The notes beneath the pieces were generated by a model. The model saw nothing but the letters and a program-made list of their open reading frames with translations. It made no database searches and was not told the DNA's origin. Below, one piece after another: positions 1 through 64,000 of a DNA stretch of 64,000 nt (positions within the stretch are counted from its first letter, which is position 1; every line of letters starts with the position of its first letter). The stretch spans positions 1,093-65,092 of the forward strand of contig JALWDZ010000026.1 of the NCBI GenBank assembly GCA_027039485.1, given 5' to 3'. The DNA comes from Candidatus Shapirobacteria bacterium. Its GTDB lineage: Bacteria; Patescibacteriota; Microgenomatia; UBA12405; UBA6130. The position numbers and the translations under genes were made by a program.

Positions 1-64
1 CGCCAAGAGACAAGTTGGGAATACTATCCCCGCGGAGGAGAGGTTTTTCTTTTGATTTAATCTT

Positions 65-1240
65 TTAAATTACCTCGTATTCCTTTGCTAGGTTGTCCAA
101 AGTGTTAGTTCGAATAGCCTGGCGAATGCGTCTCATAAGAGTAGTGTAAAAGAAAAGATTGTGATAAGTAGCTAAACGGTAAGCTAGCAGCTCGCGATTT
201 TTAAAAAGATGATGCAAATAAGCCCGACTGTAGTTTTGGCAGGTATAGCAAGAGCAGCTGGAATCTAAAGGGCGCTTATCAGCAGCAAATTTCTTTTTGG
301 TAATATCTAAGTACCAAGGGCGTTGTTTTATCATTATTTTGCCCATACGGGCAAATCTGGTGGGAAGAACACAATCAAAGGTGTCCACGCCCAGGCGAAC
401 AAAATCAAAAATATCGTCAATTTCGCCAACTCCCAAAAGATGGCGGGGTTTATTTTCTGGTAATTCCGGCATAATCCAATTAACAGCCTCTCTCATTTTC
501 TCCTTAGGTTCACCTACAGAAACTCCGCCAATGGCAAAACCATCAACCGAAAATTGCCGTAGGAAACGCGCAGATTGTTGTCGTAGACGGCGATAATAGC
601 TTCCTTGGACAATACCAAAGAACAGCGGGGGAGAAGCTGATGAACGAATTTGATCCTGGTAATATGTCCAAGATTTTCGGAACCAGATATTAGTCCGCCG
701 AAGGGAAGCTCGAGCCTCGCTAGGGGTTAATGGGTAGGGCGAACAATCATCAAGAGGCAAAACTATATCACTGCCAAGGTTTAATTGGATAGCTATTGAT
801 TTTTCCGGTGTTAAAAAATGAATACTGCCATCCAGATGAGAGCGAAATTTTGCCCCCTGGTCAGTTATTTGCAAAAGTTTGCCTGCTCCAACAAGATTGT
901 CATGAGGTGAAAAACTCGCCCGCCCAAGACTAAAAACCTGAAAGCCGCCAGAATCAGTGATAATGGGGCCATCCCAATGACTAAATTGGTTAAGCCCACC
1001 GAGGCTAGCAATAATTTCATCGCCCGGCGAAAGCCAAAGATGGTAAGTGTTAGCAAAATAAATTTGTACTCCCAATTTTTTTAGTTCTTCGGGAATTAAA
1101 CTTTTAACCGTTCCTTTAGTGCCCACAGGAATAAATGCCGGAGTTTCTATCGTCCCATGGGAGGTAAAAAGCTGTCCTAGGCGCGCCCCTGAAGGAAGCT
1201 GTTTTTTTAAATGCCAACGATTCCTAGTTTGCGTTCTCAT
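65..1240 (-). CDS. tgt: queuine tRNA-ribosyltransferase (tRNA-guanine transglycosylase)
   Basis: Zn-binding CxCxxC...H signature (CSCYTCQNYSRAYLHHL), conserved LGVGEIDD...DTFDCVLPTR region, length 391 aa. Confidence 0.85.
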   Translation of the reverse strand: MRTQTRNRWHLKKQLPSGARLGQLFTSHGTIETPAFIPVGTKGTVKSLIPEELKKLGVQIYFANTYHLWLSPGDEIIASLGGLNQFSHWDGPIITDSGGFQVFSLGRASFSPHDNLVGAGKLLQITDQGAKFRSHLDGSIHFLTPEKSIAIQLNLGSDIVLPLDDCSPYPLTPSEARASLRRTNIWFRKSWTYYQDQIRSSASPPLFFGIVQGSYYRRLRQQSARFLRQFSVDGFAIGGVSVGEPKEKMREAVNWIMPELPENKPRHLLGVGEIDDIFDFVRLGVDTFDCVLPTRFARMGKIMIKQRPWYLDITKKKFAADKRPLDSSCSCYTCQNYSRAYLHHLFKNRELLAYRLATYHNLFFYTTLMRRIRQAIRTNTLDNLAKEYEVI

Positions 1241-1284
1241 GGCCTCTTTAGTTATAATAGTCTTGGTTTTATTATAACGGAAGA

Positions 1285-1357
1285 GGGCGGTTAGCTCAGC
1301 TGGTAGAGCGCTCGCTTGACGTGCGAAAGGTCAGAGGTTCGAGTCCTCTACCGCCCA
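1285..1357 (+). tRNA. tRNA-Val (anticodon GAC)
   Basis: Hand-folded cloverleaf: acceptor GGGCGGT/ACCGCCC, D-arm GCTCAGCTGGTAGAGC, anticodon loop TTGACGT, T-loop GGTTCGAGTCC. Confidence 0.7.
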
Positions 1358-1361
1358 CTCG

Positions 1362-1437
1362 GCCAGGGTAGCCAAGGTGGTCACGGCACGGGTCTGAAAA
1401 ACCTGGGATCTCGGTTCGACTCCGAGCCCTGGCACCA
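1362..1437 (+). tRNA. tRNA-Phe (anticodon GAA), CCA encoded
   Basis: Acceptor GCCAGGG/CCCTGGC, anticodon stem CGGGT/ACCTG with loop CTGAAAA, T-loop TTCGACT, 3' ACCA. Confidence 0.75.
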
Positions 1438-1439
1438 AA

Positions 1440-1510
1440 GCGGGATTAGTTGAGTGGCTCAACACCACCCTTCCAAGGTGGAAACACGGGTTCGAATCCC
1501 GTATCCCGCT
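1440..1510 (+). tRNA. tRNA-Gly (anticodon TCC)
   Basis: Acceptor GCGGGAT/ATCCCGC, anticodon stem CCACC/GGTGG loop CTTCCAA, T-loop TTCGAAT. Confidence 0.75.
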
Positions 1511-1516
1511 CTTGAC

Positions 1517-1592
1517 GCGACGGTAGTTCAGCTGGTAGAACGTCTCGTTGCCAACGAGAAGGTCGGGGGTTCGAGTCCCCTCCGTCGCTCCA
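1517..1592 (+). tRNA. tRNA-Gly (anticodon GCC), CCA encoded
   Basis: Acceptor GCGACGG/CCGTCGC, anticodon stem TCTCG/CGAGA loop TTGCCAA, T-loop TTCGAGT. Confidence 0.75.
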
Positions 1593-1593
1593 A

Positions 1594-1664
1594 TCGGGGA
1601 TCGTCTAATGGTAGGACAGTGGCCTTTGGAGCCACGAATCGTGGTTCGAATCCACGTCCCCGAA
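1594..1664 (+). tRNA. tRNA-Gln (anticodon TTG)
   Basis: U1-A72 acceptor TCGGGGA/TCCCCGA typical of bacterial tRNA-Gln, anticodon stem GTGGC/GCCAC loop CTTTGGA, T-loop TTCGAAT. Confidence 0.7.
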
Positions 1665-1672
1665 CCCGATTG

Positions 1673-1745
1673 GCACCCGTAGCTCAATTGGCAGAGCACC
1701 CGCCTCTTAAGCGGATGGTTGGGGGTTCGATTCCCTCCGGGTGCA
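1673..1745 (+). tRNA. tRNA-Lys (anticodon CTT)
   Basis: Acceptor GCACCCG/CGGGTGC, D-arm GCTCAATTGGCAGAGC, anticodon loop CTCTTAA, T-loop GGGGGTTCGATTCCCTC. Confidence 0.7.
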
Positions 1746-1753
1746 CCCAAAAT

Positions 1754-2068
1754 CTAAAAGACAGTCGGGTGAGGGGTAACAAAAATTTCCCATTTAATCG
1801 CCGGGAAAGCAAAATTTTTTTGTTCTTCTAATAAATCTTCAGCTTTTTGCCGATAAGAAGGCGTGGGGGTGGATAACAAGATTGAAGATGGCGTGGCAAT
1901 CTTTTGGTAGTTTTTGCCTGTTTGCTGGGTTTTTTTGCCATAATCGATCAAAATTAATAATATAAGCAAGAAAACAAGTACTGCAAAACTTCCCAAAAGA
2001 ACCCTAGCAAATTTTTTTGTGCTAGTTTTTTTGTTCGTTTCTTGATTTTCTTCCCAATCTTGCCACAT
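1754..2068 (-). CDS. hypothetical small membrane protein (single TM)
   Basis: ORF with one hydrophobic helix (FAVLVFLLILLILI); no recognisable family. Confidence 0.3.
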   Translation of the reverse strand: MWQDWEENQETNKKTSTKKFARVLLGSFAVLVFLLILLILIDYGKKTQQTGKNYQKIATPSSILLSTPTPSYRQKAEDLLEEQKNFAFPAIKWEIFVTPHPTVF

Positions 2069-2070
2069 TT

Positions 2071-2847
2071 TTATAATTGCGTTAAATTAATAATCTCTTT
2101 TTCTAAGTCTTGATACCTTTCAATGTAGACATTATAGTCGTTAACCATTTTCTTAAGCATTCTTTCTTGATCGGTAAAATAATCAGAAAAGTTTTCTGCC
2201 TCACTTAACTGTTGGAGCAATTGTAAAACTAATTGCGTTTTCTTTTCCCGTTCGCCGTCCAGACGCTGCAATGCTAAACTATAAGCGCTTTTCTTTTTTG
2301 CTGGCAAAAGGGCAATTTCCTTTTTAAGAGTAAGAGACCATAGATTGAATAGTTTGTCGAGATTGCTTATAAAAACATAATCGCCGATTAAAACAGCACT
2401 CTTTTGCAAATTATTTTTTTGCTTGACCGTTTCTTGGCTAATCGTATTTAGCTGGTCAAAAGTGGTTGCCTGATGGAGTTGGCGTGCTTGCCGAATCAAA
2501 AAATCTTTACGGAGCGCTATTTGTTTCTTTAATTTCATTTCTAGAGCTACGTTCTTAGCATTATTAGCTGCCTCTAAATTTACTTTTAAATAATCAAAAT
2601 AAGCTAACAAGACTTCGTTGCGAGCCAGAAGCACTGTTTGCTCTGCCTTAATGGCTTGGGCTTGATTAGCCAAAGTGGGCAGTTGGTAGTAAAGCCCAGC
2701 CGCCTTTAAGAAATGCTCATACTCTCTTTGGTAGGCGTCGAGGCGGAGGAGATAGGCATTTCTGGCTGGAGAAGCAAAAGCGGCCAAACTAGAGCTGAAG
2801 AATAAAAGCAGAAGACCGACAGTGAAAAACTTTTTCATCTTCTTCAT
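2071..2847 (-). CDS. hypothetical secreted coiled-coil protein
   Basis: Signal peptide MKKMKKFFTVGLLLLFFSSSLAAFA, Lys/Leu/Gln-rich helical repeats. The start was trimmed to MKKMKK because the longer ORF (to 2916) runs into tRNA-Leu. Confidence 0.4.
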   Translation of the reverse strand: MKKMKKFFTVGLLLLFFSSSLAAFASPARNAYLLRLDAYQREYEHFLKAAGLYYQLPTLANQAQAIKAEQTVLLARNEVLLAYFDYLKVNLEAANNAKNVALEMKLKKQIALRKDFLIRQARQLHQATTFDQLNTISQETVKQKNNLQKSAVLIGDYVFISNLDKLFNLWSLTLKKEIALLPAKKKSAYSLALQRLDGEREKKTQLVLQLLQQLSEAENFSDYFTDQERMLKKMVNDYNVYIERYQDLEKEIINLTQL

Positions 2848-2873
2848 GATAACATTTTCGGAATAAGGGGAAT

Positions 2874-2959
2874 TGGTGCCGAGGGGGGGATTTGAACCCC
2901 CACGCCTTTTGGGCACAGCCTCCTCAAGACTGCGTGTCTACCAATTCCACCACCTCGGC
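2874..2959 (-). tRNA. tRNA-Leu (anticodon GAG), type II with long variable arm, CCA encoded
   Basis: Reverse complement folds: acceptor GCCGAGG/CCTCGGC, anticodon stem CAGTC/GGCTG loop TTGAGGA, long variable arm, T-loop GGTTCAAATCC. Confidence 0.7.
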
Positions 2960-2987
2960 TTTCCTTTTATTCTAACATTTTATTTAG

Positions 2988-3070
2988 TGCCAGAGGGGGG
3001 AGTCGAACCCCCACGGCCAATGGCCACACGGTCCTAAGCCGTGCCTGTCTGCCAATTCCAGCACTCTGGC
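2988..3070 (-). tRNA. tRNA-Leu (anticodon TAG), type II
   Basis: Reverse complement folds: acceptor GCCAGAG/CTCTGGC, anticodon stem CACGG/CCGTG loop CTTAGGA, variable arm TGGCCATTGGCCG, T-loop GGTTCGACTCC. Confidence 0.7.
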
Positions 3071-3112
3071 GCTTAATTAATTGTAGCATTTGGGAGAAGC
3101 CTTCCTTATGCT

Positions 3113-3637
3113 TTATTCTGTGGTTAACAAATTCATAAAACGCCGCACGGCATTACCCCAATAAGGACAAGGCGGGGCATAAATTCGGCCAATAGCTTCT
3201 GGTGTTGTTAGGCCGCGAGCATAATAAACGTCAGCCAAATATTTGCTCATAAAAAGAATTGACTTGTGCCAATTTGGAAATGCATAGTACCCGCCCAAAT
3301 AACCATAGGCATTATAGGTGTGGGGAATCATTAGATGACCAAAATTTGACTCTAAACCACTAATAGCCGGCAATAAGCGCCAATCAAGATGATAATAATC
3401 AGCAGCAGCCACGAGGTCGCCGGCAAACGGAGCCAAGGGAGACTGTCGGCTTTTTAGAAAACGATAGAGGAGCAAACTTCTTGGGTTTTCTTTTAAAAGG
3501 GTCGTTGTCTTCTTGAATCGTAATTGAGCCGATGCTTCTTGTTGGCTGACCATAAGAGGCTCTGCCCTAACCGGAGTTAGAGCAGCAAGAAATAGACCGA
3601 TGCCCAAAAGAGTGAAAAAGAAAAATTTTTTGGCCAT
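3113..3637 (-). CDS. secreted lysozyme-like / lytic transglycosylase-like protein
   Basis: Signal peptide, then LLPAISGLESNFG (the E-S motif of family-1 lytic transglycosylases). The C-terminus is conserved with the paralog at 4500..5141. Confidence 0.45.
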   Translation of the reverse strand: MAKKFFFFTLLGIGLFLAALTPVRAEPLMVSQQEASAQLRFKKTTTLLKENPRSLLLYRFLKSRQSPLAPFAGDLVAAADYYHLDWRLLPAISGLESNFGHLMIPHTYNAYGYLGGYYAFPNWHKSILFMSKYLADVYYARGLTTPEAIGRIYAPPCPYWGNAVRRFMNLLTTE

Positions 3638-3726
3638 AAAAAAATCCCAGAGTCCACCCTTTAATCAGGTCAACCCCAGGATCTGATTGTATTATAGTAC
3701 CATCTTATAATTTTGTCAAGAGGGAT

Positions 3727-4509
3727 TTACGACAAAGGTTTTTGAAAAAGAAAAAAGATACTAGGACCAAAATACATATGTCCTAATAAGGGCTGAGTGC
3801 TATTTTCTAGAGCGAAGAGTAATTGAGAAGGCAAATGATGCTTAAGCCATGGATGGCGCAAATTAGAAACGGAAAGGGTGGCTTGCAAATTCCACCCCGC
3901 TGCTCGCGCCTCTTTCTTTACCTTCCCTGGCGAATGGTTCCAAAAGGCAATCACTTTGTTGTTTTGCCGCGATGGCGATCGGCGGTCTACAGATGCATTA
4001 TTAAAATAGGTTAAATGCCCCCGGAATAGCTGGCGCACAACTTGACGAAAGTTAAATTTATTGGGCGCTTCCAAAATAAGAAAACCACCGGGTGTAGTTG
4101 CCTGCCAGAGAAGATGGAAAACATGAGCAAGATTTTCTAAATGATGCAAAACACGAATTAATAAAACAATATCGAAAGAGGGAGCAAATTGCGATAAGGT
4201 TTCTATGTCACCTTGTTGATAGCGAAAATTTTTAAAACCTGCTAAATAAACTTGGCCTTGCTTAATAAGTTTATCAGCCGGTTCTAGGAGTAAAGCTTCT
4301 TTTATACGCGGCAAATAAAACTTAGCCAGACGACCAAAGCCGGCCCCAACATCTAAAAGAGTTTTTTCTTTGAGAGGGCCAGAAGAATTCTGAATTTGGT
4401 TGAAAAAGCGTTCTAAGGCTCGCTGCTCGGCCCAGTTTTCATATTGGCGACTCTGCCAATAGTCTTGATAGTCAAAATCCGGATCGTTATAAAACGGGGT
4501 CAGCGCCAT
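3727..4509 (-). CDS. class I SAM-dependent methyltransferase
   Basis: Motif I LLDVGAGFGRLA, then acidic motif II (LLEPAD) and FDIVLLIRVLHHL. Confidence 0.7.
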   Translation of the reverse strand: MALTPFYNDPDFDYQDYWQSRQYENWAEQRALERFFNQIQNSSGPLKEKTLLDVGAGFGRLAKFYLPRIKEALLLEPADKLIKQGQVYLAGFKNFRYQQGDIETLSQFAPSFDIVLLIRVLHHLENLAHVFHLLWQATTPGGFLILEAPNKFNFRQVVRQLFRGHLTYFNNASVDRRSPSRQNNKVIAFWNHSPGKVKKEARAAGWNLQATLSVSNLRHPWLKHHLPSQLLFALENSTQPLLGHMYFGPSIFFLFQKPLS

Positions 4510-5141
4510 TGGCCAGTGGTTAGCTCTTCCATAAACTGTCGCACTCCAAACGCCCAGGACCCCTTAGATGGGGGAGTATAACGGGCCATAATTTCTTCCG
4601 GGGAGGTCAAGCCTTTGTCTAAATAATCTCTTTTTAATCCTCGGGCGACAGTCTGAATCGCCTCTGGGTAAGAATGAAAACGGGTTACCTTGTGCCCATA
4701 AATCCCCCAGCCCCAGCAATTATATGAATTTGGCGGAGCTTTTTTGCATAAATTAGACTCTTGCTGAGCAATGGCGACTAAAAGTCGATAGTCGAGGCCA
4801 AGCTTTTGCGAAACGTCAAAAATATAGCGAGCATAAGGCGCCAGGGGAGAATGGTAGTATTCTAAATATTTTTGCAGCAAAATAGGACGAGCATCTCCGG
4901 CCACAATGTAATGATCAGTCTGGGGAGGTTTTTCTGATTCTTGCCAAGAAGCTAGGGCTGGCAAGTTGCCAAAAGTAAAAAAAACCGCTTGAGCATTGTT
5001 TTGCCGAGACCGGGCGGTAAACAAAGTTAAAAAGAAGATTTCTCCGCCTAACAAAAAAGCCAGCAACGGGAAAAAAACTCCCACCGCCCAAATCTTTTTT
5101 CTCATTTTCTCCATCTTGGCATATTTCTCTTTTTCTGTCAA
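4500..5141 (-). CDS. secreted lytic transglycosylase-like protein (paralog of 3113..3637)
   Basis: N-terminal TM/signal, LLVAIAQQESNLCK (LT family-1 catalytic E-S motif), shared C-terminal ...TPP...FMEELTT block. Confidence 0.5.
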   Translation of the reverse strand: MTEKEKYAKMEKMRKKIWAVGVFFPLLAFLLGGEIFFLTLFTARSRQNNAQAVFFTFGNLPALASWQESEKPPQTDHYIVAGDARPILLQKYLEYYHSPLAPYARYIFDVSQKLGLDYRLLVAIAQQESNLCKKAPPNSYNCWGWGIYGHKVTRFHSYPEAIQTVARGLKRDYLDKGLTSPEEIMARYTPPSKGSWAFGVRQFMEELTTGQWR

Positions 5142-5166
5142 TCTGTTGTGATAGACTTAAGGAGAA

Positions 5167-6240
5167 ATGAGGTTTGTGCGTAGCGTTTTACTACTAGTGG
5201 GGACCACCTTAGGGGCTGGCATTTTTGCTTTGCCTTACTTTTTTGCCCAATCCGGTTGGTTACCTAGTTTGCTTGGCATCATTCTTTTAACTAGCCTCAC
5301 TGTCGCCATAAATATTTATTACGCCCAAGTGGTTTTGGCCACTTCAGATGGTCACCAACTCGGCTATTATGCCCAAAAATACTTAGGAAATAAGGCTCGC
5401 CTTTTGGCTCTGCTAGCCCTGGGAGGAACTTTAAGCGGAGCAATTCTTATCTACACCATCCTTGGGGGTTCATTTTTAACCATTATTTTTCCTTCGTTGT
5501 CTCCTTTTATGGGCCGCTTGCTGTTTCTAACTTTGGCTCTTTTTGCCTTTCAGGGCCATCTCCGTCGCCTGAGTATCATCGAGGCTATCTTGACCGCTTT
5601 TCTGATTATTTTGGCCCTTTCCTTTCCCATCTTGGGTTTCCGCCACTTTCAGCCAAAAAACCTCAGTCTCTTAGGCTCCCACCCCTTAGCATTTTATGGC
5701 CCTCTCCTTTTTGCCCTATCAGGGCTAACAATTATCCCCGAAATGAAGGAAATTCTTCAGAGTCGGCAACAAATTTTAATTAAAGCAATTACCAGCGGTA
5801 CTATTATTGTGGCTTTGATAAACCTTATTTTTAGTTTTTCTGTTTGGGCCCTTGTTAAGCCCACAAACGACATTCTGATTGCTCTCCAAGCAACATTCCC
5901 CACCTTGGGGATTTTAGCGGCCATTATGGGAGTGCTTTCTTGTTTTACCTCCTTTTTAGGTTTGAGCGAAGTGCTAAATAGTATTTTTCAAGAAATCGGG
6001 CTTTCGCTTAACCAGGCCCATGCCTTAAACATCCTAATTCCCTTAGCAGGGCTTTTTCTCCCTTTGGCGTTTTTGGGCGATATTTTGGACTTTAGCGGAG
6101 CCTTGGGGCTAGGAATTATCAACATCCTGGTGATTTTAATTTACTGGCGTCTTAAAAAGGGCCGGTTATCCTTCTGGCTTTTACTGACTTTACTTTTCTT
6201 TATTTTAGGTTTGGCCGAACCTTTTCGGCACCTTTTCTAA
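5167..6240 (+). CDS. amino-acid permease-like polytopic membrane transporter
   Basis: About 10-11 TM helices; N-terminal GTTLGAGIFALP motif typical of amino-acid transporter families. Confidence 0.5.
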   Translation: MRFVRSVLLLVGTTLGAGIFALPYFFAQSGWLPSLLGIILLTSLTVAINIYYAQVVLATSDGHQLGYYAQKYLGNKARLLALLALGGTLSGAILIYTILGGSFLTIIFPSLSPFMGRLLFLTLALFAFQGHLRRLSIIEAILTAFLIILALSFPILGFRHFQPKNLSLLGSHPLAFYGPLLFALSGLTIIPEMKEILQSRQQILIKAITSGTIIVALINLIFSFSVWALVKPTNDILIALQATFPTLGILAAIMGVLSCFTSFLGLSEVLNSIFQEIGLSLNQAHALNILIPLAGLFLPLAFLGDILDFSGALGLGIINILVILIYWRLKKGRLSFWLLLTLLFFILGLAEPFRHLF

Positions 6241-7480
6241 GCTGATGCTGGAAAAATTTCAATAAAGCATCTAGAGAATATTCCTTTTGTTCCCTTGCCT
6301 GAAGATCCTTTAAAAGGACAGTTTTTTTCTTTGCTTCTTCTGGGCCAAGAATTAGTAAATAGCGAATATTTCGGGCAACAGCATAATTAATTTGTGCCTT
6401 TAGTTTTCTTTGGCCACCTAAATAAATTTCTCCCGAAGTACCTTCTTGTCGCAATCTTTGGATCAAGCGCCATGTTTCCGAGATCGTTTCCGGGAAAAAA
6501 GCAGCTAAAACTAAAGGTTGGAGGGCAACATTTGGCCAAATATTCTTCTCTTGAATAAGCACTAAAAGCCGATCTAGGCCCAAGCTACCGCCCACTGCCG
6601 GAGTAGGACGCCCTCCCAATTGGCCAATTAGCTTATCGTAACGGCCTCCTCCGGCCACCGAACCCAAGCGAGTCTCGGGAATAACAATTTCGAAAATCAT
6701 TCCCGTGTAGTAATCGAGCCCCCGCACTAAATAAGGATCAAATTGTACCTTTATTTCGCTAGCCGCACCCTCTTCGACCAGGCGAATAATTTCCTTTAAA
6801 TTGTCATCGGGTTGTAAATCAACAAAAATTTTTTCTAGCTGTTGTTGCTTTTCTTTTCCTATTCCTATTTGAGCCAATTCTCGTTGTAGAGCAGCTGGGC
6901 TAATTTTTTCTTTTTTATCAATAATCCTTAAAAGAGCAAGCTGTTGCTCCGGCGTAACGATACCCGCATTTCCTAATGCCTGGGTTAAAATTGATCGCCC
7001 ATTAATTTTTAAAACCAGCCGGTCAAACCCTAACGCTTCCAAAGCCGCTACCAAAGCAAGCAAAATTTCTGCGTCAGCTAGTGGCGAAACGCTACCAAAG
7101 GTATCAATATCGCATTGGGTAAATTCACGATAACGACCGCGCTGGGGTTTTTCAGCTCGGAAAACATTTTGGATTTGATAGCGCTTGAAGGGCATTTTTA
7201 ACTGGGGATTGCCAGCCAAAAAACGGCTCACCGGCACTGTCAGGTCATAGGGGAGACCTACCCGCCGCCCGCCACGGTCCTGAAAAATATAAAAAAGCTT
7301 TTCTGCTTCGGTTCCATACTTGCCCAGAAGAACATCAGCATATTCCAGGCCTGGTGTTTCCAAAGGCAAAAAACCAAAAAGGGAGAAAACCCGCCGGATT
7401 CGGGTTATCATTTCCCATTTGATAGCCGCTTCTCGCGGCCCTAAATCGCGAAAACCCTTTAGAGTCTTAGTTTGTTTCAT
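6200..7480 (-). CDS. hisS: histidine--tRNA ligase
   Basis: Class II aaRS motifs: RDLGPRE, GLDYYTGMIFE, GGGRYDKLIGQLGG. C-terminal anticodon-binding domain. Confidence 0.85.
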   Translation of the reverse strand: MKQTKTLKGFRDLGPREAAIKWEMITRIRRVFSLFGFLPLETPGLEYADVLLGKYGTEAEKLFYIFQDRGGRRVGLPYDLTVPVSRFLAGNPQLKMPFKRYQIQNVFRAEKPQRGRYREFTQCDIDTFGSVSPLADAEILLALVAALEALGFDRLVLKINGRSILTQALGNAGIVTPEQQLALLRIIDKKEKISPAALQRELAQIGIGKEKQQQLEKIFVDLQPDDNLKEIIRLVEEGAASEIKVQFDPYLVRGLDYYTGMIFEIVIPETRLGSVAGGGRYDKLIGQLGGRPTPAVGGSLGLDRLLVLIQEKNIWPNVALQPLVLAAFFPETISETWRLIQRLRQEGTSGEIYLGGQRKLKAQINYAVARNIRYLLILGPEEAKKKTVLLKDLQAREQKEYSLDALLKFFQHQLRKGAEKVRPNLK

Positions 7481-7499
7481 TTGTTCAAGTATATAACAT

Positions 7500-8630
7500 T
7501 TATTTTGCGCTCTTTTCTTTCAGCTTTTCTTTTACAAATTTTATTATCTTTTTTTGAAAGAGTTCTCTCCTAAAATTACGGGCCCAGGCGTAGCAATCTT
7601 CACTGGACCATTTTTTGTTTTCAAAATCTTTCACTGCTCGAATCAATGCTTGCCGGGTTAATCTTGTAAAGAACAAGCCGGTTTTGCCAGGAACTATAGT
7701 TTCCTTTACTCCTCCAGAATAATAGCCAATCGTGGGTGTGCCGTAAGCTGCCGCTTCCAGGGGCACCAAGCCTAAATCCTCGCTCTCCGCTGGGAAAATG
7801 ACTGCTTTTGCTTTTTGGTACAGGGTGGTTAAAGTTTTATCGGAAACATAACCCCGATACTCCAGAAAAGGCGCATCAGCAACCTCGTTAACTACCTGGC
7901 GGCGCAAGGGCCCATTGCCAACAATAATTAAACGCTTTCTTATTTCCTTAAATGCCCGGATGGCTAAAAGCGGGTGCTTATAAGAAACCAAACGGCTCAC
8001 ATATAGGTAAAAATCGTCTTTGGGAGTGCTCTTTGGCTTGTCGGGAAGCACAATAGGGGGATAAATGACTTTAGCTGGCCGGCGCCAAAATTTTTCTATT
8101 CTCTTGGCCACTTCTCGGGAATTCGCGATAAAGTAATCCACTCTCTGGCTCGAAATATAATCATAACTACGCAATTTATGGTTTACAAGCGAAGCATAAA
8201 TTTTTACCAGCCTGTTTTTTTGCCACTGCCTTGCTTGCGGGTATCCATAGAGAAACCGTGGGGGAGTATGGCAATAGCAAATATGTAGTGTTTTAGGCAG
8301 AGTTAAGACCCCCTTGCTCATTGCCCAAGCAGATGAAGAAAAAACTATCCGGTAATTTTTTAAATCAAAGCTTTCCCAAATATAAGGGAGAAGAAATCTT
8401 AAAGGTGAAATGAGTTTTTTGTTGGCGGGTAGTTTTTGGAACCAAGATGGTCGAATATCCCAACCAGTAAAAATATCCTTATGTTTAGTCAAAAATTTAG
8501 AGTCTGCTAAAGAGACAAAAACTGGGGCCTGGGGCCAAATTTGGTGCAGGGCTTGCAATACTCTTTCTGCCCCACCAAAAGTCATAAGATAATCATGCAC
8601 CAAAGCAATGTTAAATTTTGTTTTGTTCAC
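7500..8630 (-). CDS. glycosyltransferase family 1 (GT4-like)
   Basis: GT-B C-terminal E-x7-E motif (LEAAAYGTPTIGYYSGGVKETI). Confidence 0.7.
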   Translation of the reverse strand: MNKTKFNIALVHDYLMTFGGAERVLQALHQIWPQAPVFVSLADSKFLTKHKDIFTGWDIRPSWFQKLPANKKLISPLRFLLPYIWESFDLKNYRIVFSSSAWAMSKGVLTLPKTLHICYCHTPPRFLYGYPQARQWQKNRLVKIYASLVNHKLRSYDYISSQRVDYFIANSREVAKRIEKFWRRPAKVIYPPIVLPDKPKSTPKDDFYLYVSRLVSYKHPLLAIRAFKEIRKRLIIVGNGPLRRQVVNEVADAPFLEYRGYVSDKTLTTLYQKAKAVIFPAESEDLGLVPLEAAAYGTPTIGYYSGGVKETIVPGKTGLFFTRLTRQALIRAVKDFENKKWSSEDCYAWARNFRRELFQKKIIKFVKEKLKEKSAK

Positions 8631-8693
8631 AATAAATTAGATTATAAAATTACTGTTGACTTATTTTTGCTCTCAATGTAGACTATCATTACT

Positions 8694-9542
8694 GTGAATA
8701 ATATTCAAACTACTCTCTCCTGGCCGGAGGAAAACACTTTTGAAATAAAAGTAATTGTTCCTAAAACTCGCGTCGAAGCTGAGTATCAAAAATTGCTGGC
8801 AGCCTTTGCTAAGCAGCTAGAAAGCCACGGATTTCGAAAAGGAAAAGTGCCCCTAAAAGTTGCTGAGGAAAAAATCGGCCGGGACAAGCTTTACCAGCAA
8901 CTTAGCCACCAGCTTATCCCCCTTGTTTACAACGAAGCTATTGCTAAAGAAAATATTCAAGCCATCGGCCAACCTAAAATTGACCTCATAAAGGCTAAAG
9001 ACGGCGAAGATTGGGAATTAAAAATCACCGGTTATCGTAAACCCAAAGTAGACCTTGATAATTATCAGGAAAAAATCAAAACGTTGAATAGCCAGAGTAA
9101 AATTTGGACTCCTGAGAAGGGCGGCCAACCGGAAAAAACTGCTGCCGAGCAACAGAAGGAGAAAGAAGAAAAATTCCAAAAAATTATTGCCACCCTTTTA
9201 AATACTGTAAAAGTGCAAATCCCAGAACCGGTTATTGAGACTGAAGTTAAGCGTAAAATGGCTAATCTGATCGCTGATTTACAAAAAGCCGGCATGAGCC
9301 TAGAAGACTATGCCCAAACACAGGGCAAAAGTGTCGACCAAATTCGGCAAGAATTTCGCCAACAAGTCGAAGGGCTTATTAAGTTAGAGTTAATCTTGGA
9401 AGCCATTGCTAATCAGGAAAAAATTACCGTTAGCCAAGAAGAAATTCAACAAATTGCCAAGGGAAATCCCCAAGTTAACACCTATGTTTTAGCTCAACTA
9501 CTACGCCAGCAAAAAGTTCTTGAATACCTCAGTAGCCTGTAG
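8694..9542 (+). CDS. tig: trigger factor (short form)
   Basis: N-terminal ribosome-binding signature GFRKGKVP. Only 282 aa, i.e. no full PPIase/C-terminal arm. Confidence 0.7.
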   Translation: MNNIQTTLSWPEENTFEIKVIVPKTRVEAEYQKLLAAFAKQLESHGFRKGKVPLKVAEEKIGRDKLYQQLSHQLIPLVYNEAIAKENIQAIGQPKIDLIKAKDGEDWELKITGYRKPKVDLDNYQEKIKTLNSQSKIWTPEKGGQPEKTAAEQQKEKEEKFQKIIATLLNTVKVQIPEPVIETEVKRKMANLIADLQKAGMSLEDYAQTQGKSVDQIRQEFRQQVEGLIKLELILEAIANQEKITVSQEEIQQIAKGNPQVNTYVLAQLLRQQKVLEYLSSL

Positions 9543-9554
9543 TAAAATCTATAT

Positions 9555-10070
9555 ATGGCCCAAAAGAATAACGCTGGTCACCAGCCGGGAGGACAAAAGC
9601 AAGCCTTCCTCGAGGCTTTGGCCAAGCAACAAATGTCGCAAGAGCAACAACGTCTGGAAATTCTCCGCCGGATGGCTTTTTTACGCCAAAAAGAAACTAT
9701 AGAAAAAAAATCATCACCCAACTTGCTTTACAATGCTAGCGAGCGGCAAACTAAAGAAGAAATTGCCGCCTTGCGCCAGGAAATCAAAAAACTAGCCAAA
9801 AAGGTAGTCCATGTCCAGGCCAATATTGACCGTGCTGTTAACCAAAGAGTTAGCCAGCCCAGCCGTTACGAACTAAGCTTCTGGCAGCATCTTCATCACT
9901 GGGTGCGTCAATTAGTAGAAAAAATAGACAGCGTAGACCTTTGGTTGCAAGAATGGAATCGGCGGCGGCGTAAGAAAGGTGACTTTTGGGGTATCGTTAG
10001 CAATAAGAAGCGCGGCGGGGCCCAATTCCTTCTTTCCGCCGAGCACTATATGACCCGCTCGGCCGGTTAA
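9555..10070 (+). CDS. hypothetical coiled-coil protein
   Basis: Gln/Lys/Arg-rich helical ORF, no family recognised. Confidence 0.3.
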   Translation: MAQKNNAGHQPGGQKQAFLEALAKQQMSQEQQRLEILRRMAFLRQKETIEKKSSPNLLYNASERQTKEEIAALRQEIKKLAKKVVHVQANIDRAVNQRVSQPSRYELSFWQHLHHWVRQLVEKIDSVDLWLQEWNRRRRKKGDFWGIVSNKKRGGAQFLLSAEHYMTRSAG

Positions 10071-10091
10071 TTTGACTTTCCTTTCTAGAGT

Positions 10092-11876
10092 ATGTTTAAT
10101 AAAGCAAACATGGAGAAAGAAAAAGCAAAGAAATTAGCAATTCTGCGTCATTCATGCGAGCACTTGCTGATGCAGGCTATGTTGCGTCTGTGGCCCGGCA
10201 AAATTATTATGGCCATGGGGCCAGCAACGCAAGATGGATTTTATGCTGATTTTGAAACTCGAGGAGGATTAAAAATTACCCCAGACGATTTTCCCAAAAT
10301 AGAGGCAGAAATGCAAAAAATCGTTCAAGAAAAGTTGCCGTTCAAAAAAAGTGTTATTAGCCCCCAAAAAGCTCGGCAACTGTTTGCCGATAATCCCTAT
10401 AAACAGGAATGGATTGACGAAATCGTTCAAAAAAAAGAACCAATTACAGTTTATTATACTGGCGATGATTTTGTTGATCTCTGTCGCGGTCCCCATGTAA
10501 AAAATACCGGAGAGCTAAAATACTTCAAGCTTTTGAGCGTTGCCGGAGCGTACTGGCGGGGAAGTGAAAAGAACAAAATGCTCACCCGAATTTATGGTAC
10601 CTGTTTCCCCACAAAAAAAGAGCTAGAAGCCTACCTTAAACAGCGCGAAGAAGCCCAAAAGCGCGACCATCGACGCTTAGGGGAAGAGCTTGACCTTTTT
10701 CTTATCGACGAAACAGTCGGTCCCGGATTGATTCTCTGGCAGCCCAGGGGAGCGATGCTGCGCAAAATTATTATGGATTTTGCCCTCGATACCTATTTGA
10801 AACATGGTTACCAACTCGTTTTTACCCCCCATATTGCCCGCATTAAACTCTGGCAACAATCTGGCCATTGGGATTTTTACCGTGACTCTATGTTTGCTCC
10901 TTTTAAGGCCGAGAATCAGCGTTATAGCTTAAAGCCGATGAATTGCCCTTTCCATGTCAAAATCTACAATCACAAAATAAGAAGTTATCGCGATTTGCCC
11001 CTGCGTTACACTGAAATGGGTACTGTTTATCGTTTTGAAAAAAGCGGCGTGCTCCACGGTTTAACTCGCGTCCGCGGCTTTACCCAGGATGATGCCCATA
11101 TTATCTGCCGCCGTGATCAGCTCGAAAACGAAATCCAGCAGGCTCTTAAACTAACTGTCTACATGCTTAAGACTTTTGGCTTTCGCCAGTTTAAGGTTAA
11201 GCTAAGCACTCGAGACCCTAAAAACAAAGGGAAATTTATTGGCAACGATAAAGACTGGGAACTAGCCGAAAAATTTCTCCGCCAGGCACTGCAAAAAGAA
11301 AAAATAGTCTCTTTGGAAGAGGACCGCGGTGGGGCTGCCTTCTATGGCCCTAAAATCGATGTGGTTGTTAATGATGCCATCGGCCGCGAATGGCAGCTTT
11401 CCACTATCCAGCTTGATTTTAACCTCCCAGCCCGTTTCCAAATGCGTTACACCGACCAGCACGGCCAGGCCCAACAACCGTTTATGATTCACCGAGCCCT
11501 TCTTGGCTCTTTGGAACGATTCATCGGTATTTTAATCGAGCATTATGGAGGAGCTTTTCCGCCTTGGTTAGCCCCCGTTCAGGTTAGCATTTTACCAATT
11601 ACCAAAAACGAGATCGCTTTAGCCGAGAAAATAGCTCTCCGGCTAAAGCAAGCAGGGTTGCGCTACGAAATTGCTGCTAGTAACCAAACATTGAGCTATC
11701 GGTTGCGTCAGGCAGAATTACAAAAAATCCCTTACTTGCTCATCTTGGGGGCCAAAGAGGCCAAAGCAAACAAAGTGGTTTTCCGTCGTCGGGGGAGCAA
11801 AGAGCAAAAAACTCTTTCCCTAGAAAACTTTTTGGCTACTGTTAATGAAGAAATTGCCAAAAAAAAGCTTCTGTGA
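10092..11876 (+). CDS. thrS: threonine--tRNA ligase
   Basis: Editing/TGS-less N-terminus with CRGPH, class II core MNCPFH, FYGPKID, anticodon-binding C-terminus. Confidence 0.9.
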   Translation: MFNKANMEKEKAKKLAILRHSCEHLLMQAMLRLWPGKIIMAMGPATQDGFYADFETRGGLKITPDDFPKIEAEMQKIVQEKLPFKKSVISPQKARQLFADNPYKQEWIDEIVQKKEPITVYYTGDDFVDLCRGPHVKNTGELKYFKLLSVAGAYWRGSEKNKMLTRIYGTCFPTKKELEAYLKQREEAQKRDHRRLGEELDLFLIDETVGPGLILWQPRGAMLRKIIMDFALDTYLKHGYQLVFTPHIARIKLWQQSGHWDFYRDSMFAPFKAENQRYSLKPMNCPFHVKIYNHKIRSYRDLPLRYTEMGTVYRFEKSGVLHGLTRVRGFTQDDAHIICRRDQLENEIQQALKLTVYMLKTFGFRQFKVKLSTRDPKNKGKFIGNDKDWELAEKFLRQALQKEKIVSLEEDRGGAAFYGPKIDVVVNDAIGREWQLSTIQLDFNLPARFQMRYTDQHGQAQQPFMIHRALLGSLERFIGILIEHYGGAFPPWLAPVQVSILPITKNEIALAEKIALRLKQAGLRYEIAASNQTLSYRLRQAELQKIPYLLILGAKEAKANKVVFRRRGSKEQKTLSLENFLATVNEEIAKKKLL

Positions 11877-11897
11877 TATAGTAAGGAGCAGCTGTCC

Positions 11898-12446
11898 GTG
11901 AGAAAACAAACAAAGACTATTTTTTATCGAGTAAATTGGCAAATTAGAGCGTCACCAATTCGCGTTATTGACAGTCAGGGAAAACAATTGGGAGTTTTGC
12001 CCCTCGGTGAGGCTCGGGCTTTAGCCCAGAAAGAGGGATTAGATTTGGTAGAAATAGCCCCCCGAGCCAAACCGCCGGTAGTAAAACTCATCGATTATGC
12101 TAAATTCAAGTATCAAGAACAGAAAAAGAGGCGCCAAGAGCATAAAAAACAAAAACGGGGAGAAGTAAAAGAGTTTCGCTTTTCCCCATTTGTCGAAGAA
12201 ACGGATGCCATTAGAAGGTTACAGCGAGCTAAAAAATTTAGCCGCGAGGGAAAAAGATTAAAAATTACCATCCGTTTCCGAGGCCGGCAATTTACCCGGC
12301 AGCAATTTGGTTATGATTTAATCGATAAAATTGCTAAAATTTTAGAAGAAGATTATCAAATAGAAGATAAGCCAAAAATTATAGGAAAACGATTAGTAGC
12401 TTTTTTCAAACCTAAAAAACATGAAGAAGAAAAAGCAGAAAACTAA
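11898..12446 (+). CDS. infC: translation initiation factor IF-3 (GTG start)
   Basis: INWQIRASPIRVIDSQGKQLGV and C-terminal IF3 domain. AAGGAG SD sits 9 nt upstream of the GTG. Confidence 0.85.
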   Translation: MRKQTKTIFYRVNWQIRASPIRVIDSQGKQLGVLPLGEARALAQKEGLDLVEIAPRAKPPVVKLIDYAKFKYQEQKKRRQEHKKQKRGEVKEFRFSPFVEETDAIRRLQRAKKFSREGKRLKITIRFRGRQFTRQQFGYDLIDKIAKILEEDYQIEDKPKIIGKRLVAFFKPKKHEEEKAEN

Positions 12447-12630
12447 AAAAGCGCTTTTGAAACGTTTTCGGATTACTCCGAGCGGTAAAGTTCTGCGCCT
12501 TCATAGCGGAAGCCGCCATCTGCGGCGTAAGAAAAGCCGCCAACAGAAAAGGCGTTTGAAAAAACCAGTTGAAGTAAAGGGTCGCCTGGCCATAAAAATT
12601 AAGAAATTATTAGGGAAAACTAAAAAATGA
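12421..12630 (+). CDS. rpmI: 50S ribosomal protein L35
   Basis: MKKKKQKTKKALLKRFRITPSGKVLR... typical L35. Position between infC and rplT. Confidence 0.85.
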   Translation: MKKKKQKTKKALLKRFRITPSGKVLRLHSGSRHLRRKKSRQQKRRLKKPVEVKGRLAIKIKKLLGKTKK

Positions 12631-13007
12631 GAACTAAAACTGGCTACACGCGCCACCGGCGCCACCAAAAAGTTTTAAAACAAACTAAAGGCTATCGCAT
12701 GACCCGTCACCGGCTTTTTAAGGTAGCCCACGAGGCTCTACTCCACGCCGGGCAATATGCATTTGCCGGCCGCAAAAAAAGAAAGCGCGATTTACGCCGC
12801 CTGTGGATTATGCGTTTAAATGCCGCCTTGCGCCAGGAAAAACTGACCTACTCCCATTTTATCCATCTCCTTAAAGAAAAAGGCATTCTTTTGAACAGAA
12901 AAATATTAGCCGAGCTGGCTACCCGCGAGCCTGAGAAATTTAAAACACTAATCCAGAAGATCGTCGCCTTGCCAACTTCTAGGGCTGAGGAGAAGCGGCC
13001 GCACTAG
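12627..13007 (+). CDS. rplT: 50S ribosomal protein L20
   Basis: MRTKTGYTRHRRHQKVLKQTKGY... typical L20. Confidence 0.9.
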   Translation: MRTKTGYTRHRRHQKVLKQTKGYRMTRHRLFKVAHEALLHAGQYAFAGRKKRKRDLRRLWIMRLNAALRQEKLTYSHFIHLLKEKGILLNRKILAELATREPEKFKTLIQKIVALPTSRAEEKRPH

Positions 13008-15579
13008 CCGTAGGCACCGGTGAAGGTGTTGGCGAAGGGATAAAATTCCAAGGTTCATTCACGCCGATATGAATTGTAGTCTGAACCCTCTGCCCTTTAT
13101 TATCCTCAGCCTCGGCCTTGAGGAGATAGGTGCCATCTTCTAGGCTAATTGTTTTTTCATAAGGCAAGCTCAAAAAACGGGCAACTTCTAAATCATTAGC
13201 CCAAACTTTAATTTCTTTAATGCCAGCTAAGCTTTGGGCTCTTAGCTTAAGGAGAAAACTGTTGCCCAATGTTGTTTTGTCAGCCGGATTTACAAATTGA
13301 ACCGCTAGCGGATTGCCCTGGCAATAATCATGGGGGGGATGATAACGCGGGTCTTTTTGAGTAGCTAGCCAGTTCAAAATGCCTTCCTGCCAACGATTTT
13401 TACCGTCCTTAGACACCGGGTCTTCTTCTTTGAAAATAAAAAATTCCTTTTCAACATAATCGCCGGCAGCAATTTGTCCCGGGGTAGCTAGCTTGTTCTC
13501 TTCGCGGCAAATTTTAAGCTTAACATGAATTGGATCTTTGCCTGTCGGTTCCGTTCCTTTAACAAAATATTCTTGGCGGGAAGGAAAACCGTCATGAGCA
13601 GGATAACCAGAAACAATGTCTACTCCCATTTGGTGTACACTCTCAGGCTTTTGAATAGGTTGATAGCCATATTTTTTCAAGGCTGCTAGCATAATCCGCC
13701 GCCAAATTGGCGTTGCCCCGGAAATACCTGAAGCAACCCGCTTCATGGGGCTATTATCGTTATTACCAACCCAAACCGCAACCAAAATATTACCTGTCCA
13801 GCCAATAGCCCAATTATCACGCTTATCATTAGTGGTACCTGTTTTAACAGCCACCCGCCGGCCAGGAATATAAAGGCCACTATGAGGTCCGAAACTGATT
13901 AGTCGTGCCTTATCGTCGGCCAAAATATCACTAATAATAAAGGCTACTCCTGGAGAAAACACTTGCTGACCGGCAGCAGGGCGGAAACGGAAGAGGGTTT
14001 TGCCATTGCGATCCTTCACCTGCAGAATGCTAACTGGCTTTTCTACCTTACCCTGATTAGCAAAAGCAGTATAAGCGCTAGCTAGATCGATCATTCGCAC
14101 TTCACCACCACCTAAAGTTACCGAAAGCCCAAAGCGGCGAAGGTTCTCCGGTGTTGGCGCTAGAGTGTGCAAGCCCATTTGATCCGCTTTGGCCAACATA
14201 TTTTTTATGCCCACCAAGGCAAGCATCTTGACAGCTGGCACATTGATCGAGTTGCCTAAGGCATAGCGCAATTGCAATGGCCCATGATACTTGCCGTCGT
14301 AATTAACAGGGATATAGTCGGGCTGCCCCGGCGATGAAGACGGGAAAACGGTTTTAACATCCATTATCAGTGTCGCCGCCGTGTAACCTTTCTCTAAAGC
14401 CAGGCCGTAAGTCACCGGTTTTATCGCCGACCCTGGCTGGCGCAAAGCTTGGGTAACTACATTAAATTTACCGTCAATATCCTTAGCAAAATAATCTTTA
14501 GAGCCCACCATTGCCAAAACATCGCCCCGGCGCGGGTCAACTACTACCGCACCCGCATTGGTAATATGGAGATTTTTTACTTTAGCAAGCTCTTCTTTGA
14601 CAATTTTTTCCGCCTCTTGCTGCAAATCTTCATCCAAGCTTGTTTCTACCTCTAGGCCTCCTTGCTCTACCACCGAAGTGCCGTAAAGTTTCTCTAGCTG
14701 CTGCTTAACCCAAAAAACGAAATGGGGCGCCTCAATGGCTGCTGTTTGGGGAGCAAAATACATTTTAGCTAACTCCGCCTGGGCAGCCTTTTCAGTTTCA
14801 GCATCAATATAGCCGTCTTCCCGCATCCGTCGCAAAACTGCTTTTGTCCGAGCAATATAAGCTCGCGGATGGGCACCATAAGGCGAATAATAAGAAGGGC
14901 GCTGAGGCAAACCGGCCAAAAAAGCCGCCTCTACTAAATTTAAGTCGCCAACCTTCTTGCGGAAATATTCTTCCGCCGCGGCACCCACTCCCCAGGCATT
15001 CCCCCCATATGGCGCCTCGTTTAAATACATCAAGAGAATTTGGTCTTTAGAATATTTTTTCTCAGTTTGCAAAGCCAAAATAAATTCTTTAATTTTTCTG
15101 GTTAAAGTCCGTCGTGGACTTAAAAGAACTACTTTTACCAACTGTTGTGTTAAAGTGGAACCCCCTTCTAAGCGGTGGTGGAAAATAATATTATACATAG
15201 CTCGCAAAATACCCCGCCAACTGAAGCCAGGGTGAGAATAAAAATTTTTGTCCTCAATTGATATTGTGGCCCATTTTAAATAATCAGGAACTTCTTCCCA
15301 TTTAACCGGTGTTCGCTTGGCCTGGTGATAAACATCATAAAGCAAATGGTGATTGCGGTCATAGATGCGGGTGGCAAACCCCTCACGGCGCACTAAGCGG
15401 GTTGGCGAGGGCAAGTCGCGGGCTGTCCAAGCAAAAACTGCCAATCCACCAATTATGCCTATTATCATGAAAATAAAAGCAGCTAGGGAAAGGTAAAACG
15501 CTAAGCGAGCCTTATTTACTTTGGTTTGTGAGCGGCGCCAAGAAGAACGCCCTCCGGCACTAAGATGAAATGACAACAT
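12979..15579 (-). CDS. mrcA: penicillin-binding protein 1A (bifunctional transglycosylase/transpeptidase) with C-terminal extension
   Basis: N-terminal TM, GT51 motifs (EDKNFYSHPG, RQGGSTLTQQLVK), transpeptidase SxxK (GSAIKP) and KTGTT. About 200 aa extra C-terminal domain plus a Pro/Ser tail. Confidence 0.85.
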   Translation of the reverse strand: MLSFHLSAGGRSSWRRSQTKVNKARLAFYLSLAAFIFMIIGIIGGLAVFAWTARDLPSPTRLVRREGFATRIYDRNHHLLYDVYHQAKRTPVKWEEVPDYLKWATISIEDKNFYSHPGFSWRGILRAMYNIIFHHRLEGGSTLTQQLVKVVLLSPRRTLTRKIKEFILALQTEKKYSKDQILLMYLNEAPYGGNAWGVGAAAEEYFRKKVGDLNLVEAAFLAGLPQRPSYYSPYGAHPRAYIARTKAVLRRMREDGYIDAETEKAAQAELAKMYFAPQTAAIEAPHFVFWVKQQLEKLYGTSVVEQGGLEVETSLDEDLQQEAEKIVKEELAKVKNLHITNAGAVVVDPRRGDVLAMVGSKDYFAKDIDGKFNVVTQALRQPGSAIKPVTYGLALEKGYTAATLIMDVKTVFPSSSPGQPDYIPVNYDGKYHGPLQLRYALGNSINVPAVKMLALVGIKNMLAKADQMGLHTLAPTPENLRRFGLSVTLGGGEVRMIDLASAYTAFANQGKVEKPVSILQVKDRNGKTLFRFRPAAGQQVFSPGVAFIISDILADDKARLISFGPHSGLYIPGRRVAVKTGTTNDKRDNWAIGWTGNILVAVWVGNNDNSPMKRVASGISGATPIWRRIMLAALKKYGYQPIQKPESVHQMGVDIVSGYPAHDGFPSRQEYFVKGTEPTGKDPIHVKLKICREENKLATPGQIAAGDYVEKEFFIFKEEDPVSKDGKNRWQEGILNWLATQKDPRYHPPHDYCQGNPLAVQFVNPADKTTLGNSFLLKLRAQSLAGIKEIKVWANDLEVARFLSLPYEKTISLEDGTYLLKAEAEDNKGQRVQTTIHIGVNEPWNFIPSPTPSPVPTASAAASPQP

Positions 15580-15597
15580 AAGACATTATAACAAGAA

Positions 15598-15800
15598 AGG
15601 GGAGACAAACAAATCATAATTACCAAAATCCTAAATTCTAAACTCTAAACAATGTTCAAATGACCAAAATTCAAATGTTCAAAACATCTTTGTCATCTTT
15701 CTTTTGTTTTGGTCATTTAATCATTGGGTAATTGTTTAGGATTTGGGTCATTAGGATTTAGGATTTGTTATTCCTAGTTTCATTTTTCATTTTTCGCTTT
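15598..15800. repeat. nested-palindrome MITE/REPIN-like element, short copy without core
   Basis: Left arm caaatcataattaccaaaatcctaaa...ttcaaatgttcaaaaca is the inverted complement of right arm tgttttggtcattt...ggatttaggatttg. Same family as the copies at 19.6, 33.5, 56.9 and 58.2 kb. Confidence 0.8.
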
Positions 15801-15820
15801 TTTGTGTATAATTGAGACGC

Positions 15821-15904
15821 CCAGGGGTGGCAGAGTGGTCAATTGCAACGGTCTGTAAAACCGTCGGGTTTATCCCTGCGGAGGTTCGAATCCTCCCCCC
15901 TGGA
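15821..15904 (+). tRNA. tRNA-Tyr (anticodon GTA), type II
   Basis: Acceptor CCAGGGG/CCCCTGG, anticodon stem ACGGT/ACCGT loop CTGTAAA, long variable arm, T-loop GGTTCGAATCC. Confidence 0.75.
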
Positions 15905-15930
15905 CCGAGGTTAATTTTTTTAAAAAAATT

Positions 15931-16104
15931 ATGGCAAGAAAAAGCAATCGTATTGTAGTTGGCCTAGTTTGCACTGTCTGTGGGTCTTTTAATTACATCA
16001 GCGAACGCAATAAGGTCAATACCAATGAAAAATTGACCATCAAAAAATATTGCCCCCATTGCCGTCGCCACACTCTCCATAAAGAAACGCAAAAATTTAA
16101 ATAA
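15931..16104 (+). CDS. rpmG: 50S ribosomal protein L33 (57 aa; below the ORF-track cutoff)
   Basis: Manual translation MARKSNRIVVGLVCTVCGSFNYISERNKVNTNEKLTIKKYCPHCRRHTLHKETQKFK, with the CxxC...CxxC L33 zinc ribbon. Confidence 0.8.
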   Translation: MARKSNRIVVGLVCTVCGSFNYISERNKVNTNEKLTIKKYCPHCRRHTLHKETQKFK

Positions 16105-16109
16105 GGCCC

Positions 16110-16754
16110 ATGGCTAACATTCTCGCTATCCTTGTCCACTTAATTACCGGGGCAATCAACCGCTTTGGCTACGGGGGCATTATCCTGGCAATGGCCATTG
16201 AGTCTGCCTCGATCCCTTTGCCGTCAGAGGTCATCATGCCCTTCGCCGGCTTTCTAGTTAGTCAACAGCAGTTAGCATTTTGGCCGACCGTTATCGCCGG
16301 AGCTTTAGGCTGCCTCATCGGTTCACTCGCCAGTTGGTTAATCGGCTGGCAATTAGGAGAAGAGCTTTTGCGCCAGCTTATCCGCCGTTATGGCCGTTTC
16401 CTGTTGATTTTTGAATACGAATTAGACGACGCCATCCGAATTTTCCGCCGTTATGGCAATCCCGTCATCTTTTTCTCACGCCTTTTGCCAGTAATCCGAA
16501 CTTTTATCTCCCTTCCCGCCGGGATCGCCCAAATGCCCCTAGGAACATTTAGCCTCTATACATTTTTGGGTTCTTTTTTCTGGACTCTTCTTCTCACCTG
16601 GTTAGGAGTGCGCCTAGGGCAAAATTGGCCCCAATTGGGTGTTTGGTTTCACCGTTTTGACATATTTATTGGACTTGGTCTTCTATTCTTGATTATTTGG
16701 TATCCTTGGCACAAAATTCGCCGCCAGAAACATTATCAAGCCCGAAAAAGCTAA
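16110..16754 (+). CDS. DedA/VTT-family membrane protein
   Basis: Multi-TM protein with the FFSRLLPVIRTFISLPAG DedA signature. Confidence 0.65.
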   Translation: MANILAILVHLITGAINRFGYGGIILAMAIESASIPLPSEVIMPFAGFLVSQQQLAFWPTVIAGALGCLIGSLASWLIGWQLGEELLRQLIRRYGRFLLIFEYELDDAIRIFRRYGNPVIFFSRLLPVIRTFISLPAGIAQMPLGTFSLYTFLGSFFWTLLLTWLGVRLGQNWPQLGVWFHRFDIFIGLGLLFLIIWYPWHKIRRQKHYQARKS

Positions 16755-18805
16755 TTTAAAGCCACCCTTCTTTGCCAATCGGCCAAAAACTGCTGCCAAC
16801 GCTGCCAATATTCGCCTTTTTTTATCGCCAAAGCTTGTTCGGCTGCTCGATGAGTTTGGGTTACCAAATCTAAATCTAGCCAGGAAGCTAATTTTAAGCG
16901 CGGAAAGCCATGCTGCTGGGTCCCTAAAAGTTCTCCTGGTCCGCGTAATTTCAAATCAGCCTCGGCTAATTCTAAACCTCGCCGCAATTTAGTTAAAAGC
17001 CGTAAGCGTTGTTGGCTCTGCCGGCTTTTGGCTTCGGAAAACAGAAGGCAATAGGCTTTTTCCCGATTTCTGCCTACCCGCCCCCGCAGCTGATGCAATT
17101 GGGCTAGGCCAAACCTCTCTGCGTTTTCAATAATGATAATTTTTGCCCGGGGTAAATCAACACCCACTTCAACTACCGGCGTAGTTACCAGAATGTCAAT
17201 TTTGCCCGCTTGCATTTTCTTTAAAATAGCCGCTTTCTCCTGGCTTTTTAATCGTCCGTGCAAAAGGGCAAGGCGGAAGCCGGCAAATATCTTTTCCAAG
17301 CGAACAAATTCTTCCGTGGCCGCCCGGACAGATTGTAATGTTTCCGAGCTTTCAATAAAGGGACAAACAATAAAAACCTGGGCCTGGTGCTGGCGGATTT
17401 CCTTAGCAACCCACCGATAGGCAGCCATCCTTTTAGCTGGTGGCACCACGAAAGTCGTTACCGGTTGCCGGCCGGGCAAAAGGTCGGTCAATCGGGAAAC
17501 GGCCAGGTTGCCCCGCAAAACTAAACTCACCGTCCGGGGAATTGGGGTCGCCGTCATAGTTAAAACATGGGGGAAAGAGCCATCTTGGTTCGCTGCCACT
17601 AACTGGGCCCGCTGGCTAACACCGAAACGGTGCTGTTCATCAATAATAACTAAACCAAGCCGGCCCAATTCCTGACGGTGGTGAAAAAGAGCGTGGGTGC
17701 CGATTAAAAAAATGGCCTCTGTATTTTCTTGAAATTGCGAAGTCCAGATTCCCACTTCTAAATCCCAGCGCCGAAACAAATCCTGTAGGTTCTGGTAGTG
17801 TTGCCAAGCCAAAATTTCCGTTGGCGCCATCAAAACCGCCCGCCAGCCCGCTTTTGCCACCTGAGCCGCGACCAAAGCAGCGACAATCGTTTTGCCAGTC
17901 CCTACATCACCCTCCAAAAGGCGATTCATAGGAAACGGCTGCTGTAAATCATGGGCGATCTCTTCTAAAGCCTGCCGCTGGCTGGGAGTTAATTGAAAAG
18001 GCAAATCAGCCGCTAAAGCTGTTGCTAATTTAGCGTCCCATTTTATCGCCGGTGCCAATTTAGCCCGTTCTTTTTGCTGCCGGTACAGCAACGGTAGTTG
18101 CAAAAGGAAAAGTTCCTCAAAAGCCAAAGTGCACCGGGCTTGTTGGGCTGCAGCCAGCGACGAGGGGGCATGAATTTGCCGCAACGCCTGCCAGCGGGGT
18201 AGCAATTGGTAACGCTGGCGCCAGGCCGGAGGAAAATAATCGGGGAAAAGATGTTCAGAAAGGTGAGGGAGAAGTGTGGCAATAATTTTGCGCAAATAAC
18301 TTGAAGTGACCCCTTCGGTCTCCGGATAAACAGCCAAAAGCCGCCCTGTTTGCCAGTTGCTCCCCCCTTTTTCTATTAAAGGATTGACAATCTGCCAACG
18401 GCCCAGAGGAGATTTTTTTACCTGGCCGGCAGCAAGAAGTTTTGCCCCTTCTTTTATACCCTGAAGGCGAAACGGCTGGTTAAACCAGACCAATTCTAAA
18501 AACTCTCCTTGATCTTCGAGGACTATCTGCTGGACTGTTTTTCCCCGCCGAGTAAGCCGATTTTCTAATTTAACCACCTTGCCTTTTACCGAAACCGTTT
18601 CTCCCAGTTGTAACTGTTTAATAGTTTTAAATTGGCGAAAGTCTTGATAATAAATAGGGAAATGGTAAATTAAATCTTTGATAGTTTTAATGCCCAAACG
18701 AGCTAGCCGCGCTGCCGATTTAGGCCCCACCCCTTTGAGGTAACGAACCGATGTCTCCGGGGACAATTGGGCCATTTTTAGTGCAAGAGGTAAATTAGGG
18801 GCCAA
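16751..18805 (-). CDS. recG: ATP-dependent DNA helicase RecG
   Basis: Wedge domain, helicase motif I DVGTGKT, DEQHRFG, TATPIPRT. Length 684 aa. Confidence 0.85.
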   Translation of the reverse strand: MAPNLPLALKMAQLSPETSVRYLKGVGPKSAARLARLGIKTIKDLIYHFPIYYQDFRQFKTIKQLQLGETVSVKGKVVKLENRLTRRGKTVQQIVLEDQGEFLELVWFNQPFRLQGIKEGAKLLAAGQVKKSPLGRWQIVNPLIEKGGSNWQTGRLLAVYPETEGVTSSYLRKIIATLLPHLSEHLFPDYFPPAWRQRYQLLPRWQALRQIHAPSSLAAAQQARCTLAFEELFLLQLPLLYRQQKERAKLAPAIKWDAKLATALAADLPFQLTPSQRQALEEIAHDLQQPFPMNRLLEGDVGTGKTIVAALVAAQVAKAGWRAVLMAPTEILAWQHYQNLQDLFRRWDLEVGIWTSQFQENTEAIFLIGTHALFHHRQELGRLGLVIIDEQHRFGVSQRAQLVAANQDGSFPHVLTMTATPIPRTVSLVLRGNLAVSRLTDLLPGRQPVTTFVVPPAKRMAAYRWVAKEIRQHQAQVFIVCPFIESSETLQSVRAATEEFVRLEKIFAGFRLALLHGRLKSQEKAAILKKMQAGKIDILVTTPVVEVGVDLPRAKIIIIENAERFGLAQLHQLRGRVGRNREKAYCLLFSEAKSRQSQQRLRLLTKLRRGLELAEADLKLRGPGELLGTQQHGFPRLKLASWLDLDLVTQTHRAAEQALAIKKGEYWQRWQQFLADWQRRVALN

Positions 18806-18876
18806 AAGCTACCCAAAACCAAAGCCAAGGAGGCGATGATAATGACAATTTTCATAATTTTCTTTTGCTTCATATC

Positions 18877-19632
18877 TTATCTTACCACAAAAGGGCGCAG
18901 GCGGCGGATTCCCATTTGTTTCAGTGGTTTTTTTACTTTATCTAGCAACGACTGGCCCGTTTTTAGTTTTTCAGGCCATCTTTGTTGCCAAAGTGGTTGG
19001 CCCGGCTTAACAATTTCGATAAAACCTAAATGGGGACCGGTGATCTTGGTTGTGCTGCTGGAATGAGCATAAGCTATTTTCTGGGCTTGTTGGCCGACTA
19101 CTACTAAAACATGGTCGATTCTCTTTTCGCTTTCAATTTGGGCCGGGATAATGTCGCCTTCGCGAATATTTTCTGGTAAAGGCTCTACAAAAATGGAATT
19201 TTTTTCATTAGTTAGGGCCCAGGTGTTAAAACGCCGCCGGGGATTTCGGCTAAAGCCCGGAGCCCATTGGAGCCCCTGCCAAAAACCCGGATGTAAAAAG
19301 TCCAGAATTTGGAACGCAAAACCAGAGCAATCGAGACCAATTCGCTTTTGTTGCATAAAACGGCGAATTTCCAAAGCTGGCATTTTTTGCCAATCCAACC
19401 CTTGCTGGCGCAGTTTAGCCAGAGTCACCCGGCGAATTTCGGCAGGAGTGCCCTTCCCTCCAAACGGCCCCTGAATGCGCCGCCCGAATTTCAGAAAACG
19501 GTTGCGCCAATAGGGAATTCTCACCGTCTTCTCGCCAAAAGGGAGAGCAAAAAAAGAGTTTAAAAATTGCTGCAAATCTTCTCTCATTTCTTTTAGAATA
19601 ACATACCCATAATAAAAATAACCAAATTCCAA
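18877..19632 (-). CDS. NlpC/P60-family peptidase-like protein (no obvious signal peptide)
   Basis: Catalytic Cys motif GLDCSGF, followed about 75 aa later by DHVLVVVG (the His region). Confidence 0.5.
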   Translation of the reverse strand: MEFGYFYYGYVILKEMREDLQQFLNSFFALPFGEKTVRIPYWRNRFLKFGRRIQGPFGGKGTPAEIRRVTLAKLRQQGLDWQKMPALEIRRFMQQKRIGLDCSGFAFQILDFLHPGFWQGLQWAPGFSRNPRRRFNTWALTNEKNSIFVEPLPENIREGDIIPAQIESEKRIDHVLVVVGQQAQKIAYAHSSSTTKITGPHLGFIEIVKPGQPLWQQRWPEKLKTGQSLLDKVKKPLKQMGIRRLRPFVVR

Positions 19633-20020
19633 ATCTCAAATTCCAACCCCCCCTTCGGTAGGGGCAGGCAAATCCTAATTACCAAAATCCTAAACCCTAA
19701 ACAATGTTCAAATGATCAAAATTCAAATGTTCAAAACATTTCTTTCCTGTCATCCCGCCCTTTCTTATGAAAGAGCGGGATCTAGCCGAAGGTGCATGGA
19801 ATACTATATATTGCGCTCGCTCTGCTCGCTAGATTTTTACCCCGACGTTACGTCTTGGGGCTTCGCTAACGCTCAGAATGACATAGTTTAAGTGTTTTGG
19901 TCATTTGGTCATTTGGATTTTGAGCATTATTTAGGATTTAGGTCATTAGGATTTTGGATTTGTTATTCCTAGCTCCTAGTTCTTAGTTCCTAGTTCCATT
20001 TTCTAACTCCTAGACTCTTA
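19630..20020. repeat. nested-palindrome MITE/REPIN-like element with GC-rich core (core in reverse orientation)
   Basis: Arms caaatcctaattaccaaaatcctaaaccctaaac.../...ggatttaggtcattaggattttggatttg. Core gtcatcccgcc...cggggtaaaaatctagcgag...ctcagaatgac. 3' cctag-rich tract. Confidence 0.8.
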
Positions 20021-20079
20021 ATCGGCAATAAAAGATAAAATTTGCAATCTGTCAGGAAAATAAGTAGAATACAAACACT

Positions 20080-20280
20080 ATGGCAGCATTGCCCAAACGA
20101 AAACCATCAACCCATCGGCAGGGTCGGCGGCGGAGCACCCACTCAGTTGCCCTTCCCAAATTAGTTACTTGCCCAAATTGCGGTCACAAAAAATTACCCC
20201 ATTTACCTTGTCCTCACTGTGGTTGGTATGAAGAAAAAACAAACCGATCCACGTCACCAGCGGCGGCGGCGAATCATTAA
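20080..20280 (+). CDS. rpmF: 50S ribosomal protein L32
   Basis: MAALPKRKPSTHRQGRRRSTH...CPNCGHKKLPHLPCPHCG, with the L32 zinc-ribbon. Confidence 0.8.
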   Translation: MAALPKRKPSTHRQGRRRSTHSVALPKLVTCPNCGHKKLPHLPCPHCGWYEEKTNRSTSPAAAANH

Positions 20281-20602
20281 AATTCTTTTTGCCCATTCTT
20301 TTGACCAACTGGCCAAAAGAAAAACTTCTCCTTCCAATCAAGAAGCTAAAGAAATTATGAAACAAAAACCAGCTATCGACCAATATATTCTCAAGGCTGC
20401 CCCCCGCTGGCCGTTGGAGCGCATTAATAAAATTGACCTCGCTATTCTCCGCCTGGCTATCTGGGAACTTTGCTTTCAAAAAAAGGAGCCACCCAAAGTT
20501 ATTATTGACGAAGCGGTAGAATTAGCTAAAGAGTTTGGCGGGGAAAATTCACCAAGTTTCGTTAACGGAGTTTTGGGCACCATCTATGAACGCTGCCAAT
20601 AA
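20228..20602 (+). CDS. nusB: transcription antitermination factor NusB
   Basis: PRHQRRRRIIKILFAHSF N-terminus and AILRLAIWEL motif. Start taken at the internal Met, overlapping the rpmF end. Confidence 0.65.
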   Translation: MKKKQTDPRHQRRRRIIKILFAHSFDQLAKRKTSPSNQEAKEIMKQKPAIDQYILKAAPRWPLERINKIDLAILRLAIWELCFQKKEPPKVIIDEAVELAKEFGGENSPSFVNGVLGTIYERCQ

Positions 20603-21317
20603 CGACTATCACCAACTGGAAAAGCGCCTACGTGTCCACTTCCGCCAGCCAGAATTGCTAGAAAAGGCCCTTACTCACCGGTCCTGGCTAAACGAGCACC
20701 GCCAGAAAACAACCACTTCTAACGAACGACTAGAATTTCTAGGCGATGCAGTTTTAGAACTTTGGAGCAGCAGCCGCCTTTATGCTCTTTTTCCCCAATA
20801 TCCGGAAGGCCAGTTAACTAATATCCGCTCCGCCCTGGTTCGGACCCAGACTTTAGCCCTGGCGGCCAAAAAGCTTCATTTAGGCAAATATTTGCGCTTG
20901 AGCCGCGGCGAGGAAAAAACTGGCGGCCGGCAAAACCCTTCCCTTTTAGAAAATACTTTTGAAGCTTTAATCGGAGCTATTTACGCCGATCAGGGAATAG
21001 AAGCAGCTTTTAAATTTCTAGACCGCCAGCTATTGGCAAAATTAAAACTATTTGGCAAAAAGGGTAATATTAAAGACGCCAAAACCATTTTCCAGGAAAT
21101 TGCCCAAGAAAGAATGAAAATTACCCCCCATTACCAAATTCTTGCCAGCCAAGGCCCAGAGCACCAAAAAATTTTTACCGCCGGGGCTTTCCTAGAGACT
21201 AAACTAATAGCTAAAGGACAGGGACATTCTAAACGCGAAGCCGAAGAGGCTGCCGCCAAAAAAGCATTGACTATCTTTAAGAAACAAAGTAGAATTAGCA
21301 ACAAGAAAAATGCTTAA
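20586..21317 (+). CDS. rnc: ribonuclease III
   Basis: RNase III signature ERLEFLGDAVLEL plus C-terminal dsRBD. Start set at MNAANN. Confidence 0.85.
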   Translation: MNAANNDYHQLEKRLRVHFRQPELLEKALTHRSWLNEHRQKTTTSNERLEFLGDAVLELWSSSRLYALFPQYPEGQLTNIRSALVRTQTLALAAKKLHLGKYLRLSRGEEKTGGRQNPSLLENTFEALIGAIYADQGIEAAFKFLDRQLLAKLKLFGKKGNIKDAKTIFQEIAQERMKITPHYQILASQGPEHQKIFTAGAFLETKLIAKGQGHSKREAEEAAAKKALTIFKKQSRISNKKNA

Positions 21318-21528
21318 AATAAAACTTTTCCAGCGCGGCAAAAAACACCAGCGAACTTACCGCATCGTTGTTGCCGAAGCCCGCTCAAAGCGAGACGGCA
21401 AATTTGTTGCCGACCTTGGTTTTTATAACCCGCAAACAAAGGAATTGCATTTTAACAAAAAGGAATTAGCTAAATGGCAAGAGCAGGGAGCTCAATTAAC
21501 CGCGGGAGTACGCCGCCTTTTATCATGA
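21310..21528 (+). CDS. rpsP: 30S ribosomal protein S16
   Basis: MLKIKLFQRGKKHQRTYRIVVAEARSKRDGKF... typical S16. Confidence 0.9.
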   Translation: MLKIKLFQRGKKHQRTYRIVVAEARSKRDGKFVADLGFYNPQTKELHFNKKELAKWQEQGAQLTAGVRRLLS

Positions 21529-21758
21529 AAGAGTTGATTAGTTTCTTACTCCAGCTTATTTTTGGCCCCAAAAGCAAAGAAATTGACATCCTCATCACAC
21601 CAGAGGAAAACGGCCAACTTATTACCTTGGCAGCTCCAGAGGAACTCTTGGGCCAACTCATTGGCCGCGCTGGCCAAACTGCCCGGGCCCTAAAAATCCT
21701 TCTCGCCCTCCAAAGCAAAGGCCAACAAAGCTTCCGCCTTGATATTAAGAAAAAATAA
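21474..21758 (+). CDS. KH-domain RNA-binding protein (UPF0109/YlqC-like)
   Basis: LIGRAGQTARALKILL KH GxxG-like motif. Conserved position downstream of rpsP. Confidence 0.65.
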   Translation: MARAGSSINRGSTPPFIMKELISFLLQLIFGPKSKEIDILITPEENGQLITLAAPEELLGQLIGRAGQTARALKILLALQSKGQQSFRLDIKKK

Positions 21759-21760
21759 TT

Positions 21761-22528
21761 TTAATAGAAAATATTACTTTTGCCCGCCGGGTTAGCGCTG
21801 GGGCTAGAAGACAAGGAAGGTTGTGGAGAAGAATAATGGAAAGTTTCTAGTTTTTTTAATACTTCCTTCTCTCCCTTAGTCAAAACAAAATCAGCAGGCT
21901 TTATCGAGATTGCCTTAAAGCGCGCGACATGACCGGCAAAATATAAACGCACCGAAAGCCTCAGCCGTAATAATTTAGCATCCTTGCCTTGGCTGTCAAA
22001 GCTAAATTCAATTGGCTGCAAAAGCGGTAAATTTGTTTCCAAATCCTTTAAAAAAGGTAAAAGATTTTTTCTTTCGCCAACAATTTCTAAATCAAGACGG
22101 GCTGTCGCCGGCGCTGATTTTTTGCGTGCCGAAGGTGTCGCTGTTTCTATCTGGCCCAAATCAAAACGCAAACTCTCAATCAAAAAACCATTGCGTTGGC
22201 AAGGAGCATCTAAAGCGAAGAGGACGCTAGCAATATCAGTTTGGCGTGGAAATGCTCTTTGCACCCAAAGAAGAGAATTTTTTAAGCTTTGCCAATCCCA
22301 ATTTTGCAAAACAGCCAGCTCTTCGGTTTTCTGGCGCAATATTTTTTGCTTTAGGCGCCACTGTTGCCATTCCTGCCTAGTTTGTTTTACAGCCGGCACC
22401 CAAAAAAGGAGCCCCGCCAAAAAAACTAAGCCCACTAAACCCCAATACAGCAAGAGGCGGCGAACAATTTTATTTTTAGATGCCAACGAAAACAGGCGCA
22501 GTTGCATCTCCAACCTATTCCCCATCAT
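21761..22528 (-). CDS. pilO: type IV pilus assembly protein PilO-like
   Basis: Single N-terminal TM plus coiled coil, downstream of pilM-pilN in the same operon. Confidence 0.4.
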   Translation of the reverse strand: MMGNRLEMQLRLFSLASKNKIVRRLLLYWGLVGLVFLAGLLFWVPAVKQTRQEWQQWRLKQKILRQKTEELAVLQNWDWQSLKNSLLWVQRAFPRQTDIASVLFALDAPCQRNGFLIESLRFDLGQIETATPSARKKSAPATARLDLEIVGERKNLLPFLKDLETNLPLLQPIEFSFDSQGKDAKLLRLRLSVRLYFAGHVARFKAISIKPADFVLTKGEKEVLKKLETFHYSSPQPSLSSSPSANPAGKSNIFY

Positions 22529-23076
22529 GAGTGATGCTTTTGAATAGATAAGACAAAAAAAGTTTTTGCCGGCGTTACCGTTAAAGTTTGTAAAGTAATT
22601 ATTCTGAATTGAGCAGTCGGGAAAAACGCCCGAAACGTATCCAACTTTTTCTCAAAGGCAGCTAAATCCAGCAAATCAGGCCAATAACCCTGGAGAATCA
22701 TTGTCTGCCCCTGCATTTTGAAATTGCTAATTACTGCCTTCTGACCCACAAATTTTTGAATAACAGCCAAATAAAAACTATATTTATCTCTCTTTTGCAA
22801 AACGGTACCCGCCTTACGCAATTCTACTTTTAAATATTTTTGTTGGGCTAATTGGGGAGCAAAAGTAGCCTTAGCTTGCTCTCTGGCTTGAATCTGACTT
22901 TGTAGTCGAACAAGCTGCTTTTTCAGCCAAAAATTACCTCCAATTGTTAATAAAACTAGAATAAGAAAGCTAAGAGCCAAAATAAGTGCCCTGGGGCGCC
23001 AGAAATTCAACCAGCGCCAGTATTGCAAATCTTCCCGTGTCCGCCCACCCAAAAGATTTACTCTATTCACCGCCAC
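22525..23076 (-). CDS. pilN: type IV pilus assembly protein PilN-like
   Basis: VNLLGGR start, single TM, coiled coil. Translationally coupled to pilM. Confidence 0.5.
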   Translation of the reverse strand: MAVNRVNLLGGRTREDLQYWRWLNFWRPRALILALSFLILVLLTIGGNFWLKKQLVRLQSQIQAREQAKATFAPQLAQQKYLKVELRKAGTVLQKRDKYSFYLAVIQKFVGQKAVISNFKMQGQTMILQGYWPDLLDLAAFEKKLDTFRAFFPTAQFRIITLQTLTVTPAKTFFVLSIQKHHS

Positions 23077-24074
23077 TGCCTTTCCGCCAAACCAATAGCC
23101 GCAGAAAAATCTAATTTTCTTTTCAAAAAGTTTTTATCTATTGTCTCTGCTAGCTGCATATTTGCCATCGGGGCGCCCATCTGCACTTCAATACCAATAG
23201 TCCTGATCAATTCGTCAGATAGCTTGGGCAGAGCGCTTTCTTGCCCAGAAAGAATAATCAAATCTACCGTTTCATGCCACTCCTCGTTAAAGGCAACCAT
23301 CGTTTGTCGGGCATCTTCGATCAAGCGTGTTAACAAAGGCAAAAGCGCTTTGCGCACTTTATTCTGCCATTTACCTTTTTCAAAACCATAAACATTTTTA
23401 TATTCTTGGGCCTTTAAATTATCCATTCCTAGGGCAACGCTTACGGCCCGGGTAAAGGCTTGGCTACCCACCGGAACAATACGGCTAAGATATGGCACGG
23501 CATCTTTAACTACTAAAAACAATGTTTCCTGCTGCTTGATGTCAAAAATAAGCGTCGGTTTGGCCCGAGCAGGCACCAAGGCGCGCGTTAAGGCAATGCC
23601 TTCATTTTCAACCGCCAGAGGCACCAAATCAGCCAAAGTTAATAATTGTTGAAGCCCATCCAAAAAGCTTTTTCGGGTGGCCACCACCCAAACATATTGT
23701 TGGCCATTATCCATCTTCTTAACTACCTGATAATCCATTTGAGCCTCAGTCACTGGATAGGGAATAAAAGTATCAGCCTCATAACGCAGGGCTGAAGCAA
23801 TCTCTTCCTCTTTCATCGGCGGCAAAACAACCAAACGACTAATAACCATTTTCTCAGGAATACCAACTACCACCTGTTTTGTTTTTATATTGCCAAGGGC
23901 CAAAAGTTTGTTAAGCTCGGGGAGAAGATTTTTTCTATTCCGCTCGTTAGCAAAATCGAGGCCAAAGTTGTTAACAACTTCTTCGAGAACAGTTAGGGTA
24001 AAATTAACGCCGCTTTTTTTTACCTGGGCAATCTGCAAAGCATTGTTGGTCAAATTGAGGCCAAAGTAATCCAT
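23067..24074 (-). CDS. pilM: type IV pilus assembly protein PilM (actin-like ATPase fold)
   Basis: 335 aa, N-terminal LGLDIG-like start (FGLNLTNNALQIAQV), actin/FtsA-like fold. Confidence 0.7.
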   Translation of the reverse strand: MDYFGLNLTNNALQIAQVKKSGVNFTLTVLEEVVNNFGLDFANERNRKNLLPELNKLLALGNIKTKQVVVGIPEKMVISRLVVLPPMKEEEIASALRYEADTFIPYPVTEAQMDYQVVKKMDNGQQYVWVVATRKSFLDGLQQLLTLADLVPLAVENEGIALTRALVPARAKPTLIFDIKQQETLFLVVKDAVPYLSRIVPVGSQAFTRAVSVALGMDNLKAQEYKNVYGFEKGKWQNKVRKALLPLLTRLIEDARQTMVAFNEEWHETVDLIILSGQESALPKLSDELIRTIGIEVQMGAPMANMQLAETIDKNFLKRKLDFSAAIGLAERQWR

Positions 24075-24111
24075 TTACTTCAGTATAAACAATTGGTAAA
24101 GCGAAAATCAA

Positions 24112-24609
24112 TTAAATTTTTTTTCCCAAAATCTTGTGAAGATAAAAATGATCAGACTTTTTGCCCACCGTGCCCATAAGCGATTTTTCCTGCACCTCGA
24201 GATCAAAATTGATAGTAATTTCTGGATATGATGAGCTTAACGGTTGACAGCGAGCTTGGAAATTTTTACATTTCACCGTTTTCGGAGTGAGGGCACTACT
24301 ATTAGAAGCAACGGCCCCGTTTTGGCAGCTAAAAACAGTGATCTCCCCATCTCGCCCCCAAAATGTGATTCTGTCTCGGTTAGCGCCATCGCAAAGGTCG
24401 GGGTGGTCGGCAAAACGTTGCAAGTAATCCTCTATAGCTAAAATTGCTGTACTCCCGCTTTGCCGCAACAATTTGCTGCTCAGCGCCTTATTTTGCCCTC
24501 GCAAGCTCATTACAAAAATAGCCGCTCCTACAGTTGCTAAAATAGCAAAAGTGCTAACAACAACTAAATTCTCAATCAGAGAAAAGCCCAGATGCCTTTT
24601 CATTGCCAA
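24112..24609 (-). CDS. prepilin-type minor pilin/pseudopilin
   Basis: Class III signal with cleavage motif G|FSLIE followed by a hydrophobic helix. Confidence 0.55.
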   Translation of the reverse strand: MAMKRHLGFSLIENLVVVSTFAILATVGAAIFVMSLRGQNKALSSKLLRQSGSTAILAIEDYLQRFADHPDLCDGANRDRITFWGRDGEITVFSCQNGAVASNSSALTPKTVKCKNFQARCQPLSSSYPEITINFDLEVQEKSLMGTVGKKSDHFYLHKILGKKI

Positions 24610-25010
24610 TTACTATAAACAGTAGCCATTTCTACCATGCCTCTTTTGCTCCACCAAACTTTCACCTTGACGGTCACATCTTTTTGCGTACCGCTAATAT
24701 GACAGTTTTGATAACAGGTTTGACAGGTGAAATATTTATAGCCCTGGCAATTTGTTTCTTGTTGGCATTTATTACAAAGAGTGCTCAAATTACCCCACCA
24801 AGATTGGTCTAGTTTTGCCACCCTAATATCCTCTAGCTGCTTTTTAGCTAATTGGGTGGCTAAAGTTTTTTGTCGGTTAAACCGAGCAGTGGCAATAATA
24901 AAAGTAGTTGCCGCTGCTAATCCCGAAAGCAAAAGGGCAGAAATAGAAATTACAAAAACTACTTCCAGCAAGGATTGACCTTTTTCTTTCTGGCCTATTT
25001 TTATTGACAT
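24600..25010 (-). CDS. prepilin-type pilin-like protein
   Basis: KGQSLLEVVFVISISALLL N-terminal prepilin helix, Cys-containing C-terminus. Confidence 0.5.
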   Translation of the reverse strand: MSIKIGQKEKGQSLLEVVFVISISALLLSGLAAATTFIIATARFNRQKTLATQLAKKQLEDIRVAKLDQSWWGNLSTLCNKCQQETNCQGYKYFTCQTCYQNCHISGTQKDVTVKVKVWWSKRGMVEMATVYSNWQ

Positions 25011-25570
25011 GCCTGCTCCTCGATAGTTCCCACCTTATATAAATTCACTTGGCGGCAACGGCCCTGGTAATAAAGACGAAAATAGCTTGGGTCGGTGGTG
25101 ACAGCACTTAACCGTCCTTCTAAAGCCAAAAAACGAAGCTTTTGGTTGTCGTCGCCATCACGATAAAGCCAATTACTCAAAGACTGCCATTCTTTTTCGC
25201 TAATAGTTTGCCAGGGCTGCTGGTAGTTATCGCAAACTTGGCGGTATTTCAAACTTTTATTAACGCTCCAAATTTCATAATAAGCCAATTCGTTGCATTG
25301 GCGGCTTTTTACACCGGCTCGCGCTTGACTGCGAAGCATGGCCAGATCTGTCGCCAAAACCTGAGCAGCCATATCCACCTGTTTTTTGGCCAAATAAAAG
25401 CGATAACCAGCAAAACTAAAACCTATTAGAAGACTAGCAATAGCTAAAGATACTAAAAGCTCTAAAAGGGTAAGGCCTTTCATTCTACGGCGGCGAAAGA
25501 TGATAATTGCAAATTGTGTGCCAATTATTACCACACCGAGGATTACGAGGACAACCATTGCGATTCCCAC
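25001..25570 (-). CDS. prepilin-type pilin-like protein
   Basis: MKGLTLLELLVSLAIASLLIG prepilin N-terminus. Confidence 0.55.
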   Translation of the reverse strand: MGIAMVVLVILGVVIIGTQFAIIIFRRRRMKGLTLLELLVSLAIASLLIGFSFAGYRFYLAKKQVDMAAQVLATDLAMLRSQARAGVKSRQCNELAYYEIWSVNKSLKYRQVCDNYQQPWQTISEKEWQSLSNWLYRDGDDNQKLRFLALEGRLSAVTTDPSYFRLYYQGRCRQVNLYKVGTIEEQACQ

Positions 25571-25946
25571 TAGATTCTAACGCAGCGCAAAGTACATAAT
25601 CAGCACCATTAGCAGAATAATAATAATAGTGTTGCCCCCCCTTAGGATCCTGAGGGAATTCGTGCATATAGGTAACACCATTACAAGTCCAAGCTCCTGA
25701 TGCAGGGGGTAAGCAGGCTCGACAAGTACCTCCATCGTTATAAGGATAACAGCCAATATCGCTGCGAATCATTTCCAAAACTGACCGGATTTGCTCTAAA
25801 TCCGCTTTTCTCTTATCATCCCGAGCCTTCCGGCCAGCCGATTGATAAGACACCAAGGCCACCGAAGACAGAAGAATAATAATCGTGGTTACTACCAATA
25901 ACTCGATAAAAGTAAAGCCTTTCTTCATTGAAGATTGCTCAAACAA
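25485..25946 (-). CDS. type IV pilin (tandem paralog 1)
   Basis: KKGFTFIELLVVTTIIILL, then RKARDDKRKADLEQIRSVLEMIRSD and a Cys-rich C-terminal domain. Confidence 0.7.
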   Translation of the reverse strand: MFEQSSMKKGFTFIELLVVTTIIILLSSVALVSYQSAGRKARDDKRKADLEQIRSVLEMIRSDIGCYPYNDGGTCRACLPPASGAWTCNGVTYMHEFPQDPKGGQHYYYYSANGADYVLCAALESSGNRNGCPRNPRCGNNWHTICNYHLSPP

Positions 25947-26329
25947 AAATACTTTCCTCTGCCATAATTACAACCATTATTAGTGCCAGTACTTCGGGCA
26001 TTACCATTACTGGCCTCTAGTTGCGCACAAATACAATAAGAGTCGCTTGTACACTTCCAAGAATAATTTCGGGAAGGTTTAGGATCCCTAGGCAAACCAC
26101 CAGGCAAATAAGTATTTCCCGGATTACAACCAACCGGATATCGGTCATGTACCGCCCGGTATTGCTCTAAGGCTTTTTGGACCGCTTTAATATCCTGGCG
26201 GCGGCGGGCATCTCGGGCCCGTTTTTGGGCTGCCGAGTAAGAAGTAGAAATAACAGCCATTAAAACAGCGATAATAGAGATAACTACCAACAATTCAAAG
26301 AGAGTAAAACCGGCATTCTTTTTCATCAT
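25925..26329 (-). CDS. type IV pilin (tandem paralog 2)
   Basis: NAGFTLFELLVVISIIAVLMAV, then KRARDARRRQDIKAVQKALEQYRAVHDRYP. Confidence 0.7.
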   Translation of the reverse strand: MMKKNAGFTLFELLVVISIIAVLMAVISTSYSAAQKRARDARRRQDIKAVQKALEQYRAVHDRYPVGCNPGNTYLPGGLPRDPKPSRNYSWKCTSDSYCICAQLEASNGNARSTGTNNGCNYGRGKYFCLSNLQ

Positions 26330-26811
26330 TGACTACATACATAATAACAGTTTTCGGAACAGTTTGCTTGGCAAATCGTTTCCGGACAACGCTGGCTTGA
26401 ATCGCTAATATCTACATCACCGCCATTTTCTAATTCAGCCCAGAGGCGAAAGCCATCGCCATCATTACTCACACAATAGCCGTAATGGTGGTTGCCTCCA
26501 AGAGGGTCATCAGGCACTTTGGTCATGTAGGTAGTATTGCCTTCTTGCCACTGGCTGCCAAAAAGTAGTGGGGGAGTGGGATAAGCCTGATGGTCGTTGT
26601 AATAAAGGCGAAGGCTATTTTTAATTTCCCAAAGATCTTGCTTCCGCTGGCTATCCCGGGCCCGCTGCCGAGCCGACATTAAATTAGGCAAAAGTATCCC
26701 GGCTAAAATAGCAATAATCGAGAGGACCACTAAAAGCTCAATGAGGGTAAACCCTTTTCGTCTCAGAAGGGTAAACCCTTTTTGCTTCGGAAGGGTAAAT
26801 CCTTTTTTCAT
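26326..26811 (-). CDS. type IV pilin (tandem paralog 3)
   Basis: KGFTLIELLVVLSIIAILAG, then RQRARDSQRKQDLWEIKNSLRLYYNDHQAYP. Confidence 0.7.
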   Translation of the reverse strand: MKKGFTLPKQKGFTLLRRKGFTLIELLVVLSIIAILAGILLPNLMSARQRARDSQRKQDLWEIKNSLRLYYNDHQAYPTPPLLFGSQWQEGNTTYMTKVPDDPLGGNHHYGYCVSNDGDGFRLWAELENGGDVDISDSSQRCPETICQANCSENCYYVCSQ

Positions 26812-27362
26812 GGAAGGCGAACGTTAGAACTAGTAACGCCAAAATTATATGTCTCACCGGCGCATTGGTAGCCATTATTATTATACTTATTATAATCAGG
26901 GTCATGGCTATTTTCCAAAACAGAAAAAAGTTTAAAATAGGTTCCGTCCGATTGGTAGCAATAGTGAAAACTACGCCGCGGATCCTGCGGTAACCGCTTC
27001 ATATAAACAACAGTGGCGTTATTAATATTTTCCTCGAAAGCATCTCCCCAATCTAGAACTGTATTTTGGGGACAATGGCGGTTAACAACAATTTTACCTG
27101 TCTCTTGGCCAGAACAATCAGTGCTTAAGGGGTAAGAGCGGTGATCGTTATAATACATTTCTAAGGCTCGGGCAATATTACTTAAGTCTGCCTTCCGTTG
27201 GGCATCGCGTGCTTTCTGCTGGCTAGTATGGTACTGACCAAAGCCAATGCTTGCCAAAATACCCAAAATAGCCATCACCACCAACAGTTCTATTAAAGTA
27301 AACCCTCTCCTCATTTTTTTATTGACCACAAGTGGCATCATAACAACAAGCGGTGCCCTCAC
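26808..27362 (-). CDS. type IV pilin (tandem paralog 4)
   Basis: RRGFTLIELLVVMAILGILASIG, then QKARDAQRKADLSNIARALEMYYNDHRSYP. Confidence 0.7.
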   Translation of the reverse strand: MRAPLVVMMPLVVNKKMRRGFTLIELLVVMAILGILASIGFGQYHTSQQKARDAQRKADLSNIARALEMYYNDHRSYPLSTDCSGQETGKIVVNRHCPQNTVLDWGDAFEENINNATVVYMKRLPQDPRRSFHYCYQSDGTYFKLFSVLENSHDPDYNKYNNNGYQCAGETYNFGVTSSNVRLP

Positions 27363-28026
27363 TATTACATCTATACTCTACACCAGGACAACAAGTCGAG
27401 CAAGTATCTGGCAAGCAGTAATGGTTATTTTCTCCCCCGCAAGTTGGCAAATAACATCCTGAGGGGAGGGTTGGGACAGGCGTGGGGGTAAGCATTTTTG
27501 TCGGTACAGGCGTGTTTGTTGGTTTATTGTTGACTTGCCCTGGGGGAGTAATATTGGGACTTGCTAAACCATAGGTATACTCTTGACCGTCTACTTGGCA
27601 ACCATCAGCGCAATATTCTTTTGGCCTAGGATAAGCCAAATTGGCATAAATAGCGAACCAGGTAGGACAATCGTTATCCTCAACGACAATTTTATAAGGT
27701 TGATGGCTTTGGGGATCACAGGGAACGATGTCTAACCAGGGGCGAAAATCATGGCTGTCGCAATGTTGCAACTTAACTAAATCCTCGCCATGAGGATAAC
27801 AACCATTGTCATTATAATAATCCTCCATGGCTCGTTGTAATTCGTGCAAATCGCGGCGCCGGCGGCCGTCATCAGCTTTACGAATTTGGGCTAAATAATT
27901 CATCAAAAAGATAATGGCCAAAATAACAATAATGGCCATTGCTATTAAAATTTCTACCAGAGTTACTCCTTGTTGGTTGCCTTTTGCTACCATGGCAGCA
28001 ATTTTAAAATATAATCGCCCCACCAC
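27319..28026 (-). CDS. type IV pilin-like protein with Thr/Pro linker and Cys-rich C-terminal module
   Basis: GVTLVEILIAMAIIVIL, then RKADDGRRRRDLHELQRAMEDYYNDNGCYP. Next a TPVPTKMLTPTPVPTLP linker, and an about 45 aa tail with 11 Cys. Confidence 0.6.
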   Translation of the reverse strand: MVGRLYFKIAAMVAKGNQQGVTLVEILIAMAIIVILAIIFLMNYLAQIRKADDGRRRRDLHELQRAMEDYYNDNGCYPHGEDLVKLQHCDSHDFRPWLDIVPCDPQSHQPYKIVVEDNDCPTWFAIYANLAYPRPKEYCADGCQVDGQEYTYGLASPNITPPGQVNNKPTNTPVPTKMLTPTPVPTLPSGCYLPTCGGENNHYCLPDTCSTCCPGVEYRCNSEGTACCYDATCGQ

Positions 28027-28742
28027 CAGCTAATTAGAGCGGCGGCAACTAGAAACGGCCCAAAAGCAACTGCCGTTTTCCAATGGGCTCGGCGTCGCCA
28101 GAGAAGGAACCCGGCCCACAGCCCTCCGGCCAAAAAAGCTAGATAAAACAAAAATAGGAGGCGCTGCCAACCCAACCAAAGGCCAAGGACAAAAACTAAC
28201 TTAGCATCACCCAACCCCATTCCTTTTCGACCAGTAATCAGATAAAGGAAAAGAAAGAAGAAAAGCCCGCCAAAAGCAGCTAAAAAGTCCAACCGGGGGA
28301 GGAAAAGCACCAAAACCAGCAGGGAAAGGAGAAAAACATCGGGAATAATTTGGTAATGAGCGTCAAAAAAGAAAATGGCTAAGAGAAACCAAACCAAAAG
28401 CAAATACATTCCCAGCCACGGCCAGGCTAAATTTTGCTGCCGCCACCAAACAAAAGTAGCCAAAAACAATAGACCGCCTAAAAGTTCTAGAATAAACCAC
28501 TCGGGATTTACTTTAGCCCCGCAGGTCCGGCACCGGCCGCGCAACAAAAGGAAAGATAAAAGAGGGATATTTTCCCACCAAGCTAACTGGCGATTACAAT
28601 TGTCGCAGTGGGAACGGCCCCACAAATCCAACCCTCCCTTTTGGGGATAACGACTAATTAAAACACCCAAAAAGCTCCCCCCGCTCGCCCCAAGAGCAAA
28701 CAGGAGGAGCTCCCAAAATATCATCTTTACTGGGGCACACAT
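27987..28742 (-). CDS. pilD: prepilin peptidase (A24 family)
   Basis: N-terminal Zn-binding CDNC...CRTCGA, catalytic GMGLGDAKL motif, about 7 TM. Confidence 0.8.
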   Translation of the reverse strand: MCAPVKMIFWELLLFALGASGGSFLGVLISRYPQKGGLDLWGRSHCDNCNRQLAWWENIPLLSFLLLRGRCRTCGAKVNPEWFILELLGGLLFLATFVWWRQQNLAWPWLGMYLLLVWFLLAIFFFDAHYQIIPDVFLLSLLVLVLFLPRLDFLAAFGGLFFFLFLYLITGRKGMGLGDAKLVFVLGLWLGWQRLLFLFYLAFLAGGLWAGFLLWRRRAHWKTAVAFGPFLVAAALISWWWGDYILKLLPW

Positions 28743-29383
28743 TTAAACAATGAATTTGTTCTGTCTGTCCAAGTAGCACTATCTATTTGGCTCTGACTGG
28801 TAACTGCGGTAATCTGGGTTGGCACCCCATCGGCGGTAGTGATGCCCAAATCCTTAAGCTTTGAACTTAGTTTTCTGTTTGCCTTTGCTTTAGGAATAAA
28901 GCAAACATAAACGGCTCCGCCATTGCCTGCTTCTTTAAAAAGATAGAGTCTATTCAAATCACTCCTGATATTATCGGCAAAAGGATCCTTTTGGGCAAAA
29001 GAGGCCTTTAATTCATCCGTCTTTATCAACTCTCCATAATTGCCATTAGCATCCTTGCAGCTGGAAACTTCAGCATTATAAGAACTGCCCGCACAAACAC
29101 CAAAGCCCGGCATTTTGCTCGTTAAACCCAAAACCTGGGACTCGTCAGCTCCATTGCCTTCGCCCCAAACTTCATCATCCCACGGATAATATTCTTGGGA
29201 AGCATAGTACCGCTCCAAGGCGCTCAAAACTTCGGCGGCATCATTTTGAAATTTCGCATCCCGAGCCTTATTGGTTTGTTCTACTGGATTTAAAGTAGAA
29301 AGAACCGCCACCGACAAAATAGCAATTAAGGAAATAACAATCAATAACTCAACTAGAGTAAAACCTTGTTTCAGTTGTTTCAT
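28727..29383 (-). CDS. pilA: type IV pilin, candidate major pilin (immediately downstream of pilC)
   Basis: KQGFTLVELLIVISLIAILSVAVL, then NKARDAKFQNDAAEVLSALERYYAS, 218 aa. Confidence 0.65.
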   Translation of the reverse strand: MKQLKQGFTLVELLIVISLIAILSVAVLSTLNPVEQTNKARDAKFQNDAAEVLSALERYYASQEYYPWDDEVWGEGNGADESQVLGLTSKMPGFGVCAGSSYNAEVSSCKDANGNYGELIKTDELKASFAQKDPFADNIRSDLNRLYLFKEAGNGGAVYVCFIPKAKANRKLSSKLKDLGITTADGVPTQITAVTSQSQIDSATWTDRTNSLFKCVPQ

Positions 29384-29399
29384 CTTTTCACCCCCTTTC

Positions 29400-30602
29400 C
29401 TAAAATTGGCTGGTTAAGTTATAAATTGGCATAATCACGGCAAAAACTAAAAAGCCAACTCCAATACCTAACACTATCATGATAAGTGGCTCAATAGCAC
29501 TTGTCAAGGTTTTAACCCGTTGATCAGCTTCTATTTCAAAAAAATGAGCCAGGCGGAAAAGAATGGTATCCAATTTGCCTGTCTGTTCGCCGGTGGCAAC
29601 CATTTCTACCAGAATATCGGGGAAAATCATTTGTTCCCGCAACGACTCAGAAAGAGGAAAGCCCTTCTCGATCCGTTGGTCGACCCGTTCAAGAGCTTTC
29701 TGGTAAACCATATTACCGGCGGCTCGACTAATAGTTGCCACCCCATCTACCAAAGGCACCCCGGTATTAACCATCATCCCTAAAGTCCGGGTAAGATTGG
29801 TAAGAAGAGTGGCTTGCAAGAGAGGGCCTAAAATGGGTATCCGCAATTTTATTTCATCATACCGATAGCGCATCTCTGGTTGGCGCATTAAAACCTTCCC
29901 GGCCACCACTCCCGCCACTGCCAAGAAAGGTAAAAGCCAAACCAAAACGCCGCTTAAGCTGGCAATATCCATCAAGACGCGCGTTTCCCAAGGCAGTTGG
30001 GTATTAAATTCATTGTAAAGATTGGCCATCTTAGGAATGACAAAAGTTACCACAATAAAAATAACCCCTCCCATACCCACCAAAATAATCGCTGGATAAA
30101 TCATTGCCCCTTTTACCTTAGCCAAAAATTCTTGCCGTTTTTCCAAAGTATCCGCCAATTGCGTGAGCACCTTTTCTAAAACCCCAGCTTCCTCGCCGGC
30201 ACTGACTGAAGCAATGTAAATATCGCCAAATACCTCGCGATGCTTTTTTAGGGCCGCCGTAAAAGAGGAACCACCCTCGATATCGCGGAGAAGATCGCCA
30301 ATAACCAACTGCAACTTGCCGCTTTCCTGTTTTTCCAGTAAGGACAACGCTTCAGTCAATGGCAACCCGGCCTCAATCATCGTTGCCAGTCGGCGAGTAA
30401 AGGAGGCTACCTGCCCTCCCGAGACCCGGCTAAAGTGAAGGCGCAGCTTTTGCCAAAACGAAAGCTGATAAGGTTTAATGTCAACTAAAACCAAGCGGCG
30501 CTTTTTTACCAAAGAAATTGCTTCCCGCAAGTTGCGCGCCTCTACCAAGCCTTTATTGACTTTGCCTTGCCAATCTCGGGCTCGAAAAACGTATTTTTTC
30601 AT
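29400..30602 (-). CDS. pilC: type IV pilus inner-membrane platform protein PilC (GspF family)
   Basis: Two GspF repeats, 3 TM blocks, 400 aa. Confidence 0.85.
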   Translation of the reverse strand: MKKYVFRARDWQGKVNKGLVEARNLREAISLVKKRRLVLVDIKPYQLSFWQKLRLHFSRVSGGQVASFTRRLATMIEAGLPLTEALSLLEKQESGKLQLVIGDLLRDIEGGSSFTAALKKHREVFGDIYIASVSAGEEAGVLEKVLTQLADTLEKRQEFLAKVKGAMIYPAIILVGMGGVIFIVVTFVIPKMANLYNEFNTQLPWETRVLMDIASLSGVLVWLLPFLAVAGVVAGKVLMRQPEMRYRYDEIKLRIPILGPLLQATLLTNLTRTLGMMVNTGVPLVDGVATISRAAGNMVYQKALERVDQRIEKGFPLSESLREQMIFPDILVEMVATGEQTGKLDTILFRLAHFFEIEADQRVKTLTSAIEPLIMIVLGIGVGFLVFAVIMPIYNLTSQF

Positions 30603-30604
30603 TT

Positions 30605-31693
30605 TTACTCCGGTTTTATTATCGGCTGGCGGCGCTGCTGCTGTAAACTGCGCATTAATTCCTTAGGCCGGATAGCATATTCTTTGGCCACTTCAAGGCT
30701 AACGACCCCCTTATTAACCCAACTCGCCAAAGAAGTTTCCAAGAGGCGCATCCCCACTTCAGCTGAAGTTTGGATAATATTGTCAATCATATGGGTTTTA
30801 TCCTCACGGATAGCCGTCTGGACAGCGTGGTTATTTAGAAGAAGTTCAATGGCCGGCACCCGCCCCGGCTTGATGGTTGGAATTAGGCGCTGGGAAATAA
30901 CCGCCAAAAGGCTGTTGGCCAATTGCATTCGCACTTGGGCCTTAGCTCCGGTCGGAAAAACATCAACAATCCGGTCAATTGTCTCCGCTGCCGAATTAGT
31001 GTGCAAGGTAGAAAAAACCAGATGGCCAGTTTCGGCTACTGTCAAAGCAGCTTTAATCGTTTCCAAATCGCGCATTTCGCCAATCAAAACTACATTAGGG
31101 TCTTCGCGCAAAGCTGAGCGGAGGGCATTGGTCCAGCTGAGAGTATCGGAGCCAATTTCTCGCTGGGAGAAAACCGACTTTATGTCTTTGAAAAAATACT
31201 CAATGGGGTCTTCAATCGTCACAATATGCTCGGCCCGCGTTTCGTTAATCTCCCCCAACATAGCGGCTAGAGTGGTCGACTTACCATGGCCGGTGGGCCC
31301 GGTTACCAAGACAAAGCCCTGTCGTTCCTGAGTCAGTTTCCTTAGAATTGGCGGCAAATTTAAATCGTCAAGGCGGGGAATATTGGGAGGAATCAAACGC
31401 ATCGCTATTGCCAGGGAATCGCGTTGAAAATAGAAATTGACTCGAAAGCGCGCCTGGTCTTGAAAGACATAAGAAGAATCCATTTCCCGCTTGTCAAGAA
31501 GTTCCTGATATCTCTTCTCGCCCAACATCACCTTGGCCATGGCCATAATCTCCTCCTTGGCCATCGGCGTACCCTCGGGCAAACTAAAAAGCTGGCCATT
31601 AACCCGCAACAGGGGCCGCGCTCCTGCCAAAAGGTGGACATCTGAAGCCTTGTCCTTCACCGCCAGCGAGAGAATAGCTGCTAACTTATCCAT
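30605..31693 (-). CDS. pilT: twitching-motility retraction ATPase PilT
   Basis: Walker A GPTGHGKSTT, Asp box, His box, 362 aa, no N-terminal GSPII domains. Confidence 0.85.
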   Translation of the reverse strand: MDKLAAILSLAVKDKASDVHLLAGARPLLRVNGQLFSLPEGTPMAKEEIMAMAKVMLGEKRYQELLDKREMDSSYVFQDQARFRVNFYFQRDSLAIAMRLIPPNIPRLDDLNLPPILRKLTQERQGFVLVTGPTGHGKSTTLAAMLGEINETRAEHIVTIEDPIEYFFKDIKSVFSQREIGSDTLSWTNALRSALREDPNVVLIGEMRDLETIKAALTVAETGHLVFSTLHTNSAAETIDRIVDVFPTGAKAQVRMQLANSLLAVISQRLIPTIKPGRVPAIELLLNNHAVQTAIREDKTHMIDNIIQTSAEVGMRLLETSLASWVNKGVVSLEVAKEYAIRPKELMRSLQQQRRQPIIKPE

Positions 31694-31694
31694 G

Positions 31695-33479
31695 CTAATA
31701 TTTAGCCACCCGGAGAACTTCCTCCACGGTGGTAATACCCTCTAACGCCTTCAAATAGCCATCCTGCATCATCGTTACCATGCCCTCCTTTACAGCCGCT
31801 TTTTTAATTTCCTCGGCCGGCGCTTGTTTAAGGATAAGCTGCATAATTGCATTAGTCACCGGCAAAGTCTCAAAAATCCCAATTCGACCGTAATAGCCGG
31901 TAAAGTTGCACCCCTGGCAGCCTTTGCCGCGGTAAAGCTTTGGTTGGTCACCGGCTTTGGGGGGCCAAAGCGGGCCAAGCACTTTTTTCATTCCTTCAAC
32001 CACTTTTTCTGGCGGCTGGTAACTTTCCTTACAGTCATTATGGATCCGGCGGACAATCCGTTGGGCAACCACTGCGTTCAAAGCAGAAACTAGCAAAAAG
32101 GGCTCAACCCCCATATCAATTAACCGTGGCGCAGCTCCGGCAGCATCGTTAGTATGTAGTGTCGAAAAAACCAAGTGGCCAGTAAGGGCTGCCTCAACCG
32201 CCAGTTCAGCCGTCTCTTTATCGCGAATCTCGCCAACCATAATAATATCCGGATCCTGGCGCAAAAACGAACGCAGGGCCGACGCAAAAGTAAGCCCCGC
32301 CTGGGGATTTACCTGGACCTGGTTAACCCCTTTGATGTGGTATTCAACCGGATCTTCGATAGTCATCACGTTAACTTTGGTAGTGTTAATCTTAGAAAGA
32401 ACTGAATAAAGAGTAGTCGTTTTCCCGGCTCCAGTTGGACCGCAGACCACAATCATTCCGTGGGGGCGGCTAATGGCCTCTTGCAAATCGCGGAGTGTTT
32501 TCCCCCGCAAACCTAATTCTGGCAAGTCGGGAATTTTTTGCGTTTTCTTCAAAAGCCGCATAACTACCTTTTCGCCATAGACAGTCGGTGCTGTCGAAAC
32601 CCGGACGTCGATTTCCTGCCCATCACTGCGAAAAGTAAAGCGCCCATCCTGGGGCACCCGCTTTTCATCGATTTTCATATCGGCCAAAATTTTAATTCGG
32701 GAAACAACGGCATCATGGATCCGCCGCGGCAAAATAAGTTTCTCTTGCAAAATGCCGTCAATGCGGTAACGGACCCGGGTATCGCCCTCTTGGGGTTCAA
32801 TATGAATATCCGAAGCCCGGGCCTTGACCGCAAATTGCAAAATTGTCGAAACAACCTTGGCAATTGGCGCCTCGTGGATAATATTCTCCAGATGGTTAAC
32901 ATCCAAGACATTCTTTTGATAAGTTTTAGCCGTTTCCCCTAGGGCCTTAGTCACCTCGGCGGTAATTTCCTGGTTATAATGTTCGTCGATTGTCTCCTGG
33001 ATAAGCTTTTTATCAGCCAGGTAAGGCTCTATTTTTAAGCCTGTTTTCTTTTCCAAAAACTCCACCGTCTCCAAATCTAAAGGATTGGCCATAGCCACCG
33101 CCAGCTTTTTCTCTTTAGGGTCATAACGAAAGGGCACCACCAGATAATACTCGGCCACGCTTCGGGGAATAAAAGTAATGCTTTGGGGATCGAAAGCAAT
33201 TTCTTCTAAATCAGCATAGGGAACGCCCAAAAACTTCGCCTTAGCAGCTAGCAATTTCTTGGTGGGGATTAGATTTTCTTCATGAATAATATCTTCCACA
33301 TTCTTGCCGGTTTGAATTGCCTTTAGTTGAATATTTTTTACCTGGGCTGGCGAGAGCAGCTTCTCCTGGGCCAGAACGTCCAAAAGCGAGTGGGGCAGTT
33401 TTGTTTCTTCCATCACTTCCATTATAAACAAAATAAATCCCAAATCACAAGCACCCTGCCCCGACGGACGTCGGGGCAA
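31695..33479 (-). CDS. pilB: type IV pilus assembly ATPase PilB (GspE family)
   Basis: N-terminal GSPII domain, Walker A GPTGAGKTTT, tetracysteine CQGC..., 594 aa. Confidence 0.9.
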   Translation of the reverse strand: MPRRPSGQGACDLGFILFIMEVMEETKLPHSLLDVLAQEKLLSPAQVKNIQLKAIQTGKNVEDIIHEENLIPTKKLLAAKAKFLGVPYADLEEIAFDPQSITFIPRSVAEYYLVVPFRYDPKEKKLAVAMANPLDLETVEFLEKKTGLKIEPYLADKKLIQETIDEHYNQEITAEVTKALGETAKTYQKNVLDVNHLENIIHEAPIAKVVSTILQFAVKARASDIHIEPQEGDTRVRYRIDGILQEKLILPRRIHDAVVSRIKILADMKIDEKRVPQDGRFTFRSDGQEIDVRVSTAPTVYGEKVVMRLLKKTQKIPDLPELGLRGKTLRDLQEAISRPHGMIVVCGPTGAGKTTTLYSVLSKINTTKVNVMTIEDPVEYHIKGVNQVQVNPQAGLTFASALRSFLRQDPDIIMVGEIRDKETAELAVEAALTGHLVFSTLHTNDAAGAAPRLIDMGVEPFLLVSALNAVVAQRIVRRIHNDCKESYQPPEKVVEGMKKVLGPLWPPKAGDQPKLYRGKGCQGCNFTGYYGRIGIFETLPVTNAIMQLILKQAPAEEIKKAAVKEGMVTMMQDGYLKALEGITTVEEVLRVAKY

Positions 33480-33930
33480 ATTCTAATTACCAAAATCCTA
33501 ATCCGCCAGCTGGCGGACTAAACAAATTCAAATGACCAAAATTCAAATGCTCAAAAACATTGAAACTGTGTCATTCTGAGCGTTAGCGAAGCCCCAGGAC
33601 GTTCCGCCAGCTGGCAGAGTCGGGGTAAAAATCTAGCGAAGCGCATTAATCCCACACCTGACTAACTCTCATGCGCTCGCTCCGCTCGCTAGATCTTTAC
33701 CCCTACCGAAGGTGGATTTATTCCACCGAAGGGGGGCTTCGTCGCTTCGCTCCTCAGGATGACAAGGGGAGATGTCTTTTGTTTTGGTCATTTGATCATT
33801 AGGTAATTTGGTTATTGTTTAGGATTTGGGTCATTAGGATTTAGGATTTTGCTCAACCTAGTTCCTAGCTCCATTTGAACTTTTCACTTTCCCCTTCTTT
33901 CTCACTTTTCACTTTTCACTTAAACTTTTC
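33478..33930. repeat. nested-palindrome MITE/REPIN-like element, longest copy, core present as an inverted duplication
   Basis: Arms aaattctaattaccaaaatcctaatc.../...ggatttgggtcattaggatttaggatttt. Internal 230-nt imperfect hairpin built from two inverted copies of gtcatYctgag...gaagcccc...ggggtaaaRatctagcga. 3' cctag/cactttt tract. Confidence 0.8.
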
Positions 33931-35037
33931 ATATAGCTCTTCCACTTTTTCTTTGAATTCCCGGCGGAAGCGGGCCTCGTCAAACTGTTCTGCTTGTCGG
34001 CGGCAGGCTGCCGGTTGGTAATGCCACTTTCGGAAACGCCGCAAAGTTTTTACCAAAACCTCAACCGTCGCCGGCCCAAAAAACAGGCCTGTTTTCCCGG
34101 CAACCACCGTTTCCCGCGCCCCTCCCCCATCATAGGCAATAACCGGCCGGCCGCTGGCCTGGGCTTCTAAACTCACCAAGCCAAAGTCTTCCTCCTGGGG
34201 CATGATGAGTGCCTGTGCCTGCCGATAAAGCTGCTTTAATTGGCTTTCGCTTACCTTGCCCCAGAATTTAATATTTTTCTTGGCCTTCTTCATTAATTTT
34301 TTTTGCGCCCGCCCTTCGCCGACAATCCACAACGGCCAACCCAGGCGGTTAAAAGCTTCAACTGCCAGTTCAACTCGCTTGTACTCCACTAAACGGCTCA
34401 CTACCAAAAAGGGGGCATCCTTGTCAGCTGGTTTTGGGGCCATCTTGAAACGGCGATAATTAATGCCCGGATAAACAACTTCACTCGGCCGCTGATAATA
34501 ATGCCAAACCCGTTCGGCTACTGTTTTCGAAATTGCCAAAATAGCGTCCGGCCGCTGGCCATAAAGCCAGTCATCCTGCCTCAAGCCTGCCAGCCAGGGA
34601 AAAAGCCGCCGCCAAGGAGTTAAATCAGGGCGCCAAAGATAGCGCGGCGGTGTCAAACAGTAATGGAGATGGAAAGTATCTGGCGGGGTGATGATTGCTT
34701 TAGCGGGCCCTGAGCTTAGGGAAATGACCAAATCAAAACTTCGAAAGGAAAAACTTTCAAAGGCATAACCCAAAAGGGGATAATACCAATAAACATGCCT
34801 TTTTGCCGCCGGGAATTTTTGCAAAAAACTAGTTTCCACCAGCCGGTGGCCCAAGAAATTTGCCTTTTCCCGATCATAAACTGCAGTAAAAATCCTTGCC
34901 TCTGGCCAAATTTTTAATAAGCTCAAAATCACCCGCTCGGCACCCCCCCAACGGTTAAGCCAGTCGTAAACCAAAGCGACCCTCACCGGAGCACCTCCCG
35001 ATAAAGACCTGCTATTCCCCGGGCCATTTTTTGCCAA
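33916..35037 (-). CDS. glycosyltransferase family 1
   Basis: LEAQASGRPVIAYDGGGARETV E-x7-E motif. Confidence 0.7.
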   Translation of the reverse strand: MAKNGPGNSRSLSGGAPVRVALVYDWLNRWGGAERVILSLLKIWPEARIFTAVYDREKANFLGHRLVETSFLQKFPAAKRHVYWYYPLLGYAFESFSFRSFDLVISLSSGPAKAIITPPDTFHLHYCLTPPRYLWRPDLTPWRRLFPWLAGLRQDDWLYGQRPDAILAISKTVAERVWHYYQRPSEVVYPGINYRRFKMAPKPADKDAPFLVVSRLVEYKRVELAVEAFNRLGWPLWIVGEGRAQKKLMKKAKKNIKFWGKVSESQLKQLYRQAQALIMPQEEDFGLVSLEAQASGRPVIAYDGGGARETVVAGKTGLFFGPATVEVLVKTLRRFRKWHYQPAACRRQAEQFDEARFRREFKEKVEELYEKFK

Positions 35038-36140
35038 CTGTAGCGTTTAGCCCACCGAAGGCCCAGCCGACGGTACTTTTGTCGTTGCTGTTCATTCAAA
35101 ATTACTTCCACTTGATGCCGCAATTCTGATGGGGAGTTGGGGTCAAAATAAAGGGCAGCCGGTCCCAAAGTTTCCGGAAGGGCCCCAGCTCGAGCGGCAA
35201 TCACCGGACAGCCACGGGCCATTGCCTCTAGCCCCGGCAAGCCAAACCCTTCTAAGCGACTAGGGAATACCAAGGCTAAAGCCTGGCGGTACAATTCTGC
35301 CAAAACGTTGTCTTCTACAAAGCCTACCAGGAGCACCTTTTTGGCCACGCCCATTCTTTGGGCTTCTTGCCAAAAACGGTCCCGAAAGACGCTTCGCGCC
35401 GCCACTACCACCAATTGGGGAGCCGCCGGCCATTCTTGCAACATTTTTAAAAGCAAAGTCGCATTCTTGTGAGGATAAAGGCTGCCAACATAGAGTAAAA
35501 ACGGCTTTTGGATGCCGTCTGGCAATTTTCCAGCTTTTCCTTTCGAAAGAATGTCAGGATCCACTCCTTCGGGGATTACCTCAATCCTGCGAACACATTG
35601 ATAATGGCGCCGCAAATCTTGGGCTGTCCACCGGCTAGGGGTAATTATTGCCTTGGCGCGGCAGACTGCCTGGCGAAAAACAAGCCGGTAACCCCAACGC
35701 TTTAGGCGATAACCCAAAAAATTGCGGGTCGTAGCCGCCTTGCCAGAAGAGTGATGCTTAATAAGGTCATGAACCGTAACTACAAAGGGCGCTGGCAAAA
35801 ATAAGGGAACATTAAAATGAAGAAAATGAACCAAGCTGGGCCGGAGGCGCCGAAGAAAAAGGGGCACTTGCCACTGTTCTCGCCAAGAGTAATGGCTGGC
35901 TGGCAAGGGATAAAAAGAATAGAAATTTTTGGTTATTTTTTTTAGATGAGGAATATCGTCTGGCTGGGCCAAAACTCCGTAACGAAACTGCCGGCTAGCC
36001 ACCTCGGGCAAAAAACGCAAAAAATTCAAGCTATAGCGCCCCAAACCAGCATGTTTAAGGTTGGCCAGCCGGCCGTCGACAATAATCAATGGCTTCATCG
36101 TTGTTTCACCCGCCAAACTCGGTATTTTTCCAATAACCAC
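34983..36140 (-). CDS. glycosyltransferase family 1
   Basis: LEAMARGCPVIAARAGALPETLG E-x7-E motif. Confidence 0.7.
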   Translation of the reverse strand: MVIGKIPSLAGETTMKPLIIVDGRLANLKHAGLGRYSLNFLRFLPEVASRQFRYGVLAQPDDIPHLKKITKNFYSFYPLPASHYSWREQWQVPLFLRRLRPSLVHFLHFNVPLFLPAPFVVTVHDLIKHHSSGKAATTRNFLGYRLKRWGYRLVFRQAVCRAKAIITPSRWTAQDLRRHYQCVRRIEVIPEGVDPDILSKGKAGKLPDGIQKPFLLYVGSLYPHKNATLLLKMLQEWPAAPQLVVVAARSVFRDRFWQEAQRMGVAKKVLLVGFVEDNVLAELYRQALALVFPSRLEGFGLPGLEAMARGCPVIAARAGALPETLGPAALYFDPNSPSELRHQVEVILNEQQRQKYRRLGLRWAKRYSWQKMARGIAGLYREVLR

Positions 36141-37096
36141 CAGGCAACAACCATCAGCCAGCTAACCCAGCGCGGATAACGGCTTTGGTAATGCTTGCGG
36201 TAGAAAATGCGCATAGCTGCTACCGAGGCCCGGGCTACTTTTACTCGACCCGCTGACGATGTCTTCGCCAAGCGGCGGCTATGTTTTTTGAGCCCTGAGG
36301 CTACCCCCCGATAATGGATAATTTTGACTTGGGGCAAAAAGACTACCGGCCAATGGTGGTGATAAAGCTGGTAACAAAATTCAATATCCTCACCGTAAAA
36401 GAAATAATCTTCATCCCACCAACCAATTGCTTCACCAGCTTGACGGCGGACGAGAAGGAAAGCTCCGCTCGCCGCTTCTATTTGGTGGGGCCGACGGCTT
36501 TTTAGAAGCCAACCTAGATGGTAACCGGCAAACCAGTGGCTATAAGGAAATAGCCGCTCTAGACCACTAAAATGGCAAAACGCTCGCCAGGGAGTGGGGA
36601 AACCCCGGTGGCAGGCGTCGTCAAGACGGCCATTGGCTAATTCCAACCGCGGTGTTACCGCTCCCACTCGGGGATGGGTTATTAAATAATGCCAAGCAGT
36701 CCACAAAGTTCTCACTGGCACCACCGTATCAGGATTCAAGAAGAGAACGGTTTTCCCTCGGGCTAGCTGCACGCCAACATTATTGCCCGCTGCAAAGCCC
36801 CGGTTTTCTTCTAACGGCAAATACTTTATATCTAGCCTAGGCCCTGCTATTCGCCAGCCTTTTTTACCCTGCCAAGCAAAGCGCCGGGCACCCCGTTCCC
36901 GAAAATATTTTACTAACCGCTTCTTAACCGGCAGCGGCGAGTTGTTGTCAACAATAATAATTTCCGCCGGACGGATATCGGCTTTTAATCTTGGTGATTT
37001 TCCCGAAAAATCCACTAAACTAGCTAAAGAAGTGAACAAAAATTGATCAGCATTATAGTGAAGAATGACAATGGATAACCTTTTTTGTTCGTTCAT
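36095..37096 (-). CDS. glycosyltransferase family 2
   Basis: LSIVILHYN...IIVDNNSP, DxD/ED motif (YGEDIEFCYQL). Confidence 0.7.
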   Translation of the reverse strand: MNEQKRLSIVILHYNADQFLFTSLASLVDFSGKSPRLKADIRPAEIIIVDNNSPLPVKKRLVKYFRERGARRFAWQGKKGWRIAGPRLDIKYLPLEENRGFAAGNNVGVQLARGKTVLFLNPDTVVPVRTLWTAWHYLITHPRVGAVTPRLELANGRLDDACHRGFPTPWRAFCHFSGLERLFPYSHWFAGYHLGWLLKSRRPHQIEAASGAFLLVRRQAGEAIGWWDEDYFFYGEDIEFCYQLYHHHWPVVFLPQVKIIHYRGVASGLKKHSRRLAKTSSAGRVKVARASVAAMRIFYRKHYQSRYPRWVSWLMVVAWWLLEKYRVWRVKQR

Positions 37097-38307
37097 TGGG
37101 ATAAATCCCGATAGATCCGGTAAAGTGCTCGGGCACTTTTAGACCAGGTGTAATATTTTAGTATCAACCGCCGCCCGGCCTGGCCAATCCTCCTTTGCTG
37201 TTCCTTATTGCGCAAAAGTTTTACTGCCAGATCAATAATTTCCTGGTCATTTTTGCCCACCAAAACATCGCGTCCCCATTTGGCCCGGATGCCTTCAATA
37301 CCCTCAGGAGTAGTCACTATCGGCAACCCTAAAGACATGGCTTCGAAGAACTTGGTCCGGCTTCCCCCGCCGCTAGCCATCGGCGCCAAAAGCAACCAAC
37401 TGCGACGGTACGTTTGGCTTACATCTTCCACCTCTCCGGCCCAAACATCTTTCTGCCCCGGTAAGAAACCTTTTCGGTAAAGAAAATCGCGAGCATACTT
37501 ACCGGCTACTAAGAGGCGAGCCTCGGGCACCGCTTGTTTCACCCGCGGCCAAATATCCAGCAGCAATTTCCTGGCCCCTTCTTTGTTTTGCAGCCACTTA
37601 AAATTAGCTACTCCAAAAAGCACCGTTGGCTGGCGATACTTAGGCAATGGCTTTAACTTGAGAAAGCGCTCATTTACCCCGTTAGGCACAATATCCACCG
37701 CCCGCCGGCTTAGTTTCTCCATAATCTTCTGGTCTTCTTCAGAAACGGCAGCCAAACGGTTAGCCCGCCGCCAATAATGTACCTCCCAAAACTTCAATTT
37801 GGCAACATCAAAATAAAACGGTAATTTTAATGGCCAGCGCCACCACGGTAAAGAAGCAACATAATGTTGGTAAACAGCAAACTCAATTGTTTGATCCACC
37901 AGCAAAACCGGCGTCTTAGTTTTGGGAATATTAGGCATCAGGTAAAAGCATTCCACGTGGATCAAATCATATTTTTCCCTTTGCAATTCCTGGCGCAAAG
38001 CCTGCTTTAAAGCCGGGGAAAAATAATTGGCCACCAAAAAAGGATAGGGGCTAAAGCCGGTAAAAAGAATTTTGCGCCACTGCCAGGTTTTTCCCCGCGA
38101 AAACGTCCGCACCCGGCGGCATAATTTGTTTAATTCTTGGATATTTTGCCCCGTTTGGTCAGGCAAAAGAAAACTAAAAAGGGTGATGTCCACATCCTTG
38201 GCCAAATGTTTTAAGAGATAGAAAGACCGGGTTTGCCCTCCCGAAAACGGCGGGTAAGGCAAATACGGGGTTATCATTAAAACCTTCAACTTTTTCCTTT
38301 TTGGCAT
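37093..38307 (-). CDS. glycosyltransferase family 1
   Basis: FEAMSLGLPIVTTPEGIEGI motif, GT-B architecture. Confidence 0.65.
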   Translation of the reverse strand: MPKRKKLKVLMITPYLPYPPFSGGQTRSFYLLKHLAKDVDITLFSFLLPDQTGQNIQELNKLCRRVRTFSRGKTWQWRKILFTGFSPYPFLVANYFSPALKQALRQELQREKYDLIHVECFYLMPNIPKTKTPVLLVDQTIEFAVYQHYVASLPWWRWPLKLPFYFDVAKLKFWEVHYWRRANRLAAVSEEDQKIMEKLSRRAVDIVPNGVNERFLKLKPLPKYRQPTVLFGVANFKWLQNKEGARKLLLDIWPRVKQAVPEARLLVAGKYARDFLYRKGFLPGQKDVWAGEVEDVSQTYRRSWLLLAPMASGGGSRTKFFEAMSLGLPIVTTPEGIEGIRAKWGRDVLVGKNDQEIIDLAVKLLRNKEQQRRIGQAGRRLILKYYTWSKSARALYRIYRDLSQ

Positions 38308-39746
38308 TGGCGGAGATCAATAATAACCCAACTTTTGGTTTGCTTTACTACCCGGCAACGTTTCATTAACTGTCGCGTTAAGCTGTCAAAACTGACCGAG
38401 ACATAATGGGTTGCCCCTCGCTTAATCAGTTTGTCTACCGGCTCAGGCACCGCCGGCCAGCCGGGACGGTTTACTTGGTAGAGGAAAGCAGAATCGTTGT
38501 TATAAGGGGCAATAACTTTGGCATCTTTTGGCAAAAGTTTGTCAGCTGCCTGCCCCGCCTTGACAATAGCCCAATTGTTAATATGCCAATAACCTTGGGT
38601 CTCATACCAGCCAATCGCCAGCATCATCACTAATAAGCTAATTACGATACCGCCATTCCAAAGGAAGCGCCATTTAGTTTTTGCCTGGCGCCACCAGTAC
38701 CAGGCCCCCTGGCTGGTAAAAATAACTACCAAAGGCACAAAAGGCAATTGGTAATAATCATGGGTCACATTGCCGGTAGCAAAGTAGAAAAGAAAAACCA
38801 AAAGGCCAAAGAGCCAGCTAAAATAAAAAAGCCATTCTTCTCTTTTCTTAGGCGCCAAGAGACCGGTAATAAAAAGGGCTAAGCCGCCCCCACCAAGCAT
38901 AATTTTCGTCAGCCGTTCGTAAAATAGCCAGCGGAAAAATGCCGGCCGGAAACGAATGTGGGTCGAGTTCACCAGCCAATCAGTGCCAAACTGCCCCTCG
39001 GGATAATGGTTAATATGCCAGCGCCAGAGAAGATAGGGCCCCAATGAAACAAGCGCCAAAACTATAATCTGCCAGCGGCGGCGCCAAATTTCTTTCACCG
39101 GCAACAAAAGAAGGAGGCCAACTACAGCTGCTCCAAGAACAATCCCGTAAGGCTTAGTTAAAATCGTCAAAGCCAAAAAGATAGCGCCGGCGAGAAGTTG
39201 CCCCCAAGAGCCGCGCCGCCGCCAATAGCTTAAAAATGCCAGCGCCGTCACCCCGCAAAAGACATGCAAGGGGTCGGGCATAATAACCCGGCCATAATAC
39301 ACATTGTAAGGCATTGTTGCCCAAAGAAAAGCCGCTAAAAGAGCTACTCCCCGCCCCGAATAAAAACTTACCAGCCAATAAAGGCTAAAAACCGTCAGTG
39401 AAGAAAAGAAAATCGAAACCAGCCGGGCCGCGGCCAAATTAACGCCCCAATGACGATAAAGCGGATAAACCAAAATATTATAGAGGGGGAATTCGGCAAA
39501 AAAGTAGCGGTGAACATTTTTTGGGCCATAACTATTAAGGGCCCAGAAAGAGCCAAATTGGGGATAAAAGGGATGAAATCCTTCCTTAATAAAATTACGC
39601 GTTACCGCGGCGGTGTCAGCCTGGCGCCAAGAATGCCAGTCAGCCAACGGCCAGTGAAGATGATAAGTGCGCAAAAGGAAGGCCAAGCTAAAAATGGCAA
39701 TTAGCAGGAGAATATGGCCCCATTTAGCGCTTAGTTTTCTTTTCAT
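38286..39746 (-). CDS. GT39/ArnT-like polytopic membrane glycosyltransferase (PMT_2-like)
   Basis: About 12 TM helices, N-terminal loop with DxxxW/R (ADWHSWRQADT)-like motif, C-terminal soluble domain. Confidence 0.55.
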   Translation of the reverse strand: MKRKLSAKWGHILLLIAIFSLAFLLRTYHLHWPLADWHSWRQADTAAVTRNFIKEGFHPFYPQFGSFWALNSYGPKNVHRYFFAEFPLYNILVYPLYRHWGVNLAAARLVSIFFSSLTVFSLYWLVSFYSGRGVALLAAFLWATMPYNVYYGRVIMPDPLHVFCGVTALAFLSYWRRRGSWGQLLAGAIFLALTILTKPYGIVLGAAVVGLLLLLPVKEIWRRRWQIIVLALVSLGPYLLWRWHINHYPEGQFGTDWLVNSTHIRFRPAFFRWLFYERLTKIMLGGGGLALFITGLLAPKKREEWLFYFSWLFGLLVFLFYFATGNVTHDYYQLPFVPLVVIFTSQGAWYWWRQAKTKWRFLWNGGIVISLLVMMLAIGWYETQGYWHINNWAIVKAGQAADKLLPKDAKVIAPYNNDSAFLYQVNRPGWPAVPEPVDKLIKRGATHYVSVSFDSLTRQLMKRCRVVKQTKSWVIIDLRQCQKGKS

Positions 39747-41163
39747 AGCCCTGACTTAGTTTATACCCTAAGCCCATTAACAGCCAAAAAGAGAAAGCGT
39801 CCTTTGAAGCCTCGAAAACATCAATAAAAAAGGCATTCGCTAAAAACCCCAATAAGCTGCCAATAAAACCGGCCAGAAAAATTTTCGTTCGGCGGTCGCT
39901 TTCCCGCCAAGCCTGCCAAAAACTATTTAAAAGATGTCCCGGAATGAGGAGAAAAGCTAGAAAACCCACTAAACCAGTCTCGCCCAAGAGGCGGAGATAA
40001 TCACAGTCAGTCGCTAGCCCCAATGATGAATAGCCTAGTCCCCAGAGAGGATTTTTTGCCCAAGCCCGCCAAGCCCGGGGCCATTCGACCCGAAAACGAA
40101 TTAATGACGACCGAGCAGTCGCCGCTTTTAGTTCTTCCGGCTTAGGCCAGGTACGCACCTCCCGGATAATTGTCCGTCTCTGCTGGGCTGACTGGCCCGC
40201 CTCAGAAACTACATTGCCGGTCGCGGGCACTTGGGTTGGCGAAACAACTACCTTTTTAGCAGCTACCGGCGGTTTTTTTGGAGCCCGATGATAGCGGGCC
40301 GACGCCCTTTGCCAAAAAGCCACCACCGGCGAAACTGTAGAAACCAGGCGGGTGTTTAGCTCCCGCGAGTGCAACCCAAAGCCCAAACTAAAAGCCAGTA
40401 AAAGAAGCCAAAGAAGCCAACGACGCTGGATAACTAGGGTAATCGTCATCGCCAATAGATAAGCAACAAAAGAAATGCGCGAAGCAGTCCAAACCAAAAG
40501 CTGAAAACCGGCCAAAAAGATAAAAATTGCCACCAATCGCCAAAACCATTTTTCCGTCAATGCCAGAGCTAAAACCAAAGGCAAAACCAAAACTAGCCAG
40601 GCGGCTAAATCATAATGGCCGGCAAAAGTTGAACTGATGCGGACCCATTTATCAAGATGCAAAATAAGGCCACTGGAAAATTCAGCATTCATAGTCGAAA
40701 CCACCGGCAAACCAAAATATTTCTGGCCAATGCCATAAGCAAAAACCAAAAAAACTACCAATAAAAGAACTCGCAAAAAGCGCTCGATGCTCCTCTTATC
40801 TTCTCCGGCATCCAAAGCCAAAAAGAAAACTGCCATGTATTCTATCCGCCGCAGCCAATGCAAAAAAGCCAGATGGATGTTAATAAAATCGGTAATCCAA
40901 AAAGCGCTAAGATTAGCCAGAAAACCGGCTAACCAGAAAAGAAAAAAATATTTCCGCAGCGGCTGTCCCAATTTCCACCGGCGCCGGGCAATAATTTCCA
41001 ATAACCAAAATCCCAAAACGCCGGCAACCAACAAGTCCATCACCCGAATGGCAACATAAGTGTGCTTTACCCCCAGCAAAGGAAACTTAGGATAAAGAGG
41101 GACAGCAAAAAGCAAAACTAAAAAACCAATGCGCGCCCAGCGTGACCCTTTTAAAATTTTCAT
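39724..41163 (-). CDS. O-antigen ligase / Wzy_C-domain membrane protein (candidate O-oligosaccharyltransferase or polymerase)
   Basis: About 10-12 TM helices with a large extracytoplasmic loop, topology typical of WaaL/PglL/Wzy_C. Confidence 0.5.
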   Translation of the reverse strand: MKILKGSRWARIGFLVLLFAVPLYPKFPLLGVKHTYVAIRVMDLLVAGVLGFWLLEIIARRRWKLGQPLRKYFFLFWLAGFLANLSAFWITDFINIHLAFLHWLRRIEYMAVFFLALDAGEDKRSIERFLRVLLLVVFLVFAYGIGQKYFGLPVVSTMNAEFSSGLILHLDKWVRISSTFAGHYDLAAWLVLVLPLVLALALTEKWFWRLVAIFIFLAGFQLLVWTASRISFVAYLLAMTITLVIQRRWLLWLLLLAFSLGFGLHSRELNTRLVSTVSPVVAFWQRASARYHRAPKKPPVAAKKVVVSPTQVPATGNVVSEAGQSAQQRRTIIREVRTWPKPEELKAATARSSLIRFRVEWPRAWRAWAKNPLWGLGYSSLGLATDCDYLRLLGETGLVGFLAFLLIPGHLLNSFWQAWRESDRRTKIFLAGFIGSLLGFLANAFFIDVFEASKDAFSFWLLMGLGYKLSQGYEKKTKR

Positions 41164-42134
41164 TCTTTTAAAGCTATTCGCAAAGCCTCTCCATAAGTTT
41201 CCTTTAAATAATTATTGCCGGTTATTTTCCCTATTATCCACGCCAACAAAGCCTTAGTAAATAAAAAGAGGCGGAGCAACCATTGTTGCCAAAAGCTAAA
41301 ATGGCGGCGGTAAAAATAAAGAAGCCCTCGATAAATATGCAAAATCCTCGTTTTTCTGCCCTCGGGAGAGCTAGCGCCGCCCAGATGCACTACCTTAGCA
41401 TCCCGATAAAAACCAATCCGAAACCCTAAGCGGCGGAGCCGGTAGCACCACTCGACTTCGTCCATATACATAAAAATACCCTCGTCAAAACCTCCGGAAC
41501 GGCGGAAGACTTCCCCACGCAAAAGCATAAAAGCTCCCATCACCCAGTCCGCCGGCCCAGTTTCTGACGGCGCTTTCATCGCCGCCGCCCCCCAACGGTC
41601 CAAGAAAAGCATCTGAAAAACACGGGGCAAGGTGGGGAAGACACCCACCGACGGCTGAGGGCTTAAATCCTTATTTAAAAGGCGGCAACCGATAAGATCG
41701 TATTCCGGATGGCTAGCCAGCCAAAGCAGGCTCTGGCTAATTGCCCCTTCAACCATAACAGTATCGGAATTAAGAAGGAGCAAGTATTCACCGCGGGCCA
41801 TGCGCATGCCCTGATTATTCCCCGCCCCAAAGCCAACATTTTTCTTATTTAAAACCACCCGCAGTCGCAACCGTTGTAACAATCCTTTTTTCTTTCGCCG
41901 GTTAAAATGCTGCAAATATTCTGCCGATCCATCCTGGGAATTATTATCAATAACGATTATCTCGGCAGGGATTATTTCTTCTTCTTGCTGCCGCCGGGCT
42001 AATTCGGCTGGAGAGAAAACTAGACGGCGGTCGTAACGGGCGATCGAAACCAACAACTGCTCTAAAAGTTTCTGGGTATTAAAATTAAGAATAATAATAG
42101 ATAAAACTGGCAGAAATTGGTTATTTTTAGGCAT
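41160..42134 (-). CDS. glycosyltransferase family 2
   Basis: IIVIDNNSQDGS, FGAGNNQG, MYMDEVEWCYR motifs. Confidence 0.7.
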   Translation of the reverse strand: MPKNNQFLPVLSIIILNFNTQKLLEQLLVSIARYDRRLVFSPAELARRQQEEEIIPAEIIVIDNNSQDGSAEYLQHFNRRKKKGLLQRLRLRVVLNKKNVGFGAGNNQGMRMARGEYLLLLNSDTVMVEGAISQSLLWLASHPEYDLIGCRLLNKDLSPQPSVGVFPTLPRVFQMLFLDRWGAAAMKAPSETGPADWVMGAFMLLRGEVFRRSGGFDEGIFMYMDEVEWCYRLRRLGFRIGFYRDAKVVHLGGASSPEGRKTRILHIYRGLLYFYRRHFSFWQQWLLRLFLFTKALLAWIIGKITGNNYLKETYGEALRIALKE

Positions 42135-42723
42135 CCACCTGTCCTTTGGTTAAACGATAACTCCAAAGCATTTCTTGCCAAGCTAATTTAACCAAAAAAT
42201 AGGCCATTATCCAGCCAGCCCAAAAGAGTACCAAGCGGGCCCAAACCGGAGCCACCCACCAACGAAAACTAACTTTAGCACGCCAAACTTTACCGCCAGC
42301 AATAATTTTATTTTTCACCCGTTTACTCGGCGGGGTAAAAACATCCCGTTGCCAATCAAAACCGTTAACGAAAAGAGATTCCCTAAATGGATGAACAAAT
42401 TCTTCTAAATAATAACTTCTTTTAGTATCCTGCCAAATTTTTCTAGCGTCTTCTGGCGGATGATTCAGCATGTATTGGGGAAAAGGCAAACAAATGTTCA
42501 AAAAATGTGAACAGCGAAAAGCATGCTTACTAAAATTATGAACATCTTGGCGGTTTTTGTCGGTAAAATAGGCACTTACGCGCTGCAACTGCACCGTGTC
42601 GCCAGGCTCATTAGATTTTAAGCTTTGCGGTAGGGCCGGCGGCGGCAGAGTTGGCCCTGGCAAAAGGAGATAAATAGTTATAAATAATCCCACTAGCCAA
42701 TATAATTTGCCAAGCCATTTCAT
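42127..42723 (-). CDS. hypothetical membrane protein
   Basis: N- and C-terminal TM helices, no family recognised. Confidence 0.3.
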
Positions 42724-43364
42724 TGAAAAAGACGGCTGCGCCCTAAAGAATAATGCAACTTTTTTACTTTTCGCTGGCCGATGACTTTGGCCGGCACTCC
42801 GCCTACAATTGCCAGTGGAGGCACATCTTTAGTCACTACTGCCCCAGCGGCCACGACTGCGCCGCGGCCAATCTTAACCCCGGGGAGAATAATTGCCCGC
42901 GGCCCAATAAAAACATAATCGCCAATCTCCACTTTCTCTTCAATTGCTCGCATGTCCTCGCTGTGAACATCGTGCTCCGAGTTATAAATCATCACCTCAG
43001 AAGCAATATCCACATGATCACCAATAAGCAACGGCGCCCGGCCATCCAAAAAAGCCCGGTAGCCAACGATGGTATCCTGGCCTATTCTTACCCCTCCGGG
43101 ATAAAAAAAGCGGCAGCCACAATGAATTTTGCTTTTTGGGCCAATTTTTACCCCGGAAATTACAAAGAAAAACCGGCGCACTGCCCAAAGCGGACAATTA
43201 GTTACCCAGTTCAAAATCATCAGCCAAAAATCCAAAAGCCAGCTCTGCACCCTTTTAATCGCCTTTTCCTCAGCTTGCCGGAAATCTAATTGTCTTCCCA
43301 TCCGGTCGAGAAGAATAATCTTTGGAGGAAAAAAGGAAATATCAATATTGCTGCCAATTTTCAT
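42720..43364 (-). CDS. hexapeptide-repeat (LbH) acetyltransferase
   Basis: Left-handed beta-helix repeats ([31 protein letters not shown]). Confidence 0.7.
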
Positions 43365-44509
43365 GATCTGCCGCGGGCAATTTCTAATAACTGGTCAAGA
43401 ATAATTTTACTACACCGCTGCCAGGTAAACAATTTTTGCCGCTGATAACCGGCTTGTATTAACTGGCGGCGCAATTTCGCATCCGTCAATAGCTTTTCCA
43501 ATCCCCAGCTAATCGCCTCAATATCATTGGGGTTCACTAAAAGGCCAGCGTTGCCCACCACTTCCGGCAAAGATCCCCTATCCGACGCCAAAACTGGCAC
43601 CTTAGCCGCCATCGCTTCCAATACTGGAATGCCAAATCCTTCCCAAAAGGAAGGCAGGGCAAATACTTTGGCACCCTTCATCAGCCATCGGGCTTCTTCG
43701 TCGGCAACAAAACCGGTAAAAATTACTTGCTTTTTTAAGCCTAAAGCTTTTACTTTTTGGAAAATATCTTGGTAAAGCCACCCCTTTTTGCCGGCAATAA
43801 CTAGCTGGATATCTTTTCTTGCCAAGCGGCGAAAAGCTTCCAAAAGGCCGCTAATGTTTTTGCTCGGCTTAAGGGTGCCTAAGTAAAGAATATAATCTTC
43901 TTTTATACCGTATTTCTTTTTTACTTTTGCCAAGCCAGAACGCTGCCGCTGCAGCGGCTCGGTCTTCTGCCAGCCAGGATAGGCAACTACTATTTTCTCC
44001 GGCTTAAGATGATAAATCTTCATAATATCTTTTTTGGTAAATTGGGAAATGGCGATGATCTTCCGGGCTCTCTTAACTGACCACCAAGTCCAATATTTTA
44101 ATTGCCAAAAATCTTTTTTGGTAAACTGCTCCGGCCAGCGCAAAAATCCCAGATCCATTATCGAAATGACAAACGGAATTGGCGAAAAACCAGGCCCATA
44201 ATGGGATGGCGAAAAGAGCACCTGGGGGCGAGGCGCGCCAAAATATAAACGCTTAACCAAACCTGTCCAGGTCCAAAAAAAGCGCGGGCCGAAAACTTCA
44301 TAATGCCACCAGCTTGTTGTTCGGGGAAGATCTTTTCGGGGCCGGCCGGCTAAAAAAACGCGCACTCCAATTTTTTCTCCATGCTTTCGGTTATGCTTTT
44401 GAATCTCCCGCCAAATCCCCCACAAAACTTCAAAAGCAAAGCGGTTGCTCCCCACCCGTTTAGCTACATTTGCCTCATTGCCATCAATAGCAATAACCAA
44501 ATCAGCCAT
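43361..44509 (-). CDS. glycosyltransferase family 1
   Basis: [23 protein letters not shown] motif. Confidence 0.7.
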
Positions 44510-45611
44510 TGACTGCTTCCTGGTAAACAGCTAAAGTTTCCCGGGCAGTTTTAGCCCAACTGAATTGCTTCACCCGCTGCCGACCGGCCGCTACCAGCCG
44601 CTTCCTTAACTTTGCGTCCTCCAGAATTTGTTCCATTGCCTTACTAATCTGCTCGGCAGAATAGGGATCAACTAGCAACGCGGCTCGGCCAGCTATTTCC
44701 GCCATGCTGGAAAGGCTGCTAGTAATAACTGGCACCCCAAGGGCAAAAGCCTCTAAAATTGGCAGTCCGAAGCCTTCATAAAGCGAGGGGTAAATTAGTG
44801 CCCGGGCAGCAGAAAAAAGAGTGAGCATTGCCTGCCGCGGCAAGAACCCGGTTAGAACAACTCCCGGCGGCAATTTTTGCTCTGGAGCATAGTTACCCAC
44901 GATAACTAACTGTGCCTTTTCCCTTAAATTATGATTTCCGGCAAATGCCTCCATCAGCCGCGCAATGTTTTTTCGTGGCGCCATTGAGCCATAGGCTAAA
45001 AAATAAGGCCTACTAAGGCGATATTTTTTTTGCCACTGCTTTTGTTCCCCCTCTTTCACTTTGAATGTTGCCGCATCCCGGGGCACCCCTTCATAAACAA
45101 CCCTTAGGCGCTCCTCTTCTATTCTTAATAATTTTTTTATTTCTTCCTTGGTAGCTCGAGAAACGGCAATGACCATCGCTGCCTCCTGTTTTACCCAACG
45201 AAGGCGCCTTTTTTGGACAGCCAAAATTTTTGCCGGCACCGTTTCCGGCCAACGGAGAAAAGAAAGGTCGTGAATTGTGGTCACCACTCTGGCTTTTTTA
45301 CTCGGCGGCTGGGTCCAGTCCGAAGCGTGAAAAATATCGACCCGGCCCGCTAGCCACTCTAACGGCACAATATGAGCTCGGTTCCACAAAAATTCCAAAG
45401 CGCTGGTTGGCAACAGCCATTTCCGCAAGCCGGCTCCAGAAGTTCGAATATCAGTTTCTAATTGGCGGTCGAGATGTTGGCGCAGGGACGCAAAGAAAAA
45501 AACATACTGATTTTCCCTATCTATCCGTAAAAGTTCCTGCACTAAATTTCTGGTGTAAATGCTTACCCCACCGGGGTAAACTGTTTGGGAAATATCAATC
45601 CCGATTCTCAC
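44502..45611 (-). CDS. glycosyltransferase family 1
   Basis: LEAFALGVPVITSSLSSMAEIAG motif. Confidence 0.7.
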   Translation of the reverse strand: MRIGIDISQTVYPGGVSIYTRNLVQELLRIDRENQYVFFFASLRQHLDRQLETDIRTSGAGLRKWLLPTSALEFLWNRAHIVPLEWLAGRVDIFHASDWTQPPSKKARVVTTIHDLSFLRWPETVPAKILAVQKRRLRWVKQEAAMVIAVSRATKEEIKKLLRIEEERLRVVYEGVPRDAATFKVKEGEQKQWQKKYRLSRPYFLAYGSMAPRKNIARLMEAFAGNHNLREKAQLVIVGNYAPEQKLPPGVVLTGFLPRQAMLTLFSAARALIYPSLYEGFGLPILEAFALGVPVITSSLSSMAEIAGRAALLVDPYSAEQISKAMEQILEDAKLRKRLVAAGRQRVKQFSWAKTARETLAVYQEAVNG

Positions 45612-45835
45612 TTTCTTTTCTTACTTTTTTCCGCCGTTGGTAACCATGGAAGCAAAACTCCATTCTCATCTCTAGCGTTTTCTTCCCACCACCGTCGGGC
45701 CTTTTGCATGGCTTCTGGAGAAATAGAGGGCCACCTTATAGAGTTGCCCCTCGCAGGTCCGTGCCATGTCACCTTTGCTCTTTTACTATCATAATTAGGG
45801 TCCCACCTTTCTTGTTCTACTCCTCTTTTTCCCAT
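45608..45835 (-). CDS. hypothetical small basic protein
   Basis: 75 aa ORF translationally coupled between two GT genes. No family. Confidence 0.25.
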   Translation of the reverse strand: MGKRGVEQERWDPNYDSKRAKVTWHGPARGNSIRWPSISPEAMQKARRWWEENARDENGVLLPWLPTAEKSKKRK

Positions 45836-47247
45836 TTTTCTCCTCCTACCCGGCGAAAACTAACACCTTGCCTTATTTTATACCCTCGCCGCCTTAATTG
45901 CCAGCGAATTTTGTCCCCGGGGTCAAAGATAGGCAAGCCGTAACTCACCAAAAATACTGTTTTCTTAAGCGGGCATTTGTCCAAATCGTTGGCGGTCGTT
46001 AGATAACAAACCGGCCGCTGGCCTCGAAGATAATAATCCAATGGCTTGCTTATTTGGCTTAAAACTAAAATTGGGGCTTGGTTTTGGCTTTCTTGGATTA
46101 ACCAACTGGCTAAATGGCGCCAATTTTCGCGGTGAAAACGGGAGTTGAATAAGTAAACTCCACTAAAAGCTGCCTCCAAAAAAAGAAAAATTGCCAAAAA
46201 GAGATTGCCCCATTTTGCCATCGTTTTCCCCTCCATGATTAAGAACACATACCAAAACGGCAAAACATAGAGAAAACGGAAGTAACTAAAAACAGCAATC
46301 CAATGGCTTAAAAGAAAACCTAACATCGGCGGAAAAAAGACCAAGAAAGCGATAAATTTTTCTTCAAGACTTACCCTTTTCGCTTGCCAGCGGCGCAAAA
46401 AAATTAAACTGGGCAAAAGCCAACCCAAAAGAAGCAGCACCAGGCTTGTCAGGCCGTAAAACCAGCGTGGTCGAAGACTAATCCGCCCCAAAGCAAATTT
46501 CACCGGCAAGAGCAGAGCAGCCTTGAAGCTAAAAGAACCCACCGTTTGCCGCCAAACCGGAAACTGTTGCTGCCAACCTAAGCCGGTCACCAACTGCCGC
46601 CAAAGCAAAGGGCTATACAAGAAATAAGCGATTAGCAAAACTGCCGCCAGGAATATTTGCTGATGCCAAGGAATGCGCCGCCGCCAGCAAAACCAGGCCA
46701 GCACTGGCAATAAAAAAAGGGTTAAAAAATGACTAAAGGCCATCGCTAATAAAGCCAACGCTAACCCAAGCACATTTTTCCCGGTTCTTTTTCTATCTAA
46801 AACCAACAGCCGCCAGATAACCAATTCGCCAGCCAAGAGAGCCAACATGTACATGCGGTTCTCTTGGGAATAATAAACATGCAATGGGGCCAAAACTAAA
46901 AACAGCATTAGCAGCCGCCGCCATGACCGCGGCCACTTCAAGGCGGCGGCAATTTTTCCCAAAACCCAAATCGAGATCAGGCCAAAAATCAGTGATGGCA
47001 GGCGCACCACCCACTCTTTAGAACCAAAAAGGCGGACCCAGCCCCAACTAATAAGATGGTAGAGAGGCGGATTAAAATCGCCCGGCATATAGTGCCAAAG
47101 CAAGCCCCAAAGGCTAAAATGCTGGCTAGCCCAGACTTGCACCGCCTCGTCAAGCCAAAGCGATTGGTTGATGGCAATCAGGCGAACTAGCAAAGCCAAT
47201 AAAAGAATTATTCCTTCTATCATTGCCCTAAAAGTTTTAACCACCAA
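45817..47247 (-). CDS. GT39/ArnT-like polytopic membrane glycosyltransferase
   Basis: About 12 TM, N-terminal SLWLDEAVQ (DE motif in first periplasmic loop) typical of GT-C enzymes. Confidence 0.55.
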   Translation of the reverse strand: MVVKTFRAMIEGIILLLALLVRLIAINQSLWLDEAVQVWASQHFSLWGLLWHYMPGDFNPPLYHLISWGWVRLFGSKEWVVRLPSLIFGLISIWVLGKIAAALKWPRSWRRLLMLFLVLAPLHVYYSQENRMYMLALLAGELVIWRLLVLDRKRTGKNVLGLALALLAMAFSHFLTLFLLPVLAWFCWRRRIPWHQQIFLAAVLLIAYFLYSPLLWRQLVTGLGWQQQFPVWRQTVGSFSFKAALLLPVKFALGRISLRPRWFYGLTSLVLLLLGWLLPSLIFLRRWQAKRVSLEEKFIAFLVFFPPMLGFLLSHWIAVFSYFRFLYVLPFWYVFLIMEGKTMAKWGNLFLAIFLFLEAAFSGVYLFNSRFHRENWRHLASWLIQESQNQAPILVLSQISKPLDYYLRGQRPVCYLTTANDLDKCPLKKTVFLVSYGLPIFDPGDKIRWQLRRRGYKIRQGVSFRRVGGEKWEKEE

Positions 47248-48479
47248 TTTGCTGGCGGTTGCCTTTGGCTAAGAAACCGATAACTCTTTTCGCCTTCTTC
47301 TCGAAGCCAGCGTGGCTGGTTTAGTCGCTTCATCAATGTTGCCACCAAACCGTTCAAAGAATGAACTCGCTCGCCCCCGCCCAGCTCCATCACTTCCCGC
47401 AGAACCGGCAAATCGTTAACAATAATCGGTTTCTTACGAGCCCAAGCTTCCATCACTACCAAACTCAATGATTCTGCCCGCGACGGATTGACCAAAACCC
47501 AAGCCCGGTCTAGAAGCTCTACTTTCTTTTTAGCTGACACCGGCCCTAAAATTTGCACATCCCGGCGAATTTTTACCGGTAAATGGCGATAAATTTCATC
47601 TATGACCGGCGAGTAGAGTGTCCGCGGCCCGGCAATCACCAACTTAGCTTCTCTGGCATTTTGAGACTGGCCTTTTTCTTTTAGCTGGCGAAAGGCTTCT
47701 AGTAACCAGTCTATTTGCTTGTGGGCTGCCTGACTTCCCAAAAACAAAATTAGCGGTGGCGAGGTAAACTTGGCCTTTTGTTTTTTGGTAAGCATAATTT
47801 CCCGGGCCAAATTGGCCGTCAAGACCATGATTTTCGCTTTACCAACACCAAGCCTCTGATACTGCTTCTTCTCATAATTGCTAAGGGCAACAATTTTATC
47901 TGCCTTCTGTAAGAGCCAACGGAAGCGTTTCTTCTGAAACCCGGCCTCTTGGCTGTGCCAACAGGGCACCAAGACAAAGCGGCTGCCCCATAAACGGGCC
48001 AAAAACCAGCCATAAAACGGGGCTAAAGTGGGGAAGGGTCCGCTAATCACTACCGCAAAATGCTGGCGCGGCCACCACTTAAGCCAAAGAAAAACCGGCC
48101 CCACCAACCGCCGCAAAATTGGCCGCCCCCAGCGCCAAGTCCAAAACCGGCGCACTTTTATTCCCCGAAAATAAGTATCGCGATAGCGCGGTTTCCACGG
48201 CTGCAAAAATTCATCGCTAGAACGGGCATCACTGGCCCAAATTTCCACCTGATGGCCTTGTTGTTTCAACTGCTGCGCCAGCCAAGACAAAAGGAACGAA
48301 CCGCCATCGCCTTGGGGGCGAAAAACATGGCTGAAGACCAAAATTTTCATTGCAAATGGCGCAATTGGGTCTGAAAAAATTGCTTGATTAAGCCATAATC
48401 GCCCCGGCGGGGCTGTAAAATCCAACTGCCATAATAAGGGTCTATTCCCGTCTCTAAAATCGCAGCATCGCCTTGCCAA
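47220..48479 (-). CDS. glycosyltransferase family 1
   Basis: MEAWARKKPIIVNDLPVLREVM motif. Confidence 0.65.
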   Translation of the reverse strand: MARRCCDFRDGNRPLLWQLDFTAPPGRLWLNQAIFSDPIAPFAMKILVFSHVFRPQGDGGSFLLSWLAQQLKQQGHQVEIWASDARSSDEFLQPWKPRYRDTYFRGIKVRRFWTWRWGRPILRRLVGPVFLWLKWWPRQHFAVVISGPFPTLAPFYGWFLARLWGSRFVLVPCWHSQEAGFQKKRFRWLLQKADKIVALSNYEKKQYQRLGVGKAKIMVLTANLAREIMLTKKQKAKFTSPPLILFLGSQAAHKQIDWLLEAFRQLKEKGQSQNAREAKLVIAGPRTLYSPVIDEIYRHLPVKIRRDVQILGPVSAKKKVELLDRAWVLVNPSRAESLSLVVMEAWARKKPIIVNDLPVLREVMELGGGERVHSLNGLVATLMKRLNQPRWLREEGEKSYRFLSQRQPPANWWLKLLGQ

Positions 48480-49411
48480 AGCAGCTCTTGGCGCAATGGC
48501 TGTTGTTTAATTGCCCGTCGCAGCCAGCGCCATTGGGCAATAGTTGCTAAAGTAACCCGCGGGCGAATGAGGATATTTTTTTGCACGAAATTATACATTT
48601 GTCCCAAGAAATAGGGTATTTGCCACCAAGGGCGGGCTTTAATAATTGTTTTCTCCAACGCCAAAAGAACTTCCTGCTGCCGCCTTTCCCGCGCCAAATC
48701 ATTGCCTTCTTGGGGATTACTGCTTTTACGGGAACGCATATATTCCAAAGCTCGCTGGCCGCTAAAATGGTGCCAACCCTTTTGGAAACTTACCGTCCGG
48801 ACACCATGGCTGCCATCATCGCGGGGAAAATGGCTATCCCGAAAGCTCCTTTCCACATAAATATCTATTCCCCCCAAAAAATCAATCAAATCGCGCACAT
48901 TAGCCATCGTTAACAGGGCAACTTGGTCGATCTTCTGACCGGTTAGCCGCTCCACTGTCGTTTTCAACAAGCCAAAGGGATGTTGGGGATCGCGCCGGCG
49001 GCCATAATAATAAAGGGCGTTTATTTTTGTCCGCTGGTCCTCCAGCCATAAATCGCGGGGAAGAGAAAAAAGCAAGCTTTTACCCGTCTTGGTATTAACG
49101 GTGACCAAAAGAATGGTATCGGTCAAAAGGGTCGGGTTATCGGGCCGCTGGTCAAGGCCTAGCAACAAAAACGAATGGTATTGGTTTCTGTCAGGATGCT
49201 GCCAGCCCCATTTTAAATCATGATAGAGCGCCGCCGGCTTTAGATGTGCTCCCCGGGCAAACTGCCAACCGGCCCAAAAGGAAAGGAAAACAGCAAAAAA
49301 AATAACTACCCCAACAACCAATAAACTAAAAATGGCCAACTTTTTAGCAATTTGAACCAGAAAAGGGATTACTTTTTGGCCAACCATGATAAGGGTTTTC
49401 TTGTTCGCCAT
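48347..49411 (-). CDS. LytR-CpsA-Psr (LCP) family protein
   Basis: N-terminal TM then LGLDQRPDNPTLLTDTILLVTVN...SLPRDLW, typical LCP core. Confidence 0.65.
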   Translation of the reverse strand: MANKKTLIMVGQKVIPFLVQIAKKLAIFSLLVVGVVIFFAVFLSFWAGWQFARGAHLKPAALYHDLKWGWQHPDRNQYHSFLLLGLDQRPDNPTLLTDTILLVTVNTKTGKSLLFSLPRDLWLEDQRTKINALYYYGRRRDPQHPFGLLKTTVERLTGQKIDQVALLTMANVRDLIDFLGGIDIYVERSFRDSHFPRDDGSHGVRTVSFQKGWHHFSGQRALEYMRSRKSSNPQEGNDLARERRQQEVLLALEKTIIKARPWWQIPYFLGQMYNFVQKNILIRPRVTLATIAQWRWLRRAIKQQPLRQELLWQGDAAILETGIDPYYGSWILQPRRGDYGLIKQFFQTQLRHLQ

Positions 49412-50538
49412 ATCGTGGGTAATTCTAACAAATTCTTAGCTAACCACCAAAACGTTGCCGGCCATAATTTCAGCGGCGTAGTTTTCAAAAGATAACTAAA
49501 ATTGCGCCCCCGCTCTAAGAGGATCGGCCACCAATAACGGCGCCAGGTTCGAGAAGGATAGTTCTTGATTAGCAGCCACCACCAATTGCGCACCGTCATC
49601 CGCTGGCGCAAATTTCCCATCTTCCGGCTCGTGGCTCCACCCTGGTGATAAGCTACCAACTGGGGCAAAAAAAGCATCTGCCAGCCCCTTTCCCGCAACC
49701 GCAGAGCCAGATCGACATCTTCTAAATAAGCAAAAAAGCGTTCATCAAAACCGCCAGCAGCCAAAAAAGCGTCCCGGCGATAAACTACCGCCGCCCCATT
49801 AAGGCCATCCGCCAAATGCGGTTTTTTTAGCCAGGCTTTAAATTTTTTTCGTGCCTCCGACCATTTCCAACCATTGGCAATATTTTCCGCCCGACCCGGC
49901 AAAAAATACCGTAACCCTAAACTTTCAACCCGGCGGCCAGTTCGATCTAGCACTATTCCGCCAAAGGCGGCCACCCGCTGTTGCCGGTATTGCCATAGGA
50001 TTAGCTCTAAATTCGCCAGCCAATTATCAGCCAGGCGCACATCATCATTCAAGACCAAAAGATAATCGCCCCGGGCCGCCTTTGCCCCCTGATTCACCGC
50101 TCTCGCAAAACCAAGGTTTGTTTTATTAAAAATAGTTTTGATTACTATGCCAGGGGGTATGGAGAAGACGCTATCATCATGTTGGTTGTTCTCACCTTCA
50201 TTGTTGTTCCATGATTTTCTTCTCTCTTTTTTGTTTGGAATTTGAGGTTTGTAATTTTGATATTGTTTGTAATTTGCCTGCCTGCGCAGGCAGGGTGCTT
50301 GGTGCTTGGAATTTAATTCCTTGAGGAATTCTTTACTGCCATCATGAGAATTGTTATCAATGATGATTATTTCTAGGTTTTGTATTTGGTCATTTAAATT
50401 TTGATATTGTTTGTAATTTGCCTGCCTGCGCAGGCAGGGGATTTGGGATTTGGAATTTACAGCCCTAAAAAGGCTGTTGAGGCATTCTTGGAGAAGGTCT
50501 CGTCCCTGGAAATGGGGAATAATAACCGAAAGTTTCAT
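49369..50538 (-). CDS. glycosyltransferase family 2 carrying two in-frame repeat-derived insertions
   Basis: GT2 N-terminus (LSVIIPHF...CLNSL) and core (EIIIIDNNSHDGS, NLGFARAVNQG, ED motif). Two low-complexity inserts encode SKSQIPCLRRQANYKQYQN... Confidence 0.7.
   Translation of the reverse strand: MKLSVIIPHFQGRDLLQECLNSLFRAVNSKSQIPCLRRQANYKQYQNLNDQIQNLEIIIIDNNSHDGSKEFLKELNSKHQAPCLRRQANYKQYQNYKPQIPNKKERRKSWNNNEGENNQHDDSVFSIPPGIVIKTIFNKTNLGFARAVNQGAKAARGDYLLVLNDDVRLADNWLANLELILWQYRQQRVAAFGGIVLDRTGRRVESLGLRYFLPGRAENIANGWKWSEARKKFKAWLKKPHLADGLNGAAVVYRRDAFLAAGGFDERFFAYLEDVDLALRLRERGWQMLFLPQLVAYHQGGATSRKMGNLRQRMTVRNWWWLLIKNYPSRTWRRYWWPILLERGRNFSYLLKTTPLKLWPATFWWLAKNLLELPTIWRTRKPLSWLAKK
50140..50460. 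repeat. repeat-element-derived segment inside the GT2 gene (two copies of the palindrome CCTGCCTGCGCAGGCAGG plus ggatttgg k-mers)
   Basis: tttgatattgtttgtaatttgcctgcctgcgcaggcagg occurs twice (about 50268 and 50414). Near-identical to 53624..53900. Confidence 0.75.
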
Positions 50539-51596
50539 TGGCCGACCTTAAACTCAACGACATCGCCGTCTTTCATCAGATATTCCCTGCCTTCGCTGCG
50601 GACTTTCCCAGCCGCCCGAGCTTTTTCCCAACCCCCTAATTCCACAAAGGTTGGATAATCAACGACATCGGCCCGGATAAATTTTTTGGCAAAATCAGAA
50701 TGAATTGTCCCGGCCGCCGTTACTGCTGTTGCCCCCTGTCTAATCGTCCAGGCCCGGACCTCTTTCCGGCCGGCTGTCAAAAAAGAAATCAAGTTAAGCT
50801 TTTGATAAGCCAAGGCGACCAGCCGATCCAAGCCGGATGTTGCAAAACCTAGCTCTTGCAAATATGCCCGCCGTTCCGCCTCCGAAAAAGCTCCCAATTC
50901 TGCTTCAACCCGCGCCGAAAGGGGTAGAACTGGCTGCCAGCGAAAACCGGCTAAAATTTGCTCCCGATCTTTTAACTGCTCCTCACTCAAGTTGGCAACA
51001 TAAATCACCGGTTTGGCGGTCAGAAGAAACAGGCGCTGGCTCGCCTGGCGCTCCTCGGGCGTTAAGCCAACCTCACGCGCCGGTTGGCCTTGGTCCAAAC
51101 CCTGGCGCAATTTTTCCACCGCCCGCCAAAAAATTTTCTCCTCGTCGCTAGCTCCCGGCCGCGGCGGTTTTTGCTTTTCCAAAGTCTGCAAATCAGCCAA
51201 AAGCAACTCGTTTTCAATCACGGCAATATCATCAGCCGGGTTCTTTCCCGTCCGCGGTATCTGCTTATCATCAAAAAAGCGCACCACCTCAACAATCAAC
51301 GAAACCTCCCGAATATGGGCCAAAAATTGGTTTCCCAATCCCTCACCATGGGCCGCCCCCTTCACTAGGCCGGCAATGTCGACAAACTCCACCACCGCTG
51401 GCACTATTTTTTCCGTTTTGACAATTGCCGCCAGTTTTTCCAGGCGCGGATCGGGCACCGGCACAACTCCTGTATTAGGCTCAATCGTGCAAAAAGGATA
51501 GGGGGCCACACCAGCTACCTGCTTTTTTAAAAGGGCATTAAAAAGAGTAGATTTGCCAACATTGGGCAACCCGACAATCCCCACGCTTAATTTCAT
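50535..51596 (-). CDS. ychF: ribosome-binding ATPase YchF (Obg-family GTPase)
   Basis: MKLSVGIVGLPNVGKSTLFNAL G1 motif, C-terminal TGS domain. Confidence 0.9.
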   Translation of the reverse strand: MKLSVGIVGLPNVGKSTLFNALLKKQVAGVAPYPFCTIEPNTGVVPVPDPRLEKLAAIVKTEKIVPAVVEFVDIAGLVKGAAHGEGLGNQFLAHIREVSLIVEVVRFFDDKQIPRTGKNPADDIAVIENELLLADLQTLEKQKPPRPGASDEEKIFWRAVEKLRQGLDQGQPAREVGLTPEERQASQRLFLLTAKPVIYVANLSEEQLKDREQILAGFRWQPVLPLSARVEAELGAFSEAERRAYLQELGFATSGLDRLVALAYQKLNLISFLTAGRKEVRAWTIRQGATAVTAAGTIHSDFAKKFIRADVVDYPTFVELGGWEKARAAGKVRSEGREYLMKDGDVVEFKVGQ

Positions 51597-51632
51597 TTTC
51601 CAATTTTACCACCCCCGTTTACCCTGTTATAA

Positions 51633-52949
51633 TTGCCTATGCTTGCCAATATTTTCATCAATTTCTTGGCCCAAGGTTATCTTTTCCTCATTTCGTTTTT
51701 TACCCTGCCAGCCATCCTCCACTATCTCGGCAAGGAACAATTCGGCTTTTTAGCCTTAGCCGCCGCTCTCCTCAATTACGCCACTACTTTCGACTTTGGC
51801 TTTGGGGCCGCCCTTACCCAACGGGTAGCTTACCTCCACTCCCAAAACCGCCGCCAGCAACTAAAAACCACCATCCAAACTGGCTTTTTAACCTACACTC
51901 TCCTAGCCGCCGCCATTATCATTTCCCTTGATCTTTTCGCCCAGCCTATCCTTCACCTCTTTAACCTTTCACCCCAACTTTTTGGCCAGGCCCAGAAAAT
52001 CATGCCCCTCATCGCCCTTAACATCGGCCTTTACTTCCCCACCATTTTTGCCGCCAGCATTTTCCAGGCCGAAAACCATTTCTGGCGCTATAATTTGCGC
52101 ACTTTTATCGTTGGCACTGCCAATACCCTCGGCGTTTTTTTCCTCGCTAGCCGCCACTTTCCCCTCATTGCCATTTTCCAACTCCAAACCGCCGCCTTAC
52201 TTCTTACTTTAGCCCTCGATTTCTGGCTCCTCCGCTCCTACCTGGCTTATCCCCACTTTTCCCGCCGCCATTTTCTTCAACTCGGCCGCTTCGCCCTTTT
52301 TAAATTTCTGAGCAACACCGCCGGCCAAATCAGCACCCAATTCCCCAAATTTTTCCTTGCTTCCCTGGTCAATGTCGCCAGCGTCAGTTATTTCACCGTC
52401 CCTTTTTCTCTCATCCAAAAACTAGGGGTCATCCTTTCCCAAATCTACATCGTTTTCTTCCCCAAGATAGCCCACCTCAACGGCCGCCAGCAATCGGCAA
52501 AAATCCGCCGCCTTTTCCAACGGGGCCAACTTCTGGTCGCCATCATTACCATCCCTGCTATTGCCTTGGGCTTCTGGCTTGGGCCACTTTTCCTCAACTG
52601 GTGGCTGAAAGATCCCCAATTTGTCCGGCAAATCTTGCCCGTCTTTAATATTCTTCTCGTTTACTTTCTGGTCCACGCTTTCACGGCCATTCCGGTGGCT
52701 ATTCTTGAAGGCATTAACCAACCCCAACTGCCGGCTCTTTTAGCTTGGATTAATGCCGCTATCACCATCGGCGGCGGTTATTTCCTTATCAAACGCCTAG
52801 CCGCTCCCGGCGCTGCTCTCACTCTTCTCGGTTACACCCTTGTCACCGGACCTTCGGTTATCCTTCTCGCCTGGCGCAGCTTAAAAATCCCAAAGCCAGC
52901 GCCAAAGCCGCCACTGGACCTTAGCTCTAGTCAACCGCTCCCGCAATAA
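51633..52949 (+). CDS. oligosaccharide flippase (Wzx/MOP superfamily) polysaccharide biosynthesis protein
   Basis: 438 aa, about 12-14 TM, typical Wzx organisation. Confidence 0.6.
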   Translation: MPMLANIFINFLAQGYLFLISFFTLPAILHYLGKEQFGFLALAAALLNYATTFDFGFGAALTQRVAYLHSQNRRQQLKTTIQTGFLTYTLLAAAIIISLDLFAQPILHLFNLSPQLFGQAQKIMPLIALNIGLYFPTIFAASIFQAENHFWRYNLRTFIVGTANTLGVFFLASRHFPLIAIFQLQTAALLLTLALDFWLLRSYLAYPHFSRRHFLQLGRFALFKFLSNTAGQISTQFPKFFLASLVNVASVSYFTVPFSLIQKLGVILSQIYIVFFPKIAHLNGRQQSAKIRRLFQRGQLLVAIITIPAIALGFWLGPLFLNWWLKDPQFVRQILPVFNILLVYFLVHAFTAIPVAILEGINQPQLPALLAWINAAITIGGGYFLIKRLAAPGAALTLLGYTLVTGPSVILLAWRSLKIPKPAPKPPLDLSSSQPLPQ

Positions 52950-53987
52950 TTGGGCAAAAGCATTGCCCAAAAAAGTAAAACTTAAAACAAGACGATAAAG
53001 CCAAAGCGGGTAATGGTGCTTTCGTAAAAATAGGAAAAGCGAGGCAAAATAGCGCCGGTAAAATTGCCACCGCTCTTTCATTTTCCAATTTTTCCAACTC
53101 CCACCGCCAAAGTGAATTATTTCCGCCGCTGGCACCACCACCAACTTACCCAATCCTAATTTTTTAACTCGGTACGACCAGTCAACATCTTCAAAAAAGA
53201 AAAAATAATCCTCGTCAAGGCCTTTTGTTTTTTGCCAAACTGTCCGCCGAGCCAGCAAAGCTGCCCCCGGCAATTGTTCAACTGGCGTTGGCATTTTGCT
53301 CACCTGGCTAAAGACCAGCCACTTTAGCGGCGTGGCTGTCACCAGCCAGCGGCCGGCCAGGCTATGGTAAAACGCCATTTGCCAAAGGTTAGGAAAACGC
53401 ATATAGTAGCGCTGCTGAAAACTGCCGTCGGGGTTTAATAACCTAGGAGACACGGCGGCCACATCGCCATGTTTTTCTAAATAGCCCACCATCTTCTCTA
53501 AGGCTCCCTTCTTAACAATAGTATCTGAATTAAGAAGAAGGATATATTTGCCTCTGGCAATTCTTATTCCTTGGTTGTTAGCCTTTGCAAAACCAAGGTT
53601 TGTTTTATTAAAGATAGTTTTAATGGCTATGCCCTGGGGTATAGAAAAAATACCACTGTGTCGGTTATTTTCACTTTCACTGTCATTCTGAGATTTTCTT
53701 CTTTTCTTTTTGTTTAGAATTTGAGATTTGGGATTTGGAATTTGGGATTTGGAATTTAATTCCTTGAGGAATTCTTTACTGCCATCATGAGAATTATTAT
53801 CAATGATGATTATTTCCATGTTTTGAATTTGGTCATTTAAATTTTGATATTGTTTGTAATTTCCCTGCCTGCGCAGGCAGGGAATTTGGGATTTGGAATT
53901 TACAGCCTCAAAAAGGCTGTTGAGGCATTGTTGGAGGAGATCCTTAGTGTTGTAATTGACAATGATAATGGAGAGGAGAGGACTCAT
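52881..53987 (-). CDS. glycosyltransferase family 2 carrying in-frame repeat-derived insertions (paralog of 49369..50538)
   Basis: LSIIIVNYNTKDLLQQCLNSL, EIIIIDNNSHDGS, NLGFAKANNQG, DEDYFFFFEDVDW. Inserts encode SKSQIPCLRRQGNYKQYQN... and SQIPNPKSQILNKKKRRKS... Confidence 0.7.
   Translation of the reverse strand: MSPLLSIIIVNYNTKDLLQQCLNSLFEAVNSKSQIPCLRRQGNYKQYQNLNDQIQNMEIIIIDNNSHDGSKEFLKELNSKSQIPNPKSQILNKKKRRKSQNDSESENNRHSGIFSIPQGIAIKTIFNKTNLGFAKANNQGIRIARGKYILLLNSDTIVKKGALEKMVGYLEKHGDVAAVSPRLLNPDGSFQQRYYMRFPNLWQMAFYHSLAGRWLVTATPLKWLVFSQVSKMPTPVEQLPGAALLARRTVWQKTKGLDEDYFFFFEDVDWSYRVKKLGLGKLVVVPAAEIIHFGGGSWKNWKMKERWQFYRRYFASLFLFLRKHHYPLWLYRLVLSFTFLGNAFAQLLRERLTRAKVQWRLWRWLWDF
53624..53900. 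repeat. repeat-element-derived segment inside the GT2 gene (palindrome CCTGCCTGCGCAGGCAGG, tandem gggatttggaattt)
   Basis: Near-identical at nucleotide level to the 50140..50460 segment (e.g. gaatttaattccttgaggaattctttactgccatcatgagaatt). Confidence 0.75.
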
Positions 53988-55231
53988 TTTTGCCGCAAAA
54001 TTCGGTAGACAAACAAATTATTAATCACTAGCCCATACGCCTCGCCAACGACCATCGCCCAGGCGGCTCCGACAACCCCCCAATGGGCAATCAAATACCA
54101 ACCACCAACAAGCATCACCAAAAAATTGGAAAAAGCCCAAGGCAAAAACTGCTTTACCCGGTCTGAATTATGAATTATATTGCCCGGCAAAGCGTTGACG
54201 AAAAAGAGAATAAGCGCCCCACCTAAAATGCGGAAAAGGGGCACCGCCGGGAGATAGCGGGGACCATAAAGAATCAAAACCAGCAGGCGGCCAGCAAAAA
54301 TAAAAACCGCGCTTAAAGGAAGAGCCAAAAGCAAAAGGCCCAACCAAAGGCGCAAATATAATCTTGGCAAATCACGGTGGCGCTGACGCAAAAGGCGCGC
54401 CGAGAGTGGGAAAAAAGCCACCGCTACCCCTTGGGGAATAACAATGCCCGCCTCGACAAATTTCCCCGCTGCCCCATAAATGCCCGCCCAATAATTTCCC
54501 AAAAGGCGGCCAACCAAAATAATTGGCAGGCGCAAATAAAAAACAGCCAGCACTAAAAGAACGGCAAAAACCCAAGCTTGGCTTAATGCTCGGCGGGCAA
54601 ATTGCCAATCTAAACGCCAAGACCAATGGGGCAAACGGTAAAACAACAGTAAAAAGCCAAAAAGAAAAAGGTAGGCCAACAAATAACCGGCCAAAACTAC
54701 CGCCAGAGGTTGGTGCCACCAAGCTGCCAGGACGGAAAACAAGCCCGAGCCAAAAGACATAGCCAAGGTTGCCCCAGCGGCGAACCAGGGGCGTTCCCGG
54801 CCATTTTCTACCGCTCCGATAATATTGAGCAAATTGGCCGGGGCCAGGGCCGCTTCGAAAACAAACAGCAGCCAAAGCCCCCGCCCGCGTACACCGATAA
54901 GCCAGGCAGCTAGCAAAGTTATAACCACGGTGGCCACGGCCAGCCACAAACGCAACGGCAACAGCTTGGCCAAAAAATCCGGCGCCTCCCGAGGATGGCG
55001 GGCAACCCAGCGCAACGCCAGGCGCTCCAAGCCAAAGTCAGCTAAGGGGTAAAAATTGTAGCCAAAGCTAATCGTCCACAACAAAAGGCCAAAATCCGGC
55101 ACCGCCAGTAATCTTGCCAGCAATAGGAAAAAAAGAAAACCTAAAGCTCGAGCAGCGATTTGCGCCCCAGAAAGGACGGCGCTGTTTAACAAGAGCTTTT
55201 TCATTCCTGCGAAAATAATTGGTCTTGCCAC
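53984..55231 (-). CDS. polysaccharide-biosynthesis polytopic membrane protein (Wzx/MATE-like flippase)
   Basis: 415 aa, about 12 TM, N-terminal [16 protein letters not shown] typical of MOP flippases. Confidence 0.5.
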
Positions 55232-56256
55232 CCTGGCGGCAGGGGTAATTTTAAGAGTTGGAACGCCCGCCGGGTGAGCATCCGCCCCCGCGGTGTCCGT
55301 TTCAAAAAGCCGGCCTGCAAGAGAAACGGCTCGTAAACTTCCCGAACTGTCCCCACATCTTCATTAAGCATCGCCGCTAAAGTTTCCAGCCCGACCGGCC
55401 CGCCCTGATGCTCTCGGGCCAATGTTTGCAAGAGATGACGATCAGTCTTGGTCAACCCCTGTTCGTCAATAGCCATCATTGCCAATGCCTCGCGGACCAC
55501 ATTTACTGTTACCTGGCCATTAGCCTCAATTTCGGCAAAATCGCGCACCCGCCGCAAAAGGCGATTGGCAATGCGGGGCGTGCCCCGGGAGCGGCGGGCA
55601 ATCTCTAAAGCGGCCGCCTCACCAATAGCCAAGCCCAAAACTCGCGCCGAACGGATGACGATTTTTTGCAAATCCTCGTTCGAATAAAAAGCTAACCGCT
55701 GGACCAATCCAAAACGGTCGCGCATCGGCGACGAAAGCAGGCCAATTCGAGTGGTTGCTCCAATCACCGTAAAATGGTTCAAATCAAGCCGTAAACTCCG
55801 CGCCGCCGGGCCTTTACCCAAAACCAAATCCAGCTTAAAGTCTTCCATCGCCGGATAAAGCGTTTCTTCAACTGATTTATGGAGGCGATGAATTTCGTCG
55901 ATAAAAAAAATGTCGCCTTCTTCTAGCGAAGTTAGAATTGAGGCTAAATCGCCGGCCCTTTCCAGAGCTGGCCCCGAAGTGACCCGAATATCCACCCCCA
56001 TTTCCTTTGCCAAAAGGGTAGCCAAGGTAGTTTTTCCCAACCCCGGCGGCCCATAAAAAAGGAGATGGTCCAAGGGCTCGTGGCGCTTCCGGGCTGCATT
56101 GATGATAATCCGCAGCTGGCGCTTTAAATTCGGCTGGCCAATAAAATCCCGCAAACTCTGCGGCCGCAAGGAAAGCTCGGCCCCCTTTTCTTCTTCGTCG
56201 ACTAATTTTTTCAAGACATCAGCGCCCATAACTTTTCCCCAATTTTTGTAACGCAA
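55201..56256 (-). CDS. ruvB: Holliday junction branch-migration helicase RuvB
   Basis: AAA+ Walker [12 protein letters not shown], sensor and winged-helix C-terminus. Confidence 0.9.
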
Positions 56257-56803
56257 ATTTTACTATTTCCTCAGTTGCCGTCACTTCTTGGGGCAAATCC
56301 CGCAAAGCTTGGTCGATTTCCGCCCGTTGGAAGCCCAAATTGCGCAAAGCTTGATAAACCTCTTCATTGCCGCCCTGGCCGGTACGCAAATCGAGGCTTT
56401 TCACCTCGCCCACTTTAGTTTTCAAATCGACAATAATCCGCTGGGCGCCCTTGCGACCAATTCCTTTCACCTGCTGAAAAAAAGCCACATCGGCTTCGGC
56501 AATTGCCCGCAAAATTCGCTCGCCATTGCCAACGGCAAAAATTTCTAAAGCTGTCCGGGGACCAACGCCGCTTACCGAAAGCAAAAGCTGAAATACTTCC
56601 CGGTCGCGGGCTTGCAGAAAGCCATAAAGATCGCTACTGTTTTCGGCTACATAATGGGCAATAAAAAGCTTGGCTTCCTTCCCTACTGCCAGTTTGCCTA
56701 AATCACGCCGGGAAAGAAAAACAAACCAGCCAATTCCCATTGTTTCAATTTCCACCCAGCCATCCCCTTTATTAGTCACCGGCCCCCGCAGACTGCCAAT
56801 CAT
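56219..56803 (-). CDS. ruvA: Holliday junction DNA-binding protein RuvA
   Basis: MIGSLRG start, OB domain, two HhH motifs ([12 protein letters not shown]...[13 protein letters not shown]), C-terminal domain III. Confidence 0.8.
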
Positions 56804-56889
56804 ATTTCTATTATAGCAGGCTGACGCCAACTACCAACAAACAACTGACCAACAACAGAAAGTAATTCCATTTACCTCGTCATGCTGAA

Positions 56890-57250
56890 ACCTACCTGTG
56901 CAGGCAGGCAATACTAAAATCCTAAATTCAAAATCCTAAACTATAAACAAATTCAAATGACCAAAATCCAAATGTTCTAAACATTTCTTTTTCTTTGCCT
57001 TTTTCTTTTGTTTTGGTCATTTGGTTATTTAATCATTTGGTAATTGTTTAGGATTTGGGTCATTAGGATTTAGGATTTGTTTGTGATTTGGTGTTTGGGA
57101 TTTGGAATTTGGTGCTTTTTTGACCTAGTTCCTCCAACCTAGCTCTTAGTTCCACTTTAACTTCTTTTCCACTTTACACTTGAATTTTTCACTTCCTTAG
57201 CCCTTCGCCCTTAGCTCTTAGCCCCTTCTTACCTAGTTCCTAGTTCCAAT
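56890..57250. repeat. nested-palindrome MITE/REPIN-like element (no GC core; degenerate CCTG...CAGG palindrome at left end)
   Basis: Arms ...aaaatcctaaattcaaaatcctaaactataaac.../...ggatttgggtcattaggatttaggatttg. Contains gtgtttgggatttggaatttgg, the same k-mers as the GT inserts. Long cctagttcctag tract. Confidence 0.8.
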
Positions 57251-58246
57251 CACCTTCTTCAGCACTCTGCCCAATTTAACCGGACTATGGCGGAGGCGCA
57301 TATTTTGCTTTTCAATAATGGCCACATCGGCAACCAAAGGTTTAGGTTGTAATTTTCTATCCACTTTAATTGGCTGGGAGTGCTCATAGCGATAAAGCCG
57401 CCATACTTTAGCCAACTGTTTCTTTGGTAAAGCCTGCCAATCAGGCATAATAACAACATCAAAAGGCCGATTCACCCGCAAATAACGGCGGAAAATTGCT
57501 AGATAATCTCGCTGGGTGCCCCACCGGCTTTCGTTAGCTACTGTCATCAAATTAGCAATCAAAATTTTCTTGGCTCGGCTTTGGCGGTAAGCAGCCGCCA
57601 TGCCCCGTGGCAAAAAATTAGCCAGCAATGACCCGTACAAACTGCCCGGGCCGATAATGATAACCTGGCTTTCTTTAATCGCCTGAATAGCCTCCGGATT
57701 TGCTCGTACCCGTGGCTCCAGCCAAATCTTCTTTACCCGGTCGGTTGACATCCGCTGCAAATCCAAATAATGTTCGCCGCGGTACTCTTGGCCGCTTAAA
57801 GTCCGAAAAGCCAAATCTGCCGGCTCGGTGGCTACCGGCACTACCCGCCCGGCTAACTTGACACCCATTAGCTCCTGAAAAAATTTGTCGGCCTGATTAA
57901 TATCCCCCAATTTCTCCACCAAAAAGCGAAAGAAACTGTTGCCAAAATTTCTTCCCCGCCCATCTCGATAGCGCAACATTTCTTGCCACAGCTTTTTCCT
58001 TTTTCCATCCCGCCAAAGAGAAATCAATGCCCGCCAATAATCAGAAAACGCTAAAAGCTGCCCTCTCTCATCGGTGCGCATCCGCCCAGTATCACCGCCG
58101 CTATCAAAAGTAGTTACCACCGAAACAATATTCTGGAACCCAGCCCGAAGGAGGGCCCTGTTAGTAACCGGCATGCCCGACCCGCCGCCGACAGTACAAA
58201 TCCTCATTACTCCATTATAACGCCCCAATGCTAAATAAAATCTCAA
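57233..58246 (-). CDS. yvcK: YvcK/CofD-like gluconeogenesis-factor family protein (UPF0052)
   Basis: MRICTVGGGSGMP...VTTFDSGGDTGRMR signature. The true start is probably the internal MRICTVGGG. Confidence 0.75.
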   Translation of the reverse strand: MRFYLALGRYNGVMRICTVGGGSGMPVTNRALLRAGFQNIVSVVTTFDSGGDTGRMRTDERGQLLAFSDYWRALISLWRDGKRKKLWQEMLRYRDGRGRNFGNSFFRFLVEKLGDINQADKFFQELMGVKLAGRVVPVATEPADLAFRTLSGQEYRGEHYLDLQRMSTDRVKKIWLEPRVRANPEAIQAIKESQVIIIGPGSLYGSLLANFLPRGMAAAYRQSRAKKILIANLMTVANESRWGTQRDYLAIFRRYLRVNRPFDVVIMPDWQALPKKQLAKVWRLYRYEHSQPIKVDRKLQPKPLVADVAIIEKQNMRLRHSPVKLGRVLKKVIGTRN

Positions 58247-58665
58247 ACAAATCCTAAATCCTAATGACCCAAATCCTAAACCTGCCTGCGCAGGCAGGTA
58301 AATCTAAAATTCAAATGACCAAATGACCGAAACCTTGTCACCCTGAACGAAGCTGAAGGCGGAGTGAAGCCCCAGCACGTTCCGCCAGCCGGCGGAGTCG
58401 GGGTAAAGATCTAGCCGAAGGCGCATGGAAAAGGATATTAGGGTATCAGGTTAATTTTCTTTTTTCTTTTTCTTTCTTTCTCTGTTCTTCTGATCTCTGA
58501 TTCTCTTTCCCTGATTACCTAATTCTTCCTGATATTCTACATTATTTAATCCCCTTTTCTTTACTGAGTTCTAAGTTCTGAATATCTAAATGTTTAGAAC
58601 ATTTGGATTTTGGTCATTTGATATTGTTTAGAATTTAGGATTTAGGATTTTGAATTTATCTTCTT
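58245..58665. repeat. nested-palindrome MITE/REPIN-like element with perfect palindrome and GC-rich core
   Basis: caaatcctaaatcctaatgacccaaatcctaaacctgcctgcgcaggcaggtaaatc... Core gtcaccctgaacgaagctgaaggcggagtgaagcccc...cggggtaaagatctagccgaaggcgcatgg. Right arm ...ggattttggtcatttgatattgtttagaatttaggatttaggatttt. Confidence 0.8.
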
Positions 58666-58686
58666 CAGATGCTGTAAAATTAGAGG

Positions 58687-59163
58687 ATGAAAATTTTGGG
58701 CATTGATCCCGGCTTAGCGGCAACTGGTTGGGCAATTGTTGAAAAAGCCAAAACGCCCCTCCTTGGCGACTATGGCTGCATCACTACCGCTAAAACTGCT
58801 TCTTTTGCCAGCCGCCTTGATGCTATTTTCCGCAAGAGCCAGGCAATTATCCGTCAATACCGGCCTGATATTTTAGCTATCGAAGAGCTATTTTTTGCCA
58901 AAAACAGCAAAACTGCCATTAATGTGGCCCAGGCCATGGGGGTGGTGAAGCTTGCTGGCCAACAGGCCAATATTCCCGTTATCGGCTACACCCCCCTCCA
59001 CATTAAAATTGCCATCGTTGGTTACGGCCGGGCCGACAAGCACCAGGTAGAATTTATGGTCAAGAAAATTCTCCACCGCCGGGAAAGCATCAAGCCTAAC
59101 CATGCCGCCGACGCCGTTGCTGTCGCCCTGACCCACTTATTTCAAAACCCCCAGCTAAAATGA
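58687..59163 (+). CDS. ruvC: crossover junction endodeoxyribonuclease RuvC
   Basis: MKILGIDPGLAATGWAIVE (catalytic Asp7), RNase H-like fold, 158 aa. Confidence 0.85.
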   Translation: MKILGIDPGLAATGWAIVEKAKTPLLGDYGCITTAKTASFASRLDAIFRKSQAIIRQYRPDILAIEELFFAKNSKTAINVAQAMGVVKLAGQQANIPVIGYTPLHIKIAIVGYGRADKHQVEFMVKKILHRRESIKPNHAADAVAVALTHLFQNPQLK

Positions 59164-60623
59164 AAAAGAAAATAACTTATGCTTTATTGACCATTTTTAC
59201 TCTCCTCGGTTTCTATTGGCGCCTGGCTGGCCTCCGGCAAGGCTATTCCTTTTGGACCGACGAGAATCATGTAGCCATTTTCGCCCGGGCAATTCTCCGC
59301 CGCCAAACCCCTGTTCTCGACAACGGCTACAACACCGGCCTTTACCAATATCTTTGGTATTGGCTCACCGCCCTGCCCATGGCCCTAATTTCACCCCCCG
59401 AATTTGCCGCTCGCTTACCGGCAGTTTTCTTTGGCCTAGCCACTATTCTCATGGTTTATCTCCTTGGCCGGGAATTTTTTGACCCCCTCAGCGGCTTATT
59501 GGCCAGTTTTTTGGCAGCATTTTTGCGCATTGAAATCCTCTGGTCCCGCCAGGCCCGCCCCTACCAGGCTTTGCAATTTTTCCTTCTCCTGGCCGCCTTC
59601 CTGCTTCTTCGCTATTCCAAAAGTCCCAACCGCCGCCAGAAAATAGCCTATTTTGCGGGATTTTTGCTAACCGCCGTTCTGGCCAGCCTCTGCCACGGTC
59701 TCGGCCTCCTCATTTTCCTCGACGGCTTTCTCTTTCTCCTTTTGACCTCTCCCTCCCTCTCGCTCATCGCCGCCACCGGCGTTGCCACCATCCTTCTCAG
59801 CCTGCCATTCCACAAACTTTTATTAGCCATCCTCGCCAAACTGGGCCAGACCAACAATCTTTTCTACTACCGCGTTCTCCTTACTCATCATTATTTGCCT
59901 CTAACCATTCTGGCCGGCCTTGGTTTTTTCTGGCTCGGCTACCAAAGCTTCCGCCAGCCAAAATTGCGCGCCCCCTTCCTTCTTCTCACCATCCCCTTAG
60001 TCATCCAGACTCTGGTAGTTAGCCTTGCCCTTGGCCAACCCTTCGTCCGCTATTTTTACATTACCTTTCCCTTCCTCATTCTTCTGGCTGTTAGCCCATT
60101 TTTTCTCGCCCAGCATTTAGTTCCCCCAAAACGCTTTCTGGCCCTTAGCCTCGTCAGCCTTCTTCTTCTCGCTACCCTGCCCCAACTCGCCCTCCGACCC
60201 CAGAAATATTATTCCCTTAACCGCGATATGCAAGAAATTCCCGAAGTCGATTGGCAAAAAATTTATGCCCTGGTAAAAGCCTGGCGCCAAAGTCACCCCC
60301 AGGCACCGCTGGTAGTCAATTGGAATGATCTGCCAGTTTGGTATCTTGGGGAAAATCTTAGCCACCTTTACCTGCTCCGCTCTGCCCCCGCTTCCTATGA
60401 CCCACTTTCTGGAGCCAAAATTCTCCACTCAACCAATGAGCTAAAAAAACTTATCCACCAATACCCCGCCGGCTTAATCGTCCTTGATAGCTGGGATGAC
60501 CGGGTTCCCGCCGGCGTCCGCCAATATTGCCGGCAAAATCTCCACCATGAAGCCGAGGTTCGCCAACTTTTTCCCCGCCAGCCCCGCCCCTGGCCAGTTA
60601 ATATTTATTCCTGGCCTCTTTAA
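59160..60623 (+). CDS. GT39/ArnT-like polytopic membrane glycosyltransferase
   Basis: About 11-12 TM, N-terminal FWTDENHVA (DE motif in the first extracytoplasmic loop), C-terminal soluble domain. Confidence 0.5.
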   Translation: MKKKITYALLTIFTLLGFYWRLAGLRQGYSFWTDENHVAIFARAILRRQTPVLDNGYNTGLYQYLWYWLTALPMALISPPEFAARLPAVFFGLATILMVYLLGREFFDPLSGLLASFLAAFLRIEILWSRQARPYQALQFFLLLAAFLLLRYSKSPNRRQKIAYFAGFLLTAVLASLCHGLGLLIFLDGFLFLLLTSPSLSLIAATGVATILLSLPFHKLLLAILAKLGQTNNLFYYRVLLTHHYLPLTILAGLGFFWLGYQSFRQPKLRAPFLLLTIPLVIQTLVVSLALGQPFVRYFYITFPFLILLAVSPFFLAQHLVPPKRFLALSLVSLLLLATLPQLALRPQKYYSLNRDMQEIPEVDWQKIYALVKAWRQSHPQAPLVVNWNDLPVWYLGENLSHLYLLRSAPASYDPLSGAKILHSTNELKKLIHQYPAGLIVLDSWDDRVPAGVRQYCRQNLHHEAEVRQLFPRQPRPWPVNIYSWPL

Positions 60624-61989
60624 GGGCCTGTTTTTCCAACATTTGCCAAAAGCGCTGCCTTTCTTGAGGGGTTGCCTTCTGGGAATCATAATAGGTAAAC
60701 CAAACCCGATTGCTCGCCTTCTTTCTGCCAGCGCCATCTTTCACTTGGACCCAAATCCAGCCGGTTTTCGAAAGTAAGGGGTCAATTTCTACTACAATCA
60801 GCTTATCGCTCCACGCTTTTATTCTCTGGGGCCGGCCAGCTAAGAAAACCTCCGAGGTAAAAGGCAAATTGCGAAAATTGCGCCCATAGATTTTCACCGC
60901 CATATAACGGCTGGCAATATCGGGATCTATCCGTAGAATGTAGGGTTGGAATTCAAATTTAGCCCGCGCATAACGAAAAATCCTCTGGTTGCCCCGCCAA
61001 AACAACAAAAGCAAGCCAACCAAAATTATTTTCCGCCATCGCCAAGTCGCTCTTTTTTTTAGCCAGAAAATTATTGCCAGAAAAATTAAAATGAGCCAGA
61101 ATCCTAGCAAATAAGGCAAAAGCCGGCCACCGAATTCCAGCCAAAATTTATTTTCAAAAAACCGCCGGTAAAATTGGATTTCCCGACTTATGCCCAATAT
61201 TCCTAAAATCCCCAATATTCCCCCGGTAATTTCCCAAAAATATTTAGCCGCCACTAATGCTAAAGTCAAGATTACCTTTCCTATTGCTGCCATGCCCCGC
61301 CACCACCAACTCCTTCGTTCCCTCATTGTTACCAAATCTCGCGCCCACTGTTCCCGTTTCACTATCAACACCACCACCGCCTTTTGCGTTAGCAGACTAA
61401 TGCCCACTAGCATATACCTCACCAGCCCCTTTATCACCCACCCCGTCAGCGTTATCAGCCTTCTATCCGCGCCATCCGCATGTATACTATCCGCGTCATC
61501 CGCGTTCTCCGCTCCCATCAGCATTATCCGCGCTCTTATACCATCCGCGCTATCTGCGAGTTTTTTAATAAACTCGTCAAAATCCCGCCAACCTCCTTCT
61601 ATATCGCCCACAGGGCGTATATCGTCCCGCTTGCGGGGCATATTTCTATTTGTATCGCTCGCGCCAGCGAGCATGTTTCTATGTATTTCTATTAATTGTT
61701 GGATAACGCCAACCACCAGAAACATATAAGTCCAGATAGCCGCTTTTTCAGCAATTGCTTCTTGTTTGGCCATTAACAAAAAGGGGCACATCATCAAGAA
61801 AATAAGGGCCCCAAAAATAGAAAACCGCCCCTCCAGCCGCCAGCCGATCACCGCCCCAATCCAAATCGCCGTCAATCCCATAATCACCACATCCGATGTA
61901 AACCGGAAAACAAAAATATCCATCAAAATGCCGACAATTGCCGCGATTAAAAAGAAATTACGGTGATGAATAAAATATTTTTTAATCAT
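60598..61989 (-). CDS. hypothetical polytopic membrane protein with C-terminal Ig/IPT-like domain, interrupted by REP-derived in-frame segments
   Basis: N-terminal TM helices, central region encoded by atccgcg-rich and GC-hairpin repeats (...NMLAGASDTNRNMPRKRDDIRPVGD...), C-terminal beta-rich domain. Confidence 0.4.
   Translation of the reverse strand: MIKKYFIHHRNFFLIAAIVGILMDIFVFRFTSDVVIMGLTAIWIGAVIGWRLEGRFSIFGALIFLMMCPFLLMAKQEAIAEKAAIWTYMFLVVGVIQQLIEIHRNMLAGASDTNRNMPRKRDDIRPVGDIEGGWRDFDEFIKKLADSADGIRARIMLMGAENADDADSIHADGADRRLITLTGWVIKGLVRYMLVGISLLTQKAVVVLIVKREQWARDLVTMRERRSWWWRGMAAIGKVILTLALVAAKYFWEITGGILGILGILGISREIQFYRRFFENKFWLEFGGRLLPYLLGFWLILIFLAIIFWLKKRATWRWRKIILVGLLLLFWRGNQRIFRYARAKFEFQPYILRIDPDIASRYMAVKIYGRNFRNLPFTSEVFLAGRPQRIKAWSDKLIVVEIDPLLSKTGWIWVQVKDGAGRKKASNRVWFTYYDSQKATPQERQRFWQMLEKQALKEARNKY
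61430..61700. repeat. REP-like GC-rich hairpin cluster (tandem tatccgcg motifs plus gtcccgcttgcggggc and cgctcgcgccagcgagc hairpins)
   Basis: Hairpins with 7-bp GC stems in AT-rich background, matching units in 62985..63880. Confidence 0.7.
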
Positions 61990-62594
61990 TCCTTATAATA
62001 CGCATCTTCTGCCCAATTACGAGGATTATTAACAATATATTGGCGAATGTTTTCCAATGATTTCTGATTTCTAATAATTCGTTCGTAATAATTGCGTTGC
62101 CAAATTTTGCCGGCAAACGGCGGCCAATTATGTTGTTTTACATTGCGGATATATTCGTTGGTGGTCATCCGTTTAAACCATGAAATATACCGCCCCAACC
62201 CTTCATATGTATTCGGGATATTTCGTTTCGTCTGTAGGGGCGATTCCGTGTAATCGCCCTGTTGATCCGGCGATTCCGTTAACGGGCGAAAACATGGTTT
62301 CGCCAAATCATCCGGGCGAAAACATGGTTTCGCCCCTACAATTTGAATAATGCCGTGGATGTGGTTGGGCATAATAATAAATTCATCCAATTGTATCCGA
62401 CGATATTTCGCCGGTAATTTTTGCCACCAACGGTACACCATTCTGCCAATTTTGTTCATTACCATTTCGCCATTTTCTATTCGACCAAATAAATTCACCC
62501 GATTATGCACACAAATGGTAATAAAATAATATCCGGGTTGGCGATAATCGTAATTTGGCAACCTAATTGTCCTCCTATGAAAAATTTTTGCCAT
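61986..62594 (-). mobile_element. REP-associated tyrosine transposase (RAYT; IS200-like Y1 transposase) with an in-frame palindromic insertion
   Basis: HuH motif IMPNHIHGII, C-terminal WQRNYYERIIRNQ...YIVNNP block typical of 'transposase IS200-like' (PF01797) REP-associated enzymes. Duplicated 24-nt palindrome gggcgaaaacatggtttcgcc at 62270..62340 encodes AKPCFRPDDLAKPCFRP. Confidence 0.75.
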
Positions 62595-62602
62595 CTAATT
62601 CG

Positions 62603-64000
62603 TTAATGTATTAATTTTTTAAGAATTAATGTGTATCCTAGATATCCTACTGATCCCATTAAGGTCATCAGACTTATAAACAACCCAATGTAGAAAAACC
62701 GCTGGGGCCAGAATTCGACAATCAATTCATAATTTTCCCGCCCGCCAACATCGCTGGGTTTGATATACCAACTATTGGCATAGCCATTCACCAAATAATG
62801 CCGGTCTTCGGCAATTGGTTGTTTGCCCCAGGTTTCAAAAGTGGCCGGTTCCAAAAAGGTCATCCGGTGCGTGCCTTCTTTTATCTCGCCATTAAAATAA
62901 CTAGCCACCTCCGGCCCGTATCCCTTATTCTTCAAAAACCACCCCGTCACCCTCGCCGCCACTTTCCCCACAATTCCCATTAAATTATTTCTATTTGTAT
63001 CGCTCGCGCTAGCGAGCATGTTTCTATTTGTTTCGCCCCGTAAGGGCATATTTCGCGCCGAAGGCGCATATAACTTCCACCCTTTATGAAAACTTTCTGA
63101 AAACACCAGCGTATACGGCCCCTTCGCCCCGGTTACTTTTACCCGATATTTTGTCGGATTGATTTTGACAAACTCTATTTTAGGAAACCCTTTTTCAGTT
63201 TCATGAGCCGAAGACAGATTTATATCGTCCGAAGGGCTTGTATCGTCCCGCTTGCGGGACATATTTCTATTTGTATCGCGAGCGTCAGCGAGCTTATTTC
63301 TATCTATATCTTGTTTGTAATTTAGAATCTGTTTATTAATTTTCGAATTCGTTAATAAATTAATTGACTTTAATATAATCTCCGGTACTATAACCCGCCT
63401 CACTTCCAATTTCGCCAACGCCCCCACCTCAACCCCTTTTAATACCAATCGCCCTTCATCGGCAAAATTGCCAGCTTTAAAATAAGCAACAAAACTATTT
63501 CCGTTTGTATCGCCCGCAGGGCGTATTTCGCGAGCTCCGCTGTGGCGGGGCGAGCTTGTTTCGCGAGCGCCAGCGAGCATGTTTCCATCTATTTCTTTAA
63601 TTATTTTCCATTCCTCACCTTCTTTCCTTTCCTCTATTAAAATCTCCCCCGCCGGCTTTACCCCCTTCTTTAGCCGCCCTTCCACCCGATACCACTCTCT
63701 TCCCCTATATTCACCTATCCTTAGGGCAAAATTATTTTCTTCCTTTTTATCGCGAGCGTTAGCGAGCGTGTTTCTGTCTGTATCGCCCGCAGGGCTTGTA
63801 TCGTCCCGCTTGCGGGGCATGTTTCTATTTGTATCGCTCGCGTTAGCGAGCATATTTCCATTTATATCTATCAAATTTTTACTTAATCCCCTTATCGGTA
63901 AAACTATTTCCTGTTTTCCCGCCTTAAAATACCTCTCCCCCCACTCTTGCCACCCACTTATATCGCCCGAAGGGCTTGTATCGTCCCGCTTGCGGGACAT
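62603..64000 (-). CDS. hypothetical tail-anchored protein heavily invaded by in-frame REP-like units (5' partial; ORF continues past the window end)
   Basis: C-terminal TM (FFYIGLFISLMTLMGSVGYLGY). Peptide NMLA.ASDTNRNMPRKRDDTSPAGD recurs at least 5 times, each encoded by the same ~85-nt triple-hairpin DNA unit. Confidence 0.35.
   Translation of the reverse strand: MSRKRDDTSPSGDISGWQEWGERYFKAGKQEIVLPIRGLSKNLIDINGNMLANASDTNRNMPRKRDDTSPAGDTDRNTLANARDKKEENNFALRIGEYRGREWYRVEGRLKKGVKPAGEILIEERKEGEEWKIIKEIDGNMLAGARETSSPRHSGAREIRPAGDTNGNSFVAYFKAGNFADEGRLVLKGVEVGALAKLEVRRVIVPEIILKSINLLTNSKINKQILNYKQDIDRNKLADARDTNRNMSRKRDDTSPSDDINLSSAHETEKGFPKIEFVKINPTKYRVKVTGAKGPYTLVFSESFHKGWKLYAPSARNMPLRGETNRNMLASASDTNRNNLMGIVGKVAARVTGWFLKNKGYGPEVASYFNGEIKEGTHRMTFLEPATFETWGKQPIAEDRHYLVNGYANSWYIKPSDVGGRENYELIVEFWPQRFFYIGLFISLMTLMGSVGYLGYTLILKKLIH
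62985..63880. repeat. array of dispersed ~85-nt REP-like triple-hairpin units (copies near 62990, 63230, 63490, 63750, 63960)
   Basis: The unit is catgtttctatttgtatcgctcgcgNtagcgagcat, then gtcccgcttgcgggacat, then gcccgaagggc; each block has a 4-7 bp GC stem. Confidence 0.75.

Follow-up and report, generated by a model that had tools for sequence, protein, structure and literature searches.

Dispersed repeat DNA and an 18-nt palindrome in the reading frame of a Candidatus Shapirobacteria glycosyltransferase gene: a probable case of tolerated selfish DNA

A family-2 glycosyltransferase gene of a Candidatus Shapirobacteria bacterium (GT2b) carries, in the 5' third of its reading frame, two pieces of its genome's own dispersed repeat DNA, together with an 18-nt GC-rich palindrome that recurs across Patescibacteria (CPR). 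The analysis covered a stretch of 64,000 nt from contig JALWDZ010000026.1 (the window, whose numbering is used throughout), and two syntenic contigs, L002 and L004, supplied the gene context of the window. The inserts are probably tolerated selfish DNA, an analogue of the Rickettsia palindromic elements (RPE) that has a new architecture and occurs in a new lineage. The gene has taken up both pieces in frame. Insert 1 is a full arm of an intergenic inverted-repeat element into which the palindrome was secondarily inserted, and insert 2 begins with the same arm sequence. Homologous recombination over a tract of about 195 nt probably keeps the module nearly identical in GT2b, in its paralogue GT2a and in a third GT2 gene, which belongs to a sister assembly. 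The palindrome survives in genes mainly in the LPAQAG frame, as would be expected if selection filters selfish DNA in gene-dense genomes. That the inserts are selfish or neutral is inferred, and so is their mode of spread, in which a putative enzyme may copy a single-stranded DNA hairpin or repeat copies may recombine with one another.

GT2b belongs to glycosyltransferase family 2 by its match to Pfam PF00535 (85.3 bits, cut-off 23.3), and it also matches PF13641 (50.1 bits, cut-off 27). Its GT-A fold was judged from an AlphaFold2 model; the model has a beta-alpha-beta core, a mean pLDDT of 91.1 and a pTM of 0.88, and its sole blocks of low pLDDT are residues 31-50 and 81-120. In the alignment of homologues the protein keeps the invariant columns D63, N64, S66, N153, D155, E266 and D267, and the catalytic and family-conserved columns, including the nucleotide-sugar and metal-binding motifs (DxD-type NSD, ED), are undamaged. 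The GT2b gene is intact and probably functional. The features discussed here are collected in Table 1.

Table 1. Features of the GT2 region and related repeats, in window coordinates
Feature	Position	Strand	Basis or remark
GT2b, family-2 glycosyltransferase gene, 368 aa, carrier of the insertions	52881..53987	-	ORF list
Insert 1, residues 29-57, VNSKSQIPCLRRQGNYKQYQNLNDQIQNM	53817..53903	-	alpha1-beta2 loop; one repeat arm (69 nt, 23 codons) and the 18-nt palindrome
Insert 2, residues 78-119, NSKSQIPNPKSQILNKKKRRKSQNDSESENNRHSGIFSIPQG	53631..53756	-	alpha2-beta3 loop; first ~52 nt from repeat arm
Peptide NSKSQIPCLRRQGNYK	inside 53631-53903		insert region of GT2b
Native GT2 beta2-alpha2 segment EIIIIDNNSHDGSKEFLKEL, between the inserts	53757..53816	-	conserved columns E58, D63, N64, S66
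18-nt perfect palindrome CCTGCCTGCGCAGGCAGG, read CLRRQ in GT2b	53864..53881	.	extends to a 24-nt perfect palindrome, 53861-53884
Heptamer tandem array ATTTGGG/ATTTGGA (plus strand), within insert 2	53719..53757	-	TRF
Recent gene-conversion tract common to GT2b and GT2a, ~195 nt, residues ~17-84	53740..53934	-	about 95% nucleotide identity (DNA alignment)
GT2a, paralogue with the same module	49369..50538	-	palindrome copies 50421-50438 (insert 1) and 50277-50294 (insert 2)
ychF GTPase gene between the paralogues	50535..51596	-	ORF; Pfam MMR_HSR1 and YchF-GTPase_C on syntenic L004
Wzx-type flippase gene (MatE/Polysacc_synt) between the paralogues	51633..52949	+	ORF; Pfam on L004
Inverted-repeat element	58235..58665	.	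left arm with exact palindrome 58281-58298; of all arms, the right one matches the GT2 inserts best
Inverted-repeat element upstream of ruvA	56891..57112	.	decayed palindrome 56891-56908, 2 mismatches
Inverted-repeat element without palindrome	15598..15775	.	one long hairpin
Inverted-repeat element, core with other GC hairpins GTCATCCCGCCCTTTC..GAAAGAGCGGGATC	19655..19967	.	
Inverted-repeat element, different nested palindromes TGCCCCGACGGACGTCGGGGCA and TCCGCCAGCTGGCGGA	33465..33858	.	

Both inserts of GT2b are AT-rich, and GC content across the segment shared with GT2a is 0.31-0.38 against 0.46 for the window. The loop that holds insert 1 is 33 residues long and the one that holds insert 2 is 56, compared with medians of 12 and 19 in 71 homologues, most of which have no insert at either site. 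In about a quarter of the homologues, lineage-specific repeat peptides occupy the two loops. In a GT-A fold, the alpha1-beta2 and alpha2-beta3 loops should be remote from the active site. Model confidence is low in both places (pLDDT 63-72 for insert 1 and 55-81 for insert 2), and the inserts are predicted to be translated as hydrophilic, poorly ordered surface loops. Once the 18-mer is removed, insert 1 and the intergenic arm at 58580-58665 align from end to end over 68 nt (z = 10; none of 300 shuffles reached this score), and an nhmmer profile built from ten intergenic arms only finds the same DNA at 53904-53816 (E = 0.003). Insert 2 aligns with the repeat arm at z = 9, and a multiple alignment sets both inserts beside the intergenic arms. 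The TAA stops of the intergenic arm copies are missing from the inserts. A preliminary description of this DNA had proposed an in-frame repeat insertion common to the two GT2 paralogues, and this holds: alignment of the two genes recovers a shared stretch of 201 nt at 93% identity, and the insertions are absent from most homologues. The shared DNA is not private to these genes but belongs to a family of repeats dispersed between the genes of this genome.

The intergenic family is represented in the window by five copies with inverted arms of about 80 nt, which are AT-rich and heptamer-based. The intergenic elements have terminal inverted repeats, as do MITEs (the GT2 inserts hold single arms only), and the element at 15598-15745 folds at -32.4 kcal/mol (z = -3.98). 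The heptamer context around the arms mimics direct repeats, which bears on any target-site duplication by the arms. A gene for a PF05635 protein (four-helix-bundle, '23S rRNA IVP') was considered as cargo of the elements; it accompanies one copy on L001 only, and tblastn found none in the window or at the other loci.

It is unlikely, in our judgement, that the inserts have been co-opted as functional enzyme loops and are kept by selection, for instance with the basic-then-acidic NKKKRRKSQNDSESENN serving membrane or partner binding or the tuning of specificity. Long loops do recur at these places in 10-20 of the 71 homologues, and GT2a, GT2b and the L002 orthologue all conserve the C-terminal part of insert 2, which is an older loop extension. 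Between GT2a and GT2b, insert 2 also has a pN of 0.20 against a pS of 0.61, an estimate that the A-rich, low-complexity sequence makes shaky; it counts against a strictly neutral reading, as it could mean some constraint on the peptide. However, the repeat-derived parts are exchanged for unrelated sequence at the same site in orthologues, they are homologous to non-coding intergenic arms and are modelled with low confidence, and most homologues function without these loops. It weighs against the selfish reading that no close empty-site allele of GT2b was found: a search with the N-terminal 156 residues returned only distant GT2 fragments (at most 48% identity) and did not return even the query protein.

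Copies of the palindrome are widespread among CPR genomes. The preliminary description placed one copy near 53868 and read it as IPCLRRQG; CCTGCCTGCGCAGGCAGG does lie there and has that reading on the minus strand. The window holds four exact copies (at 50277, 50421, 53864 and 58281) and one with two mismatches (56891), compared with none in 100 shuffles of the window. A wider search gave matches at no fewer than 118 genome loci (at least 46 of the 80 loci listed bear Patescibacteria names). When the loop was left free, 60 of the 122 sequences found had GCGC there, and every other loop turned up at most 3 times. The flanks of 123 copies, once symmetrised, have a purine at -1 in 194 of 246 cases and a pyrimidine after, and there is no GTAG or CGTC tag. 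Density is 1-3 copies per CPR contig of 0.6-0.8 Mb; this low copy number is unusual for a selfish repeat and was counted against the selfish reading. No paper describing the palindrome sequence was found in the literature searched.

More than half of the copies (68 of 123) lie in ORFs of at least 150 aa, and these are distributed 50/12/6 among the reading frames (p = 1e-11), with LPAQAG as the favoured reading; an independent set of copies gave 24/7/6. The 18 nt make six codons and contain no stop in any frame. Two cases point to exact insertion. GatB on L033 has KNDPD-LPAQAG-EKRPN where 36 homologues are of the KNDPD-EKRPN type, the insertion site is GA|C with nothing duplicated (MITEs duplicate their target), and related palindrome variants occupy the identical site in three lineages. 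A tRNA-Gln copy in L042 becomes callable again once the 18-mer is deleted. At all five tRNA loci ARAGORN finds an intact tRNA-Gln near the palindrome-bearing sequence (adjacent to it in L042 and L046), and in four of the five the palindrome-bearing tRNA sequence is only a fragment. Additionally, a superoxide dismutase (SOD) on L083 has extra loop residues, including DLPAQAG, relative to a solved SOD. To judge from these sequences, the palindrome is a discrete unit across Patescibacteria whose exact 18-nt insertion, without target duplication, is apparent in GatB and in the tRNA-Gln copy. A stop-free unit of 18 nt that inserts exactly and survives in the LPAQAG frame behaves as selfish DNA should if selection acts on it in gene-dense genomes.

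As RNA the palindrome folds into a hairpin of -17.9 kcal/mol (z = -3.95) amid otherwise unstructured A-rich RNA. One might suppose that such a hairpin acts in the mRNA, where it could be cut by an RNase, stabilise the transcript or make the ribosome pause between the alpha1 and beta2 segments, and that any hairpin sequence is selected there. The orthologues on L002 and L003 have, between identical flanks and at the exact site of insert 1, an unrelated GC hairpin of about 50 nt, which in L002 starts with GTAGG, and in a Woesebacteria GT2 gene this alpha1-beta2 loop contains the 18-mer by itself. Insert 2 of L002 holds a hairpin that is found intergenically at position 19745 of the window. The recurrence of GC hairpins in one orthologous loop, like that of the palindrome variants at the GatB site, could mean that a hairpin is needed there or that the site is a hot spot, and so counts against neutral survival. 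An mRNA role is nevertheless improbable, more so than co-option of the loops: most homologues have no hairpin there, the same 18-mer is present in dozens of unrelated genes at varied positions, no Rfam family matches, and the strong bias in reading frame indicates selection on the peptide and not on the RNA. Rfam 15 gave no match at E <= 1 over 49000-59000, and only tRNAs reached the gathering threshold over the whole window. An intein, an intron or a known RNA element was rejected because the inserts are short, in frame and without an Rfam match.

The heptamer array inside insert 2 raises the question of phase variation, since a slip of 7 or 14 nt would throw a surface-glycan glycosyltransferase out of frame. 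The array had been reported before as a tandem repeat with its encoded peptide, and was found again by TRF, with period 7 over its full extent (5.6 copies, 87% matches) and with period 14 at 53726-53757 (2.3 copies, 100% matches); it encodes NSKSQIPNPKSQI. A 7-nt unit does not make up whole codons, the 14-mer is perfect and the gene lies in a surface-polysaccharide cluster, yet we consider such a switch very improbable. The units are few and imperfect, whereas phase-variable simple sequence repeats are perfect tracts that vary in length. The tract is 100% identical in the independent assembly L004, the corresponding position of GT2a is occupied by other sequence, and no frameshifted allele was seen among the assemblies compared.

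The segment shared by GT2b and GT2a bridges about 3.4 kb, as had been described (start-to-start spacing 3443 nt), and the ychF and Wzx flippase genes said to lie between the paralogues were recognized through the Pfam annotation of L004, which is syntenic and nearly identical. The two proteins are 48% identical overall. Sliding nucleotide identity is 93-97% inside the tract, has sharp edges and falls to 30-50% further 3', and pS is 0.10-0.15 in the tract versus 0.72-0.83 outside. The high similarity of the paralogues is a sharply bounded, recent gene-conversion tract that includes genuine GT2 coding sequence, namely that of the beta2-alpha2 segment. GT2a of L004 has GT2b-type bases where GT2a of the window differs, and P0011 on L001 (a sister assembly) is a third GT2 gene with the same module. 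A tract of near-identity within otherwise saturated paralogues is likewise seen in gene conversion of paralogous surface-polysaccharide genes, and mosaic genes occur in related genomes as well (e.g., L003); nothing is unusual here except the repeat insertions carried in the converted tract. That the shared module arose during assembly, through collapsed repeats or a paralogue chimera, is scarcely credible: the contig from which L004 derives breaks off exactly at the GT2b palindrome, a sign that assemblers struggle at this repeat, but the contig of the window spans both genes with both reading frames intact, the two modules differ at about 9 positions and by one 36-nt indel, and independent assemblies reproduce GT2a fully and the available part of GT2b exactly.

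A bolder proposal goes beyond tolerated selfish DNA. CCTGCCTGCGCAGGCAGG may be an active and very small unit, mobile or enzymatically generated, for whose precise insertion a putative Patescibacteria-wide machinery would be responsible, in tRNA genes and other genes as well as in intergenic repeats; the unit and the lineage-specific heptamer arms would continually remodel CPR surface loops, with the GT2 loops as one landing site. This is a serious possibility, although we incline somewhat against it. If a dedicated enzyme places the palindrome, the exact insertion of 18 bp without duplication would be mechanistically new. A footprint of two 9-bp transposon ends was considered as a source of the palindrome and received no support, as isolated half-sites were no commoner than chance (~0.93 Mb) and no pair of half-sites flanked a gene. 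Carriage by phages was likewise set aside: the 25 matches in viral contigs, mostly of 58-67% GC and without CPR-type context, were judged to be background.

To our knowledge, most known cases of selfish DNA read in frame in bacterial proteins come from Rickettsia, and the locus described here would be a comparable case in the small, gene-dense genomes of CPR. Three layers can be seen at one site: an AT-rich arm specific to the lineage, a six-codon palindrome found across Patescibacteria, and gene conversion between paralogues that spreads the composite. They offer one explanation for the odd low-complexity loops of the CPR glycosyltransferases examined and a reason for assembly breaks at these loops, and the peptides LPAQAG, PACAGR and CLRRQ are searchable markers for such insertions. 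RPE are single units of about 100-150 bp reported from Rickettsia only (Ogata et al. 2000, 2002, as summarised in PMC10969869). They are likewise a dispersed family with intergenic copies and with in-frame copies in unrelated intact genes, where the peptide is compatible with the fold, and the same is found here. The likeness that we claim is one of behaviour: the DNA 'works like' RPE, whose families 1-10 are defined by sequence. In contrast to RPE, the insertion is composite (a 69-nt AT-rich heptamer arm and an 18-nt GC palindrome), the host belongs to Patescibacteria and the palindrome is common to many classes at low copy.

Other small repeats resemble the palindrome in part. REP/BIME sequences with their RAYT proteins have a GTAG or CGTC tag, are high-copy and mostly extragenic, and are proposed to move as single-stranded DNA hairpins (PMC3733652). 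They too are small GC-rich palindromes, some of which lie within genes, but the 18-mer has neither tag, is sparse (only 1-3 copies per contig) and is often inside ORFs. DNA uptake sequences are spaced at roughly one per kb and originate through point substitution (PMC2817400). Like the palindrome, they are short motifs in genes with a bias to tolerated frames and variable parts of proteins; however, they number hundreds to thousands per genome, whereas the palindrome is far less dense and its 18 nt are added relative to homologues. The GC clusters of fungal mitochondria are also short GC hairpins in AT-rich DNA, with stems more conserved than loops, presence or absence that varies by site and occasional copies in genes. 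Neurospora mitochondrial DNA contains 18-bp 'PstI palindromes'. The GC42 cluster of yeast has 42 bp and AG target dinucleotides (PMC4478555). These clusters are organellar, whereas the 18-mer shows no target duplication and lies mostly inside bacterial genes.

The 368-residue product of GT2b matches PF00535 at 85.3 bits (cut-off 23.3) and is therefore a family-2 glycosyltransferase. Its homologues number thousands in a search of 5.8 billion proteins and are mostly 290-330 aa in length. Aligned with them (sets of 19 and of 71 sequences), GT2b shows two extra stretches and keeps all of the family-invariant positions. In an AlphaFold2 model from the 71-sequence alignment (mean pLDDT 91.1, pTM 0.88), the only low-confidence blocks, residues 31-50 (pLDDT 63-72) and 81-120 (55-81), are the two inserts, and both loops presumably lie on the face opposite the active site, going by general GT-A architecture. 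The best-supported interpretation is that the inserts are tolerated selfish DNA. Their co-option as functional loops is of lower probability, although insert 2 has a lower pN than pS.

A stretch in the 5' third of GT2b (53624-53900) had been described from sequence alone as sharing an in-frame repeat insertion with a second GT2 gene, and this observation is confirmed. The reported palindrome is a perfect 18-mer, CCTGCCTGCGCAGGCAGG, which encodes IPCLRRQG and grows to 24 nt, and the reported tandem array, encoding NSKSQIPNPKSQI, comprises 5.6 copies of period 7 or 2.3 perfect copies of period 14. The second gene is GT2a, and the two genes said to separate the paralogues do so; they encode a YchF GTPase and a MatE/Polysacc_synt flippase (annotation taken from L004, a near-identical syntenic contig from an independent assembly). 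The window contains four exact copies of the palindrome and one with two mismatches, where zero are expected (100 shuffles). GC content dips to 0.31-0.38 over the GT2b segment (window, 46%). Phase variation by slippage of the heptamers is a less probable explanation of the inserts, as is a hairpin that functions at the mRNA level.

Features of the GT2 genes, the repeat family and neighboring repeats (window coordinates unless a contig is named)
Feature	Coordinates	Remark
GT2a	49369..50538 (-)	389 aa
Palindrome copies in GT2a	50277; 50421	
GT2b	52881..53987 (-)	
Insert 1	53817-53903	residues 29-57; alpha1-beta2 loop, 33 aa vs median 12
Native beta2-alpha2 segment		EIIIIDNNSHDGSKEFLKEL, between inserts 1 and 2
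Insert 2	53631-53756	residues 78-119; alpha2-beta3 loop, 56 aa vs median 19
Palindrome in GT2b	53864-53881	24-nt form, 53861-53884
Tandem array in GT2b	53719-53757	
Palindrome outside GT2 genes	58281	exact
Palindrome outside GT2 genes	56891	two mismatches
Inverted-repeat element	15598-15775	15598-15745 folds as one long hairpin
Inverted-repeat element	19655-19967	
Inverted-repeat element	33465-33858	
Inverted-repeat element	56891-57112	
Inverted-repeat element	58235-58665	
Element cores with common modules	19745-19800; 33560-33650; 58340-58430	
tRNA gene	15821-15904	immediately downstream of repeat element
Palindrome in tRNA-Gln-like sequence, L042	6792-6809	intact tRNA-Gln adjacent
Palindrome in tRNA-Gln-like sequence, L046	372	intact tRNA-Gln adjacent
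Palindrome in tRNA-Gln-like sequence, L031	1735	intact tRNA-Gln 250-400 nt off
Palindrome in tRNA-Gln-like sequence, L041	3540	intact tRNA-Gln 250-400 nt off
Palindrome in tRNA-Gln-like sequence, L112	728	intact tRNA-Gln 250-400 nt off
Palindrome within heptamer-like array	L084 1120; L005 6405; L116 7190; L029 6370	intergenic
Six tRNA genes	1285-1745	head to tail
Two tRNA genes	2877-3070 (-)	
24-nt tandem repeat	26744-26817	~3 copies, consensus AGGGTAAACCCTTTTTGCCTCAGA
GGGCGA..TCGCCC	62238-62259; 62314-62335	
20-nt tandem repeat	63031-63071	
GC hairpin GTCCCGCTTGCGGGAC	63245-63260; 63983-63998	738 nt apart

Outside the GT2 genes, both copies of the palindrome are intergenic and are embedded in AT-rich elements of AAATCCT-type heptamers. 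The inverted-repeat elements consist of two ~80-nt arms, inverted around a variable core that sometimes contains other GC hairpins; no Rfam match was found for those of the window. A profile made exclusively from the ten intergenic arms matches almost the whole of insert 1 of GT2b (53904-53816, E = 0.003) and, more weakly, the remaining GT2 inserts. Without the 18-mer, the 69 nt of insert 1 align from one end to the other with the arm at 58580-58665 (score 59 versus 22.6 +/- 3.6 for shuffles, of which 0/300 equalled it), and insert 2 matches the same arm over its first 52 nt at z = 9. Insert 1 is thus made up of a single arm of 23 codons and the palindrome of 6 codons. In the GT2 frame, TAA triplets of the intergenic arm are replaced in the genic copy by CAA or another sense codon.

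An intergenic arm would have entered two permissive loops of the enzyme, the palindrome would then have inserted in the arm, as it has in intergenic arms, and gene conversion would have spread the composite among GT2 paralogues. Only stop-free copies of a length divisible by three would have survived. Arms and palindrome may multiply through recombination among copies or through an enzyme that takes single-stranded DNA hairpins as its substrate. At 3548-4032 of L001, a related contig from the same sample, a PF05635 four-helix-bundle gene ('23S rRNA intervening sequence protein') lies between two window-type arms, and arm-like sequence encodes the N-terminus of its product, MTKYQNSKQYNLEERT. 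The intergenic elements may accordingly be derivatives or carriers of PF05635-type genes, none of which was found in the window. The element cores have modules in common, among them hairpins of the type GTCAT(C/T)C(C/T)G... and (A/G)ATCTAGC(C)GAAG(G)(C/T)GCAT; in other CPR lineages these modules also occur within GT2 loops, where they are read in frame (SCHPE.., RHPD.. peptides).

The GT2a and GT2b proteins are 48% identical overall, while their nucleotide identity is 93-97% at about nt 55-250 of GT2b (window ~53934-53740), 70-83% as far as the NLGFA motif and 30-50% thereafter. Synonymous divergence (pS) is 0.73 in codons 1-16 (beta1), 0.13 in codons 17-28 (alpha1), 0.15 in codons 29-57 (insert 1), 0.10 in codons 58-77 (beta2-alpha2), 0.61 in codons 78-119 (insert 2), 0.72 in codons 120-145 (beta3 region) and 0.83 in codons 146-300 (the rest). 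The near-identity marks a recent, sharply bounded gene-conversion tract, part of which is genuine coding sequence. GT2a of L004 has GT2b-type bases where the window GT2a differs, and exchange between the paralogues therefore seems to be ongoing. GT2b of L004 is 100% identical to that of the window over 442 nt; an assembly artefact is of lower probability, and the end of L004 exactly at the GT2b palindrome is typical of the way assemblies break at repeats. In a third GT2 gene, on L001 (P0011), insert 1 is almost identical, insert 2 is absent and the C-terminal half differs. The GT2 gene at 2618-3637 of contig L003 is GT2b-like in its 5' part and upstream synteny (ruvB, flippase) and P0011-like in its 3' part and downstream synteny (DUF5674, PMT_2), suggesting a chimera formed by recombination through the shared module, with deletion or fusion.

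The same loops differ in content among relatives. In the L003 gene and in the L002 orthologue, which is syntenic (ruvB, flippase, GT2), the flanks match the window base for base and enclose an unrelated ~50-nt GC hairpin (GTAGGTCGCCAGCATCAGCTCCTCCGACG..CGTCGGAGCG..TCTGATG.CTGGCTCCC). Insert 2 of L002 includes GTCATCCCGCTCTTTC..GAAAGGGCGGGATC, a hairpin that is intergenic at window 19745. Loop 1 is long in 20 of the 71 homologues and loop 2 in 10, with lineage-specific, low-complexity peptides (PITNHQPPIT, SCHPESSSRHPD, LPAGKAG) resembling translation products of heptamer repeats or of hairpins, and one repeat often occupies both loops of a protein (P0033, P0041). Each lineage's own repeats thus land, or survive, in these two loops time and again.

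The palindrome occurs at no fewer than 118 loci in 596 Gb (one genome per species), where by our own arithmetic a random 18-mer would occur about 9 times. Among the 80 matches listed, at least 46 bear Patescibacteria names from many classes (WWE3, Uhr-, Beckwith-, Gottesman-, Woese-, Kaiser-, Nomura-, Yonath- and Zambryskibacteria, Saccharibacteria, Paceibacterota, Dojkabacteria). The others include further MAGs; several of those checked, from GC-rich taxa, look like chance, and the Bacteroidota copies inspected are intergenic. As a built-in control, metagenome contigs were scanned with the loop left free (CCTGCCTNNNNAGGCAGG), and 60 of the 122 occurrences had the loop GCGC, every other loop occurring at most three times. 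Flanks are unrelated between copies except that a purine precedes the palindrome and a pyrimidine follows it, and copy number is low (1-3 per 0.6-0.8 Mb contig). Some intergenic copies lie mid-array in genome-specific heptamer-like arrays of other CPR genomes (ATTTTCA, CTTAACT, TCCTTAA, TAACGAC), and the palindrome/heptamer association is therefore general.

Within ORFs of at least 150 aa lie 68 of 123 copies, including those for EF-Ts, GatB, ArgRS, a UvrD-like helicase, HtrA and two SODs. All three frames are open; usage is 50 LPAQAG, 12 PACAGR and 6 CLRRQ (p = 1e-11; metagenome set 24, 7 and 6), a bias that is a signature of selection on the peptide. The GT2b frame is the rarest. In a Woesebacteria GT2, the 18-mer occurs bare, in the alpha1-beta2 loop that holds insert 1 in GT2b. 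GatB on contig L033 (~4497) reads CGCKNDPD-LPAQAG-EKRPNVNVCPVC, and in 36 homologues the spacer is exactly six residues shorter (e.g. CGCKNDPD-EKRPNVNICPIC); at the DNA level, exactly 18 nt follow GA of the split codon GA/C, with zero duplication and zero loss. The identical GatB codon is occupied by related insertions in three lineages, by the exact 18-mer in L033 and, in L148 (P0171) and L149 (P0193), by one variant whose loop is 7 nt long (CCTGCCTACCGGACAGGCAGG) and one decayed copy (CCTGACTACGCAGGCAGG). This points either to a hot site or to in-place decay of old copies. Compared with a solved SOD, a SOD on L083 has additional loop residues including DLPAQAG. In five CPR genomes the palindrome follows about nt 9 of a tRNA-Gln-like sequence; deleting the 18-mer in L042 made the second tRNA-Gln callable again.

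In their behaviour the inserts and palindrome resemble Rickettsia palindromic elements (Ogata 2000 and 2002, as cited in PMC10969869) and also fungal mitochondrial GC hairpins that are mobile (PMC4478555). The palindrome differs from tagged REPs (PMC3733652) in having no GTAG or CGTC tag and low copy number, from MITEs in the absence of target duplication, and from uptake sequences (PMC2817400) in density. No paper containing the palindrome sequence or its peptide, or tying Patescibacteria to MITE or REP elements, was found in the literature searched. Paralogue conversion is the ordinary part of these results, and an exact six-codon palindrome across Patescibacteria is the unusual part. Apart from this family, the window contains GC hairpins repeated close to its end, tandem repeats and tRNA genes, as listed in the table.

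Follow-up and report, generated by a model that had tools for sequence, protein, structure and literature searches.

A GC-rich module repeated in a Candidatus Shapirobacteria genome is one arm of a palindromic DNA unit, probably of a dispersed REP-like repeat

Introduction

Does a GC-rich module that recurs between the genes of a Candidatus Shapirobacteria genome encode a small structured RNA, or is it part of a DNA repeat? The initial annotation of the window, the whole stretch of 64,000 nucleotides analyzed here, had proposed a structured RNA, such as a regulatory RNA or a ribozyme-like motif, carried as cargo by a hairpin element. Genomes of the CPR are considered streamlined and scarce in mobile DNA. 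The complete Microgenomates genome Ch65 was reported to contain zero mobile-element genes (PMC7143001). The composite repeats of the Microgenomates genome described below contrast with this picture of streamlining.

Results

The module recurs and forms one arm of a palindromic unit

Four full copies of the module (arms A to D), whose coordinates and orientations the initial annotation had given correctly, and a variant fifth arm (E) were found in the window (Table 1). The exact 16-mer GGGGTAAARATCTAGC occurs at four sites (19828-19843, minus; 33622-33637, plus; 33688-33703, minus; 58400-58415, plus), compared to a chance expectation of 0.10, and none of 100 shuffles yielded four sites. GTCAYYCTGARSR marks the 5' end of each of the same four copies, and the repeat finder tied them together via D14 (53 nt, 91%) and I2 (49 nt, 92% complementary). 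The reported contrast in base composition was also confirmed, with a GC content of 0.63 for 58337-58426 versus 0.38 and 0.30 for the flanks. We considered that such similarity might be due to chance, low-complexity sequence or an assembly artefact. In its favor, the surroundings are of low complexity and short-read assemblies break inside such repeats; however, the number of exact 16-mers, an identical architecture in four MAGs assembled independently, and a generic form of the arm in at least 120 contigs versus none with a scrambled control leave it with practically no probability. A chance origin of the copies is excluded. A protein-coding reading of the module was dropped, because indels between the copies shift the frame.

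Viewed alongside its relatives, the GC-rich module makes up one of the two arms in a palindromic DNA unit. In its basic form the arm is a hairpin of 27-41 nt, with an unpaired head (T)GTC, a 5-bp stem ATYCT/AGRAT, a loop consisting of a GCGNAGC or GCGNNAGC mini-hairpin with GA/GA on its sides, and a short tail. The plan of the arm is GTCATYCTGA-(loop cassette)-GAAG-(optional insert)-RATCTAGC, followed by the centre and the mirror arm. Two inverted arms around a centre of 25-40 nt make up the unit, which reads 5' to 3' GTCATYCTGA-(cassette)-GAAG-(insert)-RATCTAGC-(mini-hairpin)-CGCA-(25-40-nt centre)-TGCG-CTCGCWCYGCTC-GCTAGATY-CTTC-(cassette)-TCAGRATGAC. Thirteen full units with this common architecture were found in the window and four MAGs. 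The orientation of the centre is not the same in every copy, being inverted in L019 417-547. Exact mini-hairpin motifs are present at the apex of the arms (GCGAAGC, GCGTTAGC, GCGCTAGC) and in the segment 3' of RATCTAGC (GCGAAGC, GCCGAAGGC), while the alternative loop cassettes include GCGYTAGCGAAG, GGAGC..AGCGACGAAG and ACGAGCCGCCAGGCGAAGTGAAG. Arm A is without a mirror arm; on its right lies a different dispersed repeat (58432-58595), common to locus L087, where it occurs twice with 77-82% identity.

Table 1. Coordinates of arms, units and backbones in the window.
Feature	Position	Strand	Details
Solo arm A	58337-58426	+	head and stem GTCACCCTGA
Arm A, loop cassette	58347-58365	+	
Arm A, GAAG	58366-58369	+	
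Arm A, insert CCCC..GGGGTAAA	58370-58407	+	nested palindrome TCCGCCAGCCGGCGGA at 58381-58396
Arm A, GATCTAGC	58408-58415	+	followed by mini-hairpin GCCGAAGGC, then GCAT
Full palindromic unit, arms B and C	33570-33763	+	
Arm B	33570-33637	+	class I insert 33592-33629, nested CCGCCAGCTGGCAG at 33604-33617
Centre between arms B and C	33638-33687		
Arm C	33688-33763	-	class II insert, nested GGTGGA..TCCACC at 33711-33727
Full palindromic unit, arms E and D	19749-19882	+	
Arm E	19749-19786	+	extended hairpin CCCGCCCTTTCTTATGAAAGAGCGGG in place of the loop
Centre between arms E and D	19787-19827		
Arm D	19828-19882	-	class I insert without nesting, CCCCAAGACGTAACGTCGGGG
Backbone around unit 33570-33763	33431-33850		free-standing mini-hairpins TGCCCCGACGGACGTCGGGGCA (33457-33478) and TCCGCCAGCTGGCGGA (33502-33517)
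Backbone around unit 19749-19882	19604-19965		free-standing hairpin CCCCCCCTTCGGTAGGGG (19647-19664)
Backbone around solo arm A	58238-58657		backbone arms 58238-58336 and 58588-58657
Free-standing hairpin ACCTGCCTGCGCAGGCAGGT	58280-58299		in backbone 58238-58657
Empty backbone	15606-15770		centre ..caaaacatctttGTCATctttcttttgttttgg.., without unit
Second empty backbone	56916-57110		associated hairpin CCTACCTGTGCAGGCAGG (56891-56908)

The GC-rich core is an optional insert with nested mini-hairpins

In an alignment of 30 arms (A2) the GC-rich core formed a clean block of 41 columns, located exactly between GAAG and RATCTAGC. This insert was found in 13 arms and was missing from 17. It has the form CCCC-(hairpin)-GGGGTAAA, with two unrelated classes of hairpin. 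Class I, exemplified by arm D, has the hairpin AGGACG..CGTC; in arms A and B and in L087 its loop contains the 16-nt palindrome TCCGCCAGCYGGCGGA. Class II is CCTTCGGTA, and in four arms GGAATAAATCCAC is nested in it, with the 7-nt direct repeat CTTCGGT on both sides. Some insert hairpins hold another palindrome of 13-16 nt in their own loop. The hairpin types of the inserts, with variant loops, also stand free in the backbone, at 33457-33478, 33502-33517 and 19647-19664. The last of these has the same sequence as the core of the class II insert, and TCCGCCAGCYGGCGGA is found both free-standing (33502-33517) and within the class I loop. A further free-standing GC-rich palindrome, CCTGCCTGCGCAGGCAGG, is located at 58280-58299. 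Arm B carries an insert and the matching arm of L069 has none; like a small dispersed repeat, the insert is a very short nested repeat that is variably present between homologous copies. Its variable presence, its two unrelated sequence classes and the similar mini-hairpins that stand free elsewhere do not support the view of the core as an RNA domain.

Units sit in the centre of a larger inverted repeat

In this Microgenomates lineage a larger inverted repeat of low complexity, AAATCCTAA.. / ..TTAGGATTT, has the unit at its centre. The proposal that the module is the cargo of a hairpin element holds in this sense: the unit lies centrally in an inverted-repeat backbone, and empty backbones exist (Table 1). 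The backbone around arm A also contains a foreign pyrimidine-rich module. Altogether, composite repeats of 165-420 bp with at least five module types are found in several intergenic regions of the window. In the sister genome S016_97 (WFSR01000062), whose PilB is 93% identical to that of the window, the same promoter-proximal backbone and the same types of mini-hairpin are present upstream of pilB, with the centre ..AAAAAAGATGACAAGGATG.. and without the unit. The whole composite of 33431-33850 was found again in S016_97 at a non-syntenic position (L069 37-379), with 76% identity over 398 nt. Presence and absence of the unit at such polymorphic sites may equally reflect insertion or deletion. 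The contig of the window's genome in the Logan assembly begins at 58602, in the right arm of the backbone and 85 nt upstream of ruvC, as would be expected for a dispersed repeat.

The core does not covary, the stem of the arm does

Searches of Rfam 15 at the gathering threshold yielded tRNAs only for the window and 12 related loci, and at E<=10 noise only for 58200-58700, 33400-33900 and L079 1100-1520. For 16 insert-bearing arms RNAalifold predicted five pairs, all in the near-invariant CCCC/GGGG clamp, and none of these five pairs was altered on both sides. The segments gcgttagcgaag, gaggagcgaagcgacgaag and gaacgaagctgaag, for which compensatory changes in paired regions had been claimed, are all purine-rich and represent alternative loop cassettes. 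Pairing of the variable 5' and 3' segments with each other is ruled out, because both sides are purine-rich. The solo arm folded with a z-score of -1.5, and 17 of 200 shuffles folded equally well. For the full unit z-scores of -6.9 and -6.6 were obtained on the two strands; it folds alike on both strands, which is the behavior of a DNA palindrome. With no Rfam match, no covariation in the core and such a weak fold of the solo arm, the small structured RNA or ribozyme-like motif of the initial annotation was not upheld.

Several known classes were also considered. A hammerhead-like reading of CUGA..GAA was rejected by inspection and by the absence of an Rfam ribozyme match, and a reading as intrinsic terminator was rejected as the arms are not followed by a T-run. 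A CRISPR repeat was rejected as well. An integron attC site would require the ends RYYYAAC...GTTRRRY, whereas those of the element are GTCATYC...GRATGAC, and neither a cassette array nor an integrase was found.

The sole covarying pair belongs to the hairpin of the insert-less arm. Of 32 arms, 15 had T:A at position 6 and the R of RATCTAGC, 13 had C:G, 4 had C·A and none had T·G (Fisher p 7e-6). Counting 28 distinct rows, 12 were CG, 12 UA and 4 other, and none of 500 shuffles matched the score. Among the matches listed from IMG/VR, 171 arms showed C:G in 93, T:A in 75 and other combinations in 3 cases (p 4e-45). The pair is the middle one of the 5-bp stem ATYCT/AGRAT that closes each arm. The insert breaks this stem between AG and RAT, and of the four arms with the exceptional C·A, three carry an insert. 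Position 6 formed a Watson-Crick pair within the arm in 28 of 32 arms, but between the two arms of a unit in just 4 of 13 cases, which rules out the long inter-arm hairpin as the selected structure. Because position 6 pairs within and not between arms, the folded unit of selection is the single arm, neither the GC-rich core nor the arm-to-arm hairpin. One C:G arm was combined with one T:A arm in 35 of 45 distinct viral doublets among the matches listed, where 50% were expected (p = 1.5e-4, ignoring the relatedness of the doublets), and in 9 of 13 CPR units.

By nearest-neighbour folding the arm hairpin was predicted with an unremarkable energy (z -0.6 to -0.8). This is explained by the failure of conventional thermodynamic models to account for the stability of DNA mini-hairpins: GCGNAGC, GCGNNAGC and CCGAAGG are extraordinarily stable, with two G-C pairs, a sheared G·A pair and a Tm of ~76 °C (review, PMC13037366).

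Related genomes and virus-like contigs

Scanning one genome per species for the 16-mer, 97 stretches were obtained, of which 12 proved to be true relatives. Seven of these are contigs of Candidatus Microgenomates S016_97 (WFSR01), three belong to S014_63 (WFRL01) and two to other bins, one of them 'Anaerolineae' and one unclassified. PilB relatives with source names came from Shapirobacteria, Microgenomates and Patescibacteria, with 'bacterium' as the one exception. One unit was also encountered by chance in an unrelated MAG (L045).

The IMG/VR scan with the pattern GTCATYCTGAGCG-N(2-14)-CGAAGRATC detected the insert-less arm GTCATYCTGAGCG-N-AGCGAAGRATC in at least 120 contigs, mostly as inverted doublets, whereas a composition-matched scrambled pattern was found in none. 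Among the matches listed, N of the apex GCG-N-AGC was free (C 31, A 28, G 18, T 12) with GA on both sides. A looser arm pattern gave 255 arms at the listed loci, 96 of which pair up into 48 convergent doublets whose spacers are most often 16 or 39 nt long; T precedes the GTC head in 228 of these 255, and 44% of the arms lie inside ORFs compared to an ORF coverage of 84% of the sequence, which is a depletion. The subfamily with the 39-nt spacer and the CPR units have a CTAAGTACCA-like centre in common. In cultured phages the arm gave no match and in plasmids one (Planktothrix). A scan of JGI metagenomes for GAAGCC-N-GGGGTAAARATCTAGC yielded three matches, all due to chance. Regarding the CPR-specific forms, IMG/VR contained no full unit, no CTAGC-extended doublet and a single chance match to the insert-bearing arm. 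By sequence, arm and insert are absent from Rfam 15, and the searchable literature gave unrelated primers only.

Gene neighbourhood

Housekeeping genes adjoin the elements: cofD-like and ruvC, a glycosyltransferase gene and pilB, ruvA, recG, and those for PBP1 and RNase III. No transposase or RAYT was detected by Pfam among 30 ORFs of the window. Inspection by eye of the 120 viral loci listed revealed no dedicated enzyme beside the arms or in arm-flanked ORFs, and no protein family consistently adjoins the arms at these listed loci. No direct repeat indicative of a target-site duplication flanks the units, and no IS with the ends GTCATYCTGA / TCAGRATGAC was seen.

Discussion

RNA, host site or mobile DNA

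Unit or arm might be transcribed and work as RNA, either as a cis stem-loop on neighbouring mRNAs or as a small RNA of its own. Such a stem-loop might act as a barrier to RNase III or an exonuclease, a role that has been suggested for REPs and Correia elements, with the insert as an added helix. The strong covariation of one pair of the arm stem agrees with this, and the loop of the class II insert reads CUUCGG in the orientation of the arm. In the CCCC clamp three C-to-U changes retain U·G pairs in the arm's own orientation, which we regard as a weak hint of RNA. The phage-like contig L215 carries seven units with the 39-nt spacer in intergenic gaps, and their polarity runs along the genes, as it does in L142, L117 and L152. 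The units lie between genes that run in one operon direction and for this reason are probably co-transcribed. However, the units of L151 and of the window run against the genes, and the solo arms of viral contigs showed no bias relative to flanking genes among the matches listed (24 sense, 18 antisense, p 0.44). Neither an Rfam family at any threshold nor compensatory change in the GC-rich core was found, the fold of the solo arm is weak and the strands of the unit fold equally well. Moreover, the insert disrupts the only covarying stem, with most of its C·A exceptions in insert-bearing arms, the orthologous site of the sister genome is without the unit, and the GCGNAGC loop with its free N is a DNA-stability motif. 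We consider an RNA function unlikely on these grounds.

Still less probable, in our view, is that the repeats are non-mobile protein-binding or architectural DNA sites kept by the host, for example targets of a nucleoid protein or topoisomerase, sites of priming, or insulators or terminators between transcription units. Each composite is located immediately upstream of the promoter region of a minus-strand gene, and in the case of pilB the promoter-like TTGTGA-18-TATAAT (33450-33421) has terminator-like hairpins of the backbone immediately upstream. The arm is near-invariant across distant hosts, like the recognition site of a protein, and such mini-hairpins are found at signals for priming and replication (PMC13037366). 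On the other hand, the unit is missing from the orthologous site of the sister genome and from further backbones; what the repeats contain is a variable mosaic in which inserts are optional and some arms are truncated or solo; no T-run follows the arms, so that these do not themselves resemble terminators; and the occurrence in both virus-like contigs and cellular MAGs speaks against one host-specific factor.

With a probability of about 0.6, we favor the interpretation that the module, rather than being a gene for a structured RNA, belongs as an arm to a dispersed DNA palindrome similar to REPs, REPINs and BIMEs. In its favor are the shared anatomy of the units, the covariation at the level of the single arm, the DNA-type features of apex, fold and solo-arm orientation, the recurrence of the arm in virus-like contigs with a depletion in ORFs, the presence or absence of units and inserts at matching sites, the direct repeat CTTCGGT around GGAATAAATCCAC and the housekeeping character of the neighbouring genes. 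Such an element would act and spread as DNA. The arms may extrude as cruciforms, or as hairpins when the DNA is single-stranded, and may be copied by a trans-acting enzyme that recognizes hairpins, for which a HUH/Y1 transposase of the RAYT/IS200 kind would be the obvious candidate. Alternatively, gain and loss could result from hairpin-mediated replication slippage and recombination. New palindromes would prefer the loops or centres of older ones, and the nesting would arise because newcomers land there. An effect on the host would be secondary, for instance a separation of transcription units upstream of the pilB, ruvA and cofD-like promoters. The negative searches for an enzyme and for a target-site duplication count against this DNA-repeat interpretation, as does the polarity on the plus strand, which is identical in all three copies of the window. 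The strict conservation of the arm across distant hosts and the one covarying pair would also fit a functional RNA or a protein-binding site.

Extending this interpretation, we propose tentatively, and at somewhat less than even odds, that (T)GTCATYCTGAGCG-N-AGCGAAGRATC with its heteroallelic doublets represents an undescribed superfamily of hairpin doublets in CPR, other uncultured bacteria and many uncultured phages, which would be moved by a hairpin-recognizing enzyme. In the Microgenomates clade GC-rich mini-palindromes of 13-38 nt would insert site-specifically into its stems and loops, in the manner of the small dispersed repeats (SDRs) of Nostoc.

Significance

A candidate non-coding RNA is removed by this analysis, and the neighbouring hairpin elements are explained as one nested palindromic mosaic. 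The occurrence of a nearly base-for-base identical hairpin in at least 120 virus-like contigs poses the question already known from the CGTC-REPs, namely by which route it spreads. The GCGNAGC apex with its free N and the single covarying pair offer a precise target for tests with hairpin-specific HUH nucleases or primases. Composite repeats of this type break short-read assemblies and give spurious ORFs, which is relevant to the quality of MAGs. A palindromic dispersed repeat belongs to a known class; we rate the interest as moderate and see it in the cross-phylum hairpin and the nested mini-palindromes of a CPR genome.

Comparison with known systems

MITEs such as Correia, ERIC, RUP and Nezha are non-coding elements of 100-200 bp, with terminal inverted repeats, in intergenic regions and variably present. 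The units resemble them and possess the terminal inverted repeats GTCATYCTGA / TCAGRATGAC, but here neither a target-site duplication nor a matching IS was found, and the arms are self-folding and not simple terminal repeats. The literature on DNA mini-hairpins describes these as a structural motif at origins and promoters, not as a dispersed repeat family (PMC13037366).

Several features are common to the element and the REPs, the REPIN doublets and their RAYT (Y1/HUH) transposases (Nunvar 2010, PMC2817692; Bertels & Rainey 2011, PMC3116915). Both are short imperfect palindromes that combine a conserved, unpaired head with a short tail, occur between genes in multiple copies and are usually arranged as two inverted copies around a spacer; the doublet forms a long hairpin. 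In size (27-41 nt) the insert-less arms correspond to REPs, and like REPs the arms are repeated, with five in the 64 kb of the window and several on each contig of the relatives. The apex of REPs is often GCGNAGC, and enterobacterial REPs show ..AAGCGgAGCGC.. at this position (Nunvar Table 1, PMC2817692). In contrast to REPs, the head is (T)GTC instead of GTAG and no RAYT gene was found; the arm is near-identical across very different hosts, whereas REPs are lineage-specific; and the stem has five Watson-Crick pairs plus G·A pairs, with hairpins invading the arms. The element is REP/REPIN-like, but of two defining features of that family the GTAG head is missing, and an associated RAYT gene was not found among the 30 window ORFs or at the viral loci listed.

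Judged by their description (Di Nocera et al. 2013, PMC3733652), the CGTC-tagged REPs, which include RPE-4/6 of Rickettsia and dRS3 of Neisseria, resemble the element, with a head ending in GTC, a stem whose first two positions are complementary A-T, a 3-nt tail, a mostly dimeric arrangement, a distribution over several phyla, and no dedicated transposase known. Their stem has 8-9 bp, their loop 4-5 nt and their tail is CCA (PMC3733652), whereas the arm described here combines a 5-bp stem with GA/GA and GC/GC, has GNA as its loop and ends in a tail of either CTC or CTAGC. The base before GTC is C there and T in ~90% of the arms here.

Like the BIMEs of E. coli and the neisserial intergenic mosaics, the composites mix alternating palindromic units with other short motifs. 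In E. coli BIMEs, Y and Z palindromic units that differ at few positions alternate. The pairing of C:G with T:A arms resembles this Y/Z alternation, but the sequences are unrelated and palindromes are nested within palindromes far more deeply here.

For Nostoc, Elhai et al. in 2008 reportedly described small dispersed repeats of tens of nucleotides located within other repeats, tandem heptamers and hairpin loops. These are said to be seen as presence or absence in homologous sequences and to lengthen the hairpin of their host. Compared by description, they belong to cyanobacteria, and the inserts of the present element differ in being 13-38 nt long and GC-rich; yet the nested mini-hairpins behave in the same way.

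Repeats adjoining the palindromic units

Beside arm A, the solo arm at 58337-58426, the right half of the palindromic unit was found replaced by a pyrimidine-rich module (..CTGATCTCTGATTCTC..), which pairs as an inverted repeat with a purine-rich arm of the GATATCAG type. Copies of this module were also present in the related locus L087, showing 77-82% identity to that of the window. The module is a further dispersed repeat of the window's clade. Low-complexity runs of the CTAGTTCCTAG type followed the backbones, i.e., the larger inverted repeats enclosing the units, and their reverse complement, GGAACTAGGAACTAGG, adjoins elements in related MAGs. The tandem units of the S014_63 MAG were surrounded by an outer inverted repeat (TTTGTAAGGGAACC.CCTACTCCC) unlike the AAATCCTAA backbone found in the window's clade. 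Coordinates of these and the other features are summarized in the table.

Location of repeat elements and neighboring features
Feature	Location	Strand	Remarks
Pyrimidine-rich module	window 58432-58595; L087 5184-5303 and 6611-6769		
CTAGTTCCTAG-type runs	window 19965-20020, 33850-33880, 57120-57240		after right arm of each backbone
Tandem units, S014_63 MAG	L079 1166-1474; L037 1889-2180; L019 819-914		
Type IV pilus operon	window 21761-33413	minus	
Promoter-like TTGTGA-18-TATAAT	window 33421-33450	minus	immediately upstream of pilB
D5 repeat	window 50232-50499, 53692-53942		
CCTGCCTGCGCAGGCAGG hairpins	window 50277, 50421, 53861; 58280-58299		
CCTGCCTGCGCAGGCAGG hairpin variant	window 56891-56908		
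Array hairpins GCTCGCGCCAGCGAGC, CCCGCTTGCGGG, GCCCACAGGGC	window 61598-64000		families D1, D3, D10
ORFs containing the arrays	window 60598-61989, 61986-62594, 62603-64000	minus	
tRNA genes	window 1285-1747, 2874-3070, 15821-15906		six-gene cluster, two tRNA-Leu, one tRNA-Tyr

Doublet units were found in a phage-like contig as well. The contig L215 (IMGVR_UViG_3300031555-type) carried seven of them between 712 and 12728, each 110-120 nt long with a 39-nt spacer, all of one polarity and placed in gaps between structural genes. Around each of these units an additional conserved inverted repeat was observed (TCGTTTA..CCACCGCACCT / ATGCGTTTTAGG..GAAACGA). Doublet units were also noted in the virus-like contigs L142 and L117.

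Genes and hairpins in the surroundings of the elements

The type IV pilus operon encodes PilB, a PilT-like ATPase, PilC, a prepilin peptidase, around ten pilin-like proteins and PilM, and the N-terminal methylation motif common to the pilin-like genes corresponds to repeat family D6. The true start of PilB is probably at 33413, where it was placed because homologues have 572 aa. The sister genome L102 also has the promoter-like element upstream of pilB in conserved form. On the strand of this element, the backbone hairpin TTTAGTCCGCCAGCTGGCGGATTAGG and the T-rich run behind it are terminator-like.

Family D5 comprises about 200 nt present twice with 93% identity, and related backbone-like repeats carried three CCTGCCTGCGCAGGCAGG hairpins. 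Long ORFs of the glycosyltransferase-rich region have these repeats at their ends. A further CCTGCCTGCGCAGGCAGG hairpin was found upstream of a cofD-like gene and a variant upstream of ruvA. At the end of the window, short GC-rich hairpins were arranged in arrays with TAT(A/T)TC-like spacers. A Pfam search of the three ORFs containing these arrays yielded no match, and the arrays may represent either coding repeats or non-coding elements within mis-called ORFs.

The six-gene tRNA cluster comprised Val, Phe, Gly, Gly, Gln and Lys, and the tRNA-Tyr gene adjoins the right side of the empty backbone at 15606-15770.

Strand composition

Nearly all 2-kb bins across the window (1-64000) showed a negative GC skew with a minimum of -0.30, and past the first ~4 kb the cumulative skew dropped almost without interruption. 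Most genes of the window were encoded on the minus strand. For the Microgenomates order UBA1400 a cumulative skew running in one direction over the entire chromosome was described (PMC7143001).

What the first reader, a model, noticed from the sequence alone, without database searches (positions are those of the whole stretch)
60598..64000. REPtron: a RAYT transposase flanked by triple-hairpin REP-like units that sit in frame inside both neighbouring ORFs
Seen in sequence: the ORF at 61986..62594 has the HuH motif (MPNHIHGII) and the C-terminal WQRNYYERIIRNQ block of REP-associated tyrosine transposases. Within about 1.5 kb on either side there are at least six copies of an ~85-nt unit made of three GC-stem hairpins (cgctcgc-NNNN-gcgagcg; gtcccgc-tt-gcgggac; gccc-gaa-gggc) in an AT-rich background. 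Every copy is in the same reading frame of the host ORFs, so ORFs 62603..64000 and 60598..61989 encode the repeated peptide 'NMLA(N/G)ASDTNRNM(P/S)RKRDD(T/I)(S/R)P(A/S/V)GD'. Established knowledge: RAYTs mobilise REP/REPIN sequences, and Rickettsia palindromic elements are the classic case of palindromic repeats tolerated in frame inside proteins. A RAYT-linked family doing this in a streamlined genome is unusual. Whether the host proteins still function with the inserts is unknown.
Basis: partly seen in the sequence, partly recalled or inferred. Interest (0 to 1): 0.8.

Follow-up and report, generated by a model that had tools for sequence, protein, structure and literature searches.

The report
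In-frame hairpin repeats beside a RAYT gene
Two envelope-protein genes of a candidate-phyla (Patescibacteria-like) bacterium carry short hairpin-plus-linker DNA repeats inserted in frame on either side of a RAYT transposase-like gene, which is a real new example of a phenomenon already described in other bacteria, though the link to the RAYT is not shown.

Summary
ORF 61986..62594(-) is a RAYT of TnpA_REP subclass 2.4 with intact HuH and Tyr motifs. Six clusters of GC hairpins joined by a conserved A-rich linker lie only at 61.6-64.0 kb. All are on one strand and in one reading frame. One cluster is in the downstream gene and at least five are in the upstream gene. The downstream insert (25 aa) is missing from all 11 homologs, including a 76%-identical ortholog that also sits beside the RAYT. 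Copies differ mainly at codon positions 1 and 2, so the repeat is a DNA-level element and not a selected peptide.

The "REPtron" reading is only partly supported. The modules lack the GTAG foot and none is inverted. They are absent from the other 61 kb and from two public collections. They differ from the GTAG-footed REP pair that sits inside the RAYT gene. A second hairpin-plus-heptamer family sits in frame in two GT2 glycosyltransferase genes 8-13 kb away.

In-frame REPs in host genes and in subclass 2.4 RAYT genes are already published. Verdict: a new variant of a known kind, of moderate interest. Side finding: the RAYT's internal REP pair is inverted in place, in frame, relative to its orthologs.

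The parts
61986..62594 (-). RAYT (TnpA_REP subclass 2.4 / Bertels group 4), 202 aa. It has the HuH motif MPNHIH (H78, H80), WQRNYY and the Tyr motif YIVNNP (Y186). Its stop overlaps the start of the downstream gene (ATGA), and its start lies 8 nt after the stop of the upstream gene.
   Evidence: subclass motifs NH[IFV]H / WQ / YIxNNP from PMC6006769 Table 1
62234..62339 (.). REPIN-like pair of GTAG-footed hairpins inside the RAYT ORF. The arms are GTAGGGGCGATTCCGTGTAATCGCCC (62234-62259, +) and GTAGGGGCGAAACCATGTTTTCGCCC (62314-62339, -), with a second tandem 30-nt copy at 62284-62304. It encodes the variable loop VGAKPCFRP...GDYTESPL. The 106-nt core is inverted in place relative to its orthologs.
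   Evidence: I1, I3; 40 of 45 family members carry such hairpins
60598..61989 (-). Downstream host gene (ORF-D), 463 aa. It has an N-terminal helical membrane part and a C-terminal IPT/TIG-like beta domain, and it is conserved in relatives.
61598..61689 (-). Module cluster D1 in ORF-D. On the coding strand it reads linker-A hairpin, linker-B hairpin, short linker-C hairpin. It encodes RNMLAGASDTNRNMPRKRDDIRPVGDI. It is a net 75-nt insertion absent from all homologs, and ATAGAA is present at both junctions.
   Evidence: the model places the insert mostly in low-confidence coil (pLDDT <50 from residue 114; coil 113-135)
62603..64000 (-). Upstream host gene (ORF-U). This is the C-terminal 465 codons of a large membrane protein; it runs off the window, and 628 codons are seen when L002 is added. 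It has a conserved C-terminal domain and a terminal TM helix. A few distant homologs carry PF11847.
62985..63070 (-). Cluster U5 with hairpins GCGCC-gaa-GGCGC, GCCC-cgtaa-GGGC and GCTCGC-gcta-GCGAGC plus linkers. It encodes APSARNMPLRGETNRNMLASASDTNRN, in a loop of variable length in the conserved C-terminal domain.
63219..63310 (-). Cluster U4, a triple unit: a non-hairpin A' form (GCGAGC..GCGAGC), the B hairpin GTCCCGC-tt-GCGGGAC and a decayed C hairpin. It encodes NKLADARDTNRNMSRKRDDTSPSDDI. Orthologs have a gap at this position.
   Evidence: (z=-1.1)
63495..63595 (-). Cluster U3, a variant: a C hairpin, a composite GC-rich segment and an A' form. It encodes NMLAGARETSSPRHSGAREIRPAGDTNG.
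63746..63874 (-). Cluster U2, four modules (A, B, C, A'). It encodes NMLANASDTNRNMPRKRDDTSPAGDTDRNTLANARD.
63958..64000 (-). Cluster U1 (C and B hairpins), cut by the window end. It continues to about 64030 in L002. It is 96.6% identical over 58 nt to cluster U4. A further cluster, with hairpin GTTCCGAT-tgc-ATCGGAAC, lies about 300 nt beyond the window.

Best explanation
What it is. These are DNA-level modules, like REPs or Rickettsia palindromic elements, that have been written in frame into loop regions of two envelope-protein genes. Each module is a short GC-rich stem-loop (13-19 nt). On the + strand it is preceded by the foot T[AT]TC and followed by the heptamer NTRTWTC. On the coding strand the repeat is GATACAAATAGAAAYATG plus a 15-nt hairpin, 33 nt or 11 codons.

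What is shown. The modules are insertions relative to orthologs. They are conserved as DNA and not as peptide. They are read in the only hydrophilic frame of the four open frames, so they add polar, probably disordered loops that the proteins tolerate. The resident gene between the two hosts is an intact subclass 2.4 RAYT that entered this slot before the split from its nearest relative.

What is inferred. The copies arose by local copying within about 2.5 kb. My single most likely driver (about 40%) is the adjacent HuH-Y1 enzyme acting on single-stranded foot-plus-hairpin modules and inserting them 3' of a TATC. This would explain the uniform orientation, the conserved 4-nt foot on otherwise different hairpins, and the position on both sides of the gene. 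Selection then kept only copies in the polar frame. The modules are not the canonical GTAG REPs of this RAYT class, so this step is unproven. RAYT-independent template switching is nearly as likely (see rivals).
For: - The repeats are real, lie on one strand and are confined to 61.6-64.0 kb.
- The 25-aa insert in ORF-D is absent from 11 homologs, including the 76%-identical P0137, whose gene also overlaps a RAYT ortholog.
- The ORF-U clusters fall at gaps or variable loops of the homolog alignment.
- Relatives L009 and L011 keep ORF-U and ORF-D adjacent, without a RAYT and without modules.
- Differences between copies by codon position are 15, 12 and 6, and 25 codons differ nonsynonymously against 6 synonymously.
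- Four of six frames are open, and the frame used is the only hydrophilic one (Kyte-Doolittle -1.73 against +0.66 to +1.63).
- Of 17 hairpins, 13 have the 5' foot TATC and 4 have TTTC.
- The RAYT catalytic motifs are intact and match subclass 2.4.
- There is precedent: REPs of this RAYT class insert in frame in genes (PMC6006769, PMC3733652).
- The RAYT's own internal hairpin-plus-linker array changes copy number between relatives, 2 against 4 units of 30 nt. This shows that in-frame hairpin arrays are dynamic in this lineage.
Against: - The modules lack GT[AG]G and the GGG-bottomed 8-9 bp stems of the hairpins inside the RAYT gene.
- No module is inverted and none is intergenic.
- Three of six A-type copies cannot form the hairpin, and one unit does not fold better than shuffles.
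- Copies are 4-20% diverged, so there is no sign of a recent burst.
- The relative L004 has the RAYT next to ORF-D but no insert.
- The relative L008 has a related cluster with the shared linker CGAAATACAGTAGAAACA in the ORF-U ortholog, with no RAYT on its 8-kb contig.
- None of 80 RAYT loci from other species shows such clusters.
- A second module family sits in frame in GT2 genes 8-13 kb away.
- ATAGAA microhomology at both junctions of the ORF-D insert fits template switching equally well.
Confidence: 0.55

Rival explanations
1. The RAYT plays no part. The modules spread by replication template switching or slippage at hairpins and heptamer repeats, and by ectopic gene conversion between nearby sequences. 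The RAYT merely landed in the same permissive slot.
For: - ATAGAA is present at both junctions of the ORF-D insert.
- The clusters are tandem arrays that begin and end in the linker.
- The two GT2 paralogs are 50% identical as proteins but 93% identical over 201 nt across their insert region, which shows active gene conversion (D5, 57).
- The same slot holds a 23S_rRNA_IVP gene in L009 and nothing in L011, so it is an insertion hotspot.
- A different module type (AAATYCC heptamers) occupies the homologous ORF-U loop in L008.
- The modules are unlike the RAYT's own REPs.
Against: - It does not explain why five different hairpin sequences all keep the same 4-nt foot and linker, or why all lie on one strand.
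- The ORF-D insert needs a donor 1.6-2.2 kb away with only 6 nt of homology.
- The only copies in 64 kb lie in the two genes that touch the RAYT.
Confidence: 0.35
2. The modules belong to a separate class of very small mobile hairpin elements nested in heptamer repeats, like the cyanobacterial SDR/STRR elements. They are moved by an unknown enzyme that is not necessarily encoded nearby.
For: - The linkers resolve into NTRTWTC heptamers with hairpins between them.
- A second family, AAATYCC heptamers with the hairpin CCTGCCTGCGCAGGCAGG, occurs both between genes (56891, 58281) and in frame in GT2 genes (D14, 53, 55-58).
- The heptamers are shared with the organism of L008.
- The architecture matches what I recall of Elhai et al. 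2008, Genome Res 18:1484. That paper could not be read here; it is cited in PMC4390886.
Against: - Family 1 is confined to two adjacent genes.
- It has no exact matches in public collections, and the linker pattern found only L008's contig among 36 hits.
- No candidate enzyme is identified.
Confidence: 0.15
3. The repeated peptide is a functional protein repeat kept by selection, and the hairpins are incidental.
For: All copies are in one frame and encode a similar polar peptide.
Against: - Differences concentrate at codon positions 1 and 2, and nonsynonymous changes outnumber synonymous ones 25 to 6.
- The peptide has no homolog among 1.84 billion representative proteins.
- It is absent from orthologs.
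- It lies in a low-confidence coil of the model.
Confidence: 0.04
4. The flanking ORFs are non-coding, or the repeats are an assembly artefact, so 'in frame' means nothing.
For: The Logan contig ends just short of a module cluster and the ENA contig ends inside this repeat-rich gene. Antisense ORFs are open across the repeats.
Against: - Both ORFs have homologs with conserved domains on both sides of the inserts.
- Three assemblies agree base for base.
Confidence: 0.01

Closest known systems
Intragenic GTAG/CGTC REPs (Di Nocera et al. 2013, PMC3733652)
   Same: These are short palindromic repeats found inside conserved genes, in frame. They often occur as dimers or clusters that encode 20-30 aa (up to 82 aa), in genomes that carry RAYTs.
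   Different: Here the hairpins have no GTAG or CGTC tag and their stems are only 4-7 bp. Several different hairpin sequences share one linker, and the copies are confined to two adjacent genes instead of being dispersed.
TnpA_REP subclass 2.4 / RAYT group 4 with REPs inserted in frame in its own gene (Quentin et al. 2018, PMC6006769)
   Same: The RAYT here matches the subclass motifs (NHIH, WQ, YIVNNP, about 194 aa). It carries GTAG-footed, GGG-bottomed hairpins in frame between the HuH and Tyr motifs.
   Different: The paper describes cognate REPs flanking the gene. Here no canonical REP lies outside the gene in 64 kb, and the flanking repeats are a different kind of module. The paper does not mention an in-place inversion of the internal pair.
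Rickettsia palindromic elements (RPE; Ogata et al. 2000, as summarised in PMC3733652)
   Same: They are palindromic elements inserted in frame into genes that likely still encode functional proteins. They are absent from orthologs and appear to be tolerated in peripheral regions.
   Different: As I recall, RPEs are conserved elements of about 100-150 bp dispersed over many genes, whereas these are modular 33-nt units in two genes. Sequence similarity was not tested.
Cyanobacterial STRR heptamer repeats with nested small dispersed repeats (Elhai et al. 2008; from memory, cited in PMC4390886)
   Same: The architecture is the same: very small hairpin modules sit between tandem heptamers, both between genes and within conserved sequences. 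Subclass 2.4 RAYTs are abundant in cyanobacteria.
   Different: The phylum and the sequences differ. No link between SDRs and RAYTs is established. I could not read the paper here.
REPIN-RAYT systems (Bertels & Rainey 2011, PMC3116915; Bertels et al. 2017, PMC5581495)
   Same: Both have a single-copy, vertically inherited RAYT with hairpin repeats nearby.
   Different: REPINs are inverted REP doublets, extragenic, and present in tens to hundreds of copies. Only RAYT groups 2 and 3 show that association; group 4 is linked to 16-mers only slightly more frequent than background. The only REPIN-like doublet here lies inside the RAYT ORF.

Membership tests
RAYT / TnpA_REP subclass 2.4 (Bertels group 4) | HuH motif NH[IFV]H | tested here: met
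   MPNHIH is present; H78 and H80 are invariant in 21 homologs. The motif is taken from PMC6006769 Table 1.
RAYT / TnpA_REP subclass 2.4 (Bertels group 4) | WQ motif and Tyr motif YIxNNP (class 2 signature Y---NP) | tested here: met
   WQRNYY and RQYIVNNP are present; Y186, I187 and N190 are invariant. These regions align to the WQ and YIYINP regions of 4ER8.
RAYT / TnpA_REP subclass 2.4 (Bertels group 4) | Variable insertion between the HuH and Tyr motifs, made of in-frame REP sequences | tested here: met
   The loop VGAKPCFRP...GDYTESPL is encoded by GTAG-footed hairpins. 40 of 45 family members have hairpins with 6-12 bp stems (typically 8-9 bp) there.
RAYT / TnpA_REP subclass 2.4 (Bertels group 4) | Passes curated family cut-offs | tested here: inconclusive
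   Pfam Y1_Tnp scores 24.4 against 23 and passes. NCBIfam REP_Tyr_transpos scores 57.4 against 80 and fails, because the domain is split by the loop.
REPtron (RAYT flanked by its cognate REPs) | REPs immediately flank the gene in intergenic DNA | tested here: not met
   The gene is packed with an 8-nt gap and a 4-nt overlap. The nearest modules are about 290 and 390 nt away, inside ORFs.
REPtron (RAYT flanked by its cognate REPs) | Flanking repeats carry the 5' GT[AG]G foot of the class | tested here: not met
   The foot of the modules is T[AT]TC. GTAGGGGCGA...TCGCCC occurs only inside the RAYT ORF.
REPtron (RAYT flanked by its cognate REPs) | The same repeat family is dispersed in the genome | tested here: not met
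   There are 0 copies in the other 61.5 kb and 0 exact matches in genome contigs and metagenome contigs. The remainder of the source genome is not testable with these tools.
REPIN | Two REPs in inverted orientation that form a long hairpin | tested here: not met
   There are no inverted copies of the modules. The only such pair (I1, 41-nt arms, 78% complementary) lies inside the RAYT ORF.
In-frame palindromic insertions (RPE-like / intragenic REP) | Insertion in a conserved gene, absent from orthologs, with the reading frame kept | tested here: met
   ORF-D has a 25-aa insert missing in 11 homologs. The ORF-U clusters lie at gaps in the alignment. The ORF stays open for 628 codons.
In-frame palindromic insertions (RPE-like / intragenic REP) | Stem-loop potential of the inserted DNA | tested here: met
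   Three small hairpins per unit, z of -2.4 to -3.5. However, 3 of 6 A-type copies and one C copy have lost pairing.
In-frame palindromic insertions (RPE-like / intragenic REP) | The insert lies in a surface loop and the host protein stays functional | tested here: inconclusive
   The AF2 model places the insert mostly in low-confidence coil (pLDDT <50 from residue 114; coil 113-135), but the model is poor overall (mean pLDDT 64.8). Function is not testable here.
Hairpins nested in heptamer repeats (STRR/SDR-like) | Small hairpin modules inserted between tandem heptamers | tested here: met
   Family 1 has NTRTWTC heptamers on both sides of each hairpin. Family 2 has AAATYCC arrays with CCTGCCTGCGCAGGCAGG. 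Homology to the cyanobacterial elements was not tested.

The most novel reading that the evidence does not exclude
Subclass 2.4 RAYTs may be the missing enzyme for very small foot-plus-hairpin modules that nest in heptamer repeats (SDR/STRR-like). In this Patescibacteria lineage the enzyme would write such modules in frame into loops of envelope proteins (ORF-U, ORF-D, two GT2 enzymes). It would also flip and expand the REP pair inside its own gene. That would make it a codon-phased cassette system that diversifies protein loops.
Probability: 0.12. Interest if true: 0.8.

Novelty: new variant of a known kind. Interest (0 to 1): 0.45.

Why it matters
The finding extends in-frame REP-like insertions to a candidate-phyla (Patescibacteria-like) genome. 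It shows an unusually modular form: different hairpins share one foot and one linker, with an exact 11-codon period. Conserved enzymes tolerate the inserts, including loops of the GT2 Rossmann fold.

If the RAYT link were proven, it would give a tractable substrate set for the poorly understood subclass 2.4 RAYTs, namely the internal GTAG REPs and the TATC-foot modules. It could also connect RAYTs to the unexplained small dispersed repeats of cyanobacteria.

For genome annotation, the practical lesson is that such loci break assemblies and create long spurious antisense ORFs.

Tried and rejected
- An exact 22-mer of the B hairpin was searched in 185,579 species genomes and in JGI metagenomes, with 0 hits in each. 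Copy number outside this organism could therefore not be measured.
- The linker pattern CGAAATACAGTAGAWACA in metagenomes gave 36 single hits. Only L008's own contig carried modules; the rest are chance.
- A 43-aa repeat peptide searched against 1.84 billion representative proteins gave 0 hits. Sensitivity for short partial matches is low.
- Rfam gave nothing in 60-64 kb at E<=1 and only tRNAs in the whole window.
- I looked for k-mers of the RAYT's internal hairpins elsewhere in the window and found only two chance 11-mers. The flanking modules are therefore not copies of the internal REPs.
- I screened 80 RAYT loci from other species for similar clusters of small GC hairpins in AT-rich flanks and found none.
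- The Elhai 2008 paper is not held in the library.
- Rejected readings: an assembly artefact, non-coding ORFs and a selected protein repeat.
Full report
**1. The observation**

ORF 61986..62594(-) encodes 202 aa with MPNHIHGII and WQRNYYERIIRNQ. Three searches of the B hairpin, the A hairpin and the linker give 4, 6 and 8 matches. All are on the + strand and all lie between 61.6 and 64.0 kb. Dinucleotide shuffles expect 0 to 0.1 matches.

The repeat finder recovers four copies of a 103-nt unit at 66-86% identity to the reference (three complete triple-hairpin units at 80-86%). The Logan contig L001 and the ENA contig L002 are independent assemblies. Both are identical to the window here, and L002 adds 491 nt beyond the window end.

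**2. Anatomy of the repeat**

On the coding (-) strand the unit is an 18-nt linker GATACAAATAGAAAYATG followed by a 15-nt GC-rich stem-loop. That makes 33 nt, or 11 codons.

There are at least five hairpin sequences:
- GCTCGC-nnnn-GCGAGC
- GTCCCGC-tt-GCGGGAC
- GCCC-nnn-GGGC
- GCGCC-gaa-GGCGC
- GTTCCGAT-tgc-ATCGGAAC (this one lies in L002, beyond the window)

On the + strand, 13 of 17 hairpins are preceded by TATC and 4 by TTTC. Each is followed by a heptamer NTRTWTC. The linkers are therefore built of heptamers, with hairpins nested between them.

Three of the six A-type copies are GCGAGC..GCGAGC, which is a direct repeat and cannot pair. Most units fold as three separate small hairpins with z of -2.4 to -3.5, but the 63215-63315 copy reaches only -1.1.

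Seven clusters are seen. One is in the downstream gene. Six are in the upstream gene; four of these lie wholly in the window, one is cut by its end and one lies beyond it.

**3. The host genes are real and the modules are insertions**

ORF-D (60598..61989) has 18 homologs. In an alignment of 12 sequences, the block NMLAGASDTNRNMPRKRDDIRPVGD is missing from all 11 others. These include P0137, which is 76% identical. At DNA level this is a net 75-nt insertion with ATAGAA at both junctions. An AlphaFold model of modest quality (mean pLDDT 64.8) places the insert mostly in low-confidence coil (pLDDT <50 from residue 114; coil 113-135) after the N-terminal helical bundle.

ORF-U is the C-terminal part of a large membrane protein. 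Its C-terminal domain is conserved in P0121-P0127. The clusters fall at alignment gaps or in loops of variable length.

Differences between copies lie mostly at codon positions 1 and 2 (15, 12 and 6 by position). Nonsynonymous codon differences outnumber synonymous ones 25 to 6. The repeat is therefore conserved as DNA and not as peptide.

Four of the six frames of a unit are open, and the frame in use is the only hydrophilic one. The simplest reason for the uniform frame is selection for a polar peptide that fits in a loop.

**4. The RAYT**

Pfam Y1_Tnp is just above its cut-off. The NCBIfam RAYT equivalog is significant but below its cut-off, because the domain is split. A profile of 21 homologs hits E. 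coli TnpA-REP 4ER8.

The motifs NHIH, WQ and YIVNNP, the length, and a variable insertion between the HuH and Tyr motifs match TnpA_REP subclass 2.4, which equals Bertels group 4, as tabulated in PMC6006769. The family is very large and spans many phyla.

That paper already reports that REPs are inserted in frame inside subclass 2.4 genes. I see the same here: 40 of 45 homologs from GTDB genomes carry GC hairpins with 6-12 bp stems (typically 8-9 bp) in that loop, encoding VGADLCVCP and GEHxGSPL. In this window the loop holds a GTAG-footed inverted pair at 62234-62339.

**5. Is this a REPtron?**

Synteny shows that ORF-U and ORF-D are ancestral neighbours. They are adjacent in L011. In L009 they are separated by a 23S_rRNA_IVP gene. 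In this genome and in L004 they are separated by the RAYT. The RAYT is thus an old insertion in a permissive slot. Neither L009 nor L011 has modules.

Points for a link between the RAYT and the modules:
- The only module-bearing genes in 64 kb are the two that touch the RAYT.
- All modules lie on one strand and share a 4-nt foot next to the hairpin, which is the logic of HuH-Y1 substrates.
- The enzyme's motifs are intact.

Points against a link:
- The modules have no GTAG foot, and their stems are shorter and different from the RAYT's own hairpins.
- There are no inverted or intergenic copies.
- There are none elsewhere in the window or in two public collections.
- L004 has the RAYT but no insert in ORF-D.
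- L008 has a related cluster with the same linker at a different site of the ORF-U ortholog, with no RAYT on its contig.
- None of 80 RAYT loci in other species shows such clusters.

Only RAYT groups 2 and 3 are clearly tied to abundant REPINs (PMC5581495).

**6. A wider habit of this genome**

Two GT2 glycosyltransferase paralogs (49369..50538 and 52881..53987, both -) carry in-frame inserts. The inserts are built of AAATYCC heptamers and the hairpin CCTGCCTGCGCAGGCAGG. They sit in two loops of the conserved fold, and Pfam splits the domain into two stretches.

The same hairpin and heptamers also occur between genes at 56891 and 58281. In L008 the heptamers occupy the ORF-U loop that holds a family-1 cluster here. 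In-frame nesting of hairpins in heptamer repeats is therefore not special to the RAYT flanks.

**7. Mechanism and comparison with what is known**

The modules are DNA-level insertions, translated as polar loops and copied locally. I rate the possible drivers as follows:
- RAYT-catalysed single-strand copying, about 40%.
- RAYT-independent template switching or gene conversion, about 35%.
- A separate SDR-like mobile class, about 15%.
- A selected protein repeat, below 5%.

The closest published parallels are:
- intragenic GTAG/CGTC REPs (PMC3733652);
- REPs inside subclass 2.4 RAYT genes (PMC6006769);
- Rickettsia palindromic elements;
- cyanobacterial heptamer repeats with nested small dispersed repeats (this last from memory).

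The features that differ here are the shared foot and linker across different hairpins, the exact 11-codon period, the confinement to two genes, and the host phylum.

**8. Side finding**

The 106-nt core GTAGGGGCG...CGCCCCTAC inside the RAYT ORF is the reverse complement of the arrangement in L004 and L003. The inverted sequence aligns to L004 at about 92% identity over about 100 nt. Both orientations are open in frame. Relatives also differ in the number of 30-nt hairpin-plus-linker units, 2 here against 4 in L004. PMC6006769 does not mention inversion.

**Verdict**

This is a new variant of a known kind, of moderate interest.

Noticed in passing
window 62234-62339: The 106-nt REP pair inside the RAYT ORF (GTAGGGGCG...CGCCCCTAC) is inverted in place relative to the orthologs in L004 and L003. 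It stays in frame in both orientations: VGAKPCFRP...GDYTESPL here against VGAIPCNRP...GENxVSPL in the relatives. This could be a one-off recombination between the inverted feet or an active flip. I found no mention of it in PMC6006769.
   Followed up: yes
window 62284-62339; L004 about 130-300: The 30-nt hairpin-plus-linker unit GGGCGAAAACAYGGTTTCGCC+AAATCATCC in the RAYT loop is present twice here and four times in L004 (GENTVSPNHP x4). Other family members show similar in-frame tandem expansions, for example L051, L079, L089 and L099.
   Followed up: partly
window 49369-50538 (-) and 52881-53987 (-); inserts at about 50155-50316, 50374-50463, 53643-53759, 53814-53906: Two GT2 glycosyltransferase paralogs carry in-frame inserts of AAATYCC heptamers plus the palindrome CCTGCCTGCGCAGGCAGG (peptide NSKSQIPCLRRQANYKQYQN). 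The inserts sit in two loops of the conserved fold. The paralogs are 50% identical as proteins but 93% identical over 201 nt across the insert region, which suggests gene conversion.
   Followed up: partly
window 15600-15775, 19600-19960, 33470-33850, 56890-57110, 58250-58660: Long palindromic intergenic repeats whose arms are heptamer arrays (AAATCCT / AGGATTT, TTTGGTCA). In three of them a further GC-rich element of about 200-250 nt is nested at the centre (for example 33585-33637 and 58363-58415, 91% identical). They gave no Rfam match.
   Followed up: no
window 61465-61549: Five of the nine ATCCGCG heptamers in the whole window cluster within 85 nt of ORF-D, all on the + strand. They encode ADSADGIRARIMLMGAENADDADSIHADGADRR. 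The segment is shared with the L004 ortholog but not with more distant homologs, so it may be an older in-frame repeat insertion.
   Followed up: partly
window 63322-63373; L002 about 20-80; P0122 (L005): An AT-rich palindrome around CGAATTCG encodes INLLTNSKINKQ and recurs as INLLTNSRINGLKGK upstream in ORF-U. The homolog P0122 has INGLTDSRINGLKDR-like peptides three times. This may be a third in-frame repeat family in this protein family.
   Followed up: no
L009 7550-7942; L011 8001-8008; window 61986-62602: The junction between ORF-U and ORF-D holds a RAYT here and in L004, a 23S_rRNA_IVP (four-helix-bundle) gene in L009, and nothing in L011. It looks like a hotspot for insertion of small mobile genes.
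   Followed up: partly
L056, L062, L096, L112: In these RAYT loci from other phyla, the hairpin found inside the RAYT ORF also occurs just outside the gene (29-85 shared 12-mers). This fits the published picture that the internal hairpins are copies of the cognate flanking REPs.
   Followed up: partly
window 61190-61729 (+) and other antisense ORFs across 61.2-63.0 kb: Long antisense ORFs (up to 179 aa) are open across the repeat region because the modules lack stops in four frames. Gene callers are likely to produce spurious calls here.
   Followed up: no
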